A DNA stretch of 64,000 nucleotides from Promethearchaeota archaeon. Lineage in GTDB: Archaea; Asgardarchaeota; Lokiarchaeia; Sigyniarchaeales; SOKP01. This document shows, in pieces, positions 1 to 64,000 of this stretch. The DNA lies in the NCBI GenBank assembly GCA_016926735.1, contig JAFGOA010000187.1:22920-86919 (forward strand), read 5' to 3'. Made by a program: the position numbers and the translations under genes. Numbering within the stretch: the first letter of the stretch is position 1; each line of letters opens with the position of its first letter. The notes under the pieces are model-generated. The model saw only the letters and a program-made list of their open reading frames with translations, was not told the DNA's origin and made no database searches.

Positions 1-15
1 TTATAAAATTTAACC

Positions 16-414
16 TCAGGATTTGAGATTGTTTTTTTTTAACGAATCTTGAATATCCACTTTAAAATCAGAAAAGGTTGAGACATCCCCATACCAACAA
101 TCTAAAATATCATTGTATTTATCGAAGAATTTTCTGGATATTTTATAAAGTTCATCGAAAATCTTCTTTTCACTTGTCTTTATAGAAGTATTAGCTACAA
201 ATAAGAAGTTTTTTCGTTTAATTATTCCACATCTTTTTTTTGATAATTCAAAACTTGAAAGACCTTCGTTTGCTAATATTTCTGCAAATGTGTTAAGAGC
301 ACTCATCAATCCTCCAAAAAGTTGAGAATCAAATTCTTTTTGAAAAGTCCTATTAAATAAGACAATACCAGAAGTTGATTCTAATATCCAAAGATCTTGA
401 AGAATTTTAGCCAA
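16..414 (-). CDS. Longin-like domain protein (Asgard eukaryotic-signature type)
   Basis: 132 aa; N-terminal 'LWIL..SGIVLF', 'LFGGLMSALNTFA' helix and 'F.DF' tail are typical of Asgard stand-alone longin-like proteins. Confidence 0.65.
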   Translation of the reverse strand: MAKILQDLWILESTSGIVLFNRTFQKEFDSQLFGGLMSALNTFAEILANEGLSSFELSKKRCGIIKRKNFLFVANTSIKTSEKKIFDELYKISRKFFDKYNDILDCWYGDVSTFSDFKVDIQDSLKKNNLKS

Positions 415-774
415 CTTGATTTCCTTTAACCGATTTCTTTTTTTAGATCTAATAAATTAGAAATTTAAAAAATTATACAATTTATTTATTTTTAATTCTT
501 AAAAAAATTTTAAGGAAAAATAAGCATACATAATTAGATATTTAGGTTATGATAAAAATAAGAATAAATAATTCATTTTAAAGAAAAATCTTAGAATTAG
601 AAATATCTCTTAATTATTTTAAAAATTTATAAATATTTTCTAAAATTAGTTAAATTCAGATATATTATATATTCTTGCGATTCTAAAATTCAATTAATTT
701 TTTAGAAAAACTTTATATATTGTCCTTAATTTTTACCTAAATAATTTACATCAATAATAAGGTATCCTCTCAAA

Positions 775-1245
775 ATGAAGGATATAATAATCATAAAACA
801 ACCTTGTTGTAAAGAAGAATTTGATGAGATGTATAATTTAAGATGGAGTCTTCTTTATCATCCTTGGAATCAGCCAAAAGGTTCTGAGAAAGAGTGTGAT
901 AAATTTTTTTTCAATGAACGAGTTTTCCAATTCATTACTATTCTTAAAGAGAAAATTATTGGCACCGCACAATTCCATATCAATAATGAATATGAAGGAC
1001 AAATTGAATACTTAGCTGTTCATGATGATTATCAATGTCAAGGAATAGGAAAAAAACTAATTGAACATATAGAGTGGTTTGCTAAAGGATTGGGAATTCC
1101 TTATATATCTTTAAATGTTATAAAGAAATCAAAACATCTCTTTGAGAAATTGGATTATCATATTATTGGGGAAGGTCCATTATTATTTAATGAAAAAAAA
1201 CAATATAAAATGGGTAAAAATATCATACCAATCCTTATTTGTTAA
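775..1245 (+). CDS. GNAT family N-acetyltransferase
   Basis: LAVHDDYQCQGIGKKL acetyl-CoA-binding motif A. Confidence 0.85.
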   Translation: MKDIIIIKQPCCKEEFDEMYNLRWSLLYHPWNQPKGSEKECDKFFFNERVFQFITILKEKIIGTAQFHINNEYEGQIEYLAVHDDYQCQGIGKKLIEHIEWFAKGLGIPYISLNVIKKSKHLFEKLDYHIIGEGPLLFNEKKQYKMGKNIIPILIC

Positions 1246-1328
1246 AATTAATAGATAGATTATAACCTTTTGAATACCTTATTAAAATAAGAATAATCTA
1301 TTTTGAAAAATTATAAATTATATAAAAA

Positions 1329-1976
1329 ATGAAAAGGGAAACAGATCTCCGTTTTGAAGTGATTAGCGTTGCAAAAACCATCTTCAAGAAAGGATTAGTT
1401 GATAATTGGGAAGGAAATGTGAGTATTAGAAGTGATTTAAAACAAGAATTCTATATAACACCAACTTTAAATAATTATCTCGATTTAACCGAAGAAAAAG
1501 TTGTACATATGGATTTTAATGGAAAAATTCTTAGTAATGGAACAAAACCTTCTACAGAAGCAAAAATGCATTCATTACTATATAGCAATAGAAAAAAGGT
1601 CCGCTGTATTATTCATACTCATTCTTTATATGCTACAATTCTATCAATTAATCATACAAATATACCAATTATTATGGAAGAGCAAGTTATTTTGTTAGGG
1701 GGGTCTATTGAAATTTCTGAATATAAAGTAGCTCATACGGAAGAAATTGGGAGGGCTGCTCTAATTGCCTTAAATAATAAAAATGCTGCTTTATTAGCTA
1801 ATCATGGTGCAATTATTTGCGGAAAAACAGTTGAACATGCTATTAAATTTGCAGAATTTCTAGAAAAACTATCAAAAATATATTGGGGAGCATTACAAAT
1901 TGGAAATCCACAAATTCTTTCAGATAAAGATTATGGGGGCTTTCTTGGAGATTTCGAAAATATGTTTTCATGTTGA
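1329..1976 (+). CDS. Class II aldolase/adducin family (L-fuculose-phosphate aldolase-like)
   Basis: GNVS, PSTE..MH, HTHS and LANHG motifs. Confidence 0.9.
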   Translation: MKRETDLRFEVISVAKTIFKKGLVDNWEGNVSIRSDLKQEFYITPTLNNYLDLTEEKVVHMDFNGKILSNGTKPSTEAKMHSLLYSNRKKVRCIIHTHSLYATILSINHTNIPIIMEEQVILLGGSIEISEYKVAHTEEIGRAALIALNNKNAALLANHGAIICGKTVEHAIKFAEFLEKLSKIYWGALQIGNPQILSDKDYGGFLGDFENMFSC

Positions 1977-2076
1977 GATAAAATTAAGATATATAATATA
2001 TAATTATTCTCTCCAGAGCTTTTATTTATTATTTTGAAAATATAATAAAAATTTAGTTAATAAAAAGTTGATATGA

Positions 2077-2907
2077 TTGAAATTAGGTATAAGTTCACTT
2101 GGTTATATTATTAATTGTGGAAATAACAATTCTTATCCTTCATTAATAGAATTAGTTTTAGATTCAACTCAAAAATGTTTGATTGATGCTGAGAAGTATG
2201 ATTTAGATGTATGTGAAATTGTGTTTGAGCCCTCAATAATGTTATCAGGAGAAAATAAGCTTTCTCTTGTTGATTTATGCAATTCTTTCTCGATTGAAAA
2301 ACAGATTCATGCTCCTTTTATAGATGTATCCTTATGTTCTTTAAACTCGGAAATAAATAATGCTTCTTTAAAACTTTATATAGAATCGGGAAGAATAGCT
2401 AAAGAGATTAGATCAAAAATAATTACAATTCATCCAGGATTTGGAAATATCCTAATTAAATCCCTTCGTAAAAATAATATTGAAATTTTGGATAAAAATA
2501 TAAAATTTCTTTTAGAATCAACAGAAAAAATGGATTTAACATATTGCTTGGAGAATATGCCTAAAATGTTACATATTTTTTTAGATGTAGATGAAATAGA
2601 AAGGTTCTTCTTTATTAATAACAATAATAATCTCTATATGACTTATGATACCTCTCACTTCTGGACTTGTCATGGCGATATCTCCAAATTATGGAAAAAA
2701 CTCTCTAAAAAAATAAAAAATATTCATCTAGTTGATAATTTTGAAAGAGATAGTGATCCTCACCCAGGATTAGGAAATGGTAAAATCAACTTTAATGAAA
2801 TTTTTCAATTAATTAAAGAATATCAATATAACGATTCTTTAATAATAGAATTATCCAATTCGGACGATATTCCAAAAAGTATTGAATATATCAGACAATA
2901 TTTTTAG
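2077..2907 (+). CDS. Sugar phosphate isomerase/epimerase (AP endonuclease 2 TIM barrel)
   Basis: HAPF.D, HPG, LENM, DTSH, IHLVDN, H...G.G.I.F and IIE metal ligands; TTG start. Confidence 0.85.
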   Translation: MKLGISSLGYIINCGNNNSYPSLIELVLDSTQKCLIDAEKYDLDVCEIVFEPSIMLSGENKLSLVDLCNSFSIEKQIHAPFIDVSLCSLNSEINNASLKLYIESGRIAKEIRSKIITIHPGFGNILIKSLRKNNIEILDKNIKFLLESTEKMDLTYCLENMPKMLHIFLDVDEIERFFFINNNNNLYMTYDTSHFWTCHGDISKLWKKLSKKIKNIHLVDNFERDSDPHPGLGNGKINFNEIFQLIKEYQYNDSLIIELSNSDDIPKSIEYIRQYF

Positions 2908-2970
2908 ATTTTTTGTTCAAATCTTTAAAAAAAAAAAGTTTTATATTTATTTCGGTTTTATTATAACATA

Positions 2971-3366
2971 ATGTCACCTATTATATCGCTTCAAATTTCT
3001 AATGAATTACTCGAGAAATTTGAAAATATCCGAAAAATAAGTGGGTTTGATTCAAAAAGTCAAGCTTTAAGAGAATCTATAGTTAATTTTATAGAGAATT
3101 ATGAAAAATATGAAAATTTAGAAGATTATAAAATAATAACTATAACATTAACTTATCCTTTTCGAGAGATAATAATAAATGAAATAACAGAAATCTTTTC
3201 TCAATTTAGTAATATTATTAAAACCGCTACAGATTGGAGAATTGCTGATAAAAAAATAGAAATCATTGTTGTTGTTAGTAAACTAAGTTTGATAAAGGAA
3301 TTGAAAAATAAATTATCAAATATCAAAGATGTTCTTTGTTCAATGCATAAAGTTATAATTGATTAG
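2971..3366 (+). CDS. CopG/NikR-like ribbon-helix-helix regulator
   Basis: N-terminal 'ISLQIS.ELL..F......G..SKS.ALRE.I' RHH plus ACT-like C-terminus; the NikR His ligands are not evident. Confidence 0.7.
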   Translation: MSPIISLQISNELLEKFENIRKISGFDSKSQALRESIVNFIENYEKYENLEDYKIITITLTYPFREIIINEITEIFSQFSNIIKTATDWRIADKKIEIIVVVSKLSLIKELKNKLSNIKDVLCSMHKVIID

Positions 3367-3378
3367 TTAATCATTTTT

Positions 3379-4263
3379 TCATTCAAAACGAAGAGAAAGA
3401 TCTACTTTCATTGCAGGAAATGATGTTAAGTCTCCTATACTAATTATATCTGGTTCTGAATCCAAATAATCTGAAATATTATCAAGAGTTATACCGCCAG
3501 ATACTTCTACCAGAATATTTTTATTTTTCCTTAGATTTGATTGGTTTAGCAAATAAATTGCTTTTTTAACATTTTCAGGGCTCATGTTGTCACACATAAT
3601 TATATCTGCTCCATTTTTAGCAGCCACAAGAATATCCTCAACCTTTTCTATTTCTATTTCAATTTTTTTTGAATAACTTACTTTATTTCTAATTTTTTTC
3701 AGTAGATTTTCAATATTACCCATATAATATCTCAAATGTGTGTCTTTTAGAAGAACCATATCATCTAAAGAAAATCTATGAGTATCTCCTCCTCCTAAAT
3801 AAACTGCTTTTTTTTGGAAAATTCTGAGTCCTGGAAGAGTTTTTCTTGTACAAGAGAGTATTATCTTTTTTCCTGAGTTACGAATAATATTTATAAATTC
3901 TTTTGTTGTTGTGGTAATAGAACTCATATTTATAAGTAGATTAAGTGCAATTCTTTCACATAATAAAATATTTCGCGTATTCCCTTTTAATTTTAAAATA
4001 TTATCCCCCGATTTAATTGCTTCTCCATCTTTTTTAGAAAGAAATACCTGTATATCCAATAAACCAAATAAAATTTTAATTTCTTCTAATCCAGCAATGT
4101 AACCATTACTTTTAGAAATAATATTTGCAGATGTTACAGAATCTTCTGGAATGATTTCAGAACTTACATCATTAAAATAACAATCTTCTTTTAGAAATGC
4201 TTTAAATAATTCTTCTACTCGAATTTTATTTAAATTCATAATTCTGTAAAGTGATTTTTTCAA
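3379..4263 (-). CDS. nadC: Nicotinate-nucleotide pyrophosphorylase (carboxylating)
   Basis: ER.ALN, TRKTLPGLR, HRF.LDD.VLLKD.H, EIE, DNM and SGGIT motifs. Confidence 0.95.
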   Translation of the reverse strand: MKKSLYRIMNLNKIRVEELFKAFLKEDCYFNDVSSEIIPEDSVTSANIISKSNGYIAGLEEIKILFGLLDIQVFLSKKDGEAIKSGDNILKLKGNTRNILLCERIALNLLINMSSITTTTKEFINIIRNSGKKIILSCTRKTLPGLRIFQKKAVYLGGGDTHRFSLDDMVLLKDTHLRYYMGNIENLLKKIRNKVSYSKKIEIEIEKVEDILVAAKNGADIIMCDNMSPENVKKAIYLLNQSNLRKNKNILVEVSGGITLDNISDYLDSEPDIISIGDLTSFPAMKVDLSLRFE

Positions 4264-4360
4264 ATTAATTCTTTGCTATAAGAATTTAAAAATTCAGAAT
4301 TTAGAATGATTAATTTCTAACTTTATTTATTTATTATTAAAATTAAGAAAAGGAATGAAA

Positions 4361-4759
4361 TTAAATAGAAATAATTTTGATAAGATCTTCTTTACAATTC
4401 TTAATCGCCCAATCAAGTAATTGATCATAATAATGTTCAACATCATCAGAATCAGGAACTTTTGTTAAAATTGCTAAACAAAAGCTTGTGTCTCCTTCTG
4501 GAATAATTATATTTCTCATTATTATGAGATCCTCTCGAAATTTTATTTTGACTGTATCTAGTGTAGATAAATTCAACTCTTCCCTTGCTTTATCAGCAGC
4601 ATCGCTTAATAAAGAACTCATAGCAGCAATAGCTTTTTCATCTGTGTCATCAACTTTCTGTGATGCTAACACTAATCCTGTAGCAGTTGAAAATAAAGAA
4701 GCTTTAAAATTTCCATTTTCATTTAGTTCTTTAAGAACTAATTCTAATCTTGATACCAT
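4361..4759 (-). CDS. Roadblock/LC7 domain protein
   Basis: 'S.ATGLVLAS ... AIAAMSSLL..A.KA..EL' roadblock pattern, 132 aa. Confidence 0.8.
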   Translation of the reverse strand: MVSRLELVLKELNENGNFKASLFSTATGLVLASQKVDDTDEKAIAAMSSLLSDAADKAREELNLSTLDTVKIKFREDLIIMRNIIIPEGDTSFCLAILTKVPDSDDVEHYYDQLLDWAIKNCKEDLIKIISI

Positions 4760-4853
4760 AAATATTCACCTATTTTGAAAAATATTATAGATAGTTATCT
4801 CGCATATTTTCTTAGTATTTATAATATATTTTAGATATTTAATTTTAACTTAT

Positions 4854-5384
4854 TTATTTTGAATGGAATTTAAGATTTATAATAAAACTTGAAACAATAC
4901 CCCTTTCGATATTTAGGATCATTACACTCGGTCTTGCAATAGGATTATCAAAACCTTTAATTTGATCTGGAGCTTTAGGTTTTGTAGGTGAACCTGGATT
5001 TAATAATAATGTATTAAAAACTGTTCCTTTGATTAATGGTTTATGTGTATGGCCAAAGACTAGTATTCCACCAATCAAATTCTTTTTTTTACAAAAAGCC
5101 TCTAGATTTTCTGGTAACTTATGAGTAATTCCAATAGTATATTGATCTACTTTTATTTCATTATAATCTTTTTTTTTTTCTAATTTATCATCATCTCCTG
5201 ATACATAAATGGTTGGTGCTATCTTAATTAATTCTTTTAATAAATATTCATTATTAATATCTCCAGCATGTATTATTGTATCAACATCTTTAAAGATTTG
5301 TTGTAATTCATTTAATAATTCGTTAATTTCTTTTTTTTCGAGACTATCAATATGAGTATCAGAAATTAATCCTATTTTTACGAT
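4854..5384 (-). CDS. YfcE/MJ0936-family metallophosphoesterase; probable non-canonical ATC start
   Basis: Frame of the 74-aa track ORF is open upstream and encodes VKIGLISDTH...HAGD...GHTH...NPGS; no ATG/GTG/TTG near the family N-terminus; ATC at 5384-5382 lies 7 nt after GGGTG. Confidence 0.85.
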   Translation of the reverse strand: MVKIGLISDTHIDSLEKKEINELLNELQQIFKDVDTIIHAGDINNEYLLKELIKIAPTIYVSGDDDKLEKKKDYNEIKVDQYTIGITHKLPENLEAFCKKKNLIGGILVFGHTHKPLIKGTVFNTLLLNPGSPTKPKAPDQIKGFDNPIARPSVMILNIERGIVSSFIINLKFHSK

Positions 5385-5397
5385 GATGATACACCCT

Positions 5398-6429
5398 TCA
5401 AATAGCGATAATTCCTATAATAAATATCATTATAGCTAAAATGAAATCCAAGAATATTCTTAACCACTTATCTTTATTAGATTCTTTTATTTTCTTATCG
5501 TTTCTAAAATACGTCCCAAAAAATTTTATTCCTGTTTTAATACTTGCTTTAATTCGAGGATATTGCCAAAAGAATAATATAGTACTAATTATTAATAAAG
5601 GACAATAGATATAAAGAGCTATATTTATAAAATCATTTGGATAGTTCCATATTGTATGTGAAGATATAATATTATTAAGAGCATGAGCAAATATTAAAGG
5701 GAATAACCATTTTTTCCTTAATAAAAAGATTCCAAATATAATTCCTACAATAAAAGTTTGCAAAAACCAGAGAATAGGGATCCAAGATATAATTCTGAAC
5801 ATATAAGTAAAATGACCGAAACCAAAATATAATGAAGAAATCATGACCGCAGACATTTTATGAAAGTAATCATTACCTCTTTTTACCAGTAAACCTCTTG
5901 CAATCGTTTCTTCATATAAAGCAACAGATATATGTATTATTATCGTTGAAATTAAAAATATTAAATAATCCGAATTGATTAAATAAGCACTTAATTCCGA
6001 ATTAGATTGCAGAACATTAGCACTATATTCAATTGTCTCTGGAAATAATCCATAGAATAAAAAATCAAAGGGAATAAAAACAAGAAATAGTATCAATATT
6101 CCATATAATAATTGATATTTTGCATTTTTTTTTCCTATAGAATATAGTTTTAACTGACTTATTGCTGGATTTTTTTCTTCTTGGGATCTCCAATTAAAGA
6201 TTTGATCTGTCAATAGAAGAAATAGAGGGATTATTATTATACTACCTAGGGCTCTTAATAAAAAGAAAAGTGGTGCATAATACTCAGATGTTGTTTCAAT
6301 TAAATTTGGTAATAATAATTGTGGTATAAAATTGAAAATTAACAATCCTATAAAGATAATTATTATTTCTACGAGGAACCTTCCTCTTTGGGTCATAATA
6401 GTTTCTGAAGCAGTAGGTTGAGAAAACAA
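5398..6429 (-). CDS. CPBP/Abi (CAAX protease-like) intramembrane metalloprotease
   Basis: EE...RG, FG.GH and H..NN motifs in a multi-TM protein. Confidence 0.9.
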   Translation of the reverse strand: MFSQPTASETIMTQRGRFLVEIIIIFIGLLIFNFIPQLLLPNLIETTSEYYAPLFFLLRALGSIIIIPLFLLLTDQIFNWRSQEEKNPAISQLKLYSIGKKNAKYQLLYGILILFLVFIPFDFLFYGLFPETIEYSANVLQSNSELSAYLINSDYLIFLISTIIIHISVALYEETIARGLLVKRGNDYFHKMSAVMISSLYFGFGHFTYMFRIISWIPILWFLQTFIVGIIFGIFLLRKKWLFPLIFAHALNNIISSHTIWNYPNDFINIALYIYCPLLIISTILFFWQYPRIKASIKTGIKFFGTYFRNDKKIKESNKDKWLRIFLDFILAIMIFIIGIIAI

Positions 6430-6483
6430 ATTATTTTTCCTTTAAATTTATAATAATTTAAAGTTTATTACAATTTAAAGATT

Positions 6484-7455
6484 TTAAACTTTTTTATTTT
6501 TATTTCTTAAATAATGGGCAATATCTTCTTTTATAGGAATTCCCTTTCTGGCTCCTAATTCTTGAATACATTTTCCAGCAATATAATTTCCTAATCTAAC
6601 ATTATTTACAAGATTATCAAATTCGAAGCTTAAATTTTGAAAAAAGCCATAAATAAAACCAGCAGAAAAAGCATCTCCTGCACCAGTTGTATCTTTAACA
6701 TTTTCGATTATGTTCGATTCTACTAAAGAGGATTTATTTTTTGACACTAATAAAGCACCCTTCTTACCTAAAGTGATAATAATAGTTTTAAGACCAAGTT
6801 CCCAGAATTTTTCATTTTTTTCAATCAAATAATTTGTATTGTTAGGGATATTTTTAATATGTATTAATTTACAATATTCTTTTTCTGATAAAATTAAAAT
6901 ATCAATTTTTTCAAGTAAGAGTTCGATATTATCGAATCCTTGATCTATTATCAACATACCGGGGTTTAAAATTACAGGAATCTTATTTTTCTTTCCTATT
7001 TTCCCTGCTTTAATAAAAGGTTTTAAATTTTTAAGACTACTTAAAAAAAGAACCTTTGATTTAATTAACTCATTTTCAATAATATCTTCTTCTGATAAAT
7101 AATTAGCAGCACCACTATAAGCATAAATTCTTCTGTCTGCATTCTTATCTAGAGCAATATATGTTGAACCTGTTTGATAATCATTTGAATATTTAATTAA
7201 GTCTGTATTTACACTATTATTTTTAAAATCACTGAGAATCTTATTTCTATATTCATCATCAAATCCTAGTTTTCCAATAAAAGAGGTATTTAAACCTAAT
7301 TTACTACATGCTACAGCAGTATTTGCAGCAGCTCCTCCAAATAACATTAGTAATTTGGAAACAAATACTTCATCATCTTCTAAAGGATGTCTATCTACTT
7401 GTGCTACTATATCAATTAATGCGGCACCAATACATATAACATCAAAATTATTCAT
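6484..7455 (-). CDS. PfkB/ribokinase-family carbohydrate kinase
   Basis: GGAAAN.A and DTTGAGDAF signatures. Confidence 0.92.
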   Translation of the reverse strand: MNNFDVICIGAALIDIVAQVDRHPLEDDEVFVSKLLMLFGGAAANTAVACSKLGLNTSFIGKLGFDDEYRNKILSDFKNNSVNTDLIKYSNDYQTGSTYIALDKNADRRIYAYSGAANYLSEEDIIENELIKSKVLFLSSLKNLKPFIKAGKIGKKNKIPVILNPGMLIIDQGFDNIELLLEKIDILILSEKEYCKLIHIKNIPNNTNYLIEKNEKFWELGLKTIIITLGKKGALLVSKNKSSLVESNIIENVKDTTGAGDAFSAGFIYGFFQNLSFEFDNLVNNVRLGNYIAGKCIQELGARKGIPIKEDIAHYLRNKNKKV

Positions 7456-7468
7456 ATTCTAAAAACCA

Positions 7469-8653
7469 TTAAATATATGTGAATTTTCCAAATTCTGACT
7501 GAATTTCTAAAGTATTTTTATTTTTCAATGGAGATTTCTCACAAAAACCAATAATTTTAGCTTCAATATCAAATTTACTTGCAATATTTATTATATCTTT
7601 AGAAATTGATCGATCGCAATATAATTCCATTCGATTTCCCATATTAAAAACCCTATACATTTCCTCCCAAACAGCTTTAGAAGATTCTTGAATAATTTTA
7701 AAGATTTTTGGAATTGGAAACAAATCATTTTTTATAAATTTTATATTTTTTCCAAAATTCAAGCATTTTGTCTGACCTCCTCCTGTATTATGTATGATGG
7801 CATTTATTTTTGATCTATATTTTTTTAGGATTTTTAGTAAAACAGGAGCATAAGTTCTTGTGGGAGATAGTAACGCTTTTCCTATGGTTGTATTTTTTTC
7901 ATCAATAATATCTGATAATTTATAATTTCCATAGAAAACAAAACTTTCCTGCAACTTGTTATCATAACATTCTGGATATTTATCGAAATATTGATGAGAG
8001 AGTACACCATGTCTTGCTAAAGTAAGACCATTGCTCCCAATTCCACTATTATATTCTTTTTCATAACTGGCTTTTCCAGTACTAGATAACCCGATAATAA
8101 CATCTTTTTCAGATATATTATCAGCATTTATAACCTCATCTCTTCTCATTGTAGTGAATACAGAGGCGAATACTGAAAGTGTTTTTATTATATCTCCCAT
8201 ATCTTCTGTTTCACCTCCACTGGTTTTGATATTTAATCCGTATTTTGTTAGAAACTCACAATAAGATTCATATTCATCAATAATTTCATTTATTATAAAT
8301 CCATCTATATAATAAGCATTTCTTGCGATTGTATTTGAAAGAAAAATATTTTCTGTGCAACCCACACACATTATATCATCAATATTCATTACAATTGCAT
8401 CTCTAACTATACCTCTAAAGAGAGATAAATCTCCGGATTCTTTATAATACATATAGGCTAAGGTGGCTTTAGTACCTGCACCATCTTCATGAAATATTGA
8501 GCAATAGTCTTTTCTTCCTGCAACATCTTCAACAATTTTGCAAAATGCACCTGGAAAGAGACCTCTATCTCTATTCTCAATTGCTTTATGTACATCTTCT
8601 TTTGTTGAAGAAACACCTAATTTTGAATATATATCATTTTTATTTTCTCTCAT
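7469..8653 (-). CDS. purM: Phosphoribosylformylglycinamidine cyclo-ligase (AIR synthase)
   Basis: DGAGTK, MNIDD, GGET, SNGLTLARH, HNTGGG and VFNMG motifs; adjacent to purB. Confidence 0.9.
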   Translation of the reverse strand: MRENKNDIYSKLGVSSTKEDVHKAIENRDRGLFPGAFCKIVEDVAGRKDYCSIFHEDGAGTKATLAYMYYKESGDLSLFRGIVRDAIVMNIDDIMCVGCTENIFLSNTIARNAYYIDGFIINEIIDEYESYCEFLTKYGLNIKTSGGETEDMGDIIKTLSVFASVFTTMRRDEVINADNISEKDVIIGLSSTGKASYEKEYNSGIGSNGLTLARHGVLSHQYFDKYPECYDNKLQESFVFYGNYKLSDIIDEKNTTIGKALLSPTRTYAPVLLKILKKYRSKINAIIHNTGGGQTKCLNFGKNIKFIKNDLFPIPKIFKIIQESSKAVWEEMYRVFNMGNRMELYCDRSISKDIINIASKFDIEAKIIGFCEKSPLKNKNTLEIQSEFGKFTYI

Positions 8654-8662
8654 AGTAAGACA

Positions 8663-10024
8663 TTATTTTAGGTTATATTTTGATTTAAAATAAGTTACTA
8701 GGTTTTCTATTTGTTCAACTGCTTTACCTATATAATTATATGGATTAAATAACTCATTGATTTCTTCCTTTGTAAATTTGTGATTAATCTCATCGTTTTT
8801 TATGATTATATCTTTCATATAAAGGTTATCATCTCGAGCTTTAATTGCTGTTTGTCGTAATAATTCATGAGCTTCTTGTCGACCAATTCCTTTTTCAACT
8901 AGCTTAACCATAACTTTTTCCGCTAAACAAGCTCCTTTTGTTAAATTAAGATTTTTTTCAATATTTTCTTTATTAAACTCTAATCCTGTTAGATTTTGAA
9001 TAAGTTGCTGAATCATGAAATCTAAAAAAACAAAATTTTCAGAAAAAATAACCCTCTCCGAAGCAGAGTTGGTTAAATCTCTCTCATCTTCAAGAACAAT
9101 ATTATCCATTGCCACTATCACATTTGATTTGAGAATTCTTGATAAACTACAGATTCTTTCTGATTTATGAGGATTTCTTTTATGTGGCATAGTTGAGCTT
9201 CCTACTTGGTTCTTTTTAAAAGGTTCAAACATCTCAGCGATTTCATTTCGTTGTAGTATCCTATTTTCTTGAGCTATTTTAGCTAATGTTTGTCCTATAA
9301 GAGATGTGAGAAAGATAACTTCAGCATGACGATCTCTCTGAACAATTTGATTAGCTATAAGAACAGGATTAAGATCTAAATCTTTCATGACTTCATTTTG
9401 GATAATAATACCTTGATCTCCAAAACTTGCCATTGTACCGACTGCTCCAGACATTTTTCCATAAGATATTCTTTCTTTTATTTGATGCAGTCTCTCTATA
9501 TGACGATCAACTTCATATGCCCATACTCCAAATCGCATACCGAATGTTGTAGGAACTGCTTGTTGTCCATGAGTACGACCAATACAAACTAATTCTTTAT
9601 TTTTTTCCGATAAAACAACTAATTCTTTTAATAGATTTATTAGTGATTTTTCTATAAGCATTAAACCTTCTTTTAACTGTAAAGCTATAGCAGTATCCTC
9701 AATATCATAACTAGTTGCCCCTAAATGGATATATTTTCCAGCATCTCCTTCACATTGTTCTGCTAATCCTTTCACCATTGCCATTAAATCATGATGAATC
9801 TCTCTATCTATTTCATTTACTCTGTCAATTGATACGAATTTTAAATTAGCTTTTTTATTAATTTCTTCAGCAGCTTCTTTTGGGATATTACCTAATTTAG
9901 CGTGAATTTTAGCTAAGACTGCTTCTATTTTTAACCAATTCTCCAATTTTTTTTCTTCGGTAAAAATTTTAGACATTAAAGTGCGATATCTAGTTTCAAT
10001 TGGATGTATAAATTTATGACTCAT
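8663..10024 (-). CDS. purB: Adenylosuccinate lyase
   Basis: GSSTMPHKRNP signature, HLGATS.D, GRTHGQ. Confidence 0.96.
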   Translation of the reverse strand: MSHKFIHPIETRYRTLMSKIFTEEKKLENWLKIEAVLAKIHAKLGNIPKEAAEEINKKANLKFVSIDRVNEIDREIHHDLMAMVKGLAEQCEGDAGKYIHLGATSYDIEDTAIALQLKEGLMLIEKSLINLLKELVVLSEKNKELVCIGRTHGQQAVPTTFGMRFGVWAYEVDRHIERLHQIKERISYGKMSGAVGTMASFGDQGIIIQNEVMKDLDLNPVLIANQIVQRDRHAEVIFLTSLIGQTLAKIAQENRILQRNEIAEMFEPFKKNQVGSSTMPHKRNPHKSERICSLSRILKSNVIVAMDNIVLEDERDLTNSASERVIFSENFVFLDFMIQQLIQNLTGLEFNKENIEKNLNLTKGACLAEKVMVKLVEKGIGRQEAHELLRQTAIKARDDNLYMKDIIIKNDEINHKFTKEEINELFNPYNYIGKAVEQIENLVTYFKSKYNLK

Positions 10025-10241
10025 TTGTTTTCATTCTCTAATAATTAATCCAGAAAATATGAAAATTAAGAAATAAATAAATGATACCTATGCTCTTAAT
10101 CTCTAAGAAATTATAATGAATTGTTTTAAAATATATTTAATTATTATTATATAAACATTTTAAAAAATCAAATTATTTTTAAAAATTAGAAATCTATTGA
10201 CCTATACTTTTTTTTGAATAATAGTTAGTATTATTTATAGT

Positions 10242-10460
10242 ATGACTATTATCTTTTTTTATCGATGCATTCATTGTGGGGAATGGTATTATTGTACCAA
10301 ACAAATAAAAAGAAAAAAATGTTGGAAATGTAATCATTCTTTTGATTTTGCTCATTCATCTAAATTTAAAAAAAAGTGTTCCTTAAATGAGGCAATTATG
10401 ATCATTAAAGAACTTAAGAAGAGAAAGAAAAATGAGGGAATAATACACTTTTTAGAATAA
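10242..10460 (+). CDS. Small zinc-ribbon protein (DUF1922-like)
   Basis: C.HCG...KKC.KC, 72 aa. Confidence 0.65.
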   Translation: MTIIFFYRCIHCGEWYYCTKQIKRKKCWKCNHSFDFAHSSKFKKKCSLNEAIMIIKELKKRKKNEGIIHFLE

Positions 10461-10588
10461 TTTTGATAATGTAAGAAAGCTAATTTTATTTTATAAAAAA
10501 CAAAGTTATTTAAACTAAGGTTCTAAAAAATCTTTAAAGAGTAGATTAATTCCTCTTCATTTTTAAAAACATTATCTGAATATATAAT

Positions 10589-12034
10589 ATGAAAATTAAT
10601 GAAGATCTCAAAATATTTGATGATAAACTGATAAATAAATTCAATAATTTATCTAATCATAATATAGATTATTGGGATATTAGAGCAGGGTATAGTACAG
10701 GAAATTCAATCGAATTTACTGATAATAAAAGTAAAGAGATCTCTTCTTATGAGGTTATAAAATGTGGAATAAGAACTTTTACACAAGGCGGATGGGGTTT
10801 TGTAGTTGTTGAAGATCTTTCCAGAGAATCTCTGATAAATAATTTTAAAAAAGCAATCAAATTAGCTCAATTATCTGGATCCTTGAATAAATTCAAATTT
10901 AATATTAAAGAATCTGATATATTGATAAAAAATTTTGAAATTAAAAATAAAATTCCATTAGAAAACATTGATATAACTGAGAAAATTAATTTAGTAAGAG
11001 ATCATGAAAAAATTGCAAAAGAATTTAGTCCAAATATAAAAAATACTCTAACATTATATTTTGATGGAATTGGGAATGATATTTTTTTAAATTCATTTGG
11101 TTCTAATATTATTCAAAAATTATCACTTCTGAGAATATTTAGTTCTGTTTATGCTAAAAAAAATGGCATAATTCAAAGAGGAGTAAACTCTGTTGGGGGT
11201 ATTGGGGGATTTGAAATAGCAAAAACTAAAAAAGCAAAGGAAATAAGTTTACTTTCTGCAAAAGAAGCAGTTGATTTATTAGATGCCCAGTCTCCAATAG
11301 GAGGGACTTTTCCTATAATAATGGACCCTAAACTTACAGGAACATTTATTCATGAAGCATTTGGACATGCATGTGAAGCCGATCTTGTACTAAACAAAGA
11401 AAGTATATTAGAAGGAAAAATTGGGGAAAAATTAGCTCATGAAAATGTGACTATTATGGATGATCCAAGATTTGGGAGGGGAGAAGCTTTAGATTTACCT
11501 TATGAACTTTATGGAAGTTATTTTATTGACGATGAAGGAATACCTGCACAAAAAACCATCATTATTGAAAATGGCATCTTCAAAAATTATCTTCATAATA
11601 GAGAAACTGCTTCTAGAATGAATTTTAAACCAAATGGTCATGGAAGAGCATCTTCAAATATTAATAATCCACAGGTGAGAATGGGAATTACTATCCTTGA
11701 ACCTAATGATTGGACCTTAGAAGAAATGATTGAAGATACAAAAGATGGAATTTTATGTGAAGATTTTCAATATGGATATACAGATCCAACAACAGGAAAT
11801 TTTCAATTTAAAGCAAGATTATCATATAGGATTGAGAATGGGGAAAAAAAAGAATTAATGAGAGATGTATCTCTTTCTGGGATGACATTAGATGTATTAA
11901 ATAATATTGATGCAATCGGAAATGAAATAGATTTCTCTGATGGAATGTGTGGAAAAGGAGGTCAAAGCGTTAGGGTTTGTGATGGAGGACCTCATATTCG
12001 TGTTAAAAAAATTACAGTTGGAGGATTAAGGTAA
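10589..12034 (+). CDS. tldD: TldD metalloprotease
   Basis: HEAFGHACEAD, DDEG and CGKGGQ motifs. Confidence 0.93.
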   Translation: MKINEDLKIFDDKLINKFNNLSNHNIDYWDIRAGYSTGNSIEFTDNKSKEISSYEVIKCGIRTFTQGGWGFVVVEDLSRESLINNFKKAIKLAQLSGSLNKFKFNIKESDILIKNFEIKNKIPLENIDITEKINLVRDHEKIAKEFSPNIKNTLTLYFDGIGNDIFLNSFGSNIIQKLSLLRIFSSVYAKKNGIIQRGVNSVGGIGGFEIAKTKKAKEISLLSAKEAVDLLDAQSPIGGTFPIIMDPKLTGTFIHEAFGHACEADLVLNKESILEGKIGEKLAHENVTIMDDPRFGRGEALDLPYELYGSYFIDDEGIPAQKTIIIENGIFKNYLHNRETASRMNFKPNGHGRASSNINNPQVRMGITILEPNDWTLEEMIEDTKDGILCEDFQYGYTDPTTGNFQFKARLSYRIENGEKKELMRDVSLSGMTLDVLNNIDAIGNEIDFSDGMCGKGGQSVRVCDGGPHIRVKKITVGGLR

Positions 12035-12037
12035 AAA

Positions 12038-13411
12038 ATGTTGCAGGATCATGATATTTATAGTATATCTAATAAAATTCTCAATTCTCTTAATCAAAAT
12101 AATGAAATTAAATGTTCTGAAGTTTTTTTTGATAAAACAAGCTATATAAATATTGAAATTGAAGAAAATTCAATTAAATATAGTAAATTAGCTTCAGAAA
12201 GGGGGCTTTCCATTAGAATAATAGATAAAAGAGGGTCTTTAGGATTTTCATTTACTAATAAACTTGAAAATAAACCTATTGAATCAATTGTTAAAACGGC
12301 CATTTCTATGATGAATTGTGGTACTCCAGATCCGGATTTTAAGAATTTACCCCTTCTTTGCAATTCATATCCTGAAGTAAAGGGAATATATGATGAAAAA
12401 ATTAAAGATTTAGATATAGAAGATTCTTCAAAATATATAGATAATTTGATACGAATTTGTGATGAAGATGAAAAAGCAATTTCACAATCAGCAAAATTTA
12501 AATCAAGTTATAATGAAACTTATATTTTTAATTCAAATGGTATTGAACTTTATGGAAAAGATACAATTTGTTCGATTTCTTCAAATATGATAGTTAAAGA
12601 TAAGATTTCTAAACAGACCTCATTTGGATTTGATTGGCAATCTGTAAGGAATATTAGGGACTTGGATTCTGAAAGAATAGCATCAAATGCATTAGAAAAA
12701 GCAAAACAACATTTAAATAGAAAAAATATTAAAAATATGAAAGCTCCAATTATTCTTACTCCAACTGGTACGATTAACTTAATTATTAGTCCAATAATTT
12801 CTGCTATAAATGCTGAGAATTTTCAATATAAACGAAGTTTTCTTATAGGGAAAAGAGGGGAGAAAATCGGAACAGATATTTTAAATATTGAAGATAATGC
12901 TCTTATAAATGGTGCAACCGGGTCTTCTTGTTTTGATGATGAAGGTGTTCCATGCAAAAACAAAAAAATAATTGAAAAAGGCATATTTCTTAAACAGGGA
13001 TTACTTCATAATAGTTATACAGCTGCTAAAGAAGGAATTGATCCTACAGGAAATTCCATACGTACTTCATATAGCTCTCTACCTTCAATTGATTGTACTA
13101 ATTTTATATTAAAATCAGGAAATGAGAACAAAGAGGATATCATAAGTGATATTAATCTGGGCATTCTTTTTGAATATTCAGGAGACTCTGCAAATTTATC
13201 AACAGGAGATTTTTCTGGATTGATCTTACAAGGAAATCTTATAGAAAATGGAGAAATTAAACATTCCTTAAATAATACAATGTTTGGAATTAATCTCTTG
13301 GATTTATTTCAAAATATATCTCAAATTTCAAAAGAATATCAAATATATGGTCCTTATAGTGCTCCTTATGTATGTGTTGATAATGTTCAAATAATAGGAA
13401 ATAAGAATTAA
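12038..13411 (+). CDS. pmbA: PmbA/TldE protein
   Basis: FDDEG and TGDFS motifs without HExxxH; directly follows tldD. Confidence 0.88.
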   Translation: MLQDHDIYSISNKILNSLNQNNEIKCSEVFFDKTSYINIEIEENSIKYSKLASERGLSIRIIDKRGSLGFSFTNKLENKPIESIVKTAISMMNCGTPDPDFKNLPLLCNSYPEVKGIYDEKIKDLDIEDSSKYIDNLIRICDEDEKAISQSAKFKSSYNETYIFNSNGIELYGKDTICSISSNMIVKDKISKQTSFGFDWQSVRNIRDLDSERIASNALEKAKQHLNRKNIKNMKAPIILTPTGTINLIISPIISAINAENFQYKRSFLIGKRGEKIGTDILNIEDNALINGATGSSCFDDEGVPCKNKKIIEKGIFLKQGLLHNSYTAAKEGIDPTGNSIRTSYSSLPSIDCTNFILKSGNENKEDIISDINLGILFEYSGDSANLSTGDFSGLILQGNLIENGEIKHSLNNTMFGINLLDLFQNISQISKEYQIYGPYSAPYVCVDNVQIIGNKN

Positions 13412-13914
13412 GATGTGATATTTAGATGAAGTGTTAGAACATCGTAAAAATTTTCAATACCAAATTGAGGGACTATATATAATTCTAATATTATTATCCT
13501 TAAACCAATTGAATAAAAGGTAATTTTTAATTGCTCTGATATCCAAAATTGTTTATGATTAAGAGTATAGTTTCCAATTGTACTGTTTAATAATGCATCA
13601 TAACTTCCAGTCTCATTTATAATTGTGTTATTATCCCCTTTTAGAATTTTTACATTAAAAGTAAGATCTTTTCCTAAATGATTATCAACAGCAGCATAAA
13701 AAGAAATATTTTCTCCTATTGTAGCATTTGTTGGGTAATTTTGCATTTTCTGTTCTTCATTTAATACACTAAAAGTTATAAATCCCGGTTCTGGATTTAT
13801 AATTAGGAATATAAGAAAAGATGAAATTACAATAATTCCTGCTAAAAGAGAGATTGTGACTATTTTATTGAATTGTTTATATCTTTTTTTTAAATTATGT
13901 TTAGATTCATTCAT
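13408..13914 (-). CDS. Single-TM archaeal protein (DUF1616-like)
   Basis: N-terminal TM helix, F..L.....NYPTN...GE, V.NH.G, L.L.I tail. Confidence 0.6.
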   Translation of the reverse strand: MNESKHNLKKRYKQFNKIVTISLLAGIIVISSFLIFLIINPEPGFITFSVLNEEQKMQNYPTNATIGENISFYAAVDNHLGKDLTFNVKILKGDNNTIINETGSYDALLNSTIGNYTLNHKQFWISEQLKITFYSIGLRIIILELYIVPQFGIENFYDVLTLHLNITS

Positions 13915-13916
13915 TT

Positions 13917-14987
13917 CTAATTTCCCTTATGTTGTTCTCTGAACCATTGAATCGTCTTTTTCAACCCCTCTTTTAACGGAGTTTTAGGTTCCCAATTGAG
14001 TATATTTCTTGCTTTTTTAATATCAGCACTCCTTCTTTTGGGATCATCAATAGGAAGACCTTTAAATATTACTTTGGAATTTGAATTAGTTAATTCGATT
14101 ATAACATTAGCCAACTCTAAAATAGTATATTCTTTATCATTACCTATGTTGATTACTTCGCCAATTGCATTATCATTATATACCATTTTTAGAATTCCTT
14201 CTATTTGATCTGATACATATAAAAATGAACGAGTTTGAGAGCCATCTCCAAAAACAGTTATATCTAAATCATTTATTGCTTGATAAATAAAATTAGGAAC
14301 AACTCTTCCAAACTCAGGACCATATCTAATTCTTGGCCCTGAAGTATTGAAAATTCTCACAATTTTTGTTTCTAAATTGTGTTGTAATTCATAAGCTTTA
14401 ATAAAAGCTTCTCCTGCTCTCTTTGATTCATCATAACAGCTTCTAGGTCCTACAGGATTAACATGCCCAAAATATGATTCTGGAGTTGGAATTGCATCAT
14501 CTGGAGGGTCACCATAAACCTCAGAAGTACTTGTATAGAAAAATAATGCATTATGTGTTTTTGCTATACCTAATGCATTCATTGTCCCTAAGGTGTTACT
14601 TTTTAATATCGAAATTGGAAAATCTTTAAATTCAAAAGGAGAAGCTCTACTTGCCATATGCATTACAATATCAATCTTTTTGATATTACTCAAGCATATT
14701 CCATTTGGATGACTACTGATTCCAAAATATATTGGTTTGGAAATGTCATGGTAAATAAAGCGAAAATTATTTTTATTAATCAAGTGAATAATATTATCTT
14801 TTGATCCAGAGGCATAATTATCTAAACAAATACAGTTTGCTTTTTGTTTAACTAAAACATCACAAACCCATGAACCCAAAAATCCTGTACCACCAGTAAC
14901 AAGAATTGTCTTGTTTTCAAATGATACACCCTCATCTAATAATCTTTTATTAATATCATTGATGTCATTACTGATACTATAATCCAT
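13917..14987 (-). CDS. UDP-glucuronate decarboxylase-like NAD-dependent epimerase/dehydratase
   Basis: TGGTGFLGS, ASP, STSEVYGDP, RSCYDESKR, GSQTRSF and DDPKRR motifs. Confidence 0.92.
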   Translation of the reverse strand: MDYSISNDINDINKRLLDEGVSFENKTILVTGGTGFLGSWVCDVLVKQKANCICLDNYASGSKDNIIHLINKNNFRFIYHDISKPIYFGISSHPNGICLSNIKKIDIVMHMASRASPFEFKDFPISILKSNTLGTMNALGIAKTHNALFFYTSTSEVYGDPPDDAIPTPESYFGHVNPVGPRSCYDESKRAGEAFIKAYELQHNLETKIVRIFNTSGPRIRYGPEFGRVVPNFIYQAINDLDITVFGDGSQTRSFLYVSDQIEGILKMVYNDNAIGEVINIGNDKEYTILELANVIIELTNSNSKVIFKGLPIDDPKRRSADIKKARNILNWEPKTPLKEGLKKTIQWFREQHKGN

Positions 14988-15248
14988 TTAATATCTTTTT
15001 TTTTTTAAATTCTCTTGTTCTTCTTAAATTTTCTTGATTTTATTAAATTTATGAATTTTCATTGCGAAGGAATATTGAAATACTATAACATTGTTATTAA
15101 GTTCCATATATATCTTAATACTATCTTTTCTCTATTCCATTAATAAAGATTTCTCTCTATATTTATGGATTTTCTAATAATTAAACTTTTTTTTGAACTT
15201 CCTTTTGGAGATAACACATAAAATATTTAAAAATAAGATAATATCTGT

Positions 15249-15860
15249 TTATTGTGTTTTTCTTCCACAATATTGACAAAATTTTTGTTCAACAGGATAT
15301 AAATTGCCACAATTTGGACAATTATTTAAACTATTTTTTAAAATTTCTTTACTTAACATTTCAAAAGCATATTCTACATTTTCTCCGGTCTTAGCGGAAG
15401 TCCTAATTAATTCTCCTTGAAAATTAGCTTTCTTAAAGAATTCTTCACCCTCTTCTTTGCTTACTTCTCTTAAATCATCTAAATCATATTTTGTTTCTAT
15501 TATCAATTTGGTTTTTGGACTATTTGGAACAGAAGATATAATCTTTACCCATTCCTCCAAGTCTTCAAGTGAATCTTTATTTGTACAATCATATAACATC
15601 AATGCACCTGATGCTCCAGAGACATATGAAGGTAACAAAATTCTGAATTTTTTTTCACCGGCAAAATCCCATATATTTAATAAAATGTCGGTCTCCTCTG
15701 TAGATACTTTTTTAGTCTCAAAATCCACTCCTATGGTTGAAAGTAAATCTGCATGGAATTTGCCTGTTGCATAACGACGGATTAAACTTGTTTTTCCCGC
15801 ATCCTTAGCCCCTGCAACAACAACTTTGAATTTTAAAAGTCTTCTTGTATAATTTGACAT
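15249..15860 (-). CDS. Rab-like small GTPase with C-terminal zinc ribbon
   Basis: G1 GAKDAGKTS, STIGVDF, WDFAGE, TKYD, TSAK; C-terminal CPNC..CQYC. Confidence 0.92.
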   Translation of the reverse strand: MSNYTRRLLKFKVVVAGAKDAGKTSLIRRYATGKFHADLLSTIGVDFETKKVSTEETDILLNIWDFAGEKKFRILLPSYVSGASGALMLYDCTNKDSLEDLEEWVKIISSVPNSPKTKLIIETKYDLDDLREVSKEEGEEFFKKANFQGELIRTSAKTGENVEYAFEMLSKEILKNSLNNCPNCGNLYPVEQKFCQYCGRKTQ

Positions 15861-15999
15861 GATATATTTTTATATGTTATTTTTCGAAAATTAAAGTATA
15901 TATACATAATTAAGTTTATTGGTTAAAAATCTTTTTTTTACAACATTTTTTACAAACAAAAAATTTTTACAAATATTGATTTTTTCTTCTTTCTGAAAA

Positions 16000-18357
16000 T
16001 TATTCATTATTGTATTTAAATCGACTTATTTTATAGATCTCTTGAGCCAATTTTTTCCCAATATTCTCAGTTTTCATAAGTTCGCCAATATCTGCATTGA
16101 AAATATTCTGTATTGTTCGTATTTCTTTTAATAGGCTTTTAGCTCTTAATATATTAATTCCCGGAATACTAGAAACAACATATTCTAATAAATAAGCCAT
16201 ATCAGATGGAGCTTTTTCAAATCTCAATTTGATATTACCTTTTGATGTTGATTGTTCTTTTTTTACCAAATGATATAAGAAAGTTGTAGTTTCATTGACA
16301 TCTTTGGTTTTATAAATTGTAACACCTATTTTAAGAATTATGGACGAAATTGCTCCAAATATTGCATTTTCATTTATTGTAGTGTTCTCTAAAGGATCTC
16401 CTTCTAAGACAAGAATTGCATTTTTGAAATTTTTTTTTAATTCAAAAAGCTCTTTAAATAATCTGCCATCTTTTATAGAATCCGTAAAGTCTTGAGCACT
16501 TTTTCTTTCTATTCCTGTATTTTCAGAAATAATATAATCTGCTATTTCAAGTTGTTCCAACTTTATATTTAAATTCATAAGAGATAGATTTCTAACAACC
16601 GGAGATGCTGTCTCTCTAGTATCACAAATAATTGTATACATTTCTTTATTTTCAGTATCTTCAGAAATAAATTCTGTCTTATTATGATTTATATTTCTGT
16701 TTTTAGGAATATTTTCTTTTTTTTTCTCTGATAAAAAACTCAAAAGGTCTTTTTGTTCCTTTTTCTGATTATTATTAATATCTAGTTCTTTGATTTTTTT
16801 TAAATTATTATACATGTTTCTCTCTTTTTTTTTTTCTGCCCAATAATATCCTTCATCTCGAGTATTTTTCCCCATTAAAATATAAACTTTTCCTTCTTTC
16901 TTCCTTCCTGTCCGTCCTCTTCTTTGTATTGAGCGAATAGCACTAGGAACAACGTCGTAAAAAATGACCAAATCACATTCAGCTATATCTAAACCCTCTT
17001 CAGCTACACTTGTTCCTATGAGCGTGTTGTAAAAACCGTCTTTAAAATCTTTTAAGATATTTATTTGTTGCTTTTGTGTTAATCCTTTATCAGTTCCTTT
17101 ATTTGCTTGACCAATAAATTTATGAACTTTAATTACAGGATCATTTTTAAAAATTTTAACAATGTTATTTACAGAATCTCTATAATGACAGAAAACTAAT
17201 ATTCGAGATTCTGGAATCTGTTTTATTTGTTTATGAATAAGGTCTTTTAGTTTATCAATTTTAGGGTGGACTAAACCTTCTGATTGAATTTTATTTGTTA
17301 AATTTATTGCATTTTGTATGCTTCTATCTAAGAATAATTCTTTGAGAGATTTATTAGCAGTATTTTTTTTCAACTTTTCATTATTTTTTCCAAAATAATC
17401 TTTTAAAGCATTTATTCCTTGAGTTTCCAATAATTCGATCATATGTGATAATCTTATAGCATTAGCCTGCAATTTTTTTGCTTTAAATAATTGAAATTTT
17501 TCTCCCTCATCATAAGTAGAATTAATTTGACGGCTAATTTGATTATTCAGATCCAATAAATCTTTACGAGTTATTTTATTTATATCCACGGAATTTATTA
17601 AATCAATATTTTTGAGGAATTTATATATAGATCTTAATTTATCAGTTAAAATCTTTAATATCTCCAAAAATTCTTCTGGAAGATCAACCTTAATCCACTC
17701 TTGTTCAATATTATGAATATATGGCTTAACATCCGCATCCTTTTCTGTTCGAATTTCAATATTTTCAATAAATAAGTTTTCTTTTATTTCATTAATTTTT
17801 TCCTCAGTTGTCCCTGGACTTGCTGTAATACCAAGGATCTGGGAATTTTTTGATATATCTATATATTTTTTTGCAATGAAGCAATAAGCATAATCTCCTA
17901 CTGCTCGATGGCATTCATCAAATATAATTAAAGAAACATCTTTCAGAGAGTAGTTATTCGAAATTATATCATTTTGGAGTACTTGCGGGGTCATAAAAGA
18001 TATTTTAATATCCTTCCAAATTTCTCTACGTTCTTCTGGAGAAATAGATCCTGTTATTGATTTTAAAGAATTTAAGTCAAGGGTAGTCAATTTCTGAAAT
18101 GATTCATAATGTTGATTTACAAGAGGTTTAGTAGGGGCGAGAAAAATAACTTTTGAATCCGGAAATTCTGCTAATCTATGAACTGCAAGCATAAGTGCTA
18201 TTATTGTTTTACCTAAACCTGTTGGAATTATAACTAAAGAGTTATGATTTAAGCAATTGATAAAAATGTTTTCTTGATATAATCTTCTTATAACAAGATC
18301 TTTTTGTATTAATGGATGTGAAACATATGGATATTTATTTAAAGTCATACTATTCAA
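16000..18357 (-). CDS. hef: Hef/FANCM-type helicase fused to ERCC4 nuclease
   Basis: PTGLGKT, DECH, TASPG and QRRGRTGR helicase motifs, followed by DTRE, ADY, ERKS..D nuclease motifs and HhH repeats. Confidence 0.95.
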   Translation of the reverse strand: MNSMTLNKYPYVSHPLIQKDLVIRRLYQENIFINCLNHNSLVIIPTGLGKTIIALMLAVHRLAEFPDSKVIFLAPTKPLVNQHYESFQKLTTLDLNSLKSITGSISPEERREIWKDIKISFMTPQVLQNDIISNNYSLKDVSLIIFDECHRAVGDYAYCFIAKKYIDISKNSQILGITASPGTTEEKINEIKENLFIENIEIRTEKDADVKPYIHNIEQEWIKVDLPEEFLEILKILTDKLRSIYKFLKNIDLINSVDINKITRKDLLDLNNQISRQINSTYDEGEKFQLFKAKKLQANAIRLSHMIELLETQGINALKDYFGKNNEKLKKNTANKSLKELFLDRSIQNAINLTNKIQSEGLVHPKIDKLKDLIHKQIKQIPESRILVFCHYRDSVNNIVKIFKNDPVIKVHKFIGQANKGTDKGLTQKQQINILKDFKDGFYNTLIGTSVAEEGLDIAECDLVIFYDVVPSAIRSIQRRGRTGRKKEGKVYILMGKNTRDEGYYWAEKKKERNMYNNLKKIKELDINNNQKKEQKDLLSFLSEKKKENIPKNRNINHNKTEFISEDTENKEMYTIICDTRETASPVVRNLSLMNLNIKLEQLEIADYIISENTGIERKSAQDFTDSIKDGRLFKELFELKKNFKNAILVLEGDPLENTTINENAIFGAISSIILKIGVTIYKTKDVNETTTFLYHLVKKEQSTSKGNIKLRFEKAPSDMAYLLEYVVSSIPGINILRAKSLLKEIRTIQNIFNADIGELMKTENIGKKLAQEIYKISRFKYNNE

Positions 18358-18563
18358 GATAAGAAATTATTATTAAATGGAATATAGTTATTATACAGGA
18401 TTAAAAACTATATAAAATATTAGAGTCCTATGGAACACTTAAATCAAATTAATATCTTTTTAATAAATTATTTTTATAATTTCAAAAAATATTATTTTTC
18501 TATCGAGGAAACCTTAAGGTAAAAGTTTATTTCAAATAGGCGATTCTAAATTAATAATATTAA

Positions 18564-18730
18564 GCGCGGATAGTTTAGCCCGGTTATAACGACTTATTAC
18601 TTTGGAGGACCATAGTAAAACGTTAAACGCTCACACCGTGTAAATAATTATTCTTTATTAATTATCACGACGGTCGAGGGTTCAACTTAGAAGTTCATCT
18701 CGAATTTCATTGGAAATCCCTCTCCGCGCA
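18564..18730 (+). tRNA. tRNA-Val(CAC) with three non-canonical BHB introns (18594-18626, 18643-18671, 18687-18716)
   Basis: Removing the three introns at BHB cut sites gives a 75-nt cloverleaf: acceptor GCGCGGA/TCCGCGC-A, anticodon stem ACACG/CGTGT with loop CT-CAC-AC, variable loop AGGTC, T arm GAGGG-TTCAACT-CCCTC; CCA not encoded. Confidence 0.93.
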
Positions 18731-18857
18731 TTATTTAATAACATATCAATCTAGAATGAACTTAACTTTAACTGATATATTCATTATTTTTAATAATAAA
18801 AATTAAATGAAATGTTATATTTCATAATATAACTACTCTTTCTAGGTATTATTAAAA

Positions 18858-19160
18858 GTGTCAAGTTTCTTAGAATCTCGAGAATTAAGAAAGAAATATA
18901 AAGAAGTAAGAGAATATGTAAAGATTGGTCCTATCTTCTTAACACGTTATGAAAAAGCCAGAATTGTTGGTGCAAGAGCACTTCAAATTAGTTTTGGTGC
19001 ACCAATTCTTGTTGAAAAACCAAATGATATGATTGATCCAATAAGAATCGCTCAATTAGAACTTAAGTCAGGAATTCTTCCTCTAACAATCAGAAGAGAA
19101 ATGCCAAGTGAAGAATTTCAAGATGTTCCAATTAATAAATTAATACTAAAAAAGGATTAA
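18858..19160 (+). CDS. rpoK: DNA-directed RNA polymerase subunit K (Rpo6)
   Basis: LTRYEKARIVGARALQI and PLTIRR motifs. Confidence 0.96.
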   Translation: MSSFLESRELRKKYKEVREYVKIGPIFLTRYEKARIVGARALQISFGAPILVEKPNDMIDPIRIAQLELKSGILPLTIRREMPSEEFQDVPINKLILKKD

Positions 19161-19338
19161 TTGGATTTTTTCCTTAATTTAATATTTTAATATATTCATC
19201 ATTAATTCTTATGAAATTCTCAATATTTTTTTATTTTAAAAATCACATGGAAATTTATGTAATTATCAGAACTTTAAAAAATTACAGAGACCAATAATAA
19301 AAATAAAGATATAAAATTACTTTGTTTCTCATATCTTT

Positions 19339-19770
19339 CTATTGAATTCTATATTTTCCTCTTTCAGTAAGATAATAAACCCTATTCTCACCAACAATCT
19401 CAGATGTAACATATCCTTTAGAGATTAAGGTTCCTAATATTTCTTCTAATTCTGCTTTTTTATATGGTTCATTTCCCATTGGAATTCTACTTTGGTTTGC
19501 GATAATTGCAATTCTATTTAGGAACATTCGTTTATTTTGTATTGATTCTATTATTGTCATTTCATCATTACTAAGTTTTTGAAAACTATCATGAGTAATA
19601 ATTTGATCTTTTAATGTTTTAGCTAAGTTTAGCGTTTCAGGGCTTGCTTCTTGTTTTTGAGTTTCAACATGAGTTAACTCAACCATATCTTTAGCTACTT
19701 TTTGTTCTTTCTTTTTAGCGGCTTCTTCAAAATGAGATAATAACTCATTCTTTTTTTCTTCATCATTCAT
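19339..19770 (-). CDS. Hypothetical protein with C-terminal winged helix
   Basis: L..KGYV......YYLTERG wHTH wing motif. Confidence 0.6.
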   Translation of the reverse strand: MNDEEKKNELLSHFEEAAKKKEQKVAKDMVELTHVETQKQEASPETLNLAKTLKDQIITHDSFQKLSNDEMTIIESIQNKRMFLNRIAIIANQSRIPMGNEPYKKAELEEILGTLISKGYVTSEIVGENRVYYLTERGKYRIQ

Positions 19771-19815
19771 AGTAATACAATAAACAAATTAATTATAAAA
19801 ATTTATTATTCAATA

Positions 19816-20388
19816 ATGAAAGAATATTTCAAATTGAGTAATGGAGAAGAAATTCTAATTAGACATGTCAAAAGAGCAGATATTAATGGAATTTGGAAAA
19901 ACTTTAATGAAGTAGTGAAAGAAGGTATATTTCTTCCTGTTCTTTTTACAATTGATTCTCAATTTGAAAAACAATCATGGTTTGACAATATTAAAAAATC
20001 AAATGAATTATGTATTGTGGCTGAAAACCTTAATTTACAACCCCCATCCAACAATATTATTGGACAATGTGAAATAACCAATATAGAATGGGATGCTGCA
20101 ATGCATGTTGGAAATCTAGGGATAATCGTAAATAAAAATTATAGAAATATGGGTATTGGAAAAAAATTAATCTTATCTGCAATTGAAGAATCTAAAAAAA
20201 TAAATAAAAAGAAACTAGTTTTAAGCTGTTTTTCAAATAATAGACGAGCTTTAAATTTATATGAAAATCTAGGATTTAAAAAAATTGGAATCAGAAGAAG
20301 ACAATTTTTAATTGATTCTACTTATTATGATGAATTACTTATGGAATTGTTTATTAATGAAGATTTTGATGATATAAAAAAACTATAA
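19816..20388 (+). CDS. GNAT family N-acetyltransferase
   Basis: YRNMGIGKKL and N.RA..LYE.LGF motifs. Confidence 0.9.
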   Translation: MKEYFKLSNGEEILIRHVKRADINGIWKNFNEVVKEGIFLPVLFTIDSQFEKQSWFDNIKKSNELCIVAENLNLQPPSNNIIGQCEITNIEWDAAMHVGNLGIIVNKNYRNMGIGKKLILSAIEESKKINKKKLVLSCFSNNRRALNLYENLGFKKIGIRRRQFLIDSTYYDELLMELFINEDFDDIKKL

Positions 20389-20795
20389 CCTCCTCTGTAA
20401 AAGCAAGTAAATCTGATACTATAGGGAACTACTAAAACTAAAGGTTGAAGCTTCTTAGGAATGTACAATCATCTCTACTATGGATTGGTCTGTATATTTT
20501 AAAAACCTATTCTATTGTGTTAGATATAATTCCTCATTCATAGAGGATTGATACGATAGGAAATCATATGTAATTTACATATGCTTTTCTATTGGAAAAT
20601 TATAATTTTCTTTCCAATTCTTCATTCGCTTAGCTAACGCAAAATTAAAAATAAGACAACATTTTTCAGAGAAAAACCATAGAAGATATTCTTATTCCTC
20701 TGATGAATATAATAGTCTTTTCGGGTTAGCAACATTATTATAAAAAGAATAGGAGAACCACTAAATACAGGAAGACTCCAAAGATTTACTATTAT
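20385..20795 (-). ncRNA. Candidate ~400-nt structured non-coding RNA (family unassigned)
   Basis: No ORF in the track; several hairpins and long-range pairings (20782-20790 with 20406-20414; 20766-20777 with 20388-20399; 20746-20753 with 20506-20513); G-U pairs favour the minus strand. Confidence 0.4.
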
Positions 20796-20804
20796 GAAAA
20801 GATA

Positions 20805-20854
20805 CACTCAAATCATTTCCTCTTGAAAAAGAGGTGTCTTCTTGAGTGATAAAA
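20805..20854 (-). repeat. 50-nt K-turn-like hairpin, copy A (just 3' of pan)
   Basis: 40/50 ungapped identity to 63903-63952(+); stem CACTCAA/TTGAGTG closing GAAGA...ATGA. Confidence 0.7.
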
Positions 20855-20873
20855 TAAAGGATAAAATTTTAGT

Positions 20874-21989
20874 TTAGGTGTAAATATAATCTTTTACACT
20901 ATGTTCTTTATCAATAATTTCCGCTAATGCATCATTAAAATCTTTTTGATCTATAAAAGATTTTAGTTGTCTTAATGCTTTTATACCTGCTTCAGTTACT
21001 AAAGCTTTAATATGAGCTCCACTAAATCCATCAGTTTTTTTTGCGATCTCTTCAAAGTTTACATTTTTTAAATTCATTTTTCTAGAGTGGATTTTTAAAA
21101 TCATTAATCTTGCTTCTTCATTTGGTAAATTGAATTTAATAATACGATCAAATCGACCAGGACGTAATATTGCAGGATCCAAAACATCTACTCGATTTGT
21201 AGCAGCTAGGAACATAATATTATCCGTATTCGCAAAACCATCTAACTCTGATAATAATTGCATAAAAGTTCTCTGTACTTCTCTATCTCCTTTATATACT
21301 TCACTTGTACGCTTAATAGCAATTGCATCTATCTCATCAATAAAAATAATTGCTGGAGTGTTTTCTTTTGCTAAACTAAATACTTCTCTTACCATACGAG
21401 AACCTTCTCCAATGAATTTTTGAACTAAATCTGAACCAACCAAATGAATAAACCTTGCTTTGGTTGAATTAGCAATAGCTTTTGCTAATAAGGTTTTTCC
21501 TGTCCCAGGAGGTCCTGATAACAAAGCTCCAGAGGGAGGATCGATACCAATTTGTTCAAATAATTCTGGATGTAATAATGGTAATTCTATAACTTCTCTT
21601 ATTGCTTGTATTTGCGCATCTAATCCTCCAATATCTTGAAATGTAGCATCTGGAATTTCTACTAACTCCATACCTGCTACATGACCTCTAATTTTCCTTG
21701 ATAATATCTCTAAAATTTGATAACTTTGTGGGTGAAGTGAAACTTGATCTCCTGCTTGAGGGTCAATTATTTCATTTGGAGGCAATATTATACGATTTCC
21801 AGGTGCATGAGATATGATGACTCTCTTGTCTTCTAGAACACGTTCAACAGAACCAATTATTAAAGGTCTTTTTTTTAAATTAGTTAGTAGATCTTTAAAA
21901 CTCGAAACTTGATTTTTTAACTGTTCATTCTCTTTTTCTAAATAACTAAGTCTTTTCTGATACTTCTTAATATCTATTTCTGTCATCAT
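20874..21989 (-). CDS. pan: Proteasome-activating nucleotidase (AAA+ ATPase)
   Basis: N-terminal coiled coil/OB, GPPGTGKT, IFIDEID, REVQRT, RPGRFDR; C-terminal HbYX-like IYT. Confidence 0.93.
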   Translation of the reverse strand: MMTEIDIKKYQKRLSYLEKENEQLKNQVSSFKDLLTNLKKRPLIIGSVERVLEDKRVIISHAPGNRIILPPNEIIDPQAGDQVSLHPQSYQILEILSRKIRGHVAGMELVEIPDATFQDIGGLDAQIQAIREVIELPLLHPELFEQIGIDPPSGALLSGPPGTGKTLLAKAIANSTKARFIHLVGSDLVQKFIGEGSRMVREVFSLAKENTPAIIFIDEIDAIAIKRTSEVYKGDREVQRTFMQLLSELDGFANTDNIMFLAATNRVDVLDPAILRPGRFDRIIKFNLPNEEARLMILKIHSRKMNLKNVNFEEIAKKTDGFSGAHIKALVTEAGIKALRQLKSFIDQKDFNDALAEIIDKEHSVKDYIYT

Positions 21990-22409
21990 TTACAATATAT
22001 ATAAATTAAAAGTCCCAAAAATAATTATTTATTTTATTTCTATTTTTATTTACAATAATTATAATTAATTTTGTAATTATTCGGTTAAATTTTCCAAAAT
22101 AGAAATAAATCTTTAGACATAATGAATTTAAGGTATTTATGGGAATTTGCTAATAGATAATTCTTAAATATCTTAAAATGATTATTTTATCTCATGTATT
22201 TATAAAGGTTTAAGTTTTGTATTAAAAAAATTTATAAAGATCAAATATTATTATACATTTAATTTTAATTTATAACGATTTCAAAAATGAGTTATAAAGA
22301 TAAAAATATATAAATGATATAAACTATATTATAAGGAGTAATACCAATTATTCCTAATTAAAACATAAATTAAATTAAAAAAAATCTTAAAAAACAAGGC
22401 TGAAAAAAA

Positions 22410-23555
22410 ATGGCAGAAGAAGAAAGTTTTTTAAACGCAAAGGCCTTAGTTGTTGATAATGGTACTGGTATTTCTAAGAATGGATTTGCAGGTGAAGATC
22501 AACCTAGATCTGTATTTCCTACTCTAATTGGGTATCCTAAATATGAATCCATCATGACTGATGTTGAACACTATACCCGTGAGTATTATATTGGGGAAGA
22601 GGCTATGCAACTAAAAGGTGTTCTTAAATTAATGTTCCCAGTCGAACATGGTATTATTGAGGATTGGACCGCTATGGAAAAGATATGGCATTATACATTC
22701 TATACAGATCTAAGAATTGATCCTTCCGAACATCCTGTACTCTTAACTGAAGCACCATTAAATCCAAGACCAAATAGAGAGAAAATGGCAGAAATAATGT
22801 TTGAAACATTTAACACTCCTGCTCTCTATGTAGCAATGCAAGCTGTATTATCTTTGTATGCTTCTGGTCGTACAACTGGGTGTGTTATTGATATTGGTGA
22901 TGGTGTATCACACGTTGTCCCTATATTTGAAGGATTTGCTTTAAGTCATGCAATTCAAAGAATAGATTTAGCTGGAAGAGATATTACAACCTATCTACAA
23001 AGATTACTTAGACAAAAAGGGTATTCTTTTACGACATCCGCAGAAAAGGAAATTGTACGCGATATTAAAGAGAAATTATGTTATGTAGCTATTGATCCTG
23101 AGAAAGAAATGATGCTTTCCAAGAAAGTTGCAGGAATGGAAAAGAGCTATATGTTACCTGATGGGGAAACGATTAATGTTGGTGTTGAACGATTCTTAGC
23201 ACCAGAATGCTTCTTTAATCCATCTGTTATTGGAAAAGAATTAGAGCCTTTGGATGATGTAATTGTAAATGCTATATCCGAATGTGATGTTGATCTTAGA
23301 CGTGATTTATACAGCAACATAGTCTTATCTGGTGGATCTACAATGTTCCCAGGTATAAAAGAACGATTAACTAAAGAAATTAAAGAGCAAATTCCTGAAT
23401 CAGTCGATGTTAAAATCATTGCTCCACCAGAAAGAATGTATTCTGTCTGGATTGGTGGATCAATTCTAAGTTCTCTTAAAACATTCCATAGAATGTGGGT
23501 AACTAGGCGCGAATATAAAGAGATGGGGCCTCAAGTAATTCATAGATGCTTCTAA
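22410..23555 (+). CDS. Lokiactin (eukaryote-like actin)
   Basis: [54 protein letters not shown] and SVWIGGSIL motifs; C-terminal HRCF. Confidence 0.98.
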
Positions 23556-23610
23556 TTTCGCTTTAAGCGAAAAATTAAAATTTTTGAATTTTTTTATTTT
23601 CTCTTTTTTT
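23556..23610 (+). terminator. Hairpin plus T-tracts after lokiactin stop
   Basis: TTTCGCT-TTA-AGCGAAA immediately after TAA, followed by oligo-T runs; the next gene is convergent. Confidence 0.5.
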
Positions 23611-23702
23611 TATTATTTTTAAAAATTTGTAATATTTTTTACGATTATCAGATAAATTCTTGATATATCTATTAATTTCAAGAAATTTTGATTATTTATG
23701 AA

Positions 23703-24233
23703 TTAGTCCAATTCTAATGTATGTTCTTGAATTAATATTTTTATAACATTATTAAATATTTCTTCAATATTGTCTCCAGTCAAAGAGGATATTTCATAAA
23801 ATCCATTCAGATTATAGGATTCTTGAATATCATTTCCCCTGTTGGAAGGAACTTCTCTATATTTCTCAAGATCCTTTTTTGTGCCAATTAATAGAATAGG
23901 TATATTATTTGTGTTCTCTTTTACAATATTGATCCATATAGGAAGATGATCATAAGAGTTATTATTTTTAATATCATATAGTATAAGTGCAACATCTGCT
24001 CCTGTACAATATTTTGGAAGAATTGATCTAAAACGCTCTTCCCCTCCAAAATCCCAAATTTGGAATTTAAATAATTTATCACCGTATTCTATAAATTTTG
24101 AAAATATATCTATACCTATCGTCTGTTTTAGATTATCTCTAAATAACCCAGTAACATAACGATATGTTAAAGTAGTTTTTCCTACTCCCTTATCTCCTAA
24201 AATTATTAATTTAAAAACAAACTCTTGATTCAT
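23703..24233 (-). CDS. Rab-like small GTPase
   Basis: GDKGVGKTT, QTIGIDI, WDFGGEERF, GTKKD and EISS motifs. Confidence 0.92.
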   Translation of the reverse strand: MNQEFVFKLIILGDKGVGKTTLTYRYVTGLFRDNLKQTIGIDIFSKFIEYGDKLFKFQIWDFGGEERFRSILPKYCTGADVALILYDIKNNNSYDHLPIWINIVKENTNNIPILLIGTKKDLEKYREVPSNRGNDIQESYNLNGFYEISSLTGDNIEEIFNNVIKILIQEHTLELD

Positions 24234-24648
24234 TTTTTTTTTTTAATTTTTAATCTCTAATATCATATATTTTTTATGTATTAGTATTTAATATTTACGT
24301 CTATTTAAATTATAAAAATTATATATTGTAAATATATCACGTATATATTATACCGCAAAATTAATGTTAAGATAACTATAAATTTAACCTATCAACCAGT
24401 TTTATCATCCTATTCAATATATAGAAATTATTTTGTCGAAACCATATGGAGATGATTATTTTAGATTTTATCTTCTGAAAGAGTACTTTTTAGGTCTATT
24501 GAATAAAGATTTTTTTAAATACTCCCTTTCAATTAACCTATCTACATCATATTATATTAAATTACAAATTATAAAAGAAAATAAAAAAATTTTTTTGTTA
24601 TTTGAATTTAGAAATATCAACAATAAAAATATTATCAGATGATTTAAT

Positions 24649-26589
24649 TTGCCTACTATGGATAGACGATTCATTGATGAGGAAGGTAAAGTATTAATGT
24701 TAGGAAATGAAGCAATTATAAGGGGATGTTTAGAAGTAGGTGTAAGCTTTGTTTCCCAATATCCTGGAACACCAACAAGTGATATAGGTGAGACCTTTCA
24801 GAAATTACTGAGAGAACAACCGGAATTACAAAATTATTTAGTACATCATTGGGGTATCAATGAAGCTGTAGCCTCCTCTGAATGTGCGGGAGCCGCCTGG
24901 ACAGGTTGTAAATCATTAAATCCAATGAAACATGTAGGATTAAATGTTGCAAGTGATCCTTTAAGTGTTATTGCTCTTAATGGACCCAACCCTGGGGCAA
25001 TGGTAATATTAGTTGGTTCTGATCCTGGGAGTTTGGGATCTCATCAAGAACAAAATGAACGATTTTATACTTGGATGTTTCATTTTCCTTGCTTTGAGCC
25101 TCATACACCTCAAGATTGTAAAGATTATATCAAACTAGCTTTCAAATTATCTGAACAATATGATACTGTTTTTGAAATAAGAACTTCAACAAGAAGTGCC
25201 CACTCTAGAGGTTTTGTTAATTTAGAGCCTATAATAAAAGGAAAGAAAAAAGGAGAATTTATAAGAAATATTCCAAAATATAATTCTCTCCCTCCTCATG
25301 CAATTAATAATCACATAAGACTTTACGAAAGAATTGAAAAGCTAAGAGAAATTATACCAAAATTAGGAGTAAATAAAGTAATAGAAGGAAATAATAAAAT
25401 AGGGATTATAACTAGTGGAATGCCTTATGGATATACTTTGGAAGCATTAGATCAATTAGGATTAAATGATGTACCTATATTAAAATTAGGACTAATCTAT
25501 CCATTAAATTATAATGAAATTTCAGATTTTCTTAAAGATTTAGATAAAGTTATAATAATAGAAGAATTAGAACCCTTTTTAGAAGTAAAAATATCAGAAA
25601 TTGCACATAAAAAGGCAATTAATGTTGAAATAATCGGTGAAAAATATTTTCCTAAATCAAATGAATTTTCTACGGGATTAGTTGCATCATGTTTAGCAAA
25701 AATATTTAAAAAAGAACCAAGTAATCAAATGATAAAAGCTATTGATTATTTTAATTCATATAAAAACATAATTCCAAGTAGGTTTCCCTCTTTTTGTGCT
25801 GGATGTCCAGAAAGAGCAACGCTCTATACAATTCTTAAAGCAACTAATCAGTTAGAAAATACAGTAGTATGTGGTGATATTGGATGTTTTGTAATGAGTT
25901 TTTTTCCTCCTCAACAATGCAGTGATTTAGTAATTTGTATGTCAGGTGGACTAAGTGCGGCAATCGGTATGTCTACAAAAACAGATCAAAAAGTTATTGC
26001 CTATATGGGAGACTCAACTTTTTTACACACTGGAATGAGTCCATTAGCTGAAGCGGCAAGTTATGATTCAAATATACTATTATTTATCTTTGAAAATAGT
26101 TGGACAGCTATGACTGGCCATCAACCAGTACTAGGATTGATTGAAAAAAGAATATCTATTGAAAAAATCTGTAAAGCAATTGGAGTACAATGGCTCAGAG
26201 TTGAAGATTCTTATAACCCAAAAAAATTAATCTCAAGTATAGAGAAAGCATTTGAGACTAAGGGGCTTAAAGTAATTATAGTAAAAAGAGAATGTGCTCT
26301 ACAGGCTCATAGATGGAGAATGAAACAAAGAAGAGAATTAAATAATCAAGGCAAAAGAACACAAGAGGTTATGTATCATATTACGGGGTGTCAGATGTGT
26401 TATGAATGCGCTCGTATATTGAGTTGTCCTGCAATAAGAAAAATTGAAAAAGATGGATATGAAACCATGCAAATTGACGATGATAGATGTGTAAAATGTG
26501 GTGTCTGTTATGAAGTTTGTCCTAATGGAGCCATTCATAAATCTATTATTAATGCTTTAGATGAAGAAGTTCCCTTTCGAGAACTCTGA
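24649..26589 (+). CDS. iorA: Indolepyruvate:ferredoxin oxidoreductase alpha subunit
   Basis: GNEAI.RG, YPGTP, MKHVGLNVASD, CAGCP, GDIGC, GDSTF.H, TAMTG.Q; C-terminal ferredoxin. Confidence 0.95.
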   Translation: MPTMDRRFIDEEGKVLMLGNEAIIRGCLEVGVSFVSQYPGTPTSDIGETFQKLLREQPELQNYLVHHWGINEAVASSECAGAAWTGCKSLNPMKHVGLNVASDPLSVIALNGPNPGAMVILVGSDPGSLGSHQEQNERFYTWMFHFPCFEPHTPQDCKDYIKLAFKLSEQYDTVFEIRTSTRSAHSRGFVNLEPIIKGKKKGEFIRNIPKYNSLPPHAINNHIRLYERIEKLREIIPKLGVNKVIEGNNKIGIITSGMPYGYTLEALDQLGLNDVPILKLGLIYPLNYNEISDFLKDLDKVIIIEELEPFLEVKISEIAHKKAINVEIIGEKYFPKSNEFSTGLVASCLAKIFKKEPSNQMIKAIDYFNSYKNIIPSRFPSFCAGCPERATLYTILKATNQLENTVVCGDIGCFVMSFFPPQQCSDLVICMSGGLSAAIGMSTKTDQKVIAYMGDSTFLHTGMSPLAEAASYDSNILLFIFENSWTAMTGHQPVLGLIEKRISIEKICKAIGVQWLRVEDSYNPKKLISSIEKAFETKGLKVIIVKRECALQAHRWRMKQRRELNNQGKRTQEVMYHITGCQMCYECARILSCPAIRKIEKDGYETMQIDDDRCVKCGVCYEVCPNGAIHKSIINALDEEVPFREL

Positions 26590-26778
26590 ATTCATTTTAG
26601 AGGTAATATTATTTTTAATATCTATTTCATTTTTTGATAAGAACTACAAGTCTAAAATATTATTTGATATAATAAATCAATGATTTCTAAATATCTAAAA
26701 TTTGAAATCAAATATCCTAAAATTTTTATGAAATATCATATATAATTAATTTAAAAATTGATTAATTAGGATGTAATA

Positions 26779-27693
26779 ATGGATATACCGAATAAAAAAC
26801 CTTCAAAAAAAATATGCTATTTCCTTGATACTGATGAAACTGCTTCTCCTTTTGACATCAATATGGCTTATGATGCGGGATTTGATGTGGTTGTCCCGTT
26901 TAATAATATGACAGCCGATAAAGTCCCAAGACTGATACAAGACGCTATTTTTTCCAGAAAACCAAATGCTTCTACTGCCTTTTTTATTGGGGGAGAGGAT
27001 ACAAAAGAAGCAGATAAAATTGTTAATAAAGTCTTGGAATCATTTGTTCCTCCTTTTGAATGCCCTGTGATTGTTGATCCACGAGGATCACATACTACTG
27101 CTTCAGCAATAATTGCTAAAATTATAAAGATAGCTAAAGAACACGGAATTGAAAATTTATCTGGGAAAAAAATGGTAATTTTAGGAGCAACTGGTCCAGT
27201 AGGAAAGATTGGAGCTCTTCTTTCGGCTAATCTTAATTGCAATACAGTCATTACCTCTAGAAGAGAACAATATATAATGACATTAGCGAAAGAACTTAAT
27301 GAGAACACAAATAATGGTGCGTCTGAAATAATTGGAGCTGTTGGAGCTACAGATGATGATAAATATAATGTTTTAAAAGATGCAGATTTAATTTGCTCAG
27401 TTGCGAAAGCTGGTATTGAAATGATCTCAAAAGAACTACTAGAAAAATTACCTCCTAAAAAAATAGTCGTAGATATTAATTTAGTCCCTCCCTATGGTAT
27501 CTATGGTCTAAAACCTAATTATGATAATGAGGAACTAATATCAGGAATTTTTGGGATAGGTGCTCTAGCAATTGGGAATCTCAAATCTAAAATTGAAAAG
27601 GCTATGTTAATAGAAGCATCTAATACAACAGGGAGAAAAATATTTGATTATAAAAATGCATTTAATTCAGCTAAATTGTTACTTAATATTTGA
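26779..27693 (+). CDS. NAD(P)-dependent methylene-H4MPT/H4F dehydrogenase (MtdA/B/C family), copy 1
   Basis: SPFD.NMAYDAG, QDAIFSR, DP.GS.TTA.A, GATGPVG, D.NLVPP.G and GALAIG.LK motifs. Confidence 0.88.
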   Translation: MDIPNKKPSKKICYFLDTDETASPFDINMAYDAGFDVVVPFNNMTADKVPRLIQDAIFSRKPNASTAFFIGGEDTKEADKIVNKVLESFVPPFECPVIVDPRGSHTTASAIIAKIIKIAKEHGIENLSGKKMVILGATGPVGKIGALLSANLNCNTVITSRREQYIMTLAKELNENTNNGASEIIGAVGATDDDKYNVLKDADLICSVAKAGIEMISKELLEKLPPKKIVVDINLVPPYGIYGLKPNYDNEELISGIFGIGALAIGNLKSKIEKAMLIEASNTTGRKIFDYKNAFNSAKLLLNI

Positions 27694-28081
27694 TTAATTT
27701 CATTTTCTTATATATTTCTTTGCCAGCAATTTTTACTTTGTTGTCTATATATTACTTTTAAGATTAGTTTTTCCGTATGGTATTAAATTTAGATACTTCT
27801 GTTTTAGGTGGAGATAATTTTTTTAATTGGTGTTTATTTTATAGAATATTTACTTTTTTAAAAAGTATATATTATATTTCATAATCACTAAGAATTGTTA
27901 CATTATACAAATATAATGCTAGATTTTAATATTAATAAGATTGATTTCCAAATAGTATAAGACTAAAAGAGAATATTAGATGATCTATTATGATCAAAAG
28001 ATTAATATACCCAAACATTATATTATAACTTGTGATAGTTACTTTTTTCTTTTTTTTCTCAAAATGAGGTAGATCATTAGG

Positions 28082-29032
28082 ATGGAACTATTAAAATTAA
28101 AATCAAATGAAAAGACTATTAATATGATTAAAAAAGATAAAACAGCTAATATATGCTATTTTTTTGATACTGATGAATATGCTTCTCCTTTTGATATCAA
28201 TATGGCTTATGATTCAGGTTATGATATTGTCATTCCTTTCAATCATATGAGTAGTAAAAAAGTTCCTAAGCTGGTTCAAGATGCTATTTTTTCCAGACGG
28301 AAATATAATTCTTCAATTTTCTTTATCGGGGGAAGTGATACGCAGGAAGCAGATTTAATCGCTAAAAATATTTTTAATTCTCTGGTACCACCATTTGAAT
28401 ATCCTATTGTCTTAGATCCCCGAGGATCTCATTCTACAGCCTCGGCCATAGCTGCTAAAACTCTTAGTATTTTAGGAAATATTAATAACAAAAAGATTGT
28501 AATTTTAGGAACGGGTCCAGTTGCTAGAATGGCTGCTTTATTAGGTGCTAAACTTAATGCTAAAATTAATATCGTGGAAACATGGAATAAAGTGGATTTA
28601 AAACAATTTAATGAAATTATAAAAAATCTAAAAAAGGAGTGTAAACAAGAAGAGAATAACCGAATTAATGGAAATTGTGCTTTTTCTGAAGAAGATCGTT
28701 TGGTAATAATAAAAGATGCAGATATTATTTGGTCACTGGCGGCACCTGGAATACAGATCCTTTCAGAGGAAATTATGAGTAATTTAAACAACAGTCAATT
28801 AGTAATTGATGCAAATTTAGTACCTCCCTATGGAATTTATGGATTAAAACCTAAAGATGATAATAAAGAAATATATCCTGGAATTTTTGGAGTTGGAGCA
28901 TTAGTAATTGGAAAATTAAAATATAAGATTGAGTCTTTGATATTAAAAAAAGCAATGAATTCTGCAACAAAAACACTTTATGATTATAATTATGGATTTG
29001 AAATAGCATTGAAATTATTAAATTTAAATTAA
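28082..29032 (+). CDS. Mtd-family methylene-H4MPT/H4F dehydrogenase, copy 2
   Basis: Same motifs as copy 1; GTGPVA. Confidence 0.85.
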   Translation: MELLKLKSNEKTINMIKKDKTANICYFFDTDEYASPFDINMAYDSGYDIVIPFNHMSSKKVPKLVQDAIFSRRKYNSSIFFIGGSDTQEADLIAKNIFNSLVPPFEYPIVLDPRGSHSTASAIAAKTLSILGNINNKKIVILGTGPVARMAALLGAKLNAKINIVETWNKVDLKQFNEIIKNLKKECKQEENNRINGNCAFSEEDRLVIIKDADIIWSLAAPGIQILSEEIMSNLNNSQLVIDANLVPPYGIYGLKPKDDNKEIYPGIFGVGALVIGKLKYKIESLILKKAMNSATKTLYDYNYGFEIALKLLNLN

Positions 29033-29322
29033 TTTTTTTTTAACCTTTTTAGTATATTATTTTTTATTATCTAATTATATACAAATAATTGTATAATAAT
29101 CAAAAATGAATTTTGAAATTAACAAATTATTACCTATTATAAATATATCCATGTTTGTTTATCAGCTTGATATGATTGATAATAATAATAAAAAGCACAT
29201 ATCAGATCATAAAATATATGATAATGATCAAAACATTTATATATTAAAATCATTTCTACATCTTTTGGGGAATATATTTTAAAGAATTTAGCCTGTATTT
29301 TAAAAAGAGGTGAGCTTATAAA

Positions 29323-30276
29323 ATGGAATTATTGGAAATAAAACCTGATAAAAGATTAATTAAAGTTATAGAAAAAGAAAAACAAACTGATATTATATGC
29401 TATTTTTTTGATACAGATGAATATGCCTCTCCATTTGACATAAATATGGCTTATGATGCTGGAATAGATAATGTTTTACCTTATAGTAATGTGAAAGCTA
29501 ATTATGTTCCAAAATTAATAAATCAACTTATTTTTTCTAGAAAAATATGTTCTAGAACAATCTTTTTTGTTGGAGGAAGCAAAACAAATGAAGCTGATTT
29601 GATTGCTAAAAATATTTATCATTCATTAGTAGCTCCTTTCAATTTTCCTATCATAATTGATCCTAGAGGGTCTCATACAACTGCCTCAGCGATTATAGCA
29701 ACAATGATTAAAGCTATAAAAAATTTAAAGAATAAAAATATTGTAATATTAGGAACCGGTCCTACAGCAAGAATATTAGCAATATTAGCAGCCAGATTAA
29801 AAGCAAAAATAGTTATGTTCGAAACATTGAAAAACGTTAATCAAAATTATATAAACGATCTCAATTTTGAATTAAGTGAAAAATTAGCTCAAGATTTTAA
29901 AAATCTAACTATTTATTGCAATTCTAACGATATTATTGACCGATTTGACCTAATCAAAAATGCAGATATAATTTGTTCTCTTGTGGCACCTGGAGTAGAG
30001 ATTTTACCTGTTCATATAATTAAAAAATTAAAGAGCCCAAAATTAATTATTGATGGAAATATGGTACCTCCTTATGGTGTGTGGGGATTAAATCCAAATG
30101 ATAATAATAAAGAAATTTATCCAGGGATTTTTGGTATTGGCGCATTAATCATAGGTAATTTAAAGTATAAAATAGAATCTCTTATTTTGAAAGAAGCCAT
30201 GAAATCTAGTATAAAAAGAATTTTTAATTATAATTACGCATTTAATATCGCTTTAAAATTACTTAATTTAAAATAA
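29323..30276 (+). CDS. Mtd-family methylene-H4MPT/H4F dehydrogenase, copy 3
   Basis: Same motifs; QDAIFSR changed to NQLIFSR, GTGPTA. Confidence 0.82.
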   Translation: MELLEIKPDKRLIKVIEKEKQTDIICYFFDTDEYASPFDINMAYDAGIDNVLPYSNVKANYVPKLINQLIFSRKICSRTIFFVGGSKTNEADLIAKNIYHSLVAPFNFPIIIDPRGSHTTASAIIATMIKAIKNLKNKNIVILGTGPTARILAILAARLKAKIVMFETLKNVNQNYINDLNFELSEKLAQDFKNLTIYCNSNDIIDRFDLIKNADIICSLVAPGVEILPVHIIKKLKSPKLIIDGNMVPPYGVWGLNPNDNNKEIYPGIFGIGALIIGNLKYKIESLILKEAMKSSIKRIFNYNYAFNIALKLLNLK

Positions 30277-30393
30277 TTTTTTTTTCTTTTTTTTTTTTAA
30301 ATAATTATCAATAATAATTATTATTAGTAGGAACAATAGTTATTTTCATCTGAAATAAATTATTCTTCTTTTTCTGTAAAAAAAAATAAAATA

Positions 30394-31182
30394 TTATATA
30401 AATAATTTTATAATTAAAAAGATTCCAATTCCTATACCATAAATAGGAATAACATATTTCCAGAATTTATTTGGTATAACTCTTACAAGATATGGAGATA
30501 TTAAGGCAGCAAAAAACCCTCCTGTGAAAAGTGAAGGTAAAAGAATGAGATCAACAATTATTCCAAAATTTTGAATCAAATAGAAACAAAAAATACCAAC
30601 TATTGAAACAATACTTTCTGAAAAAGAAACAATAGCTGTAGCGCTTTTTTCATAAATACCTGAATGAATTTGTCCTAATGTAATTATTGGACCATAACCT
30701 CCTCCTCCAATTCCTTTATTAAAACCTGCTATTGCTGAAAAACCGATTAATAATTTACGATTTAATTTATTTTGTTGATCTTTTTTAATTATTAATTTTA
30801 GAATTGCAACTCCTCCCATAATAACTACTAAAATAGCTACATATGCTTTAATAAAAATGGTTGGCAAATGAAATGCAAGATATGTAATTATAATTGAAGC
30901 AAATATTGCAATACATCCACAAAATGCAAAAATTAATCCGAATTTTGTAGCCTCATTTAATGGTTTGAATGAATAACGAACATTTCCTAATTCATGATCA
31001 AAAAATGTATCAATTATTCCTGTTATTGTTTCAGAAATAAGTATTGTTGGTACTACTTGAAGAGGAGAAAATCCATATAATAACAATAATGGGGATAATG
31101 CAGTTCCAAAACCCATACCTGCCATTGAGTCCATAGATTCAAAAATAAAAGCTAAAATTATAATATCCCAAAATAAATCCAT
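30394..31182 (-). CDS. TauE/SafE (TSUP) family membrane transporter
   Basis: D...GMGFGT..SP.L and GIGGGGYGP repeats; multi-TM. Confidence 0.85.
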   Translation of the reverse strand: MDLFWDIIILAFIFESMDSMAGMGFGTALSPLLLLYGFSPLQVVPTILISETITGIIDTFFDHELGNVRYSFKPLNEATKFGLIFAFCGCIAIFASIIITYLAFHLPTIFIKAYVAILVVIMGGVAILKLIIKKDQQNKLNRKLLIGFSAIAGFNKGIGGGGYGPIITLGQIHSGIYEKSATAIVSFSESIVSIVGIFCFYLIQNFGIIVDLILLPSLFTGGFFAALISPYLVRVIPNKFWKYVIPIYGIGIGIFLIIKLFI

Positions 31183-31195
31183 TCTTATATTACCT

Positions 31196-31336
31196 CTAAA
31201 TGGTAAAATGAAATATAAGCATTATTAGAATATAGAATAAAATAGCAAAAAGAATTTTCTTAATCGTATTTCTTTCTAATTTCATTCTTTCTCTAATATG
31301 GCGTTCATCCAATCTTTTAGCTTCTGATCCAATCAT
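31196..31336 (-). CDS. Small single-TM protein (46 aa), not in the ORF track
   Basis: MIGSEAKRLDERHIRERMKLERNTIKKILFAILFYILIMLIFHFTI*; its TAG overlaps the GAGGT SD of the TauE gene. Confidence 0.55.
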   Translation of the reverse strand: MIGSEAKRLDERHIRERMKLERNTIKKILFAILFYILIMLIFHFTI

Positions 31337-31439
31337 AACTTTAAATATTTTATTAATTAGTAATCTAAATTTAATTTGAAAATTATTATTTTAGATATAG
31401 TATTTAGGAGATTATCACTATTTAAGGTTTTTTACTTAA

Positions 31440-31459
31440 TTGATCATCGAGATGATCAA
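31440..31459. promoter_or_regulatory. 20-bp palindrome, candidate transcription-factor operator
   Basis: TTGATCATC-GA-GATGATCAA, between the divergent TauE unit and iorB. Confidence 0.4.
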
Positions 31460-31774
31460 AACCAATAAATTTAAATATAATTCCATTGAAATAAAGAAAA
31501 ATTACATAATTTTTACAGATTAAAAAAAATTAAAATTTGAATTGATTTTAAACATATTTATTTGTATTTTCTTTAACTTGCTTGGAACTTTTATTTCATA
31601 ATTCTAAATCTTTTTAGATTAATTTTGTATAAACAAAAATAATGATATTAAAATATCCATTTCTTTCTTTTAGGGGGACAAAAAATAGAAGAATTTTTAT
31701 ATTTAAAATGATAAAATCTTTAATCATTTCTAAATTTTTTAATATAATCAAAGTATTTGTTGATATATTCAAAG

Positions 31775-32479
31775 ATGAGCTTTAAAGAAACTGATATTAT
31801 TAATATTGTTGTAGCAGGAACTGCCGGACAGGGAGTTATTTCAGTTAAACGATTAATTGAATTTGCAGCTCAAAAAGCAGGCGCAGAGCGAATTCTTGGA
31901 AGTGAAATCTTTATTTAGTTAGAATAAAGACATTTAATGCATGGACTCGCTCAGAGAGAAGGTGCTATAACAAGTCATACACGATATCAAAAGAAATTGT
32001 TCAATAATCCTCGTAAAGATTTGCAATCTTCATTAATCTGCTATGGAGATGCGGATATTTATATTTGTCTCGAACCAGTTGAAGCTTTGAGAAGAGGTAT
32101 TTTTGCTTCGGAAAAGACAACTTTTGTAATAAATTCAAGAACAATTCCTGGTGTAATGATAACTGCTGGTCTGGAAAAATACCCATCATTAGATAAAATT
32201 AAAGAAACTTTGATAGGTAATGCTAAAGATGTTTATTTTATAAATGCTACTGAAATATCTTTAGAATATTTCAAACAAAATCAGCAAGTAAATATAATAA
32301 TGTTAGGTTTTGCTATATCAACTAATAAATTACCTTTTATCGAAATAGATCATTATGAAGATGTAATTAAAGAATGGCTAAAAGATCCTGAAATAAATAT
32401 TAAAGCATTGCATTTAGGTATCGAAAAAGGTAAAGAAATAATCGAAAAAATGAATTTAAATCCAGACAAGATAGAATAA
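31775..32479 (+). CDS. iorB: Indolepyruvate:ferredoxin oxidoreductase beta subunit, split by a 30-nt intron (exons 31775-31906 and 31937-32479; 224 aa)
   Basis: Exon 1 MSFKETDIINIVVAGTAGQGVI...ILGSE; exon 2 MHGLAQREGAITSH...LEPVEALR...N..MLG; the joined GSEMHGLAQREG is the IorB motif. Confidence 0.9.
31907..31936 (+). other. Bulge-helix-bulge mRNA intron in iorB
   Basis: AGTG-[AA^A]-TCTTTATT-loop-AATAAAGA-CATT-[TA^A]; contains in-frame TAG and TAA. Confidence 0.85.
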
Positions 32480-32521
32480 ATGATTGATAAAGAGAATGTC
32501 TAATAAAATTTAAAAAAATAA

Positions 32522-33442
32522 TTAGCTTATAGACACTATAATTGTTCCAATAATTATTATAATAATTCCTAGTATTTGATACTTATTCAGATTTTCTTTT
32601 AGGATAATAATCCCTAAAATAACAGTAATTAAAGGATTTATGGCAGTAATTGGGCTTGCTCGAGAGATACCAATCAGACGAATTGCTTCAAAATAAGCAA
32701 CGCTTCCTATACCCCAAGCCATTATTCCTGCATATACTAAGAATATGAAATTTCGTTTTGAAATTGATTTTCTTTCTCTCTTTATTTTATTATTATTAGT
32801 ATTTCCAATTGAAAATATCAACCATACTATTGTTGTGAATATAGTAGATACAAAAAATCTAAAAGCTGTTACTGAATATGTGTTAATATTAGGAAATTCA
32901 AAAACGAAATTTAACATAACCAAGGATATTGACCATGATAAAGCACCCAAAATAGCTAATAATATACTTGTATAATATAATTTAGTATTAATCTCTTCTT
33001 TACTATCATTATATCCATTTTTCTGGGATACAAATCCTACTCCAATAACCGTTGTAATAGTTCCTATAATAGTCAAAATAGATATGTTCTCAATATCACC
33101 TATAATTAATATAGTTGCTATAAAGATTGGTGTAATTGAAGACGCAACTTGAACAATTGATGCTTTTCCCATTTTGAGTGCTTTAAAATAAAGAATTTCA
33201 CCCAAAGAGTTTAATAGACCTCCAATTATTAAAAGAAAAGATATATTCATTTGAAATAAAGATCTAAAAGAATATATTAGACCAGAAGCTAATATAAATA
33301 TGAGAAGAAAACAAACAGCTGAAAACCCACGAATAATTACTGAGACCAATGGAGATTGTTCTTTTAAAACTACTTTAACAACAATAACTGTTGATCCCCA
33401 GCAGAATGCTGCCAATATTGATAGTATTATTCCTAAGAACAA
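32522..33442 (-). CDS. EamA/DMT family transporter
   Basis: Two EamA repeats (A..WG, YF.AL, P....L....L.E); ~10 TM. Confidence 0.9.
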   Translation of the reverse strand: MFLGIILSILAAFCWGSTVIVVKVVLKEQSPLVSVIIRGFSAVCFLLIFILASGLIYSFRSLFQMNISFLLIIGGLLNSLGEILYFKALKMGKASIVQVASSITPIFIATILIIGDIENISILTIIGTITTVIGVGFVSQKNGYNDSKEEINTKLYYTSILLAILGALSWSISLVMLNFVFEFPNINTYSVTAFRFFVSTIFTTIVWLIFSIGNTNNNKIKRERKSISKRNFIFLVYAGIMAWGIGSVAYFEAIRLIGISRASPITAINPLITVILGIIILKENLNKYQILGIIIIIIGTIIVSIS

Positions 33443-33908
33443 TGCCTTTCACTAAATTCTTTTTTTTAATTTTTACAATTTATTTGATTTTCCTTATTTT
33501 TTATTATATGCTCAAATAGAAAGATCTTGAGAAGATATAAAAAGAAGGATAATATATTTTTAGTTTTAAAACAACAAAATTAAGTAGTCTTAATACTATA
33601 AAAGATGGAATGTTAAAAATTATATAAACTTTGCGCTAATCTAATGGGAAAGATTTCCCTTATATTATTTTGGAGGATAATTTAAAGGATATTCAATCTA
33701 GATACAATATAATTTAAGAAAACCTTTTTATCTTCGATTTTAGGAACTTAACTAAAATATAAATACCTCAAAATCTAAAAATTAGAACACCATATAAAGA
33801 TATTATTGCTTATGTTGCAATGATATTACCATCAAAAAAAATATTCTATTGCTTTGGGAATGATTTTTTTTTCAATTTAAGGTGATTCTTAGGATTATTA
33901 AAGATGAT

Positions 33909-34379
33909 TTATTTTAATTCTTTTTTTAACATTATCATATGCTTTAAAAGTATTCCATTCTCATAGATAGGTTCAGGGTAATTATCACTGATAAAATTCT
34001 TTTTAATATCATAAATTTCAAAGCCTACTTTTTGATATAAATATAATTGTTTAATTCCTCCATTCGCGGTACCGATAATAATTGTTTTAAAATTTTTTTC
34101 TCGTGCTCTTCTTATAGCGTCTAATAACAATGTTCTTCCTATTCCATGTCCTTGATATTCTTCATCCACAGCAATATTTTTAATTTCAACAATATTATTC
34201 CTTAAATCTTGAAGAACATAGACTGCTATAATTTTTTCATTATTTACTAAAATATAAATTTCTGAATCATTTATATATTTATTAATCGCTTCTGTCGTCT
34301 CATCTGCTAAAAGTAATAAATCATAAGGTATATCCTCATTTCTCTGCAATTGTCTGATTTTACTATTTTCAAAATTCAT
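33909..34379 (-). CDS. GNAT family N-acetyltransferase
   Basis: LLLLAD, IKNIAV.E.YQGHGIG and LYQK.GF motifs. Confidence 0.9.
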   Translation of the reverse strand: MNFENSKIRQLQRNEDIPYDLLLLADETTEAINKYINDSEIYILVNNEKIIAVYVLQDLRNNIVEIKNIAVDEEYQGHGIGRTLLLDAIRRAREKNFKTIIIGTANGGIKQLYLYQKVGFEIYDIKKNFISDNYPEPIYENGILLKHMIMLKKELK

Positions 34380-34760
34380 ATTTCAATCTATGTTATCAAA
34401 TTATTTGTTATTTTTTATATTTTCTAACAATTTCTAGCTAAAAAATAAATTGTAAATCATATTATTAATTTGTAAAAATAATTGGATAAAAAATATAATA
34501 AATAAAATTAAAGATTCTATTTAATCCAATGGTTATAGAGATAATATTAAACGTAAATAATTTAAAGAAAATCTAAAATTTCATTGGTTCTTGTTATTTA
34601 TTTTGCTTTTTTTTTCTAAAAAATCAATAATTCTCAAGTATGCATCTTTTCTGAGAATATACAATTAGAAGTAGATAATAAAAAAATATAATAGATGATT
34701 TTTTCAATTGACCGATGAATTACTGTAAAAATTACCAATTTTTTATAGATAGTTGTAAAG

Positions 34761-35780
34761 CTATTGCTTATCAGTATATAAAAAATTTCTCTCCCCAAGT
34801 ATTTCATCTATTTCATCCATTTGATATTTATTTAATGGCCCAAATTCCAATGTTTTCACATTTTCCTCAACTTGATTTTTGGTTTTAAAACCAGGAATTG
34901 GAATTGTGTTATTACTGCGAGCTAAGATCCAAGAAAGAGCTCCTTGTACCATCGAACGCCCATCACTCATTAATATATCTTTTATGGAATCTAGTTTTCC
35001 TAACCACTCTGGATCAGGTCTTCCCCCTTTAAAATATTTTAACCATTCGGGGGCATTTTTTCCTCGAACATCATTTTCAGGAAGTAGTGATTTTGATGAA
35101 TATTTACCCGTAAGTAACCCCATAGCTAGTACAGTTCTATTGATACTTGCTAAATTATTTTTTTCACATAACCCGATAATTTCTTTCATATCATGCAAAA
35201 CATTAAGTTCATGCTGGATAGAAACACAATTTGAATTTTTTACAAAATATTCACTCAAATCAAATAAATCTGTACTCCATCCATATGCATTTATTTGTCC
35301 ACTTGATTTTAAATCATCTAATGTATGTATTATTGGAATTAGATCATCTTTTGAGACATACCATAAATGTATCTGATATAAATCGATATAATCTGTGCCT
35401 AATCTATTTAATGAAGCTTTACAAGCTTCTTTAATATATTCAGGAGTGATGTTTGTTCCTGTTCTTATTTTATTCTTTGAATCAAAAGTATTGCCAAACT
35501 TGGTTGCAATTATAATATCATCTCTATAACCTTTAATTGCTTTACCTAAAATTTCTTCGCTATGACCTGCTCCATACACATCTGCTGTATCAAAAAAATT
35601 AATTCCTAAATCAATAGCACATTGTATTGCTTTAATTGATTCCGCATCATCTATATTACCATAACCCGATGGAATTCCATTTTCATCCATAGTTACTCCT
35701 CCTATAGCCCAACAACCCATTCCCAAGGGACTCACTTTTATTTTTGATTTACCTAACGTTCTTTTTTCCAGTTTTACCAT
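34761..35780 (-). CDS. Aldo/keto reductase
   Basis: G.GCWAIGG, DTADVYG.GHSE, ATKFG, DYIDLYQIH and PIPG motifs. Confidence 0.94.
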   Translation of the reverse strand: MVKLEKRTLGKSKIKVSPLGMGCWAIGGVTMDENGIPSGYGNIDDAESIKAIQCAIDLGINFFDTADVYGAGHSEEILGKAIKGYRDDIIIATKFGNTFDSKNKIRTGTNITPEYIKEACKASLNRLGTDYIDLYQIHLWYVSKDDLIPIIHTLDDLKSSGQINAYGWSTDLFDLSEYFVKNSNCVSIQHELNVLHDMKEIIGLCEKNNLASINRTVLAMGLLTGKYSSKSLLPENDVRGKNAPEWLKYFKGGRPDPEWLGKLDSIKDILMSDGRSMVQGALSWILARSNNTIPIPGFKTKNQVEENVKTLEFGPLNKYQMDEIDEILGERNFLYTDKQ

Positions 35781-36096
35781 GAGAATACACTAATATTTTT
35801 TAAACAACGATATAAGATTAATTAGAAAGAATAAATCTTAAATCTGTCTATTTTAAGTTACAAAATATTTTTCTAATTGTTAACTAAAACTCTATAAAAA
35901 TCATTAACTTCTTTTCTAATTATATTCTTTTTAAAATAAAAAGCTAGTCCCTAAAAATATTAGGATATTTGCTTACTATGGGGACTAAAACATAACTCAT
36001 TGATAAAAATTTAAGAGTAAGCAAAAGATTTTTTGAGTTTATTAAAGTATTTTATTAAATTGTGATCTTTTGTAAAAATAAAAATGAGAATTTTGA

Positions 36097-36621
36097 CTAA
36101 GTTCTTTTAATTATTCTAATTAATCCTTTTTTACGTAATTTCTCCATGATTATTTCAACGTTTTCTAAAGATATACTTGCGATTTGAGCAACCTTTTCTA
36201 CTGTATTCATTCCATCACAAATTTTCATTACTTTATATTCTTCAGCGGTTACCATACCAAGAGAGACACTCATTTTTGGTACTTCTTTTACAATTATAGG
36301 AATGCGAACATCTCCTGTTTGTGTTCCCATTCTTAATTCAGGGAGACTTGGACTTGCACCAAAAAATGATTTTACTTCAGTAACACTATATTGATCATTA
36401 ATATAAACGTAAATTGTATGTTCATTTATAGATGGATCATCCAGATCATCTGGGTCAGGACTGGGATTGGTATGCTTATATTCTTTTGTATAGGGTCCCA
36501 TAGATAAACCTTTCGCAATTTCATCCTTATCTACTTTAAGATCAATCATCTCTTTACAGATATCACACCATGCCCATATCTCGATAAAGGTAAAATATTT
36601 CTTGACTTTATTTTGAGCCAT
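36097..36621 (-). CDS. Hypothetical protein, N-terminal CxxC/His metal site and C-terminal winged helix
   Basis: WCDIC...H...H; CDG.NTVE.VA....L..KGLI. Confidence 0.55.
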   Translation of the reverse strand: MAQNKVKKYFTFIEIWAWCDICKEMIDLKVDKDEIAKGLSMGPYTKEYKHTNPSPDPDDLDDPSINEHTIYVYINDQYSVTEVKSFFGASPSLPELRMGTQTGDVRIPIIVKEVPKMSVSLGMVTAEEYKVMKICDGMNTVEKVAQIASISLENVEIIMEKLRKKGLIRIIKRT

Positions 36622-36810
36622 TATTCTTCACAATTATAGTTTGATATAATTACTAATATAAGTTAGAATAAATAAAAGAATTTAGCTTTAAATATATATA
36701 GATCAAAAAAAAAGTCACTATTTTCACAAGGATGAATAATAAAATAAAAAAAAATTAAAGTTATAGTTAATTTTCATTCCTAAGACTAATTATAATAAAT
36801 ATTCGAAACT

Positions 36811-36984
36811 ATGTCTATAAAACGTAATATATGTTCTTGTTGCGGACGTCCTATTACCCCTTATGAACCAGCAATCCATTTTCCATGTCCAAACTGTGGA
36901 GATGTAACCATCTGGAGATGTGAAGCGTGTCGAGATAGAGGAAAATCATATCGATGCTTAAAATGTGATTTTGTTGGACCATAA
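36811..36984 (+). CDS. Zn-ribbon RNA-binding protein (DUF1610/HVO_2753-like, 57 aa), not in the ORF track
   Basis: CSCCG...F.CPNCG...I.RC..CR....Y.C.KC.F.GP; conserved archaeal position upstream of EF-1beta. Confidence 0.92.
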   Translation: MSIKRNICSCCGRPITPYEPAIHFPCPNCGDVTIWRCEACRDRGKSYRCLKCDFVGP

Positions 36985-37056
36985 TTTTTATGTATATATT
37001 AGGATTAAAGAACCAACTTAAAAATAAGATTATTCGAAATTATGAGTGATTAAAAA

Positions 37057-37323
37057 ATGGGAGAATTTATTGCTTTAATAGATATCATACCAGAAGATAC
37101 AAATACAAATTTTGATGAACTCCTAGGAAAATTAGGTAGTGTTCTTCCTGAAACATGTACAATTGAACGACATGATATCATGCCCGTAGCTTTTGGATTA
37201 AAAAAAGCTAGATTAAGAGTTAGATATCCAGAAGAATGGGGTGGTACTGATAAACTTGAGGAATTATTCGCTCAAGTTGAAGGAGTTCAAGGTATTGAAG
37301 GAATAGCATTTTCTAAAGCCTAA
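37057..37323 (+). CDS. ef1b: Translation elongation factor 1-beta
   Basis: P.AFGLK and GGTD.LEE motifs, 88 aa. Confidence 0.93.
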   Translation: MGEFIALIDIIPEDTNTNFDELLGKLGSVLPETCTIERHDIMPVAFGLKKARLRVRYPEEWGGTDKLEELFAQVEGVQGIEGIAFSKA

Positions 37324-37438
37324 TTCTGAAAATATAGATTTTTTGAATTCTGTTACTTTTTATTATTTTATTAAAACCAGAATTAAATAATCTCAAATTT
37401 TTTTTATAACATATTAAATACTTAATTTCTTGGATATT

Positions 37439-39442
37439 TCATGCTGTTCTCCTAAAAAATTTATCCATCTCTTTAAATGATATAAATTTTAGAGTAGGAC
37501 GTCCATGAGCACAATGAAAGGGATTTTCACAAGCCGCTAAATCTTCAATTAATTTTCTTATATCTTTTAAAGATAAATTATCACCACCTCTAATACTTCT
37601 ATGACATGATAGATAATTTATAATTTCCTCTTTAGCGTCTGAAAAACTTTTATCCCTTCCTATCTCCGCAATATCAGAGATAATATCTCTTATTATTTCA
37701 GAGCTAATTGTTTTATGAAAAATTATAGGGATTTCTCGTAATAAATAAGTATTACCACCAAAATTTTCAAATTTGAATCCTAATTTTTCTATTTTTTTCA
37801 GGTTATTTTCTAAAAAGATTTTTTCAGTTGGAGATATTTCAATTTTTAATGGAGATATAAGTTTTTGAACCATTTTTTTTGTTCTATTATACATATTGTA
37901 GTAAAATTCTTTTGTAATTCGTTCAGAAGCAGCATGTTGATCTAAAATGAATAATCCCTCCTCATTATCCTTGCTTTTACCTTCTAAAACAATATAAATC
38001 TTGTTATTTAATTGTCCAGTATAAGACATTAAACGTATTTTTGGGAAATTCTTTTTGATGATATATTTATTTCTGATGATAGAATCTGAGGAATATGAAT
38101 CTTCTTTTTTTAAATAATTATCATCTAAATCTAATTGAATTATTCTTAAGTCTTCATCTTTTCTGTCTTGTAAAGTATCATAATTTAAGTTTTGATCTTC
38201 TAATTTCTTTATATTTGATTTTATCTCACAAGGATTACCGATTATCGGGATATCTTTAATTTTTTCACCAATATTTTTAGATGTTATTTTTAATTCTTCT
38301 TTCTCTTTTTTATTATTCTGAATTGTTTTTTCCTTTATTTTTAGTTCTTTTTGAAAAGAATATCCATTGATTTTTTCATCAATCTTAGAATATTTTTCAG
38401 TATATTTATTCAAATCTGTTAAAATATGTTCTTCTTCTGATTTTAAAAAATAGGAATTTATGAACCCTCTTAATATATTATATACTTTATTATAGATGAA
38501 TATATCATCCTCAAATCTTATCTCAAGTTTTTTAGGATGGATATTAAAGTCAATAATCGAAGGATTTACCTCTAAATTTAAAATAAAAAAAGGATTTTTA
38601 TTAATCATTAAGATTCCTTCATAAGCTTCTTTAATAGCTCTAAATAGCAAATCACTTTTAATATATCGCTGGTTTATAAAAATACTTGATTGATCTCTAC
38701 TTTTTCTAGATATTCGGGGATGACCAATAAGACCCGTTATTTTAAAAAGATATCCTTTTTCTTCATATTCTATTTCTTTCATTTGGTTTATAATATTCTT
38801 CCCATAAATATGAAATACAGTTGTTTTAAGATCATTTTCTGAGGGACAATTCAGAATTTGTAATTCATTATGAGTATAAATAAAATGTATATTTGGATAA
38901 GCTAAAGAATATCTTTGTATAATATCTGTAATATGGCCTAATTCTGTTGGATCAGATTTAAGGAATTTTTGACGAGCAGGAATATTGTAGAATAGATCTT
39001 TAACCTGAATATTAACACCAACCGGAACAGATATTTTATTTTTTTTTTTTATTATTCCTCCTTCTATTATAAGTTGAAGTCCAATTTCCTCATCAGAAGT
39101 TCTTGATATAATCTCAACTTTACTAACAGCTATTATACTTGCTAGGGCTTCTCCTCGGAACCCAAGTGTAGAAAGCTTTTGTAGATCTTCAATACGTCTT
39201 ATTTTACTACTTGTATGTCTTTTTAATGCAATTTCTAGTTCTTCTGAAGGAATACCAAATCCATTATCGATTACTTGAATTAATCTTTTACCAGCTTTTC
39301 TAATATTTACTTTAATCTCTGTTGAACCTGCATCAATACTATTTTCAATAAGTTCTTTTATAACATTTGCAGGTCGTTCAACAACTTCTCCCGCAGCAAT
39401 TTGTTCTGCATTCTGAATTTTTTGTATTTTCTTTCTAATCAT
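37439..39442 (-). CDS. mutL: DNA mismatch repair endonuclease MutL
   Basis: IAAGEVVERP, GFRGEAL, DQHAASER and CAHGRP motifs. Confidence 0.96.
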   Translation of the reverse strand: MIRKKIQKIQNAEQIAAGEVVERPANVIKELIENSIDAGSTEIKVNIRKAGKRLIQVIDNGFGIPSEELEIALKRHTSSKIRRIEDLQKLSTLGFRGEALASIIAVSKVEIISRTSDEEIGLQLIIEGGIIKKKNKISVPVGVNIQVKDLFYNIPARQKFLKSDPTELGHITDIIQRYSLAYPNIHFIYTHNELQILNCPSENDLKTTVFHIYGKNIINQMKEIEYEEKGYLFKITGLIGHPRISRKSRDQSSIFINQRYIKSDLLFRAIKEAYEGILMINKNPFFILNLEVNPSIIDFNIHPKKLEIRFEDDIFIYNKVYNILRGFINSYFLKSEEEHILTDLNKYTEKYSKIDEKINGYSFQKELKIKEKTIQNNKKEKEELKITSKNIGEKIKDIPIIGNPCEIKSNIKKLEDQNLNYDTLQDRKDEDLRIIQLDLDDNYLKKEDSYSSDSIIRNKYIIKKNFPKIRLMSYTGQLNNKIYIVLEGKSKDNEEGLFILDQHAASERITKEFYYNMYNRTKKMVQKLISPLKIEISPTEKIFLENNLKKIEKLGFKFENFGGNTYLLREIPIIFHKTISSEIIRDIISDIAEIGRDKSFSDAKEEIINYLSCHRSIRGGDNLSLKDIRKLIEDLAACENPFHCAHGRPTLKFISFKEMDKFFRRTA

Positions 39443-39471
39443 AAAATTTAGTAGTTTCTATTTAATTAAAA

Positions 39472-42366
39472 TCAATACTCTTTATATTTCTCTAATTTCT
39501 CTTTTAATTCAATCAATTTTTTCATAGCATCTAAAGGTGTTAGATTCTCGATATTAAGTTGATTGATATCGTTTATTATTATATTAAGATTTTTATCATA
39601 GCTCAATTCTTTTTTGACTATTGGTTTAAAAAAAGATGTCTGAACTGTTTTCTTTTTATTCGATTCTGAAATAGTTTTTTTTTTTCCTAAAATTTTTGGA
39701 AGTTCTTTATTAGTTTTTAAGTTAATATCTGTTAATTTAGAAATAAGATTTTGAAGATCCTTTCTTTTAATTTCTATTTCATTATTAAGATTTTCAAGTT
39801 GCTTATTTTTATTATGAATTAATTTATCATGATATTTTGTGGTTCCATTACCCAGTTCATTATTATTTTTAATTGTTGTTTTTAAAGGATCATCTTTCTC
39901 GAGTTGCTCTAATATTTTAAATGCCTCTATTATAACATCATCAGGAATTCCTGCTAATTTGGCTATATGTATACCATAGGATTTATCAGTACTCCCCTTT
40001 TTCAGTTTTCTTATAAAATTTATTGACCCATCATCATTTTCAATAATATCAAGATGATAATTCTTTACTCTTGGTAAATTAATTTCAGTTAATTGATGAT
40101 AGTGAGTACTAAATAAAGTTTTAACACTCATATCATGCAATTTTTCCAAAGTAGCAATTGCAATACTTTGACCATCACTTGTGCTTGTTCCTCTCCCAAG
40201 CTCATCTATAATAACCAAACTGTTTTTTGTAGCATAATTTAAGATTTTTGCAGTTTCTGTCATCTCGATCATAAAAGTTGATAATTTTCTTGCTAAATCA
40301 TCAGAAGCCCCAATTCGTGTAAATATTTGGTCAATTATTCCTATTTTAGCTGAACTTGCTGGAACGAAACAACCCATTTGACCAATTAAACATATTAAAG
40401 CAACTTGACGTAAAAAAGTGGATTTTCCTGCCATGTTTGGACCAGTTATAATCAGGATTTGTTCATTATCTGTATCAATATAACAATCATTAGGTATAAA
40501 GCTTTCACTAGTATTCATCTGTTCTATTACAGGATGTCGACCATCTTTAATTTCTATTTTTTTTTTCTTAGTTAATATTGGTCTACAATAATTATTTTTT
40601 TCAGCTAAATCAGCAAAACTACTATAAACATCAATATATGCTAAATTTTTCGAAGTTTCTAATATATCTAATGTATCGTTAACGATTTTATCTCTAATCT
40701 TACAAAAGAGATTATATTCTAATTCATTTATCTTTTCTTGAGCCGATAATATTTTTTCTTCTAAAATTTTCAAATCTTTTGTTGTATATCTTTTTGCATT
40801 TTTAAGAGTTTGACGTTCTACATAATTTTCGGGAATATTTTTAATCAGTTCAAGGGTTCTATTTGTTATTTGTATGTAATATCCTAAAATATTGTTATAA
40901 CCGACTTTTAATCCTGAATTTAGATTGAAAATCTTTTTTTCTTTTTCCTCATATTCAAGAAGATATTTTTTTCCGTTATTGAGAATATCTCTAAGATTAT
41001 CAACTTCCGAATTATATCCCTGTTTAATTATATTTCCATCCTTTATAGTTATTGGAGGATCATCCTTTATTGTATTTTCAATAAGCTCTCGAATATTCTT
41101 AAATTCATTAATTTTAATTAGATATTTTGATATTTCCTGTATTTTAGATTTCTCTAAAATTTCCTTAATTTTAGGTATTTTCTTCAATGAATTTTTTATA
41201 TTAATTAAATCTCTAGCATTTACTCGATTAATATATGTAATACGGTTTATATATCTCTCTAAATCTCCTAATAAACTTAATTTTTCCCTAAGTTCCGTTC
41301 TTAAGAAAATATCCTCTTTAAATCTTTGAACTATATTTAATCTATGATTAATTTCATCTATATCCGTTAGTGGTTGTAATATTACTCTTTTAATTAGTCT
41401 TGAACCCATGGGTGTGAGAGTTCGATCAAAAATAGAAAGTAAAGAAGTCTCTCTTCCTTTTTCCCACAATGAGTTAATTAATTCCAAATTTCTTTGAGTT
41501 GTATAATCTAAATGCAATATTCCTTCTTCTTCAAATAACATTATTTTAAAAATATTGGGAATTAATTCTTGTTGTGTTTCTCTTAAAAAGGCTAGAAGCC
41601 CCCCTGCTGCTTCTATTGCAATAAATGAATCCTCAAGACCAAAACTTTTTAAATTCGATATTTTAAAATGAGTTTTAATGAGATTATATGCTTCATTGTA
41701 TTCAAAATAATAATTATCATATTTTCTAATAACCGCTTCGGTAATATCTGTTATAAAAACAAATAAATTATCATCTTTTTGAAGCTCAGAGGGAATAATT
41801 AATTCTGCGGGATTAAAACGAGCGAAAAGACTAAGTAATTTCTCTAATGGATCGATATTTTTTATAGAATATTCTGCAACAATAAATTCACCTGTAGAAA
41901 TATCTGCAAAAGCACATCCATATCCCTTTGTTCTTTTAACTAACGTTGCTACATAATTATTATCATTTGATTTTAACATATAATCTTCTGTTAAGGTGCC
42001 CGGAGAGAGAATTCTTGTTACACCTCTTTTTACAATTCTACCTTTTACTGTTGAAGGATCTTCGAGTTGATCAACAATTACTACTGTTTCTTTTTTTTTT
42101 ATTAAATTTGTTAAATAATTTTTGCAAGCATGATGGGGAATTCCTGCTAATGGATACTTATCATCCCCTACTTTGCGATTTGTTAAGGTTATTCCTAATA
42201 ATTTTGATACTCTAACAGCATCATCATAAAAAAATTCATAAAAATCTCCCATTCTATATGCAATGAGATGTTCTGGGTATTTTTTTTTAATAGAATACCA
42301 ATGTTTGATCATAGGTGTAAGATTTCTTTCGTTTAATTGCTCACTAAAAGCTGAAGTCATAATCAT
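39472..42366 (-). CDS. mutS: DNA mismatch repair protein MutS1
   Basis: MGDFYE, GPNMAGKS, STFM.EM, DELGRGT, THY and SYGI motifs. Confidence 0.96.
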   Translation of the reverse strand: MIMTSAFSEQLNERNLTPMIKHWYSIKKKYPEHLIAYRMGDFYEFFYDDAVRVSKLLGITLTNRKVGDDKYPLAGIPHHACKNYLTNLIKKKETVVIVDQLEDPSTVKGRIVKRGVTRILSPGTLTEDYMLKSNDNNYVATLVKRTKGYGCAFADISTGEFIVAEYSIKNIDPLEKLLSLFARFNPAELIIPSELQKDDNLFVFITDITEAVIRKYDNYYFEYNEAYNLIKTHFKISNLKSFGLEDSFIAIEAAGGLLAFLRETQQELIPNIFKIMLFEEEGILHLDYTTQRNLELINSLWEKGRETSLLSIFDRTLTPMGSRLIKRVILQPLTDIDEINHRLNIVQRFKEDIFLRTELREKLSLLGDLERYINRITYINRVNARDLINIKNSLKKIPKIKEILEKSKIQEISKYLIKINEFKNIRELIENTIKDDPPITIKDGNIIKQGYNSEVDNLRDILNNGKKYLLEYEEKEKKIFNLNSGLKVGYNNILGYYIQITNRTLELIKNIPENYVERQTLKNAKRYTTKDLKILEEKILSAQEKINELEYNLFCKIRDKIVNDTLDILETSKNLAYIDVYSSFADLAEKNNYCRPILTKKKKIEIKDGRHPVIEQMNTSESFIPNDCYIDTDNEQILIITGPNMAGKSTFLRQVALICLIGQMGCFVPASSAKIGIIDQIFTRIGASDDLARKLSTFMIEMTETAKILNYATKNSLVIIDELGRGTSTSDGQSIAIATLEKLHDMSVKTLFSTHYHQLTEINLPRVKNYHLDIIENDDGSINFIRKLKKGSTDKSYGIHIAKLAGIPDDVIIEAFKILEQLEKDDPLKTTIKNNNELGNGTTKYHDKLIHNKNKQLENLNNEIEIKRKDLQNLISKLTDINLKTNKELPKILGKKKTISESNKKKTVQTSFFKPIVKKELSYDKNLNIIINDINQLNIENLTPLDAMKKLIELKEKLEKYKEY

Positions 42367-42545
42367 TCCATATTAAATATTTTAAAACCATAATATTAAC
42401 TTTAATATTAGTTCTTGATGTAAATTAATTCTAATTATTTAGTTTTTAATAATTGTAGAAAATTATCTCTATTATTAATTAATAAAGTTCTTTAAAAAAA
42501 TAAAGAGTGTCTTGATTGAGTATTTAATTATATTATAATTTAAAT

Positions 42546-43373
42546 TTAAAGATGTTTTCCTAACCAAATAAACATGTCTCTATATACTTCAGCTCTTCCT
42601 TTATCATGCCAAAGTTCATGAAGAAATCCTTCATATTCTTTGTATGTTTTATCATTACTTCTAATATTTTTAAAAAATTTATTTGTCTTGCTAATGTCAG
42701 CAAATTTATCGTCTTTCCCTTGATTTATAAGGACAGGACAAATTAATCTTGATGCATTTTTTAATGCTATTTTCATAGCATCTTCCATTTCAGAATAACT
42801 CTTAACTGTTATTTGTGTCAATTTATTCTTATCTGCAATATGTTCTCTAAGTATTTTTACATCATTTGTCAATTTATTCTGCTCAATTTTAAGATCTATA
42901 GTTTTCATCTGTCCAGATACAATCTTGTCTACTTTTTTGGCACTGGTGATAGTCATTTTTAATCCAAATAATGGTGAGGATGCAATAACTCCTGCTATTG
43001 CTGGATGTTCAATTGCATATATTAAAGCAATTAATCCCCCAAAAGATTGTCCAATTACAAATATTTTCTTATCTTTATTTTTTTCTTTTATAATATCCAT
43101 GAATAGCACAATATCTTTCTGAATATCTTCCATTGAATCTATATGTCCGGGTATATCTATAATATTTCTCCAATGACCTCTTAGATCAAAAGCATAAATC
43201 CCATATCCTTTCTCAGCAAAATATTCTGCTATAGGTTTTAATCGATCTGAATGTGTTCCTAAACCATGAAAAGCAATAATTACTGCTTTGATTTTTTCAG
43301 AATCAGGTCCCCAGTATTGGTAAAAAAGCTTTTGGGCACCTCTCCCTTCAAATGTATCCGTTAAATTTTGCAT
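42546..43373 (-). CDS. Alpha/beta hydrolase (lysophospholipase/MAG-lipase-like)
   Basis: HGLG.H, DLRGH, GQSFGG, D and HEL motifs. Confidence 0.88.
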   Translation of the reverse strand: MQNLTDTFEGRGAQKLFYQYWGPDSEKIKAVIIAFHGLGTHSDRLKPIAEYFAEKGYGIYAFDLRGHWRNIIDIPGHIDSMEDIQKDIVLFMDIIKEKNKDKKIFVIGQSFGGLIALIYAIEHPAIAGVIASSPLFGLKMTITSAKKVDKIVSGQMKTIDLKIEQNKLTNDVKILREHIADKNKLTQITVKSYSEMEDAMKIALKNASRLICPVLINQGKDDKFADISKTNKFFKNIRSNDKTYKEYEGFLHELWHDKGRAEVYRDMFIWLGKHL

Positions 43374-43640
43374 TTTATAATCACTTGATTAGGTTATGAA
43401 TAATTAAATAAAAATCTCGAGTATTAAATAATCTCTTCTTTTTTTGCAGAATTCTAATATTTTAATCTGGAAAATGTTTTGTTAAATTTTGGTCTAAATG
43501 CTATTTTTAAATATATATGTTATATTAAAATTAGATTATCATAATTTTAATTAAAATTCTAAAATATATGATTATTAGTATAATAATCAGATCTAATATT
43601 TATAACAATAAAAGTCACTAAAATCAAAGGTAAAAATATA

Positions 43641-44117
43641 ATGAAAAAAAACGCATCATTTTTTGGAATGATTATTTCTCTTTTGATGATAATTTTTACA
43701 TTTATCATGATTCCTATTAATCTTAATCTTATCGAGGATATGCTTAATAGTCATGGATATTCTTTAGATTCTACATATGTTAATATGGAGCCGTTAATAA
43801 AATCTACGATTATGTCCTTACTGATTTTTACATTTCTTTTTATTGGAGGATATTTAGGTTCATATAAAGAATCTAATATCGGAAGAACAATGGTTTTTCT
43901 TATGGGGATATTTTCATTTTTTGGAATGTTTATATATTTAGAACCAATAGAGCTCCCAGGATATGCTTTTATTCTTCCTATGTGCTACCATCTTTATTAT
44001 ATAAGCAATATTATCTTATTATTTATTGGAATTTCTGCTTTTCCACTTCAACAAATTAAATCGGATTTTAATTTATACCAAAAAATCAAAAATGAAATTG
44101 AAGAGGAATTAAATTAA
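43641..44117 (+). CDS. Hypothetical 4-TM membrane protein
   Basis: Four hydrophobic segments; no family recognised. Confidence 0.6.
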   Translation: MKKNASFFGMIISLLMIIFTFIMIPINLNLIEDMLNSHGYSLDSTYVNMEPLIKSTIMSLLIFTFLFIGGYLGSYKESNIGRTMVFLMGIFSFFGMFIYLEPIELPGYAFILPMCYHLYYISNIILLFIGISAFPLQQIKSDFNLYQKIKNEIEEELN

Positions 44118-44252
44118 TAAATTTTAATGATAGTTATTGTTGAAGTAACTATTATTTTTTTCTAAATATTTAATTTTAAAATTCAACTTAAATTTTTAAA
44201 GTATTAATCTTCAACTATTTTTATAGGGAAATAATATTTCTAAGTATTTTGA

Positions 44253-45131
44253 ATGAGTCAGGCAGGAAAATTATTAACACGTTTAGAAAAGGAAGATCTA
44301 AGAATTTTAATGGCAATTGAAATTGGGATGAAGAAATCTGAATATGTTACGATTAAAGATATAAAATTTTATTCAAGATATCCACTGCCAGAAACCTTAT
44401 ATAGATTGAAAAACGTCCATAAATTAGGATTAACAATAAGAAATTCCGAAGAACGTGAAGTTGCATATCAAATAAATTCAATTGGTTATGATGTGTTAGC
44501 TCTTCACACACTTGTAGAAAAAAAGATAATCAGTCAACTAGGACCATTACTTGGAAAAGGAAAAGAATCTGATGTTTATAGTTGTATTGATGATGATGAT
44601 GTTATTTATGCTCTAAAAATATATAGAATGGGAAGAAGAAGTTTTAAAAATGTGAGGAAATTAAGAAATATTACAGGGGAAAGAACTCATTTATCTTGGC
44701 TTTATATTAATAGACTTGCTGCTAAAAAAGAATATAATGCTCTTAAAGAGATTTATAAATTGGGTTTAAAAACTCCTAAACCTATCGGTTATAATAGACA
44801 TATAATTGTAATGGAATACCTAAGAGGTAAAGAGATAGTCTATTATAAGGACATAGAAAAACCAGAAGAGTTATTTAATGAAATTCTTTTTCAAATGAGA
44901 GAAATATATAAAAAGTCTAATCTTGTGCATGGAGATTTGGGTGAATTCAATATAATTTCTGATGAGGATGGAAATATATTGATTATTGATTGGTTGCAAT
45001 CAATCCCAAGTGATCATCCTAATGCTTTAAAGATTCTTGAACGAGATATTCAAAATATTTGTAATTATTTCCATAAAAAATACAGAATAGAATATAATTT
45101 AAAGGATATTTTAGATTCTTTTACAGAATAA
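44253..45131 (+). CDS. rio2: RIO2 serine/threonine kinase
   Basis: N-terminal wHTH, GYDVLAL, GKESDVY, HGDL.EFNI and IIDW.Q motifs. Confidence 0.94.
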   Translation: MSQAGKLLTRLEKEDLRILMAIEIGMKKSEYVTIKDIKFYSRYPLPETLYRLKNVHKLGLTIRNSEEREVAYQINSIGYDVLALHTLVEKKIISQLGPLLGKGKESDVYSCIDDDDVIYALKIYRMGRRSFKNVRKLRNITGERTHLSWLYINRLAAKKEYNALKEIYKLGLKTPKPIGYNRHIIVMEYLRGKEIVYYKDIEKPEELFNEILFQMREIYKKSNLVHGDLGEFNIISDEDGNILIIDWLQSIPSDHPNALKILERDIQNICNYFHKKYRIEYNLKDILDSFTE

Positions 45132-45137
45132 ACTTAA

Positions 45138-45764
45138 TTAAAATAATGGTTTTTTTTTACCAAGAATTATAAAATCTTCAATAGAATCAATATCAATAAA
45201 TTCTAAATCATCAACATAATTTTCGATAAAAGATTTAAATTCCTTGATTTTTATTTTTTTTTTTAAAATAGAGATATGCAATATAGCGTTAGTTTTTAAT
45301 GTTTTTATTGATTCAATCACTGCATTATTAATCATTGGTAGATTTTGAAAAGACGTAATTGAAAAAAATGAATTAAAACTTTGAATCCTGAATGGTAGGA
45401 AATCAAGGTCTGCTAGAATTATATCAATATTGTCCTTAAATAACTTGTGATTATCATTAATTTTATTCTTGAATTTATTTAACATTTTTATAGAGATATC
45501 TATCCCTATATAATGATAGTTACCAAATTTTGATCTCTTTTCCATATATTTTTCAACTATATATGAAAAAAGAAGTCCAGTACCGCACCCTGCATCTAAA
45601 ATAATTTTATTTAATGGAGTAAAATGTTTTAATATTAAATCATATTTCATTTTTTGAATATCTCTGTATCTTTCATCATAAAAATGTGAAGTAGAATTAT
45701 ATTTATTTATAATTTCCTTTTTTTTAGAATTGTAGGATCTTTTATCTTCCAAACAAATGACCAA
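45138..45764 (-). CDS. Class I SAM-dependent methyltransferase
   Basis: ILDAGCGTG, GIDIS..ML and LPF motifs. Confidence 0.88.
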   Translation of the reverse strand: MVICLEDKRSYNSKKKEIINKYNSTSHFYDERYRDIQKMKYDLILKHFTPLNKIILDAGCGTGLLFSYIVEKYMEKRSKFGNYHYIGIDISIKMLNKFKNKINDNHKLFKDNIDIILADLDFLPFRIQSFNSFFSITSFQNLPMINNAVIESIKTLKTNAILHISILKKKIKIKEFKSFIENYVDDLEFIDIDSIEDFIILGKKKPLF

Positions 45765-45876
45765 TAAGTTTTAATTTTATCAAATTTTAACTATGATTAA
45801 ATTAAAATTACTCTTTAAATTATCTTATCTATAGTTATTTTAAAAATTAATTTGTTTTATTAAAGGTAAAAAAACA

Positions 45877-46131
45877 ATGTCAAATGATCAAAGAAAATTA
45901 AAAAATCCTTTACATATATTACAAGAAGCTCAGGAATCTGAGATATTACTTAGATTAAAAGATGGTACCGAATATAAAGGAACCTTGAAAGAAATTGATG
46001 CCTATATGAATATGATCCTTTCGGATTGTACAGAAATCCTCGATGGAAGTCCTGTAGCAAAATATAGCGAAATTTTTATTCGAGGAAATAACCTCCTTTT
46101 CATAAAACCAGATGCCTCGGAAATACTTTAA
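45877..46131 (+). CDS. Sm-like (Lsm/SmAP) RNA-binding protein
   Basis: LKDG.EY.G.L...D.YMN..L (Sm1) and IFIRGNN (Sm2). Confidence 0.95.
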   Translation: MSNDQRKLKNPLHILQEAQESEILLRLKDGTEYKGTLKEIDAYMNMILSDCTEILDGSPVAKYSEIFIRGNNLLFIKPDASEIL

Positions 46132-46199
46132 ATAAGAAACTTTATTATTTTATCCAGATATTTTTGTGTAAAAAATATATAGTTTTTTAATATTAGACT

Positions 46200-46631
46200 G
46201 TGTTTATGAATAAGAATTTTTCAATCATAGGATATGGAACATTTATCACTAAAGGATACTGGAAAGATAAAGAAAATATAGAAGTTTGTAAAGTTCCAGG
46301 ATATAGAAGAATTTATCCGGAAGGTAATTGGTTTCCCTATGTTCTTAAAGATAAGGAATCATCTTTTTGGGCATTAAAATTTGATGTCTCTGGAGATGAT
46401 TTATATCAATTGGATGTTTATGAAGGTGTTTTTTTAGGATTTTATAAAAGAATTTTAATTGAGATTAATACAAAGAATTATGTTTTAAAGAAAGCATATA
46501 TGTATATCCCAACAGAAGAGACTGTTAAAAAGGAAAAATTATCTCTTGAGATGGATATTATTGATAAATGGAAGAATGAAATTAAAAAAAATACTGAGAT
46601 AATTAAATTATTCCCTGAATTACTCTATTAA
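46200..46631 (+). CDS. Gamma-glutamylcyclotransferase-like protein
   Basis: GYGT, LDVYEG and Y.R motifs. Confidence 0.8.
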   Translation: MFMNKNFSIIGYGTFITKGYWKDKENIEVCKVPGYRRIYPEGNWFPYVLKDKESSFWALKFDVSGDDLYQLDVYEGVFLGFYKRILIEINTKNYVLKKAYMYIPTEETVKKEKLSLEMDIIDKWKNEIKKNTEIIKLFPELLY

Positions 46632-46649
46632 GGTAATTACTTCTTATTA

Positions 46650-47558
46650 TTATATTATTTTGGCCAGAACTCTTATCCCTCTTATAATTGCATAAGAGGC
46701 AAGATTTGGAAATTGCTTACCTCTATAATTAGATGAAGAAAAAATAGATAATAAACGATCTTTAAAAAAAAATCGATAACCTTCTTGAAAAACTTCATGA
46801 GATCTTATTAAAAAATCCAAATTATTTTTATTCATAAATTCATCAAAAACATCTTTCCCAAAATATTTAATACCAATTCCTCTGATACTGTCCTGAAACC
46901 CTTTAATTGATGGTTTTGGATCATTCCACATCATTTGAAATACATTCTTAAGTAGCATCATCGATTTTTCTTTAGTATAAGTTATTATATTTAGATTTTT
47001 TAGATCATTTAAAATATCTATATCTTCTGGAATTCCTCCATGGACACATAATATTTTTTCATTCACAATAGCACAAACTGGAATCGAATCATATAATTCT
47101 TCAATTTCGTTATATCTATCATAATCACAGAATTTTCTAATGAATTCTTCATAAAATCCATAAGCCTTATTCATTTCATAAGATTCATGATTTCCTCGTA
47201 AGAGATAAAATCTTTCTGGATTTTTAATTTTTAAAGATAAAATAATTATTAAACATTCTAATTGTTTTGGACCTCTATCAACAATATCTCCGAGAAAAAT
47301 AATATATTTTGGATTATTATTTCTGATTATTCTAAGTAAGTTTAGTAATGAATCCAGATTTCCATGGATATCTCCAATTACAAAGATTTCATCATCATTA
47401 TTGTCTACTTTGAGTTCTATTAATTTATTTTCATTTCTGAAATGCTTTATTGCTTGTTTCATTATCTTAGAAAATATACTGATATCTAGGTTTGAAATTA
47501 AATTCGGATTAATTATCAGATTCTCTAAATTAATATTATTTATCAAAAAATGTTTCAC
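46650..47558 (-). CDS. PPP-family Ser/Thr protein phosphatase
   Basis: GDIHG, GDIVDRG, RGNHE, HGG, WNDP, RSHE and FSSSNY motifs. Confidence 0.93.
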   Translation of the reverse strand: MKHFLINNINLENLIINPNLISNLDISIFSKIMKQAIKHFRNENKLIELKVDNNDDEIFVIGDIHGNLDSLLNLLRIIRNNNPKYIIFLGDIVDRGPKQLECLIIILSLKIKNPERFYLLRGNHESYEMNKAYGFYEEFIRKFCDYDRYNEIEELYDSIPVCAIVNEKILCVHGGIPEDIDILNDLKNLNIITYTKEKSMMLLKNVFQMMWNDPKPSIKGFQDSIRGIGIKYFGKDVFDEFMNKNNLDFLIRSHEVFQEGYRFFFKDRLLSIFSSSNYRGKQFPNLASYAIIRGIRVLAKII

Positions 47559-47694
47559 TATCCTTTAAATTATTAGTGATAATATTCATGTTTAATTCTA
47601 CTGATTTTGTTATGAAACCACATTTTTATTAATATGGAACATATAATTATTCTTAATAATTCTACATGAAAACGTTTTTTAAATAGGGATTAAA

Positions 47695-49776
47695 ATTATA
47701 AGAGAGAATAATAGAAAAAAGGAATTTATAGAAAAAATTAGATTTTATATTAAAATCTTTGAAGATAAGAGAAATAAAAATTCCCTTTTAAGTCAAAAAA
47801 AGGGTATTGCTTACACTCCTCTTAAAATTATTGATATAATGGTAAAAAAATGTTTTATTTTATATTTTAATCATATGACAAAACCAAAAATATTTACCAA
47901 AACAAAAGAACAAAATATCAACAATGTAAAAGAAATTATTGTAAAACATCCACAATTTAAATCTCTCTTCAAAGTCGGATTAGATAAATTAAAAATATTA
48001 GATCCTGCTTGTGGTTCGGGCAGATTTTTATTGCAAATAGCAAAATATATTTTTACTCTTTATCAATCAATAGAACCTTCTCCTAATATTTTTATTTTAA
48101 AAAAAAAAATAATTATGAATAACATTTTTGGGATTGATTCTGATCAAGAAGCATGTTATATATCTAAATTAAGATTATTTCAATGGATCCTCCCAGATAA
48201 TAACAATTTTCAATTAAATAATTGTAATAAGTTTTCAAAAAATAATGATTCCCTTAGAAATATGGAACGAATTTTAAAAGTAATTGATTTTAAAATAAAT
48301 GTTGAAAATAAGGATTTTTTAGTAGATGATCAAAAAAAAGATCATTTTCATATTATAATAGGTAACCCTCCTTATATAGAAAATAAAAAAATAAAAAATG
48401 ATACATATAAAAAGGATTTATACTCTAAATATCAATCTGCATACAAATTATATGATCTTTCTATCCTCTTTATTGAAAGATCTCTAAATATTCTAAAAAA
48501 AACAGGTTATATGTCATTCATTATAACCAATAAATTTTTATCTTCTAATTATGGAGTAAAATTAAGAGAATTACTTATAAAATATTCAAAAATAAGTTTT
48601 ATCATAAATATATCTTCACTTCCGATTTTTCAAGGCAAATCTATTTATCCCATTATAATTTTCACCCAAAATATGATTCCTGAAAAGGATCATAATATTA
48701 AATATAAAAATATTGATAAAATAGAGAATTTACAAAATAATATTGAGTATGAGACATTTCTCCAAAAAAAATTTTTAAATTTTCCTGAGATGGTTATTCC
48801 TTTAAAAGGAGATTTAGATCTTCTTAGTAAAATTTATTTAAATTATCAAACAATGGAAGAAAAATTCAGTGGTCTAAATTTAGTTTACCGTCCATATGGA
48901 TTTACTGATTATACTAAATACTTTAAATATATAACCAATGATAAAAAAACTGACTTTGATTTAATTTTGCTCGGAACCGGAAATATCGGTAAATATTATA
49001 TTAAATTTAACAAAAAGATAAAAATTGCTGGTGGAATATATAATGTCTCATATATTAATCCTGAAATGAGAAATCAAAAGATCTGGAAAAAAATACATTC
49101 AAATAAAATCATCTTTAGAGAAATTGCTAAAGAATTGACGTGTGTTTATGATCCGGGCGTATTTACAAATATCACAGGATTATACTTTATTGAAATCCCT
49201 AATATCGAATTAGATTCTCTTTTTACTATTTTAAGTATTCTCAATTCTAAATTTATGGATTCTATATTTAAAGCATTATTTGGAACATTACATATGTCTG
49301 GAGGGTATTTAAGATTTAATGGAAGTTTTATAAAAAAATTACCTATGCCTCACTATTTTCCAATAATTTTAGCCAGATTAGGAAAAGTTTTGCAATTTTT
49401 ATATCAATTAGAATATGATTATAATTACAATAGAGATTATTTTCAAAATTTTAAAAATAATAATATTAAAGAAAATCAAACTTTTCTTTCTTCTCTCTCA
49501 GAAGCATTAATAAAACTATTATATCTCTCTGATTTAAAAGATGATTCATATCTTTCTTTTTCCGAATTGATTAATTTATTAGATTCAAAAAATAAATTCT
49601 TTGATTTTGATTTTAAATTTATTTATCCATACTTTATGTTAGAATCATTCAATATTATATCTAAGAAAAACCAACAAAAATTAATTTTTGAGATTCAGGA
49701 AAATATTAAAGAATTTAGAGATAATATGAAATTATTAGAAGAAATAGACACAATAAATAACCTATCAAAGTTCTAA
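47695..49776 (+). CDS. N6-adenine DNA methyltransferase (gamma class, TaqI/Eco57I-like); start probably upstream of the track ATG at 47839
   Basis: DPACGSG.F, GNPPY and TaqI_C-like tail; motif X (KKGIAYTP) lies in frame upstream of the first ATG; frame open from 47683. Confidence 0.8.
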   Translation: MIRENNRKKEFIEKIRFYIKIFEDKRNKNSLLSQKKGIAYTPLKIIDIMVKKCFILYFNHMTKPKIFTKTKEQNINNVKEIIVKHPQFKSLFKVGLDKLKILDPACGSGRFLLQIAKYIFTLYQSIEPSPNIFILKKKIIMNNIFGIDSDQEACYISKLRLFQWILPDNNNFQLNNCNKFSKNNDSLRNMERILKVIDFKINVENKDFLVDDQKKDHFHIIIGNPPYIENKKIKNDTYKKDLYSKYQSAYKLYDLSILFIERSLNILKKTGYMSFIITNKFLSSNYGVKLRELLIKYSKISFIINISSLPIFQGKSIYPIIIFTQNMIPEKDHNIKYKNIDKIENLQNNIEYETFLQKKFLNFPEMVIPLKGDLDLLSKIYLNYQTMEEKFSGLNLVYRPYGFTDYTKYFKYITNDKKTDFDLILLGTGNIGKYYIKFNKKIKIAGGIYNVSYINPEMRNQKIWKKIHSNKIIFREIAKELTCVYDPGVFTNITGLYFIEIPNIELDSLFTILSILNSKFMDSIFKALFGTLHMSGGYLRFNGSFIKKLPMPHYFPIILARLGKVLQFLYQLEYDYNYNRDYFQNFKNNNIKENQTFLSSLSEALIKLLYLSDLKDDSYLSFSELINLLDSKNKFFDFDFKFIYPYFMLESFNIISKKNQQKLIFEIQENIKEFRDNMKLLEEIDTINNLSKF

Positions 49777-49895
49777 GAGAAATTAACTAATTTAATATCT
49801 TTTTATTGATTATATTAAACATAAGAATTATAACTATCAAAAAATATTTATATATTATATAACTAAAATAAAGATTTTGAACAGTATAATTAATT

Positions 49896-50858
49896 ATGAA
49901 AGATATTAAAACTAAATATAAACGTAGTATAATAAAATTAGGCAATTCTAAAGCAATAACATTTCCCCAAGAATGGACGGAAAGTGCTAAATTAAAAGAA
50001 AAGTCCGAAATAACTCTTTATCCTATTGATAGTAAAACCTTAATAATACATGCAAAAGATGAAAATGTTCAAAAAAAAGTATATAGACTGGATAGTACTA
50101 TTATACCCCTTAGATTAATACGACAAGCAATTTTATCTGCATTTAAATTAAATGTAGATGAAATCTATTTAAAATATACATCAGAGAACCAAGAAACTCT
50201 CTATCAACTCTTAATTGAATTAAGAAGAGAAATTATTGGGTTTGATTTTAAGAATTTACCAGAATCAAATGAATTTTTTATAAATTTCCTTTTAGATACT
50301 TCGAAAACTACTTTTTATGATGTTTTAGAAGATTTAGTAAAAGTTTTTAACACTATAATTAAAAATATTGTAGATGGAGAGGTAAATAAAATAAGCACTC
50401 TACTTCTAGATGAAATTGATAGAAAATACTCATTAGGAACTAGGATTTTAATTACAGGGTTATCTGAATATCATTTTTCTAGAACTCAACTTCCAATAAT
50501 TAGATTTCTTGGAAACAGGGTAATTCTTTTATATATTCGAGATTTTATAAATGAAGCATTAATGAATTTGCAATCAGTTCCTTTTGATGTTATAAAAAAA
50601 TATCAACATATTTTATTGAAAATACCAGAAACCCTAAGATTTATTTTAAAGAATTATAATAACATTAATTCGGACACAATCTCTGCATTTCAAAATGCAT
50701 TATTAGAACTTCAAAAGGAATTAGATAATACAGATTTTGATTCGGAACAAACAAAATGCAATGTTAGAAATTCAATCAAATATTATATCAATAGTTTAAA
50801 TAATTTCTTCGATATAGGAATAACTCGGATGATACAAGATGAAATAGGCATTTCTTAA
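49896..50858 (+). CDS. AbrB-type DNA-binding domain plus PhoU-like regulator
   Basis: R.IIKLGNS.AITFP.EW N-terminus, helical C-terminus with DEIDR. Confidence 0.75.
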   Translation: MKDIKTKYKRSIIKLGNSKAITFPQEWTESAKLKEKSEITLYPIDSKTLIIHAKDENVQKKVYRLDSTIIPLRLIRQAILSAFKLNVDEIYLKYTSENQETLYQLLIELRREIIGFDFKNLPESNEFFINFLLDTSKTTFYDVLEDLVKVFNTIIKNIVDGEVNKISTLLLDEIDRKYSLGTRILITGLSEYHFSRTQLPIIRFLGNRVILLYIRDFINEALMNLQSVPFDVIKKYQHILLKIPETLRFILKNYNNINSDTISAFQNALLELQKELDNTDFDSEQTKCNVRNSIKYYINSLNNFFDIGITRMIQDEIGIS

Positions 50859-50972
50859 GAACCAAATAAAAATTTTTTTTTAAAAAAATTCGAAATATCT
50901 AAATTTAAAATTTCATTTTCTATCAAAAATATGTATTATATCAAAGTTAATTAGATATAGGGAGAACTAATT

Positions 50973-51296
50973 ATGGCAAAGAAAAAAAAAATTGTTGAAG
51001 GAGAAGAAGATGTTGAAGATATTCCAAAAGGGAATGTTGATGAGGATGGGGATGAATTAATAGATCTTTTTGATGAAGATGATGATCTAGAAAATGACTA
51101 TGATGAAGATTTATCTCAAATTGAAGATGATATGCTGTATGATGAAGACGAGGATGAGGAGTTTGGTCCAGGTGTAGATGAAGAAGAAAGAATGCTAAGA
51201 GATATTAAATGTGCACCTTGTCCTGGAAGTTCAAGCAAAATAGATTGCCAAGTAAGAAAAAGTTTCGGTTGTCCACCAGATAAAGCAAAAAAATAA
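50973..51296 (+). CDS. Highly acidic small protein with C-terminal 4-Cys motif
   Basis: GGGAG SD, basic MAKKKK start, long D/E tract, CxxC-x8-C-x7-C. Confidence 0.7.
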   Translation: MAKKKKIVEGEEDVEDIPKGNVDEDGDELIDLFDEDDDLENDYDEDLSQIEDDMLYDEDEDEEFGPGVDEEERMLRDIKCAPCPGSSSKIDCQVRKSFGCPPDKAKK

Positions 51297-51770
51297 AGCT
51301 AGGAAAAAATACGAATAATTATTATTTGATTTTTCTTTGGTAAGTTTAATGTATTTTTTTCCTTTTTTTGATAATTTTTTATTAAATAGATATCCTATTT
51401 TAAGAGTTCTTTTCTTATAAGAACAGATATAGACATTAAATATAATTTTCTCTCTTCAAAAAAATTCTATAAAAAACTATAATAATCTTTAAAAATCGAA
51501 AAATGCTTCACACTCTCTCTTTTTATATACTTACTTTCCTTTCTTAGGAGTAATCCTTATTTTGTACTAATAAAGAGGTGGAAAGAAAAAAAGAGAATTA
51601 AAAAATAAAATCAATGGAATCAAATTACAAGAAAATGATAATCTCTACTGATATTATAATCTATTCTTACACTCACAACTATTATTCTAAATAATATTCA
51701 TGATCACATAACTTATTCCTTTATTATTCTTAATATAAGTTTGTGTATACTTAAAATTATATTATGTATA

Positions 51771-52003
51771 TGGAGATTTCTCTAAGCTCCTTTATGCGGG
51801 TATTCTCACATGTCAAGGATATTGAGCCTTGGTTGAAAAAGGATAGTCCCTCCTTAAAGGGGTGTTATATATATTATATCGATAAGTATTGCGGGATAAC
51901 TTCCTTTAAGACTTCGGAGATAGTACGATGATTACTATTGATGATGTATGTTTTAAACTCAGTAATGAGCGAACAGCCTGATAACCTTAAGGCTGGTCTT
52001 TTT
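51771..52003 (+). ncRNA. Candidate ~230-nt structured ncRNA with a possible box C/D guide module at 51938-51981
   Basis: GC-richer intergenic island with stacked stems (G-U pairs favour +), a GTAA tetraloop hairpin, TTGATGA...CTGA boxes, and a terminal hairpin plus T run. Confidence 0.5.
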
Positions 52004-52101
52004 AAAAGAAAAAGATTGATAATTAGAATAGAAATTGGTGATTTTTATATTAATTACCATATTTTTATAAATAATTGTAAGGTTATAGGTGTGATAATAA
52101 T

Positions 52102-53103
52102 ATTATACTCAGTAAGAATGAAAAACGTCTAATCATTATATTTATTGCATTTCTTGTAAGCTGGTATATTTGTGAAATAAACCTGTCTTTAGGGGTAAGA
52201 GATCAGGATGTTCTTTTTATTGCTTCTGCTCTTACTTTTATAACAGTATTTACTCCTTTTGAAATTTATTTTACATGCAGAGATATTTGGTATGATCGAT
52301 GGAGAAAGATTAATACCTCAGACTTCAAGATTACTAAAGTTAAAATTCCAATAAACAATAAAAGAAAACATAATAATATTGTTGCAAATGTTATAACTTC
52401 AAAAGATTCTTATCTAACAGATTTAAAAAAAGCAGTTATTTTAGTTAATCATGGTCTTGGTGATAAAAAAGAAACCCTTCAGTATATGTACCTCCCTTTA
52501 GTAATACAAGGATATATAATTCTTACTTATGATGCAAGAGGACATGGCGAATCAAAAAGAGTAGGAAAAAGAAGTCAATTTATTGAAAGAATTGAAGATT
52601 ATCAAAAGATAATTAATTGGATTATAAAACAGCCCGAGTTTAGGGAAAAGAACATTTATTCTATAGGATTTAGTATTGGAGGCTTAGTTGCACTATCTGG
52701 AAGCTTTACGGATTTAAAAGTAAAAAAAATAATTGCAATGTCAGCCATTTCAGATTATAAAAAAACGGTAAGAAGATCAAATCCAATTGTTTTATTAAGT
52801 TTTTTATTAAAAGGGATAAAAATTTTTCCAAAAGAAGAAGAGATTAATCTATTATCTCCTGGAAGAATAATTAGTAAAGCTAAAAGAGAATTATCAAATG
52901 AAAAATGGAGAAATCTTTCAAAAAGAGTGTATCTTATCCATACTAAAAATGACCAAGTGATTAAATTTCATAATTTTAAAGAGAATATCTCTATATTAGA
53001 TCTCCCAGAAGAAAATCAATTAATATTTAGAAAAGGAGGTCATACATCCAAAAAGAATGAGATTGCAATAACAGGAGCAATCTTAAGCTTTTTAAACAAT
53101 TAA
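52102..53103 (+). CDS. Membrane-anchored alpha/beta hydrolase; probable ATT/ATA start
   Basis: Frame open from 52081 and includes two TM segments and NHGLG upstream of the track ATG (52486); YDARGHGES, GFSIGG, D and GH motifs; AGGTG SD at 52087. Confidence 0.8.
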   Translation: MILSKNEKRLIIIFIAFLVSWYICEINLSLGVRDQDVLFIASALTFITVFTPFEIYFTCRDIWYDRWRKINTSDFKITKVKIPINNKRKHNNIVANVITSKDSYLTDLKKAVILVNHGLGDKKETLQYMYLPLVIQGYIILTYDARGHGESKRVGKRSQFIERIEDYQKIINWIIKQPEFREKNIYSIGFSIGGLVALSGSFTDLKVKKIIAMSAISDYKKTVRRSNPIVLLSFLLKGIKIFPKEEEINLLSPGRIISKAKRELSNEKWRNLSKRVYLIHTKNDQVIKFHNFKENISILDLPEENQLIFRKGGHTSKKNEIAITGAILSFLNN

Positions 53104-54278
53104 AATAAAGATAGCATTATTTTTATTGATTCAGTTGCTAATTTTATACTTTGATTTAAACTAAAAATTTTATTTTCAAAATATTCAGATTCTGATTTTG
53201 ATTTTTGATATTCATTAGCAATGTCGAAGAATTGTTTTTTTGATTCAATTTCAATAGTAAATATCCTTTCACGTTGAGTAGCATCACTCATTTTTACAAA
53301 ACATCCATGATCATGAAATTCATGATTAAAGGCAGGATAATATGTCTTCCATAATATATCTTGAAGATTTTCATAAACTTTATTTGATAATCTTTCACAA
53401 AAATCTTTACTTTTCTTACTATAACAATAATAAAAAGGTAATTTTTTTAAATTAGATTTTACATATTTTTGTAATTTTTCATAAACCAATTCCAATTGTT
53501 TATTGGTCAGATTGATATGTGTATGATTACTTGATTGATTACATTTTGAAAATAATGGTTTTCTGTGATAAGGAATATTATATAATTTCATTACATTTAG
53601 TATAATCCCTTCCTTTAACCAATGATCAAATTTATAGCTTATTGAATCATGAAAGAGATTTTCTAATAGATGTTTTGTAAATTTTTCTAATAACGAGGAT
53701 TCGTGAAAATCTAATATACTAATTGTAATATCTCGTTCATCCCAATATTTTTGGAGTATTTTTTTTACTATTTTTACATGTTCAGGAAGAGAATATCCTT
53801 TTCCATCTTTTTTACTTAACAAATATTCTGGTGCAAAACCCCTTCTCCAAAATCTATTAAGGTTTGCTCCATTTTTTAAATAATATCCTGATTTGTTATT
53901 TGGACGAGGATTTAAAAATCCATAAGGATTCATTATAGGAAAAAAAAGTATATCTTGATTTTTATTTATATAATTATCCAAACTTATTTTGTTATTACTA
54001 ATTTTATTTAAAAATGATAAAGTCCCAAATAATCCATTATATTCATTGTGTTGAGCAGAAATAAAGACTTTTGCATATTTTATGTTCTTAAAATCATGAT
54101 TCCCTCTAATATAAATACAGGGAATTATCCCTTCTGAAGTAGGATATTCTTTATAGGATATGTTATCAATTTTAGAAAAATCCTTAAAATTAGATAATAG
54201 TTCTTTAAACAAAAATTCTCTTTTCTTTGGATCTAATAATAGCTTTAAAGTATCACTTTTCATTTCAGTCTGAACCAA
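53100..54278 (-). CDS. M14-like zinc peptidase/desuccinylase family protein
   Basis: QHNE, MNPYG, NLNRFW, LDFHE and C-terminal IEIE motifs. Confidence 0.7.
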   Translation of the reverse strand: MVQTEMKSDTLKLLLDPKKREFLFKELLSNFKDFSKIDNISYKEYPTSEGIIPCIYIRGNHDFKNIKYAKVFISAQHNEYNGLFGTLSFLNKISNNKISLDNYINKNQDILFFPIMNPYGFLNPRPNNKSGYYLKNGANLNRFWRRGFAPEYLLSKKDGKGYSLPEHVKIVKKILQKYWDERDITISILDFHESSLLEKFTKHLLENLFHDSISYKFDHWLKEGIILNVMKLYNIPYHRKPLFSKCNQSSNHTHINLTNKQLELVYEKLQKYVKSNLKKLPFYYCYSKKSKDFCERLSNKVYENLQDILWKTYYPAFNHEFHDHGCFVKMSDATQRERIFTIEIESKKQFFDIANEYQKSKSESEYFENKIFSLNQSIKLATESIKIMLSLF

Positions 54279-55722
54279 TAATTTTATCCCAATTGGAAAA
54301 ACTCATTAATTTTTCATAATTATCAACAATGCTTTTGAAAATAATGCATGAACTACAAAAAATATCCACAAAATGGTTAATTTCTAATCCTAAAAGATTT
54401 AATAACTTTTTAGATAGCCCAATTCCCCTATCTACTTCGATTCTACCATCAAATCCGGATAAATTTACAACAAATTCTTCCTTATTAAAACCATTAATAT
54501 AATTTCCTCTTGCTATTCGAACCAAGCCACCAATTGGAATTATTTTTCCACTTATTTGAGATAAATAAATTCTTATGTCATATGTGTGTTTAGCATTTCT
54601 CCAATCTATTAAAGAAAAATTCGCCATTTCTTGTATTGTATAAGGAAAAGGATTTCTATTTTTCATAAATTTCCTAAAAAATTCTTCTTTACTATTGTTA
54701 ATAATTTCATTTATTCTTGACGGATTTCTTATTATCTCATCAGGAAAAATAGACATAACTCCTGCTCCCCCAGAACCCCCATATGGTTTTATTATAAATG
54801 GGATTTTATTATCAATCACTACTTTTTTTATTTTTTCAATTAATTCAGCTTCATTAAAAGCTTTAGAGAATAAAAAATTAGCCGTGTTGTATTGTTTTAA
54901 TCTAATTTTTTCAAGATATTGAGCCAGGTAAGTTAATGATTTATCATCAGTAACTATATATATTGGATTTATAACTATTGTTTTAATTTTCTTAAAGTTA
55001 TTTTTTATCAACATCTCAAATATAGGATTATTAATACGTCTTGCAATTCCATCTCCAATTAGGATATGAACTTTTTCTCCATTTAATTTTATCCAATTAT
55101 CTTCAAATTTTAAATTTGCTGTTAGTTGTTTATAGTCAGCAATTAAAAAAGCAATATTTTTATTAAAATTTTTATTAAAATTATCTAAATTAAAAATTCC
55201 TACATCTAATCCCTTATTAATAAGTTTATTCCGAAAAAATTCTATCATAATCACTTTTTCGTGGATTAAACCATCATTTATAGGTACTCCGATAACAATC
55301 AGTATTTTTATTTCTTTTAGATTACCATTATTAATACAATCTTCAATAGCTCTAAAATAACCATTATATATGATTTCTTGCTGTTTTTTTGATAAAATTG
55401 AAAGTCCTCGATTACTTCCTCCATTTGTTTCCAGTAGAAAATATTTTATTCCACTACCTTGGTCCTTACAAACCATAAAATCTATGCTTCCCGCATAAAA
55501 AAGGCTTGTATCTTCCAATAAATTTTCTTTATTATTTTCTAATTTATTTAAAGCTTTTTCTCTTATATCATCTGTGAAATCATCTTCCTGAGACTCTCTT
55601 AACTTTGCAAATGATACTAGATCTAATCCTAAAGAATTTCCAAGATTAATTAATTCTAAATCAGAACTTGATATAGAATTTTTCATTAATTTTACGAATT
55701 TTAAAAATTTTTCATCATTCAT
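54265..55722 (-). CDS. Circularly permuted ATP-grasp ligase
   Basis: IDF...LLETN near the N-terminus; DKSL, IIKPYGGSGGAGV, IQE and DIRIY motifs downstream. Confidence 0.72.
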   Translation of the reverse strand: MNDEKFLKFVKLMKNSISSSDLELINLGNSLGLDLVSFAKLRESQEDDFTDDIREKALNKLENNKENLLEDTSLFYAGSIDFMVCKDQGSGIKYFLLETNGGSNRGLSILSKKQQEIIYNGYFRAIEDCINNGNLKEIKILIVIGVPINDGLIHEKVIMIEFFRNKLINKGLDVGIFNLDNFNKNFNKNIAFLIADYKQLTANLKFEDNWIKLNGEKVHILIGDGIARRINNPIFEMLIKNNFKKIKTIVINPIYIVTDDKSLTYLAQYLEKIRLKQYNTANFLFSKAFNEAELIEKIKKVVIDNKIPFIIKPYGGSGGAGVMSIFPDEIIRNPSRINEIINNSKEEFFRKFMKNRNPFPYTIQEMANFSLIDWRNAKHTYDIRIYLSQISGKIIPIGGLVRIARGNYINGFNKEEFVVNLSGFDGRIEVDRGIGLSKKLLNLLGLEINHFVDIFCSSCIIFKSIVDNYEKLMSFSNWDKIIGSD

Positions 55723-55824
55723 TATTCAATAATTTATATTATTTTCTTGAAAATATATAAATTTTATAATAATTTTAATAAAAATAATCAAAAATTTCGT
55801 TATTTTACTATATAAGCTAAAATT

Positions 55825-57027
55825 TTAAAGATAAAGATACCCTTGATGATTTCCTTTTGTGCTTAATCTAAGGCTACCAATCAATATTTTCTTTACCTTA
55901 ACTTGTTCTTTATAACTCAAATCAGAGAACAATAAGATATACTCTTTTTCTAAGTTAATTGAAAAAAGTAAACCTATTTTTATTAATGTAGAACGCGCTG
56001 TAAGAAGAGCAATTATTACATAATGATATGGTAATTTTATTAATTCTTCAGGATTAATTTCTGATTCCAAAATTTTATCTGCTTCTTCGTCATAATCATG
56101 TTTAATAAACTTGATATCATTCAACGGAATAGTCATCTTTCTATATTCTTCTAAAATCTTAGAAAATTGACTTTGTCTTAAAAATCGTCTCTCTTCTTTA
56201 CTTCTATCATAGAAAAATTCATTTATCTCTTTAATTGTAAGAATTTTTCTGTTTTTTTTTGTTTTTGCATTTTTTTCTATTTCTTTTAATTCTTCAACTT
56301 CCTCATCTTGAAATAAAAGAATAAAATCTGGATCAATAGCATTAATGAAGAAAGTTTTGTATATAATCCCTGCTTCTGTCTTAATCCAACCATCAGTATC
56401 AATAAGAATGAAATCTGAATCTTTATGTTTCTTTGTATAATTTTGAATTATTTCCTTACATAAATGAGAAACAATAAACTTTAAGTTTCCTTTTGGAAAA
56501 GTAGCACCAATAAATTTTGTATATTCTGGTTTTATATCTTTCCCTGACACAATTAAATCTTTAATCTCACCCATATTAATTGTTGTAGGTAGATACATTA
56601 TTTGTTGTCCTAAATCAGAATCTAGATATCCTCCTTTAAAATTATTCTTTAATAGATTATTAGCCAAATATTTAATTAATGCAGTTTTTCCACTACTGAT
56701 TCCTAATGTCATAATTTTTACAGGATTTTCATCACTTTTATTTGAGATAAAAGTGATAATTTCATCTTTAATTACTTCCCATTCCTTTGAAATAGAATTA
56801 TTTTTTATATGTTCTAAATTATCTTCTGGTTTATTTGCCGTAATCTCTAATTTAGAATCATCCAAAGCATTGAATGGATATCTTGTAGCACTGGGAATAA
56901 TAAGATTTGTCTCTTTATTCTTATTTGATAAATCTCTTCCAAAAATTTCGACTATTCCTTCTAATATTTCAACTCTAGTTGGTCCCTTTATCAAAAGAGT
57001 ATGTCCCTTTTTTAATTCTTTTATCAT
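55825..57027 (-). CDS. Clp1/Grc3(NOL9)-family polynucleotide 5'-kinase
   Basis: IKGP N-domain, SSGKT, DSDLGQ, DTDGW and RS.EERR.LR motifs. Confidence 0.88.
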   Translation of the reverse strand: MIKELKKGHTLLIKGPTRVEILEGIVEIFGRDLSNKNKETNLIIPSATRYPFNALDDSKLEITANKPEDNLEHIKNNSISKEWEVIKDEIITFISNKSDENPVKIMTLGISSGKTALIKYLANNLLKNNFKGGYLDSDLGQQIMYLPTTINMGEIKDLIVSGKDIKPEYTKFIGATFPKGNLKFIVSHLCKEIIQNYTKKHKDSDFILIDTDGWIKTEAGIIYKTFFINAIDPDFILLFQDEEVEELKEIEKNAKTKKNRKILTIKEINEFFYDRSKEERRFLRQSQFSKILEEYRKMTIPLNDIKFIKHDYDEEADKILESEINPEELIKLPYHYVIIALLTARSTLIKIGLLFSINLEKEYILLFSDLSYKEQVKVKKILIGSLRLSTKGNHQGYLYL

Positions 57028-57100
57028 AAATTATCCTCTTAATTTAGAAATATGATATTTGTTTAAAATAGATAGTTTAATTCTCATTTTATTAATATAA

Positions 57101-57544
57101 TCAAATATGTAATTCATAAATACGGTATATCTCTTCAAAACCTAATTTAGTAAATAATTTTTGTGCGGGTTTAAATTTAAATGGTCTAGAAGCAATTCTT
57201 ATAGATTGAATATGATTTTTTTTAAAGTAATCTATAATAGAATGAATTATTTTTTCACCAATACCAGTTCTCCTTCTATCTTCTTGTACTATTAAATTTG
57301 AGATATATCCAAACCTAATTCCATTATCTGAAACTTTAACAGCACAAAAAGCCATACCAAGAACATGATTAGTCTCTGTTTCAAATGCAACTAAAACTTG
57401 ACTGTTATTGTCTTCCCTCATTTGTTTTTCTATACTTGATCTCCATCTTTCTTCATTGAATTCTTGCTCCTTAATCTCGCATAAGATTTTCATCAATTCC
57501 GTTATCTCGTCAATATCCTGTTCAGAAAATTCCCGTATAATCAT
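57101..57544 (-). CDS. GNAT family N-acetyltransferase
   Basis: LIVQEDRRRTGIG and A.KLF.KLGF motifs. Confidence 0.88.
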   Translation of the reverse strand: MIIREFSEQDIDEITELMKILCEIKEQEFNEERWRSSIEKQMREDNNSQVLVAFETETNHVLGMAFCAVKVSDNGIRFGYISNLIVQEDRRRTGIGEKIIHSIIDYFKKNHIQSIRIASRPFKFKPAQKLFTKLGFEEIYRIYELHI

Positions 57545-57648
57545 GTGAAGATAATTTTATGTTAAAATCATTTGAAACTATATTTAAACTAATTAAAGAA
57601 TTAATAAATATTTATTTGAATCGGATAATTTTTATTTTTTTATAAAAT

Positions 57649-58242
57649 TTACACAATTATATTGGGTATTGGAATTCCGTGTTCCTTATTTTTAACTAAG
57701 GATATTGCTTTCATTGGACAATTTTCAACACATAAACCACATCCATAACATTTTTTTTCGTTAAACGTAAGTATACCGTCTCTTATTTTTCTAGCTTCAA
57801 AAAAGCAAATCTCTTCACATTTTGCACATAAATCACACAAATTAGTATCAGTTGCAGCTAAACAGCTTATTCTTAAATTGTTGTTGTACTCTCCTTGGTT
57901 TATTATTTGTAGATTTGGAATACAACAGCATGAACAACAGTTGCAAATTTCCGTAATCTGATATGTTTTTTTTATAAAAAAAACACGACATAAATTTTTT
58001 CTCTTCTTTGCTTTCTGTATTATTGATAAAGCTATTGTTTTGTCTATAGGAATGGCTTGTTTAAGATGTTTCTTTAATGCATGTTCAAATAAAATACAAA
58101 CCTCCCATGTATCTTCCGGACACTTTTGATTTTTAGAACGACAAGGACATATTCTAAGAGATATATTATTTGCCTTGTTTATAAATTCAATCGCTTTTTC
58201 TCTTGGAATAATTAATGAATTAGTTTTATCATGATCACACAT
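57649..58242 (-). CDS. 4Fe-4S dicluster protein
   Basis: CPCR, ICNCCSCCC and two CxxCxxCxxxC motifs. Confidence 0.88.
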   Translation of the reverse strand: MCDHDKTNSLIIPREKAIEFINKANNISLRICPCRSKNQKCPEDTWEVCILFEHALKKHLKQAIPIDKTIALSIIQKAKKRKNLCRVFFIKKTYQITEICNCCSCCCIPNLQIINQGEYNNNLRISCLAATDTNLCDLCAKCEEICFFEARKIRDGILTFNEKKCYGCGLCVENCPMKAISLVKNKEHGIPIPNIIV

Positions 58243-58278
58243 TCTAGCTCTTAAAAATTAATAAATATTAATAAATTT

Positions 58279-58818
58279 TTATTTCTCTTTAGTTTCCAAT
58301 TCTAAATAGCATGGAATACATATTTTTTTTTCATTATAGATTTTAATACGAGTACTCATAGTTGGATCTTGACAATTTTCACAAATAATCCTATCATAGA
58401 TTTGAGCTTCTTGAGGTGGATTAAATTCTGTTTCTCTTATATTAAAAATATCATTTGGATCGGAATTGATAATAAAATCTATTCTTTCCTCTCTTGAAAA
58501 TGCTTGTTGATTTTTACTATCATTTTTTAATCTTAGATTTATAGCCTTTTCAGATGTCCTATTGTAGAATGTATAATTATTTTTCCCATAATCCTTGAAT
58601 ATTAAATTTCCTTTACCAAATGTTGTGCCTAATAATCTTTGGATTGCATCAACACTACAATTATCATTCTCTACGATCGCAACTAATTCCTCATCAATAG
58701 AAAATGAATTTCCTTGTTCTAATATATATTTTGAAACTAACACTCCTATTGCTAAACCTGGACAACTATGTCCATGAAATTCAATAGCTTTTTCCATTAA
58801 ATCATTTATATTTCTCAT
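58279..58818 (-). CDS. fmdE: FmdE family protein with C-terminal zinc finger
   Basis: FHGHSCPG, E.D.C.VDAIQ, T.GKGNL and C..C...C..C motifs. Confidence 0.9.
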   Translation of the reverse strand: MRNINDLMEKAIEFHGHSCPGLAIGVLVSKYILEQGNSFSIDEELVAIVENDNCSVDAIQRLLGTTFGKGNLIFKDYGKNNYTFYNRTSEKAINLRLKNDSKNQQAFSREERIDFIINSDPNDIFNIRETEFNPPQEAQIYDRIICENCQDPTMSTRIKIYNEKKICIPCYLELETKEK

Positions 58819-58916
58819 CTTTGTGAATATTTTATTTTAAATAATTTATAGTTTTGTCATTGAATTTATAGAATTTATATCTAATGCTTAATATCAATTA
58901 ATGGTAATAGAATATA

Positions 58917-59411
58917 ATGGTGATTCAATTTAAATTTTTAATTGACGCAATGTTAGGAAGACTTGCAAGGTTTTTAAGAATATTTGGTTATGATACTGTC
59001 TATGCAAACGATTTAGAGAAAGAATTTGATATATATTCAATTTCAGATGACAAATTAATAGAGTATGCTAAAAAAACTAATAGAATATTAATAACTAAAG
59101 ATTTGCCTTTATATAAGAGATTTAATGAACAAAGTTTTTTTTTGGAAGGAAAGGATGTGTATGGTTATTTAAGACAATTAAAATCAAAATTTAATATAAC
59201 CTTTAAAATTGATATTGGAAAAGCTCATTGTTCAAGATGCAATGCTAGACTTAAAAAGATTTTAGATAAAAATCTCATCAAAGATCAATTGAAAGATGAT
59301 ACTTTTAAATATTATAATAATTTTTATCAATGTCTAAACTCTAATTGTAAAAAGATATTTTGGAATGGTTCTCATATAAAAAATATTGAAAAAAAATTGA
59401 ATGAAATATAG
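58917..59411 (+). CDS. Mut7-C RNase (PIN-like) domain protein
   Basis: DAMLGRLARFLR..GYD, ITKD, C.RCN and C..C.KIFW.GSH motifs. Confidence 0.92.
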   Translation: MVIQFKFLIDAMLGRLARFLRIFGYDTVYANDLEKEFDIYSISDDKLIEYAKKTNRILITKDLPLYKRFNEQSFFLEGKDVYGYLRQLKSKFNITFKIDIGKAHCSRCNARLKKILDKNLIKDQLKDDTFKYYNNFYQCLNSNCKKIFWNGSHIKNIEKKLNEI

Positions 59412-59512
59412 TATAATAATTTAATAATTTCGAACTTCTTTTAATCAAATTAAAGAGAGCCAATAAGGAGAAATTGTTGTTAAATTATATTTGTTTTTTT
59501 TAAATAGTAGAT

Positions 59513-59740
59513 TTATTCTTTTTTAAAATGGGTTTGTTTAATTTCCTCAAATGATTTCTTTGTTTTTTCCATATCATCATTACAATTACCTTTCTTATAC
59601 ATTGTATAAGCTTGGTTAAGTAATTCAAGACATTTTTTATATTCTTTATTTTTAAAATGATTTTCTGATAACTCTACTAAATAATCTCCTTTCTTTTTAT
59701 AAAATTCATTCCATTGTCCAGAAGTATCCACATTACTCAT
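59513..59740 (-). CDS. Small TPR-like helical protein
   Basis: 75 aa; helical hairpin pattern 'G......F...EY.KC...L..A...Y'. Confidence 0.5.
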   Translation of the reverse strand: MSNVDTSGQWNEFYKKKGDYLVELSENHFKNKEYKKCLELLNQAYTMYKKGNCNDDMEKTKKSFEEIKQTHFKKE

Positions 59741-59847
59741 ATGATTCCAACAAATTATTAGATTTTATTTTATATAATATAACAAAAAGATTACCATATA
59801 AACATTTTTAATATTTCATACTAATATTTGCAGCTTATTAATATAGG

Positions 59848-60969
59848 TTAATTTTTTTCCTTCGAATTTATGATAAGAGGAATTTTACCTTCATATAATA
59901 ATTGATCCAAGATAACTATTGCTGTCATCGCTTCTACAACAATTACTGCCCTTGGAACAATACAAGGGTCATGTCTCCCAGTTAAGGTTAATACAGATTC
60001 TTCTAACTTATTTATATCAACAGTTTTTTGCTCCTGTCCTATAGAAGCAGTTGGTTTGACGGCAATTTGAAATTCAATTGGCATACCTATTGAGATACCT
60101 CCTATTATTCCCCCACTATCGTTTTTTACTGTTTCGATTTTCCCTTTCTTAATTATCCAAGGGTCATTATGTTGTGAACCTTTCATTTTTGTAGAATTGA
60201 ATCCAGCTCCAAATTCAATACCTTTGATAGAGCCTATTGAAAAAATAGCTTTACTTAAATTAGATTCTAATCCTTCAAAAATTGGGCTTCCCAAACCTGG
60301 AGGAACATTTTTCACTATACATTTGATTATTCCCCCAACAGAATCATTCTCCTTTTTAGCATTCTCAATTACTTCTATCATGTTCTTAGATTTATTTGCA
60401 TCAAGACACCTTACTATTGACATTTCTCTCTGTTTTTCAATTTCATATAATGTATCTAAATTATAATTCTGATTATCAACTATATCTCCAATACTCTTTG
60501 TATATGCAAAAATATCTATTTTAAATTCTTTTAAAATAAGTTTTGCAATTGCGCCTGCCATTACGATCCCAGCAGTAATCCTACCAGAAAATCTTCCTGA
60601 ACCTCGATAATCAGAATTACCTCCATATCTTTTCAAAGCTGAATAATCTACGTGCGAAGGACGTAATAAATTCTTATATTTTTCATATTTAGAAGATTTA
60701 GTATCTTTATTTTTAATTATTAAACAAATAGGAGCACCAGTTGTTTTATTTTTAAAAACTCCAGATAGAATTTTTACTATATCTGGTTCATTTCTTGAAG
60801 TAGAAATTTTTGATTGTCCTGGTTTTCTTTTATTAAGCTCTTTTTGGATTAATTCTAACTTAATTTCCAACCCTGCAGGTATACCATCAATAATTATACC
60901 AATTACATCTCCATGACTTTCTCCAAAAGAAGTTATTTTAAATATTTTTCCTAATGTATTTCCTCCCAT
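59848..60969 (-). CDS. aroC: Chorismate synthase
   Basis: FGESHG, RPSH.D, SGR.TA, KPTASI and GRHDPC motifs. Confidence 0.96.
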   Translation of the reverse strand: MGGNTLGKIFKITSFGESHGDVIGIIIDGIPAGLEIKLELIQKELNKRKPGQSKISTSRNEPDIVKILSGVFKNKTTGAPICLIIKNKDTKSSKYEKYKNLLRPSHVDYSALKRYGGNSDYRGSGRFSGRITAGIVMAGAIAKLILKEFKIDIFAYTKSIGDIVDNQNYNLDTLYEIEKQREMSIVRCLDANKSKNMIEVIENAKKENDSVGGIIKCIVKNVPPGLGSPIFEGLESNLSKAIFSIGSIKGIEFGAGFNSTKMKGSQHNDPWIIKKGKIETVKNDSGGIIGGISIGMPIEFQIAVKPTASIGQEQKTVDINKLEESVLTLTGRHDPCIVPRAVIVVEAMTAIVILDQLLYEGKIPLIINSKEKN

Positions 60970-61217
60970 TGTTCTTAAAACTCTCTTAGCCTATTGTTGA
61001 TTATATTTTAATTATTTTCACTATACATATTAGCTTATCTAATTAAGTGAATCTTATTAAAATTAAAATTCTTTTTCTAATAAACCTTTTTTCCAATTAT
61101 AAAAAAATGACTATTAAAAACAAATTAAATAATACAATCTTTAATATAATTAAATCCTAATAATTAACATAAGTAATAAGATTGATAACCTAAATATATA
61201 AAATTCTTAATATTACG

Positions 61218-62546
61218 ATGAATCTTATAATTAATATAGCTCCAAATGCTCTCAATGGGGAGATTATACCTCCAGGATCTAAAAGTCATTCTCATAGAGC
61301 ATTAATTTTAGCTGGATTTGCTCAAGGTGCCTCAATTATAAATAATCCACTAATTTTTGGAGATGTGGACGTCACAATAAATATTTTAAAAACATTAGGT
61401 ATTAAAATTGCTGAAATTAAAAAAGGATCTTATGTAATTAGTGGAAGAAAAGACTTTTTTTTAAAACAAATGCCTCCTCTAGATTGTAAAAATTCTGGAA
61501 CCACTCTAAGAATATTGACCGCTTTAAGTCTATTAATCGAAGGAGGATTAAAGTTTAAAGGAATTTTTTTAGAGAGAGAAAGACCCATATTACCTCTGCT
61601 TGATGCTTTAAAAAATTTAGGTGCTGAATATAAATTAGAAGAAAATACTTTACATATTAAAAGAAAGAAAGATATTTATATTCCAATTAATATAAAAGGT
61701 GATATAAGTTCCCAATTTATTACTGCTTTATTAATTCTATGTCCTCTAATTAAATGTAAGGATACTAATGTTATATATCTCAATATTACGACACCTTTAG
61801 TCTCGTATCCCTATGTGGAAATTACCTTAAATATTTTAAAAACATTTGGGATTAATATTATTGAAAAAAGAGAGAGCAATAATTTAATAAGTTATATTAT
61901 TGAAACAGGTCAAATATTAAGAACACAATTATATGATATTCCTTCTGATTTTTCTTCAGCTGCAGTTATAATCGCTGCTGTTATTCTTTGTCCTCTTGAC
62001 TCAAAAGTTGAATTTAAGAATTTGAATTTCCAAGATCCTCAAGGAGATAAAAGATTTATTAATATTCTTCAAGATATGGGTGCAAAAATAGATGTTTTTG
62101 AAGAAAAAAAGAAAATTATAGTGTATGGAAATATAAATAAAAATCCATTAAAAGGAATAAAGATCGATTTAAATGATATCCCCGACCTTTTTCCAATTTT
62201 ATCCGTAATTGGGACATTTGCCCAAGGAGAAACAATTTTAGTAAATGCTCATAATTTAAGGTTTAAAGAATGTGATAGAATTTCAATCATGGCAAGAGAA
62301 TTACAGAAAAAGGGAGTAAAAGTTATAGAGAAGGATGATGGAATGATAGTATATCATTGTAATGATTTAAAAGGTTCAGAGATAGATCATGAAAAAGACC
62401 ATAGAATAGCAATGGCGAATATTGTTGCCAGTTTATATGCAAATTCTGAATCAACAATAAAAAATATAGAAATAATAAAAGATTCCTATCCAAATTTTAT
62501 AGAGGATTTGGAAAAATTAGGTGCTAATATTAAGAAAATCAGGTAA
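61218..62546 (+). CDS. aroA: 3-phosphoshikimate 1-carboxyvinyltransferase (EPSP synthase)
   Basis: SKS.SHR, NSGTTLR, SSQF, DFSSA, KECDRI, DHRIAM and SYPNF motifs. Confidence 0.96.
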   Translation: MNLIINIAPNALNGEIIPPGSKSHSHRALILAGFAQGASIINNPLIFGDVDVTINILKTLGIKIAEIKKGSYVISGRKDFFLKQMPPLDCKNSGTTLRILTALSLLIEGGLKFKGIFLERERPILPLLDALKNLGAEYKLEENTLHIKRKKDIYIPINIKGDISSQFITALLILCPLIKCKDTNVIYLNITTPLVSYPYVEITLNILKTFGINIIEKRESNNLISYIIETGQILRTQLYDIPSDFSSAAVIIAAVILCPLDSKVEFKNLNFQDPQGDKRFINILQDMGAKIDVFEEKKKIIVYGNINKNPLKGIKIDLNDIPDLFPILSVIGTFAQGETILVNAHNLRFKECDRISIMARELQKKGVKVIEKDDGMIVYHCNDLKGSEIDHEKDHRIAMANIVASLYANSESTIKNIEIIKDSYPNFIEDLEKLGANIKKIR

Positions 62547-62556
62547 AAAATATAAT

Positions 62557-62967
62557 TTAACGAAAAGATTTTTGTCTTCTCTTTCTGGCTTTTGTTCCAC
62601 CAAATTTCTTTGGTTCAATTCTACGAGAATCACCGCTTAATAGCGCATCATCATATTCCCTTAAAGTTCGCTCGATTTTTTTTGTCCCAATATATTTGTT
62701 GATTACTCGAGCAATTGCAATTCTTGCAGCATCTGTTTGACCACTTATCCCTCCACCTTTAACATTAACTTCAATATCACATTTTTGAACTTTAGGGTTA
62801 TTAATTACTTCTAAAACTTCTTGAATTCTCAATTTTGCAATTTCAGGTTCATATATCTCTAAAGGAACATTGTTGATTTTAATTTGACCTTTTGCTGGAT
62901 GTCTTAAAATTGCTCTAGCAATAGCTGATTTTCTTTTTCCTGAAGATTGTATTAATTTTGTTGACAT
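62557..62967 (-). CDS. rps9: 30S ribosomal protein uS9
   Basis: GKRKSAIARA, GGG.SGQ and QKSFR motifs. Confidence 0.97.
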   Translation of the reverse strand: MSTKLIQSSGKRKSAIARAILRHPAKGQIKINNVPLEIYEPEIAKLRIQEVLEVINNPKVQKCDIEVNVKGGGISGQTDAARIAIARVINKYIGTKKIERTLREYDDALLSGDSRRIEPKKFGGTKARKRRQKSFR

Positions 62968-62972
62968 AATAA

Positions 62973-63446
62973 CTAGACCTCAATCTCTTTTTTTTCCCAT
63001 CCTCCAATTCTATTACAAAGGTTTTCCAAAGTTATAAATTTATTATAATAGAAAAGGCGAGTTTTATCACAATTAGGAACTTCTTGTGGCGTTAATTTTT
63101 GATATCTTTTTTTAAATCGTTCTGGAATATCTCCGATATAAACATGAACTCTTTTTATTGCTTCTTTTCCTCGAATCTTCTTCCTCGGAAGCATTTGCTT
63201 TATTACTCTTCTCATAAATGTATCTGGTCTGCGTTTATGAAAAGGACCTCTTGAAGGATTTGTAGCAGTTCTTACATTTAATCTTATTAAATATTTAGAG
63301 TGTGTAAAATCCTTGTTTCCGCTTATAATTGCATCTTTAGCATTAATTATTACAATATTATAGCCTAATAATGCTTTTTTAGCAACTTGGCTTGCAAATC
63401 TTCCTAGTATTTTATCTTTTGCATCTAATAATTGATATTCTTGCAT
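62973..63446 (-). CDS. rpl13: 50S ribosomal protein uL13
   Basis: LGR.AS.VAK, RGPFH and MLP motifs. Confidence 0.96.
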   Translation of the reverse strand: MQEYQLLDAKDKILGRFASQVAKKALLGYNIVIINAKDAIISGNKDFTHSKYLIRLNVRTATNPSRGPFHKRRPDTFMRRVIKQMLPRKKIRGKEAIKRVHVYIGDIPERFKKRYQKLTPQEVPNCDKTRLFYYNKFITLENLCNRIGGWEKKEIEV

Positions 63447-63468
63447 TTTAATTACCCTATTCTTTTAA

Positions 63469-63834
63469 TTAATAAAAGACTTTTACTTTTTTTCCCTCAG
63501 GATTCTGTTCTAATAATTCTTCTATTGAAATGAGTTTACTTCCTGATGCTGTTATTTTTTCTTTTGCAGATTTTGAATAATCTAGACAAGCAATCGTAAG
63601 TTTATGTTTTAGATCACCAATACCGAGAACCTTTCCAGGAATAACAATTACATCATTTTGCTTGGTTTTTTTATTAATACGATTTAGATTAGCTTCGACT
63701 CTATTTCTTTTTGGAGAACTTAATTTTTTTGATATCTTCCTCCAAATTCTTCTCTTTGTTTTCCATAAATCCCTGATCAATTTTCTTGTATAATAATTTG
63801 TTGGACCAGTAACTTTATGACTCAATAGTGACAC
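63469..63834 (-). CDS. rpl18e: 50S ribosomal protein eL18
   Basis: NL.RIN, PGKVLG.G and S.SA.EKI...G motifs. Confidence 0.96.
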   Translation of the reverse strand: MSLLSHKVTGPTNYYTRKLIRDLWKTKRRIWRKISKKLSSPKRNRVEANLNRINKKTKQNDVIVIPGKVLGIGDLKHKLTIACLDYSKSAKEKITASGSKLISIEELLEQNPEGKKVKVFY

Positions 63835-63902
63835 TTCTTTTTATTCTTAATATGTATATATATAAAAATTTGATAATTTAATAAATTTTTGATTGATTTA
63901 TC

Positions 63903-63952
63903 TTTTATCACTTAAGAAGACCCCTTCCTTTATGGAGGGAATGAATTGAGTG
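63903..63952 (+). repeat. 50-nt K-turn-like hairpin, copy B (upstream of, and antisense to, the rpl18e operon)
   Basis: 40/50 identity to copy A; TCACTTAA/TTGAGTGA stem closing GAAGA...ATGA; further lower stem TTGATTTAT/ATAAATCAA. Confidence 0.7.
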
Positions 63953-64000
63953 AGGATATCTATAAATCAATAATTCACCATTGTATGATTCTTTTTTAAG

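Follow-up and report, generated by a model that had tools for sequence, protein, structure and literature searches.

The tRNA-Val(CAC) locus and its host

The DNA analyzed here, referred to as the window, is a stretch of 64,000 nucleotides from contig JAFGOA010000187.1 of a metagenome-assembled genome (MAG), GCA_016926735.1. A tRNA-Val(CAC) gene interrupted by three short intervening sequences lies in it between a divergently oriented upstream gene, which we take from its sequence motifs to encode a Hef/FANCM-like helicase-nuclease, and an RNA polymerase subunit gene that starts 128 nt 3' of the tRNA and is presumably rpo6/rpoK, an assignment made by eye from its sequence (Table 1). The MAG (3.88 Mb in 238 contigs, 26% G+C, 99.3% complete, 4.8% contamination) belongs to a Lokiarchaeia-type (Promethearchaeia) Asgard archaeon, outside the Thermoproteales, and the nearest relatives of its rpo6-like gene are found mainly in records titled Promethearchaeota or Promethearchaeia. 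An actin homolog and two small GTPases in the window are typical Asgard eukaryotic-signature genes. Elsewhere in the window stand three adjacent paralogous genes (304-317 aa) with a common SPFDINMAYD motif, which is presumably that of methylene-tetrahydromethanopterin/folate dehydrogenases (MtdA/B).

Upstream of the tRNA, a purine-rich BRE-like stretch followed by a TATA-like box of the TTTA type, some 38 nt from the 5' end, may serve as its promoter. Among the upstream regions of 57 orthologs, the TTTA(A/T)T motif recurs at that offset, with the strict pattern at -38 in 17 of them. A sigma-70 promoter scan, whose model is not applicable to archaea, returned matches at chance level only.

Table 1. 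Features of the tRNA-Val(CAC) gene, its surroundings in the window, and interrupted tRNA genes on other contigs (C numbers) of the same assembly
Feature	Position	Strand	Remarks
Whole tRNA-Val(CAC) gene	18564-18730	+	four collinear exons, one 167-nt locus
Exon 1	18564-18593	+	tRNA positions 1-28, including 17a and 20a
H1 exon strand AACG	18588-18591	+	in exon 1
Intron 1, 33 nt	18594-18626	+	site 28/29; relaxed HBh' motif, internal hairpin
CGTT pairing with H1	18621-18624	+	in intron 1
Exon 2	18627-18642	+	positions 29-44; anticodon CAC 18632-18634
H2 exon strand CGTG	18637-18640	+	in exon 2
Intron 2, 29 nt	18643-18671	+	site 44/45; hBHBh' motif
CACG pairing with H2	18666-18669	+	in intron 2
Exon 3	18672-18686	+	positions 45-59; H3 exon strand TTCA 18681-18684
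Intron 3, 30 nt	18687-18716	+	site 59/60; T stem is the outer helix
TGGA pairing with H3	18711-18714	+	in intron 3
Exon 4	18717-18730	+	positions 60-73, discriminator A
Putative archaeal promoter	18519-18533	+	BRE-like stretch, TATA-like box
Presumed Hef/FANCM-like gene	16000-18357	-	ORF; divergent, upstream of the tRNA
Presumed rpo6/rpoK-like gene	18858-19160	+	ORF; synteny anchor for ortholog collection
Actin homolog	22410-23555		
Small GTPases	15249-15860; 23703-24233		
Three adjacent paralogous genes	26779-30276		SPFDINMAYD motif
iorB-like gene	31775-32479	+	
Insert in iorB-like gene	31907-31936		30 nt, contains a stop
tRNA-Arg(GCG)	C153:44277-44440	+	census; three introns; 58/59-family member
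tRNA-Phe(GAA)	C192:30660-30826	+	census; three introns
tRNA-Ile with UAU anticodon	C7:2752-2932	-	census; three introns
tRNA-Asn(GUU)	C116, about 3925-4125	-	most likely four introns; missed by ARAGORN
tRNA-Lys(CUU)	C8:2830-2933		58/59-family member
tRNA-Arg(CCU)	C227:832-936		58/59-family member

Architecture and detection of the gene

The initial annotation, made from the letters of the window, had described exons of 30, 16, 15 and 14 nt and introns of 33, 29 and 30 nt at sites 28/29, 44/45 and 59/60; all of these values hold, as do its coordinates for the gene and its three helices (AACG/CGTT, CGTG/CACG and TTCA/TGGA) flanked by 3-nt bulges. Each central helix has all four pairs, one of them a G-U in TTCA/TGGA, and at every intron the cut falls after the second base of the 3-nt bulges. 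The introns, with a G+C content of 17-30%, differ in what surrounds this core. Intron 2 alone possesses both outer helices, of 2 bp on the exon side and 7 bp on the intron side. Intron 1 has no exon-side helix, and its hairpin follows a start of one pair and one mismatch, whereas intron 3 has a 5-bp exon-side helix, the T stem, and a 2x2 internal loop before its hairpin. The motifs of introns 1 and 3, two of the three, are thus relaxed rather than full hBHBh'.

The predicted spliced product is 75 nt long and is called tRNA-Val(cac) by ARAGORN, with stems of 7/3/5/5, so that the clean cloverleaf claimed for it stands, with one U13-U22 mismatch in the D stem. CCA is not encoded at the 3' end of the gene, and a T-rich stretch comes next. 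An alternative site of 58/59 for intron 3, by which A59 would be retained as it is in intron-free orthologs, was discarded, since the central helix does not hold at that place; a separate 58/59 intron does exist in tRNA-Val(CAC) of other lineages. A split or permuted tRNA is ruled out by the collinearity of the four exons within one locus. Group I or II self-splicing introns were likewise rejected, given intron lengths of 29-33 nt against a ribozyme core of more than about 200 nt, and an Rfam search of the window returned no match, including no self-splicing intron.

The expectation that standard scanners would miss this gene was borne out for the two that were run: in its unspliced form it was detected neither by ARAGORN, in the window or genome-wide with introns allowed, nor by Rfam. 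It was recovered by an intron-aware search that combined a generic tRNA profile, in which introns could be skipped freely, with a bonus for a 4-bp helix, used no length prior, and covered all 3.88 Mb without being given the locus; exactly the same three junctions were obtained under two parameter sets. No second copy of tRNA-Val(CAC) was found in the assembly, as the initial annotation had proposed to check, and genes for tRNA-Val(GAC) and tRNA-Val(UAC), the latter on contigs C90 and C157, lie elsewhere in it.

Intron turnover among orthologs

Using synteny with rpo6, 66 other tRNA-Val(CAC) loci were collected. Six of these are intron-free, 32 have one intron, 14 have two and 14 have three, at sites 28/29, 36/37, 44/45, 58/59, 59/60 and, once, 20b/21. 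Three-intron genes occur in three combinations: 28/29+44/45+58/59 (10 orthologs), 28/29+36/37+58/59 (2 orthologs) and, in the congeners of this genus, 28/29+44/45+59/60. Intron 28/29 occurs alone in 17 orthologs and intron 44/45 alone in 4. Lengths are tightly distributed, with 28-34 nt for 36 distinct orthologous introns at 28/29, 29-32 nt for 27 at 44/45, and exactly 30 nt for 19 of 21 at 58/59 and 7 of 8 at 59/60. Aligned without gaps, two intron-free orthologs (L010 and L013) agree with the spliced product at 69 of 75 bases, and the junctions are thereby fixed without recourse to the motif. Orthologs that carry only some of the introns have these exons as well.

Exon sequences vary at just three positions across the four species of the genus, exon 1 being identical in all four, whereas the intron cores diverge; distinct orthologous cores are about 50-60% identical. 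The central helix is nevertheless retained in distinct orthologous introns, with means of 3.9, 3.4 and 3.9 of 4 pairs at the three sites against about 1.1-1.7 for interior 4-mer controls, a figure that is partly circular in that the aligner rewards this helix. Intron hairpins have median z-scores of -2.4 to -2.6 over the three sites. In a covariation analysis confined to helices 4-8 (4-5 in intron 2, 6-8 in intron 3), compensatory changes among the congeners were observed in the hairpins of introns 2 and 3, and one-sided changes in the central helix H3 (together helices 5, 7 and 8).

Turnover is indicated by the well-supported sister pairs L041/L076 and L071/L081, whose members differ in intron content; the marker tree (rpo6, about 300 nt) is poorly resolved at depth and cannot separate gain from loss. 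Two side observations concern the ortholog set. Loci L011, L019, L049-L052, L066, L076, L090 and L093-L097 carry an anticodon-loop intron whose BHB register is 36/37 rather than the canonical 37/38, often shorter at 18-22 nt. In addition, L086 and several JBHL-prefixed loci come from records titled as a bacterium or as members of different Asgard classes; these records are probably mislabeled, as their rpo6 and tRNA sequences group with Promethearchaeia.

Introns in other tRNA genes and probable copying between isotypes

Introns are present in most tRNA genes of the host. An automated census, whose counts are approximate and which includes boundary miscalls such as initiator Met as Ser, Trp and class II Leu, identified three further three-intron genes (Table 1). 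The tRNA-Asn(GUU) gene most likely has four introns of about 24-26, 30, 30 and 30 nt, one of them in the T stem and two with ambiguous exact boundaries. Of 45 called intervening sequences, again an approximate number, 18 are exactly 30 nt long and 30 fall within 28-33 nt.

Several other tRNA-like loci were also observed. Two leucine genes, Leu(GAG) (C69) and Leu(UAA) (C188), appear to be multiply interrupted. Another Glu(CUC)-like gene besides the first lies at C79:790-942 (plus strand), on a contig of 4.8 kb, with 16 nt inserted in its variable region and 62 nt in its T loop; these might be nested introns. Arrays of 21 and 5 divergent tRNA genes with hardly any introns (C157:7086-13605 and C42:7266-7742) duplicate host isotypes on contigs of host-like G+C and could be part of a virus or another mobile element; one of their genes (Phe) carries a 28-nt intron at 32/33. 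Several tandem tRNA-like units with odd anticodons lie at C62:185-696.

Comparison of the introns themselves suggests movement between tRNA genes. Compared with the Phe 59/60 intron of this genome, intron 3 is 67% identical overall and 74% identical in its core, against 17-43% between its core and most other 30-nt introns there; the Tyr 59/60 intron is also 65% alike. Similarly, several Phe 59/60 introns from other genera share 65-83% identity with the Val 59/60 introns of the genus, and just 17-52% with Val 59/60 introns from different lineages. The simplest and probable origin of intron 3 is a copy from tRNA-Phe through an almost identical T arm, a donor assignment that rests on similarity, the marker tree of about 300 nt being too weak to place it; A+T-rich hairpins can also converge, and convergence may account for the likeness. 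A second example is the sequence family formed at 58/59 by introns from Lys(CUU), Arg(CCU) and Arg(GCG), which are 73-87% identical and suggest copying between isotypes. Genome-wide, 1 of 703 intron pairs is at least 80% identical (the Lys/Arg 58/59 pair, 87%), compared with 0 in shuffles. An intron transposition family of the Thermoproteales type would show at least this 80% identity between isotypes within a genome, a level that the Val/Phe 59/60 pair does not reach.

Splicing machinery and proposed maturation

Two EndA paralogs are encoded in the genome, on contigs C33 and C100. The C33 protein matches 3p1z_B (E=7e-36) as well as 3ajv_B, in an alignment that covers the lysine-bearing N-terminal loop as well as the Tyr/His/Lys catalytic region, while the C100 paralog is without the catalytic-type motif and looks like a structural subunit. 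The pair is predicted to assemble into an EndA of the broad-specificity type, (alpha-beta)2 with the L1/CSL loop. With this loop, which Asgard archaea possess, the enzyme can cleave relaxed motifs (PMC5829648), and the relaxed motifs of introns 1 and 3 fit such a two-subunit enzyme. An archease gene is present. Although rtcB was not found in this assembly, it occurs in all three congeners and in 34 of 36 family genomes, and the flanks of the congener genes map here to contig ends (the end of C232, at 6045, and the start of C105), so its absence likely reflects an assembly gap; a different ligase pathway was rejected on these grounds.

Taken with the conservation described above, this enzyme content makes it very probable that the locus is a functional tRNA-Val(CAC) gene with three protein-spliced introns of the BHB class. 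The gene would be transcribed as a precursor of about 170 nt, in which the last six bases of each exon would pair with the last six of the following intron to form a 4-bp helix with two 3-nt bulges, each motif being held by an intron hairpin, a tRNA stem or both. After cleavage, RtcB with archease would rejoin the exons, the genes for these enzymes being present or placed, and addition of CCA would yield a 78-nt tRNA reading GUG; the chemistry of exon joining and CCA addition is established. Of the active, position-tolerant splicing system proposed by the initial annotation, position tolerance is matched by an enzyme of the broad-specificity type, and activity is deduced from conservation and enzymes. 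Three metatranscriptome assemblies from the same study, compared with positions 18400-32600, left both the tRNA and iorB uncovered and are uninformative either way.

In ViennaRNA folding, which is crude for tRNA and misfolds the mature D arm too, the full BHB forms of the three introns are 2.0-3.6 kcal/mol less favorable than the ensemble, and none is the minimum-energy fold. The motifs can coexist, with additive costs (3.6+3.3+2.0 = 8.9 kcal/mol), and they share no bases, so no fixed splicing order is required. An order imposed by competing strands, with the introns possibly acting as a maturation checkpoint, would draw on the competition of CACG in intron 2 with an anticodon-stem strand and of CGTT in intron 1 with the D stem; the cost of the anticodon stem is 7.6 kcal/mol when introns 1 and 2 are both present and 3.2 when only intron 2 is, near the 2.7 of H2. 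Such an order is nonetheless unlikely, as the motif costs stay constant across eight splicing intermediates and orthologs carry 28/29 alone, 44/45 alone or both, which means that neither intron needs the other. An obligatory order is thus unsupported by folding costs or ortholog combinations; a kinetic preference may exist.

The introns are most likely tolerated passengers, recently gained and lost. [quoted passage not shown] This explanation appears improbable here, however, considering that six orthologs are intron-free, that close relatives differ, and that an Asgard census reported no mobile-element enrichment near gains (bioRxiv 10.64898/2026.10.13.758758). A relic whose inserts stay unspliced, with GUG read by tRNA-Val(UAC) through wobble, might be entertained since GUG makes up a small share of Val codons (2,888 of about 37,200) and Val(UAC) genes exist in the assembly; it is very hard to reconcile with nearly invariant exons beside diverging intron cores, with central helices and hairpins kept through compensatory changes, and with retention of the gene at 66 related loci with 0-3 introns. 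An assembly artifact or a chance arrangement of G+C-rich patches, conceivable for a contaminated 238-contig MAG, is already refuted by the same four-exon layout in three independently assembled congeners and by exons matching intron-free orthologs.

An intron-like insert in iorB

The insert in the iorB-like gene shares the geometry of the tRNA introns, with a length of 30 nt and a central helix of 4/4 pairs (AGTG/CATT), and without it a single open frame runs through ILGSE-MHGLAQR up to the stop. The initial annotation took the tRNA as support for an intron at this place. A lineage that needs position-tolerant BHB splicing makes this reading plausible, and to that extent the claim holds, but splicing of the mRNA is not thereby shown. 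The cbf5 pre-mRNA intron of Crenarchaeota is removed by the BHB/EndA mechanism, which would be that of the iorB insert; cbf5 is an mRNA case, in contrast to the tRNA gene described here.

Relation to known systems and significance

By its sequence features, the tRNA-Val(CAC) gene belongs to the already described archaeal class of multi-intron BHB tRNAs, its splicing in vivo being deduced. The rarity that the initial annotation attributed to triple-intron tRNAs is overstated: the 14 such genes among 66 orthologs, together with the other three-intron genes and the probable four-intron gene of this genome, make a three-intron tRNA ordinary for this lineage. In three complete Asgard genomes, 92-95% of tRNA genes have introns and more than half carry several (PMC11291895), with at least three introns in 10 of 43 tRNAs of Atabeyarchaeia-2 and 12 of 38 of Freyarchaeia (PMC11291895 Supp. 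Data 4). A recent preprint reported 2.2 introns per gene in its focal Asgard families, 30% missed by tRNAscan-SE, and repeated intron gains with no general route of arrival found; Lokiarchaeia is unnamed in its main text (bioRxiv 10.64898/2026.10.13.758758).

The present genome resembles Atabeyarchaeia and Freyarchaeia/Jordarchaeia in being Asgard and having several short non-canonical BHB introns per gene (Valentin-Alvarado et al. 2024, PMC11291895; Goswami et al. 2026, bioRxiv 10.64898/2026.10.13.758758), in having genes missed by standard annotation, in repeated gains and in a two-paralog EndA. In those groups the number reaches 3-4 introns per gene in PMC11291895 Supp. Data 4 and up to five in the preprint. 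The differences lie in the host class, here Promethearchaeia/Lokiarchaeia; in intron length, with a peak at 30 nt against medians of 22-23; and in the visibility of cross-isotype families, against 1.5% of focal introns in families of at least 80% identity (bioRxiv 10.64898/2026.10.13.758758). The last contrast is modest, just one pair here exceeding 80%.

Similar introns in different tRNA isotypes, reportedly described by Fujishima in 2010 for Thermoproteales, are common to that group and this genome. [quoted passage not shown] The triple-intron example, reportedly described by Sugahara in 2007 and 2008, is tRNA-Pro(UGG) of Pyrobaculum islandicum, with introns at 25/26, 37/38 and 56/57, and site 59/60 is also listed as an intron position (PMC4090602, PMC4033280). 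In contrast to these, the present gene comes from a different phylum and a 26% G+C genome, and all three of its introns are non-canonical.

These findings extend heavy tRNA interruption to a Lokiarchaeia family outside the focus of the two Asgard papers and show that tRNA counts based on ARAGORN or Rfam are wrong for these genomes. The gene also serves as a positive control for a lineage whose splicing has to accept relaxed BHB motifs at any position, and it raises the prior for inserts of about 30 nt in protein genes of the lineage, without proof. Moreover, the ortholog series is a ready data set on intron gain, comprising 67 loci with 0-3 introns of tight lengths at six sites and including one likely Phe-to-Val copy. 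The parts most worth following are the 30-nt length peak and the copying across isotypes. Tentatively, and with the balance somewhat against it, the three introns might be part of a Promethearchaeia population of mini-introns, nearly constant in length at about 30 nt, that is still spreading, copied between tRNA genes at homologous sites (Phe to Val at 59/60, Lys/Arg at 58/59) and landing in mRNAs such as iorB. If this were true, their fixed length would reflect a mechanism of insertion or circularization, and the arrival of BHB introns, a question left open by the 2026 Asgard census, would best be solved in this family.

Follow-up and report, generated by a model that had tools for sequence, protein, structure and literature searches.

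The interrupted iorB gene

The window analysed here, a stretch of 64,000 nucleotides (contig C4:22920-86919), belongs to an assembly of 3.88 Mb (26% G+C, 238 contigs, 99.3% complete) whose relatives are Promethearchaeota/Promethearchaeia, names that in the Asgard kingdom denote the phylum and class around Lokiarchaeota, in agreement with the initial annotation, which had attributed the DNA to an Asgard archaeon. The window carries an iorB-type gene, encoding a subunit of a 2-oxoacid oxidoreductase (IorB), whose reading frame is broken by a short insert, and an iorA-like partner gene farther upstream. The features are as follows:

24688-26535, plus strand: iorA-like partner gene with TPP_enzyme_C, POR_N and 4Fe-4S domains (Pfam), intact
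31775-31906, plus strand: iorB exon 1, 44 codons from the ATG at 31775, encoding MSFKETDIINIVVAGTAGQGV...AGTAGQGV...AERILGSE
31907-31936, plus strand: predicted bulge-helix-bulge (BHB) mini-intron, 30 nt, with in-frame TAG (31916-31918) and TAA (31925-31927)
31937-32479, plus strand: iorB exon 2, 180 codons plus stop, from the ATG at 31937 (MHGLAQREG...) to the TAA at 32477-32479

Translation of the window places the two exons in the same frame, as halves of a single IorB-family gene, with the product of exon 1 starting MSFKETD. We thus recover at identical positions what the initial annotation had described, namely an N-terminus missing from the 180-residue open reading frame but encoded upstream in the same frame, and a 30-nt separator with two in-frame stops. 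Exon 2 matches the Pfam family PF01558 (POR) above the cut-off (E = 8.9e-14, profile positions 29-173). In alignments to the NCBIfam IorB models, residues 6-40 of exon 1 cover profile positions 1-35, and the alignment of exon 2 begins at profile position 36-42, indicating that the two pieces abut without a gap in the profile. When the exons are scored separately, exon 2 alone reaches 89.9 bits against NF005323, for which the cut-off is 238. The break lies directly after the conserved GxGGQG segment, and a genome search returned this one copy as the only iorB-like gene, with no backup.

The iorA-like gene scores 536.7 bits against TIGR03336 over profile positions 2-595, which does not reach the cut-off of 650.9 bits, and it lies approximately 5.2 kb upstream of iorB. 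At the loci from other genera that were examined, the end of iorA lies approximately 30 to 270 nt upstream of iorB on the same strand, whether an intron is present or not (L007, L011, L013, L017, L043, L044, L051, L061, L063, L066, and L067; the upstream open reading frame was checked with Pfam in L017 and judged by equal size and place in the others). Two further loci from the present genus were examined, and they are likewise without an adjacent upstream iorA reading frame. Between iorA and iorB in the window, we observe two tandem paralogs on the plus strand (28082-29032 and 29323-30276, 316 and 317 residues), the first of which was scanned and contains an N-terminal domain of the methylene-tetrahydromethanopterin dehydrogenase type (Mpt_N), as well as a TauE-family gene on the minus strand (30394-31182).

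Predicted bulge-helix-bulge fold and splice junction

The insert and the exon sequence on both sides of it can be folded into a BHB structure composed of the following elements:

31886-31900, plus strand: 5' strand of the exon-exon helix (h), exon 1 codons 38-42, with 12 of 15 positions paired to 31938-31952
31901-31904, plus strand: 5' strand of the central helix, AGUG, in exon 1, facing CAUU at 31931-31934
31905-31907, plus strand: 5' bulge, AAA, with the predicted cut at 31906/31907
31908-31930, plus strand: intron hairpin (h'), with a stem of 8-9 bp and a loop of 5-7 nt
31931-31934, plus strand: 3' strand of the central helix, CAUU, on the intron side
31935-31937, plus strand: 3' bulge, UAA, with the predicted cut at 31936/31937, the last A being the A of the ATG
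31938-31952, plus strand: 3' strand of the exon-exon helix, exon 2 codons 1-6

This arrangement has the hBHBh' geometry, with two opposed 3-nt bulges, a 4-bp helix between them, and flanking helices. All four pairs of the central helix AGUG/CAUU form, one of them as G-U; the intron stem UCUUUAUU/AAUAAAGA consists of eight perfect pairs and a closing U-G; and the exon-exon helix contains a perfect GAGCGA/UCGCUC. The BHB fold has an energy of −19.7 kcal/mol, which is 0.3 kcal/mol above the minimum free energy (MFE) of −20.0 kcal/mol, and the region has a folding z-score of −3.15. With the boundaries kept fixed, a 4/4 central helix together with at least eight stacked stem pairs arises in 80 of 1,000,000 shuffled inserts. 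The BHB fold proposed in the initial annotation (a 4-bp helix, 3-nt bulges AAA and TAA, and an 8-bp stem) is therefore reproduced in exact register, and the imperfect exon-exon helix that it described is also present, although its extent had been drawn too short and really amounts to 12 of 15 pairs over 31886-31900/31938-31952. Neither Rfam nor ARAGORN gave a match within the window. A self-splicing group I or group II intron was considered and rejected, given an insert of only 30 nt and no Rfam match in the window.

With respect to the cleavage sites, the stated rule for BHB motifs is a cut between the second and third bulge bases (PMC2738675). In the same genome, a cut after the second bulge base gives the correct anticodon loop in tRNA-Leu(CAG). 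Applied to the iorB insert, the rule joins GAA to AUG (...GSE/MHGLAQREG...), with no residue gained or lost. The predicted joined sequence, GSE-MHGLAQREG, corresponds to that of the uninterrupted orthologs (n = 29) and of many full-length database proteins, so the junctions of intron-less orthologs bear out the cut after the second bulge base that the initial annotation had put forward. In relatives with the bulges CUA, UCA, ACA, or UGA, it is only the second-base cut that restores the frame. The tryptic peptide ILGSEMHGLAQR is encoded across the predicted junction and would exist only after splicing.

Occurrence, covariation, and selection among relatives

Orthologs were collected in 41 related genomes and also by scanning GTDB with each species represented by a single genome; together they yielded 48 distinct junctions, all from Promethearchaeota MAGs. 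An insert at exactly this site is found in 19 of the 48, and the other 29 are uninterrupted. Nine of the 19 inserts measure 30 nt and ten measure 31 nt, with 18 distinct sequences; since a 31-nt insert shifts the frame, read-through is impossible in that form. All intron-bearing genes fall within one GTDB family (f1), where they are spread over at least seven genera, and three of these genera (g3, g5, and g6) include both intron-bearing and intron-less species. The trait changes nine times on a weakly resolved protein tree. Furthermore, a distant ortholog group is uninterrupted in the three other families searched (f2 to f4), and paralogs with 30-33% identity are continuous through the homologous site at four of four loci, which were chosen on account of internal stops in three of their matches. 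The iorB intron appears to be old within one Promethearchaeota family, with several precise losses or exchanges. The insert of L061 (1471-1500) has the same geometry and no obvious sequence likeness to the others; it may be an independent gain or replacement. As a weak test for homing endonucleases, a LAGLIDADG-motif regular expression was run on the flanks of the 48 loci and gave no match, and no second copy of the insert, as expected of a mobile repeat, was found in the genome.

An ortholog with 97% identity, from a different MAG, carries exactly the same insert, which is also seen in an independent salt-marsh run (metagenome contigs) and in a protein cluster from a JGI metagenome. An assembly artefact is rejected on the grounds that the insert recurs in the independent salt-marsh sample and in other MAGs.

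Covariation was assessed in an alignment (A3) of 18 intron-bearing sequences. Standard pairs occupy 92.1% of cells, compared with 83.6% after shuffling (0 of 500 shuffles reach the observed value), and 20-46% of cells pair in controls with slid partners. Double changes are seen at 11 pairs (49 cells), and all three helices covary. In the central helix, the third position is U-A in 12 sequences and C-G in 6, with no mispairs; this pair couples a synonymous Ser third base in exon 1 (AGU/AGC) to the second base of CAxU/CGxU in the intron, and it switches five times on the best tree. A pair between exon 1 and exon 2 is U-A in 11 sequences and C-G in 5, linking the second base of a Val/Ile versus Ala codon to GGA/GGG, and in L009, where exon 1 has changed from CGA to UUA, exon 2 shows the corresponding change from CUC to CUA. 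Across the 18 sequences, 93% of exon-exon helix cells pair, with double changes at two pairs, and the intron hairpin has changes on both sides at eight of nine aligned pairs. Owing to the poor resolution of the gene tree, the number of independent compensatory events can be estimated only roughly.

The exon-exon helix forms 10-13 of 15 pairs in genes with the insert, versus a mean of 8.7 in genes without it, a contrast that is inflated by relatedness. A paired-lineage test relating the intron to exon-exon helix strength is underpowered, with one pair on well-supported branches. The full BHB is the unconstrained MFE structure in 11 of the 18 sequences, and the central helix is weakened in 4 of the 18, with 3/4 pairs in L003 and L051 and 2/4 in L044 and L056. 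In L044 and L056 (1471-1500), CAAA faces AGUG. The ortholog alignment that the initial annotation had proposed for intron presence, absence, and covariation has thus given a patchy distribution (19/48) and covarying helices.

Both exons are under strong purifying selection. In intron-bearing genes, exons 1 and 2 have median dN/dS values of 0.07 and 0.087, respectively, which are indistinguishable from those of the intron-less genes (0.074 and 0.088). There are no internal stops or frameshifts in either exon of any of the 19 intron-bearing genes, and exon 1 is conserved in all orthologs. These observations bear on the idea of a dead or dying gene, in which the insert would be inactivating and the two halves of the reading frame would be relics. 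The two in-frame stops, or the frameshift in the 31-nt forms, and the separation of iorB from iorA in the present genus would fit such a fate. A pseudogene is nevertheless excluded because the selection analysis contradicts decay (dN/dS of 0.07-0.09, as in intact genes), and the insert has been kept across at least seven genera with compensatory changes, in what is here the sole iorB-type gene, near an intact iorA-like gene; we regard inactivation as highly improbable. Decayed exons, which the initial annotation had named as an observation that would speak against splicing, were looked for and not found in either exon.

The purifying selection on exon 1, which indicates that it is translated, could also be reconciled with a split gene, in which a 47-residue N-terminal peptide and a 180-residue protein starting from the ATG at 31937 would assemble without splicing, leaving the hairpin as an intercistronic element. 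Exon 2 does begin exactly on an ATG, and public annotations call just the open reading frame of 171-191 residues. However, this Met is a conserved internal residue in all intron-less orthologs and hence not a feature of a split. A split would moreover fall directly after the GxGGQG segment, and it leaves unexplained the register-exact 3-nt bulges, the exon-intron coupling in the 4-bp helix, and an exon-exon helix that is stronger only where the insert is present. By eye, the 3' halves of the 18 inserts share no conserved Shine-Dalgarno-like motif. Two separately translated pieces are, on this evidence, very unlikely.

The public record is in keeping with the length classes just mentioned. Public relatives of 31937-32476 form two groups, of 171-191 residues ("headless") and of 202-227 residues. 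About one third of close relatives are headless, with a start either within the insert or on the internal Met, and where such proteins have been named, the annotation is that of a complete 2-oxoacid:acceptor oxidoreductase family protein. In the public protein collection, full-length proteins are at most 84% identical to the present exon 2, and the clusters of ten headless proteins contained no full-length member, so that a spliced form of the present protein was looked for and not found there.

A stop-containing gap with a hairpin soon after the take-off point is also what would be seen if ribosomes hopped over the 30 or 31 nt of an uncut RNA, as in the translational bypass of phage T4 gene 60. 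The take-off codon would be GAA, but the codon before exon 2 varies (UUA, UAA, UCU, AAC, UUC, UUG, and others) and matches it in 0 of 18 sequences. Bypassing also gives no reason for a helix between the 3' end of the intron and exon 1, or for the exon-exon helix, and the host has the enzyme that cuts BHB motifs, as well as numerous tRNA genes with BHB introns. We consider hopping hardly credible here.

Taken together, positions 31907-31936 are highly likely to be an archaeal BHB intron in the coding sequence of the genome's sole iorB-type gene. The central claim of the initial annotation, that iorB contains such an intron and needs its removal to yield the protein, is supported by site occupancy, the 31-nt forms, covariation, selection, the junction, and the EndA genes. 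Judging from structure and evolution, excision of the 30 nt and rejoining of the flanks are very probably required before iorB mRNA can yield the protein. Two metatranscriptome runs from the source study gave no sequence placed on this stretch. Within the precursor RNA, codons 38-44 of exon 1 would pair with codons 1-6 of exon 2, the intron would form a hairpin, and two 3-nt bulges would flank the 4-bp helix. A tRNA-splicing endonuclease made of EndA-family subunits would then cut after the second base of each bulge, and an RtcB-type ligase would join GAA to AUG, giving the spliced junction GGAAGUGAA/AUGCAUGGA. The spliced mRNA would encode an IorB of 224 residues (...ILGSE-MHGLAQREG...), whereas unspliced RNA would give a 47-residue peptide only.

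Predicted splicing machinery, further candidates, and known systems

With respect to the enzymes, we observe two EndA-family genes in the genome (contig C33, region 8963-9190, and contig C100, region 19024-19269), each with both tRNA_int_endo domains (PF02778 and PF01974). Asgard EndA has been described as an (alpha-beta)2 enzyme with a broad-specificity L1 loop (PMC5829648), and two EndA-family subunits, as predicted from these genes, would fit that architecture. Many tRNA genes of the genome are interrupted (ARAGORN). RtcB (PF01139) was not found in the 99.3%-complete, 238-contig assembly. Searches of 13 relatives found it in 11, among them all three from the same genus, and its lack here is probably an assembly gap, with the gene unassembled. 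On contig C157, approximately 29 tRNA genes lie within about 6.5 kb (~7086-13605), all but one of them intronless; this cluster may represent an array of tRNA genes from a virus or mobile element, or else the contig may have been mis-binned.

Two other protein genes of the genome contain comparable breaks. A thioredoxin gene on contig C17 (minus strand) has a 32-nt insert after WCGPCK, with exon 1 ending at reverse-strand position 1200; the central helix is 4/4, the intron stem has 5 bp, and the outer helix is 6/6. Removal of the 32 nt gives WCGPCK-FIAPILHKL, as in two intact paralogs, and this case fits the suggestion of the initial annotation that more such cryptic introns may hide in genes annotated as split. 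In the gene for aIF2-gamma on contig C18 (minus strand, reverse-strand positions ~411-500), the P-loop GHVDHG is followed by a 29-nt break, and removal of these 29 nt gives GHVDHGKTTLVKALTG. This insert has an exon-exon helix and an intron hairpin, with a central helix that falls outside the strict 3-4-3 geometry.

A genome-wide BHB scan, combining structure with joinable open reading frames, had likewise been suggested in the initial annotation. The scan does recover iorB, but the canonical geometry is not enriched over controls, with 200 hits versus 158-201 for mis-registered controls with a 4-bp helix. Under stricter rules, there are 36 hits versus 32-51 in those controls and 17 in a control with a 5-bp helix. 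Because the scan is non-discriminating in a genome of 26% G+C, no intron count is drawn from it. There is an even chance, in our estimation, that the iorB intron is one of a sizeable population of BHB mini-introns of approximately 30 nt in ordinary protein genes of Loki-type Asgard archaea, which would be gained, lost, and possibly moved between lineages, and for which mRNA splicing by EndA and RtcB would be routine and obligatory.

In the case of HAC1 and XBP1, a short mRNA intron is removed without the spliceosome: an endonuclease makes the cuts, and a ligase of the tRNA type, which in animals is RtcB, seals the ends. There, IRE1 cuts stem-loops, the process is stress regulated, and the C-terminus of the protein changes. 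The initial annotation had drawn a parallel to this system, and a real intron whose conditional removal sets IorB levels would be such a switch. Unspliced RNA is expected to be non-productive, and since translating ribosomes would unfold the exon parts of the BHB, a kinetic competition between translation and splicing is plausible. Against it, species within genera g3, g5, and g6 have or lack the intron under equal protein constraint, the intron conserves only the elements that a BHB requires, and a similar mini-intron sits in the unrelated thioredoxin gene of the same genome. Mini-introns in unrelated genes point to a general property of the genome, not to a device of the IorB pathway. The regulatory parallel is therefore not borne out, and a switch is unlikely. 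The two cases further differ in that IRE1 acts on stem-loops and EndA is proposed to act on a BHB, with no sign of regulation for iorB. Its presence or absence within single genera suggests that the intron is dispensable, and it resembles an element that is tolerated or selfish more than a control device that the gene requires.

The closest known counterpart of the iorB intron is in the pre-mRNA for the pseudouridine synthase Cbf5 of Desulfurococcales and Sulfolobales (Watanabe 2002; Yoshinari 2006; Yokobori 2009, PMC2738675), where splicing has been confirmed by cDNA and most motifs are described as unconventional (PMC2738675). Both are short BHB introns in coding sequence, with cuts predicted between the second and third bulge bases and a hetero-oligomeric endonuclease in the host (for iorB, as predicted from the two EndA-family genes), and both have a patchy presence among relatives, which has been interpreted for cbf5 as gain and loss (PMC2738675). 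They differ in that cbf5 encodes an RNA-modification enzyme of Crenarchaeota, whereas iorB encodes a metabolic oxidoreductase subunit in the Asgard phylum Promethearchaeota. Furthermore, the unconventional cbf5 motifs are confirmed by cDNA, while the iorB motif is mostly canonical and its splicing is inferred from sequence.

Within the same genome, tRNA-Leu(CAG) on contig C95 has the same hBHBh' geometry and cut register as iorB and is presumably processed by the same enzymes. Unlike in a pre-tRNA, the outer helix in iorB is formed by two coding segments instead of a tRNA stem, and the product would be an mRNA, whose frame needs single-base accuracy. A 5'-UTR intron of Haloferax volcanii HVO_1309 provides a further example of an mRNA with a BHB as substrate of the tRNA-splicing endonuclease, which cuts it in vivo and in vitro (Schwarz 2020, PMC7714728). 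That intron lies in an untranslated leader in a euryarchaeal host with a homodimeric enzyme, whereas the iorB intron lies in coding sequence. In the searchable literature, an archaeal BHB intron in coding sequence is confirmed only for crenarchaeal cbf5 (PMC2738675, PMC7714728), introns in other archaeal protein genes are described only as "predicted," and a preprint from 2026 deals with tRNA introns in Asgard archaea but leaves mRNAs aside.

For the predicted intron of iorB, a canonical BHB type, both the gene and the phylum are new. The comparative evidence for iorB, a metabolic Asgard gene that would be unreadable without splicing, is unusually clean. Prokaryotic protein genes are generally taken as uninterrupted. 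If RNA confirms the splicing of iorB, it would follow that gene callers systematically truncate such genes and that metabolic reconstructions from Asgard MAGs may overlook genes or treat them as defective. It would also mean that the pathway of EndA and RtcB, from which the eukaryotic splicing of tRNAs and of XBP1/HAC1 descends, already serves mRNAs in the archaeal lineage nearest to eukaryotes.
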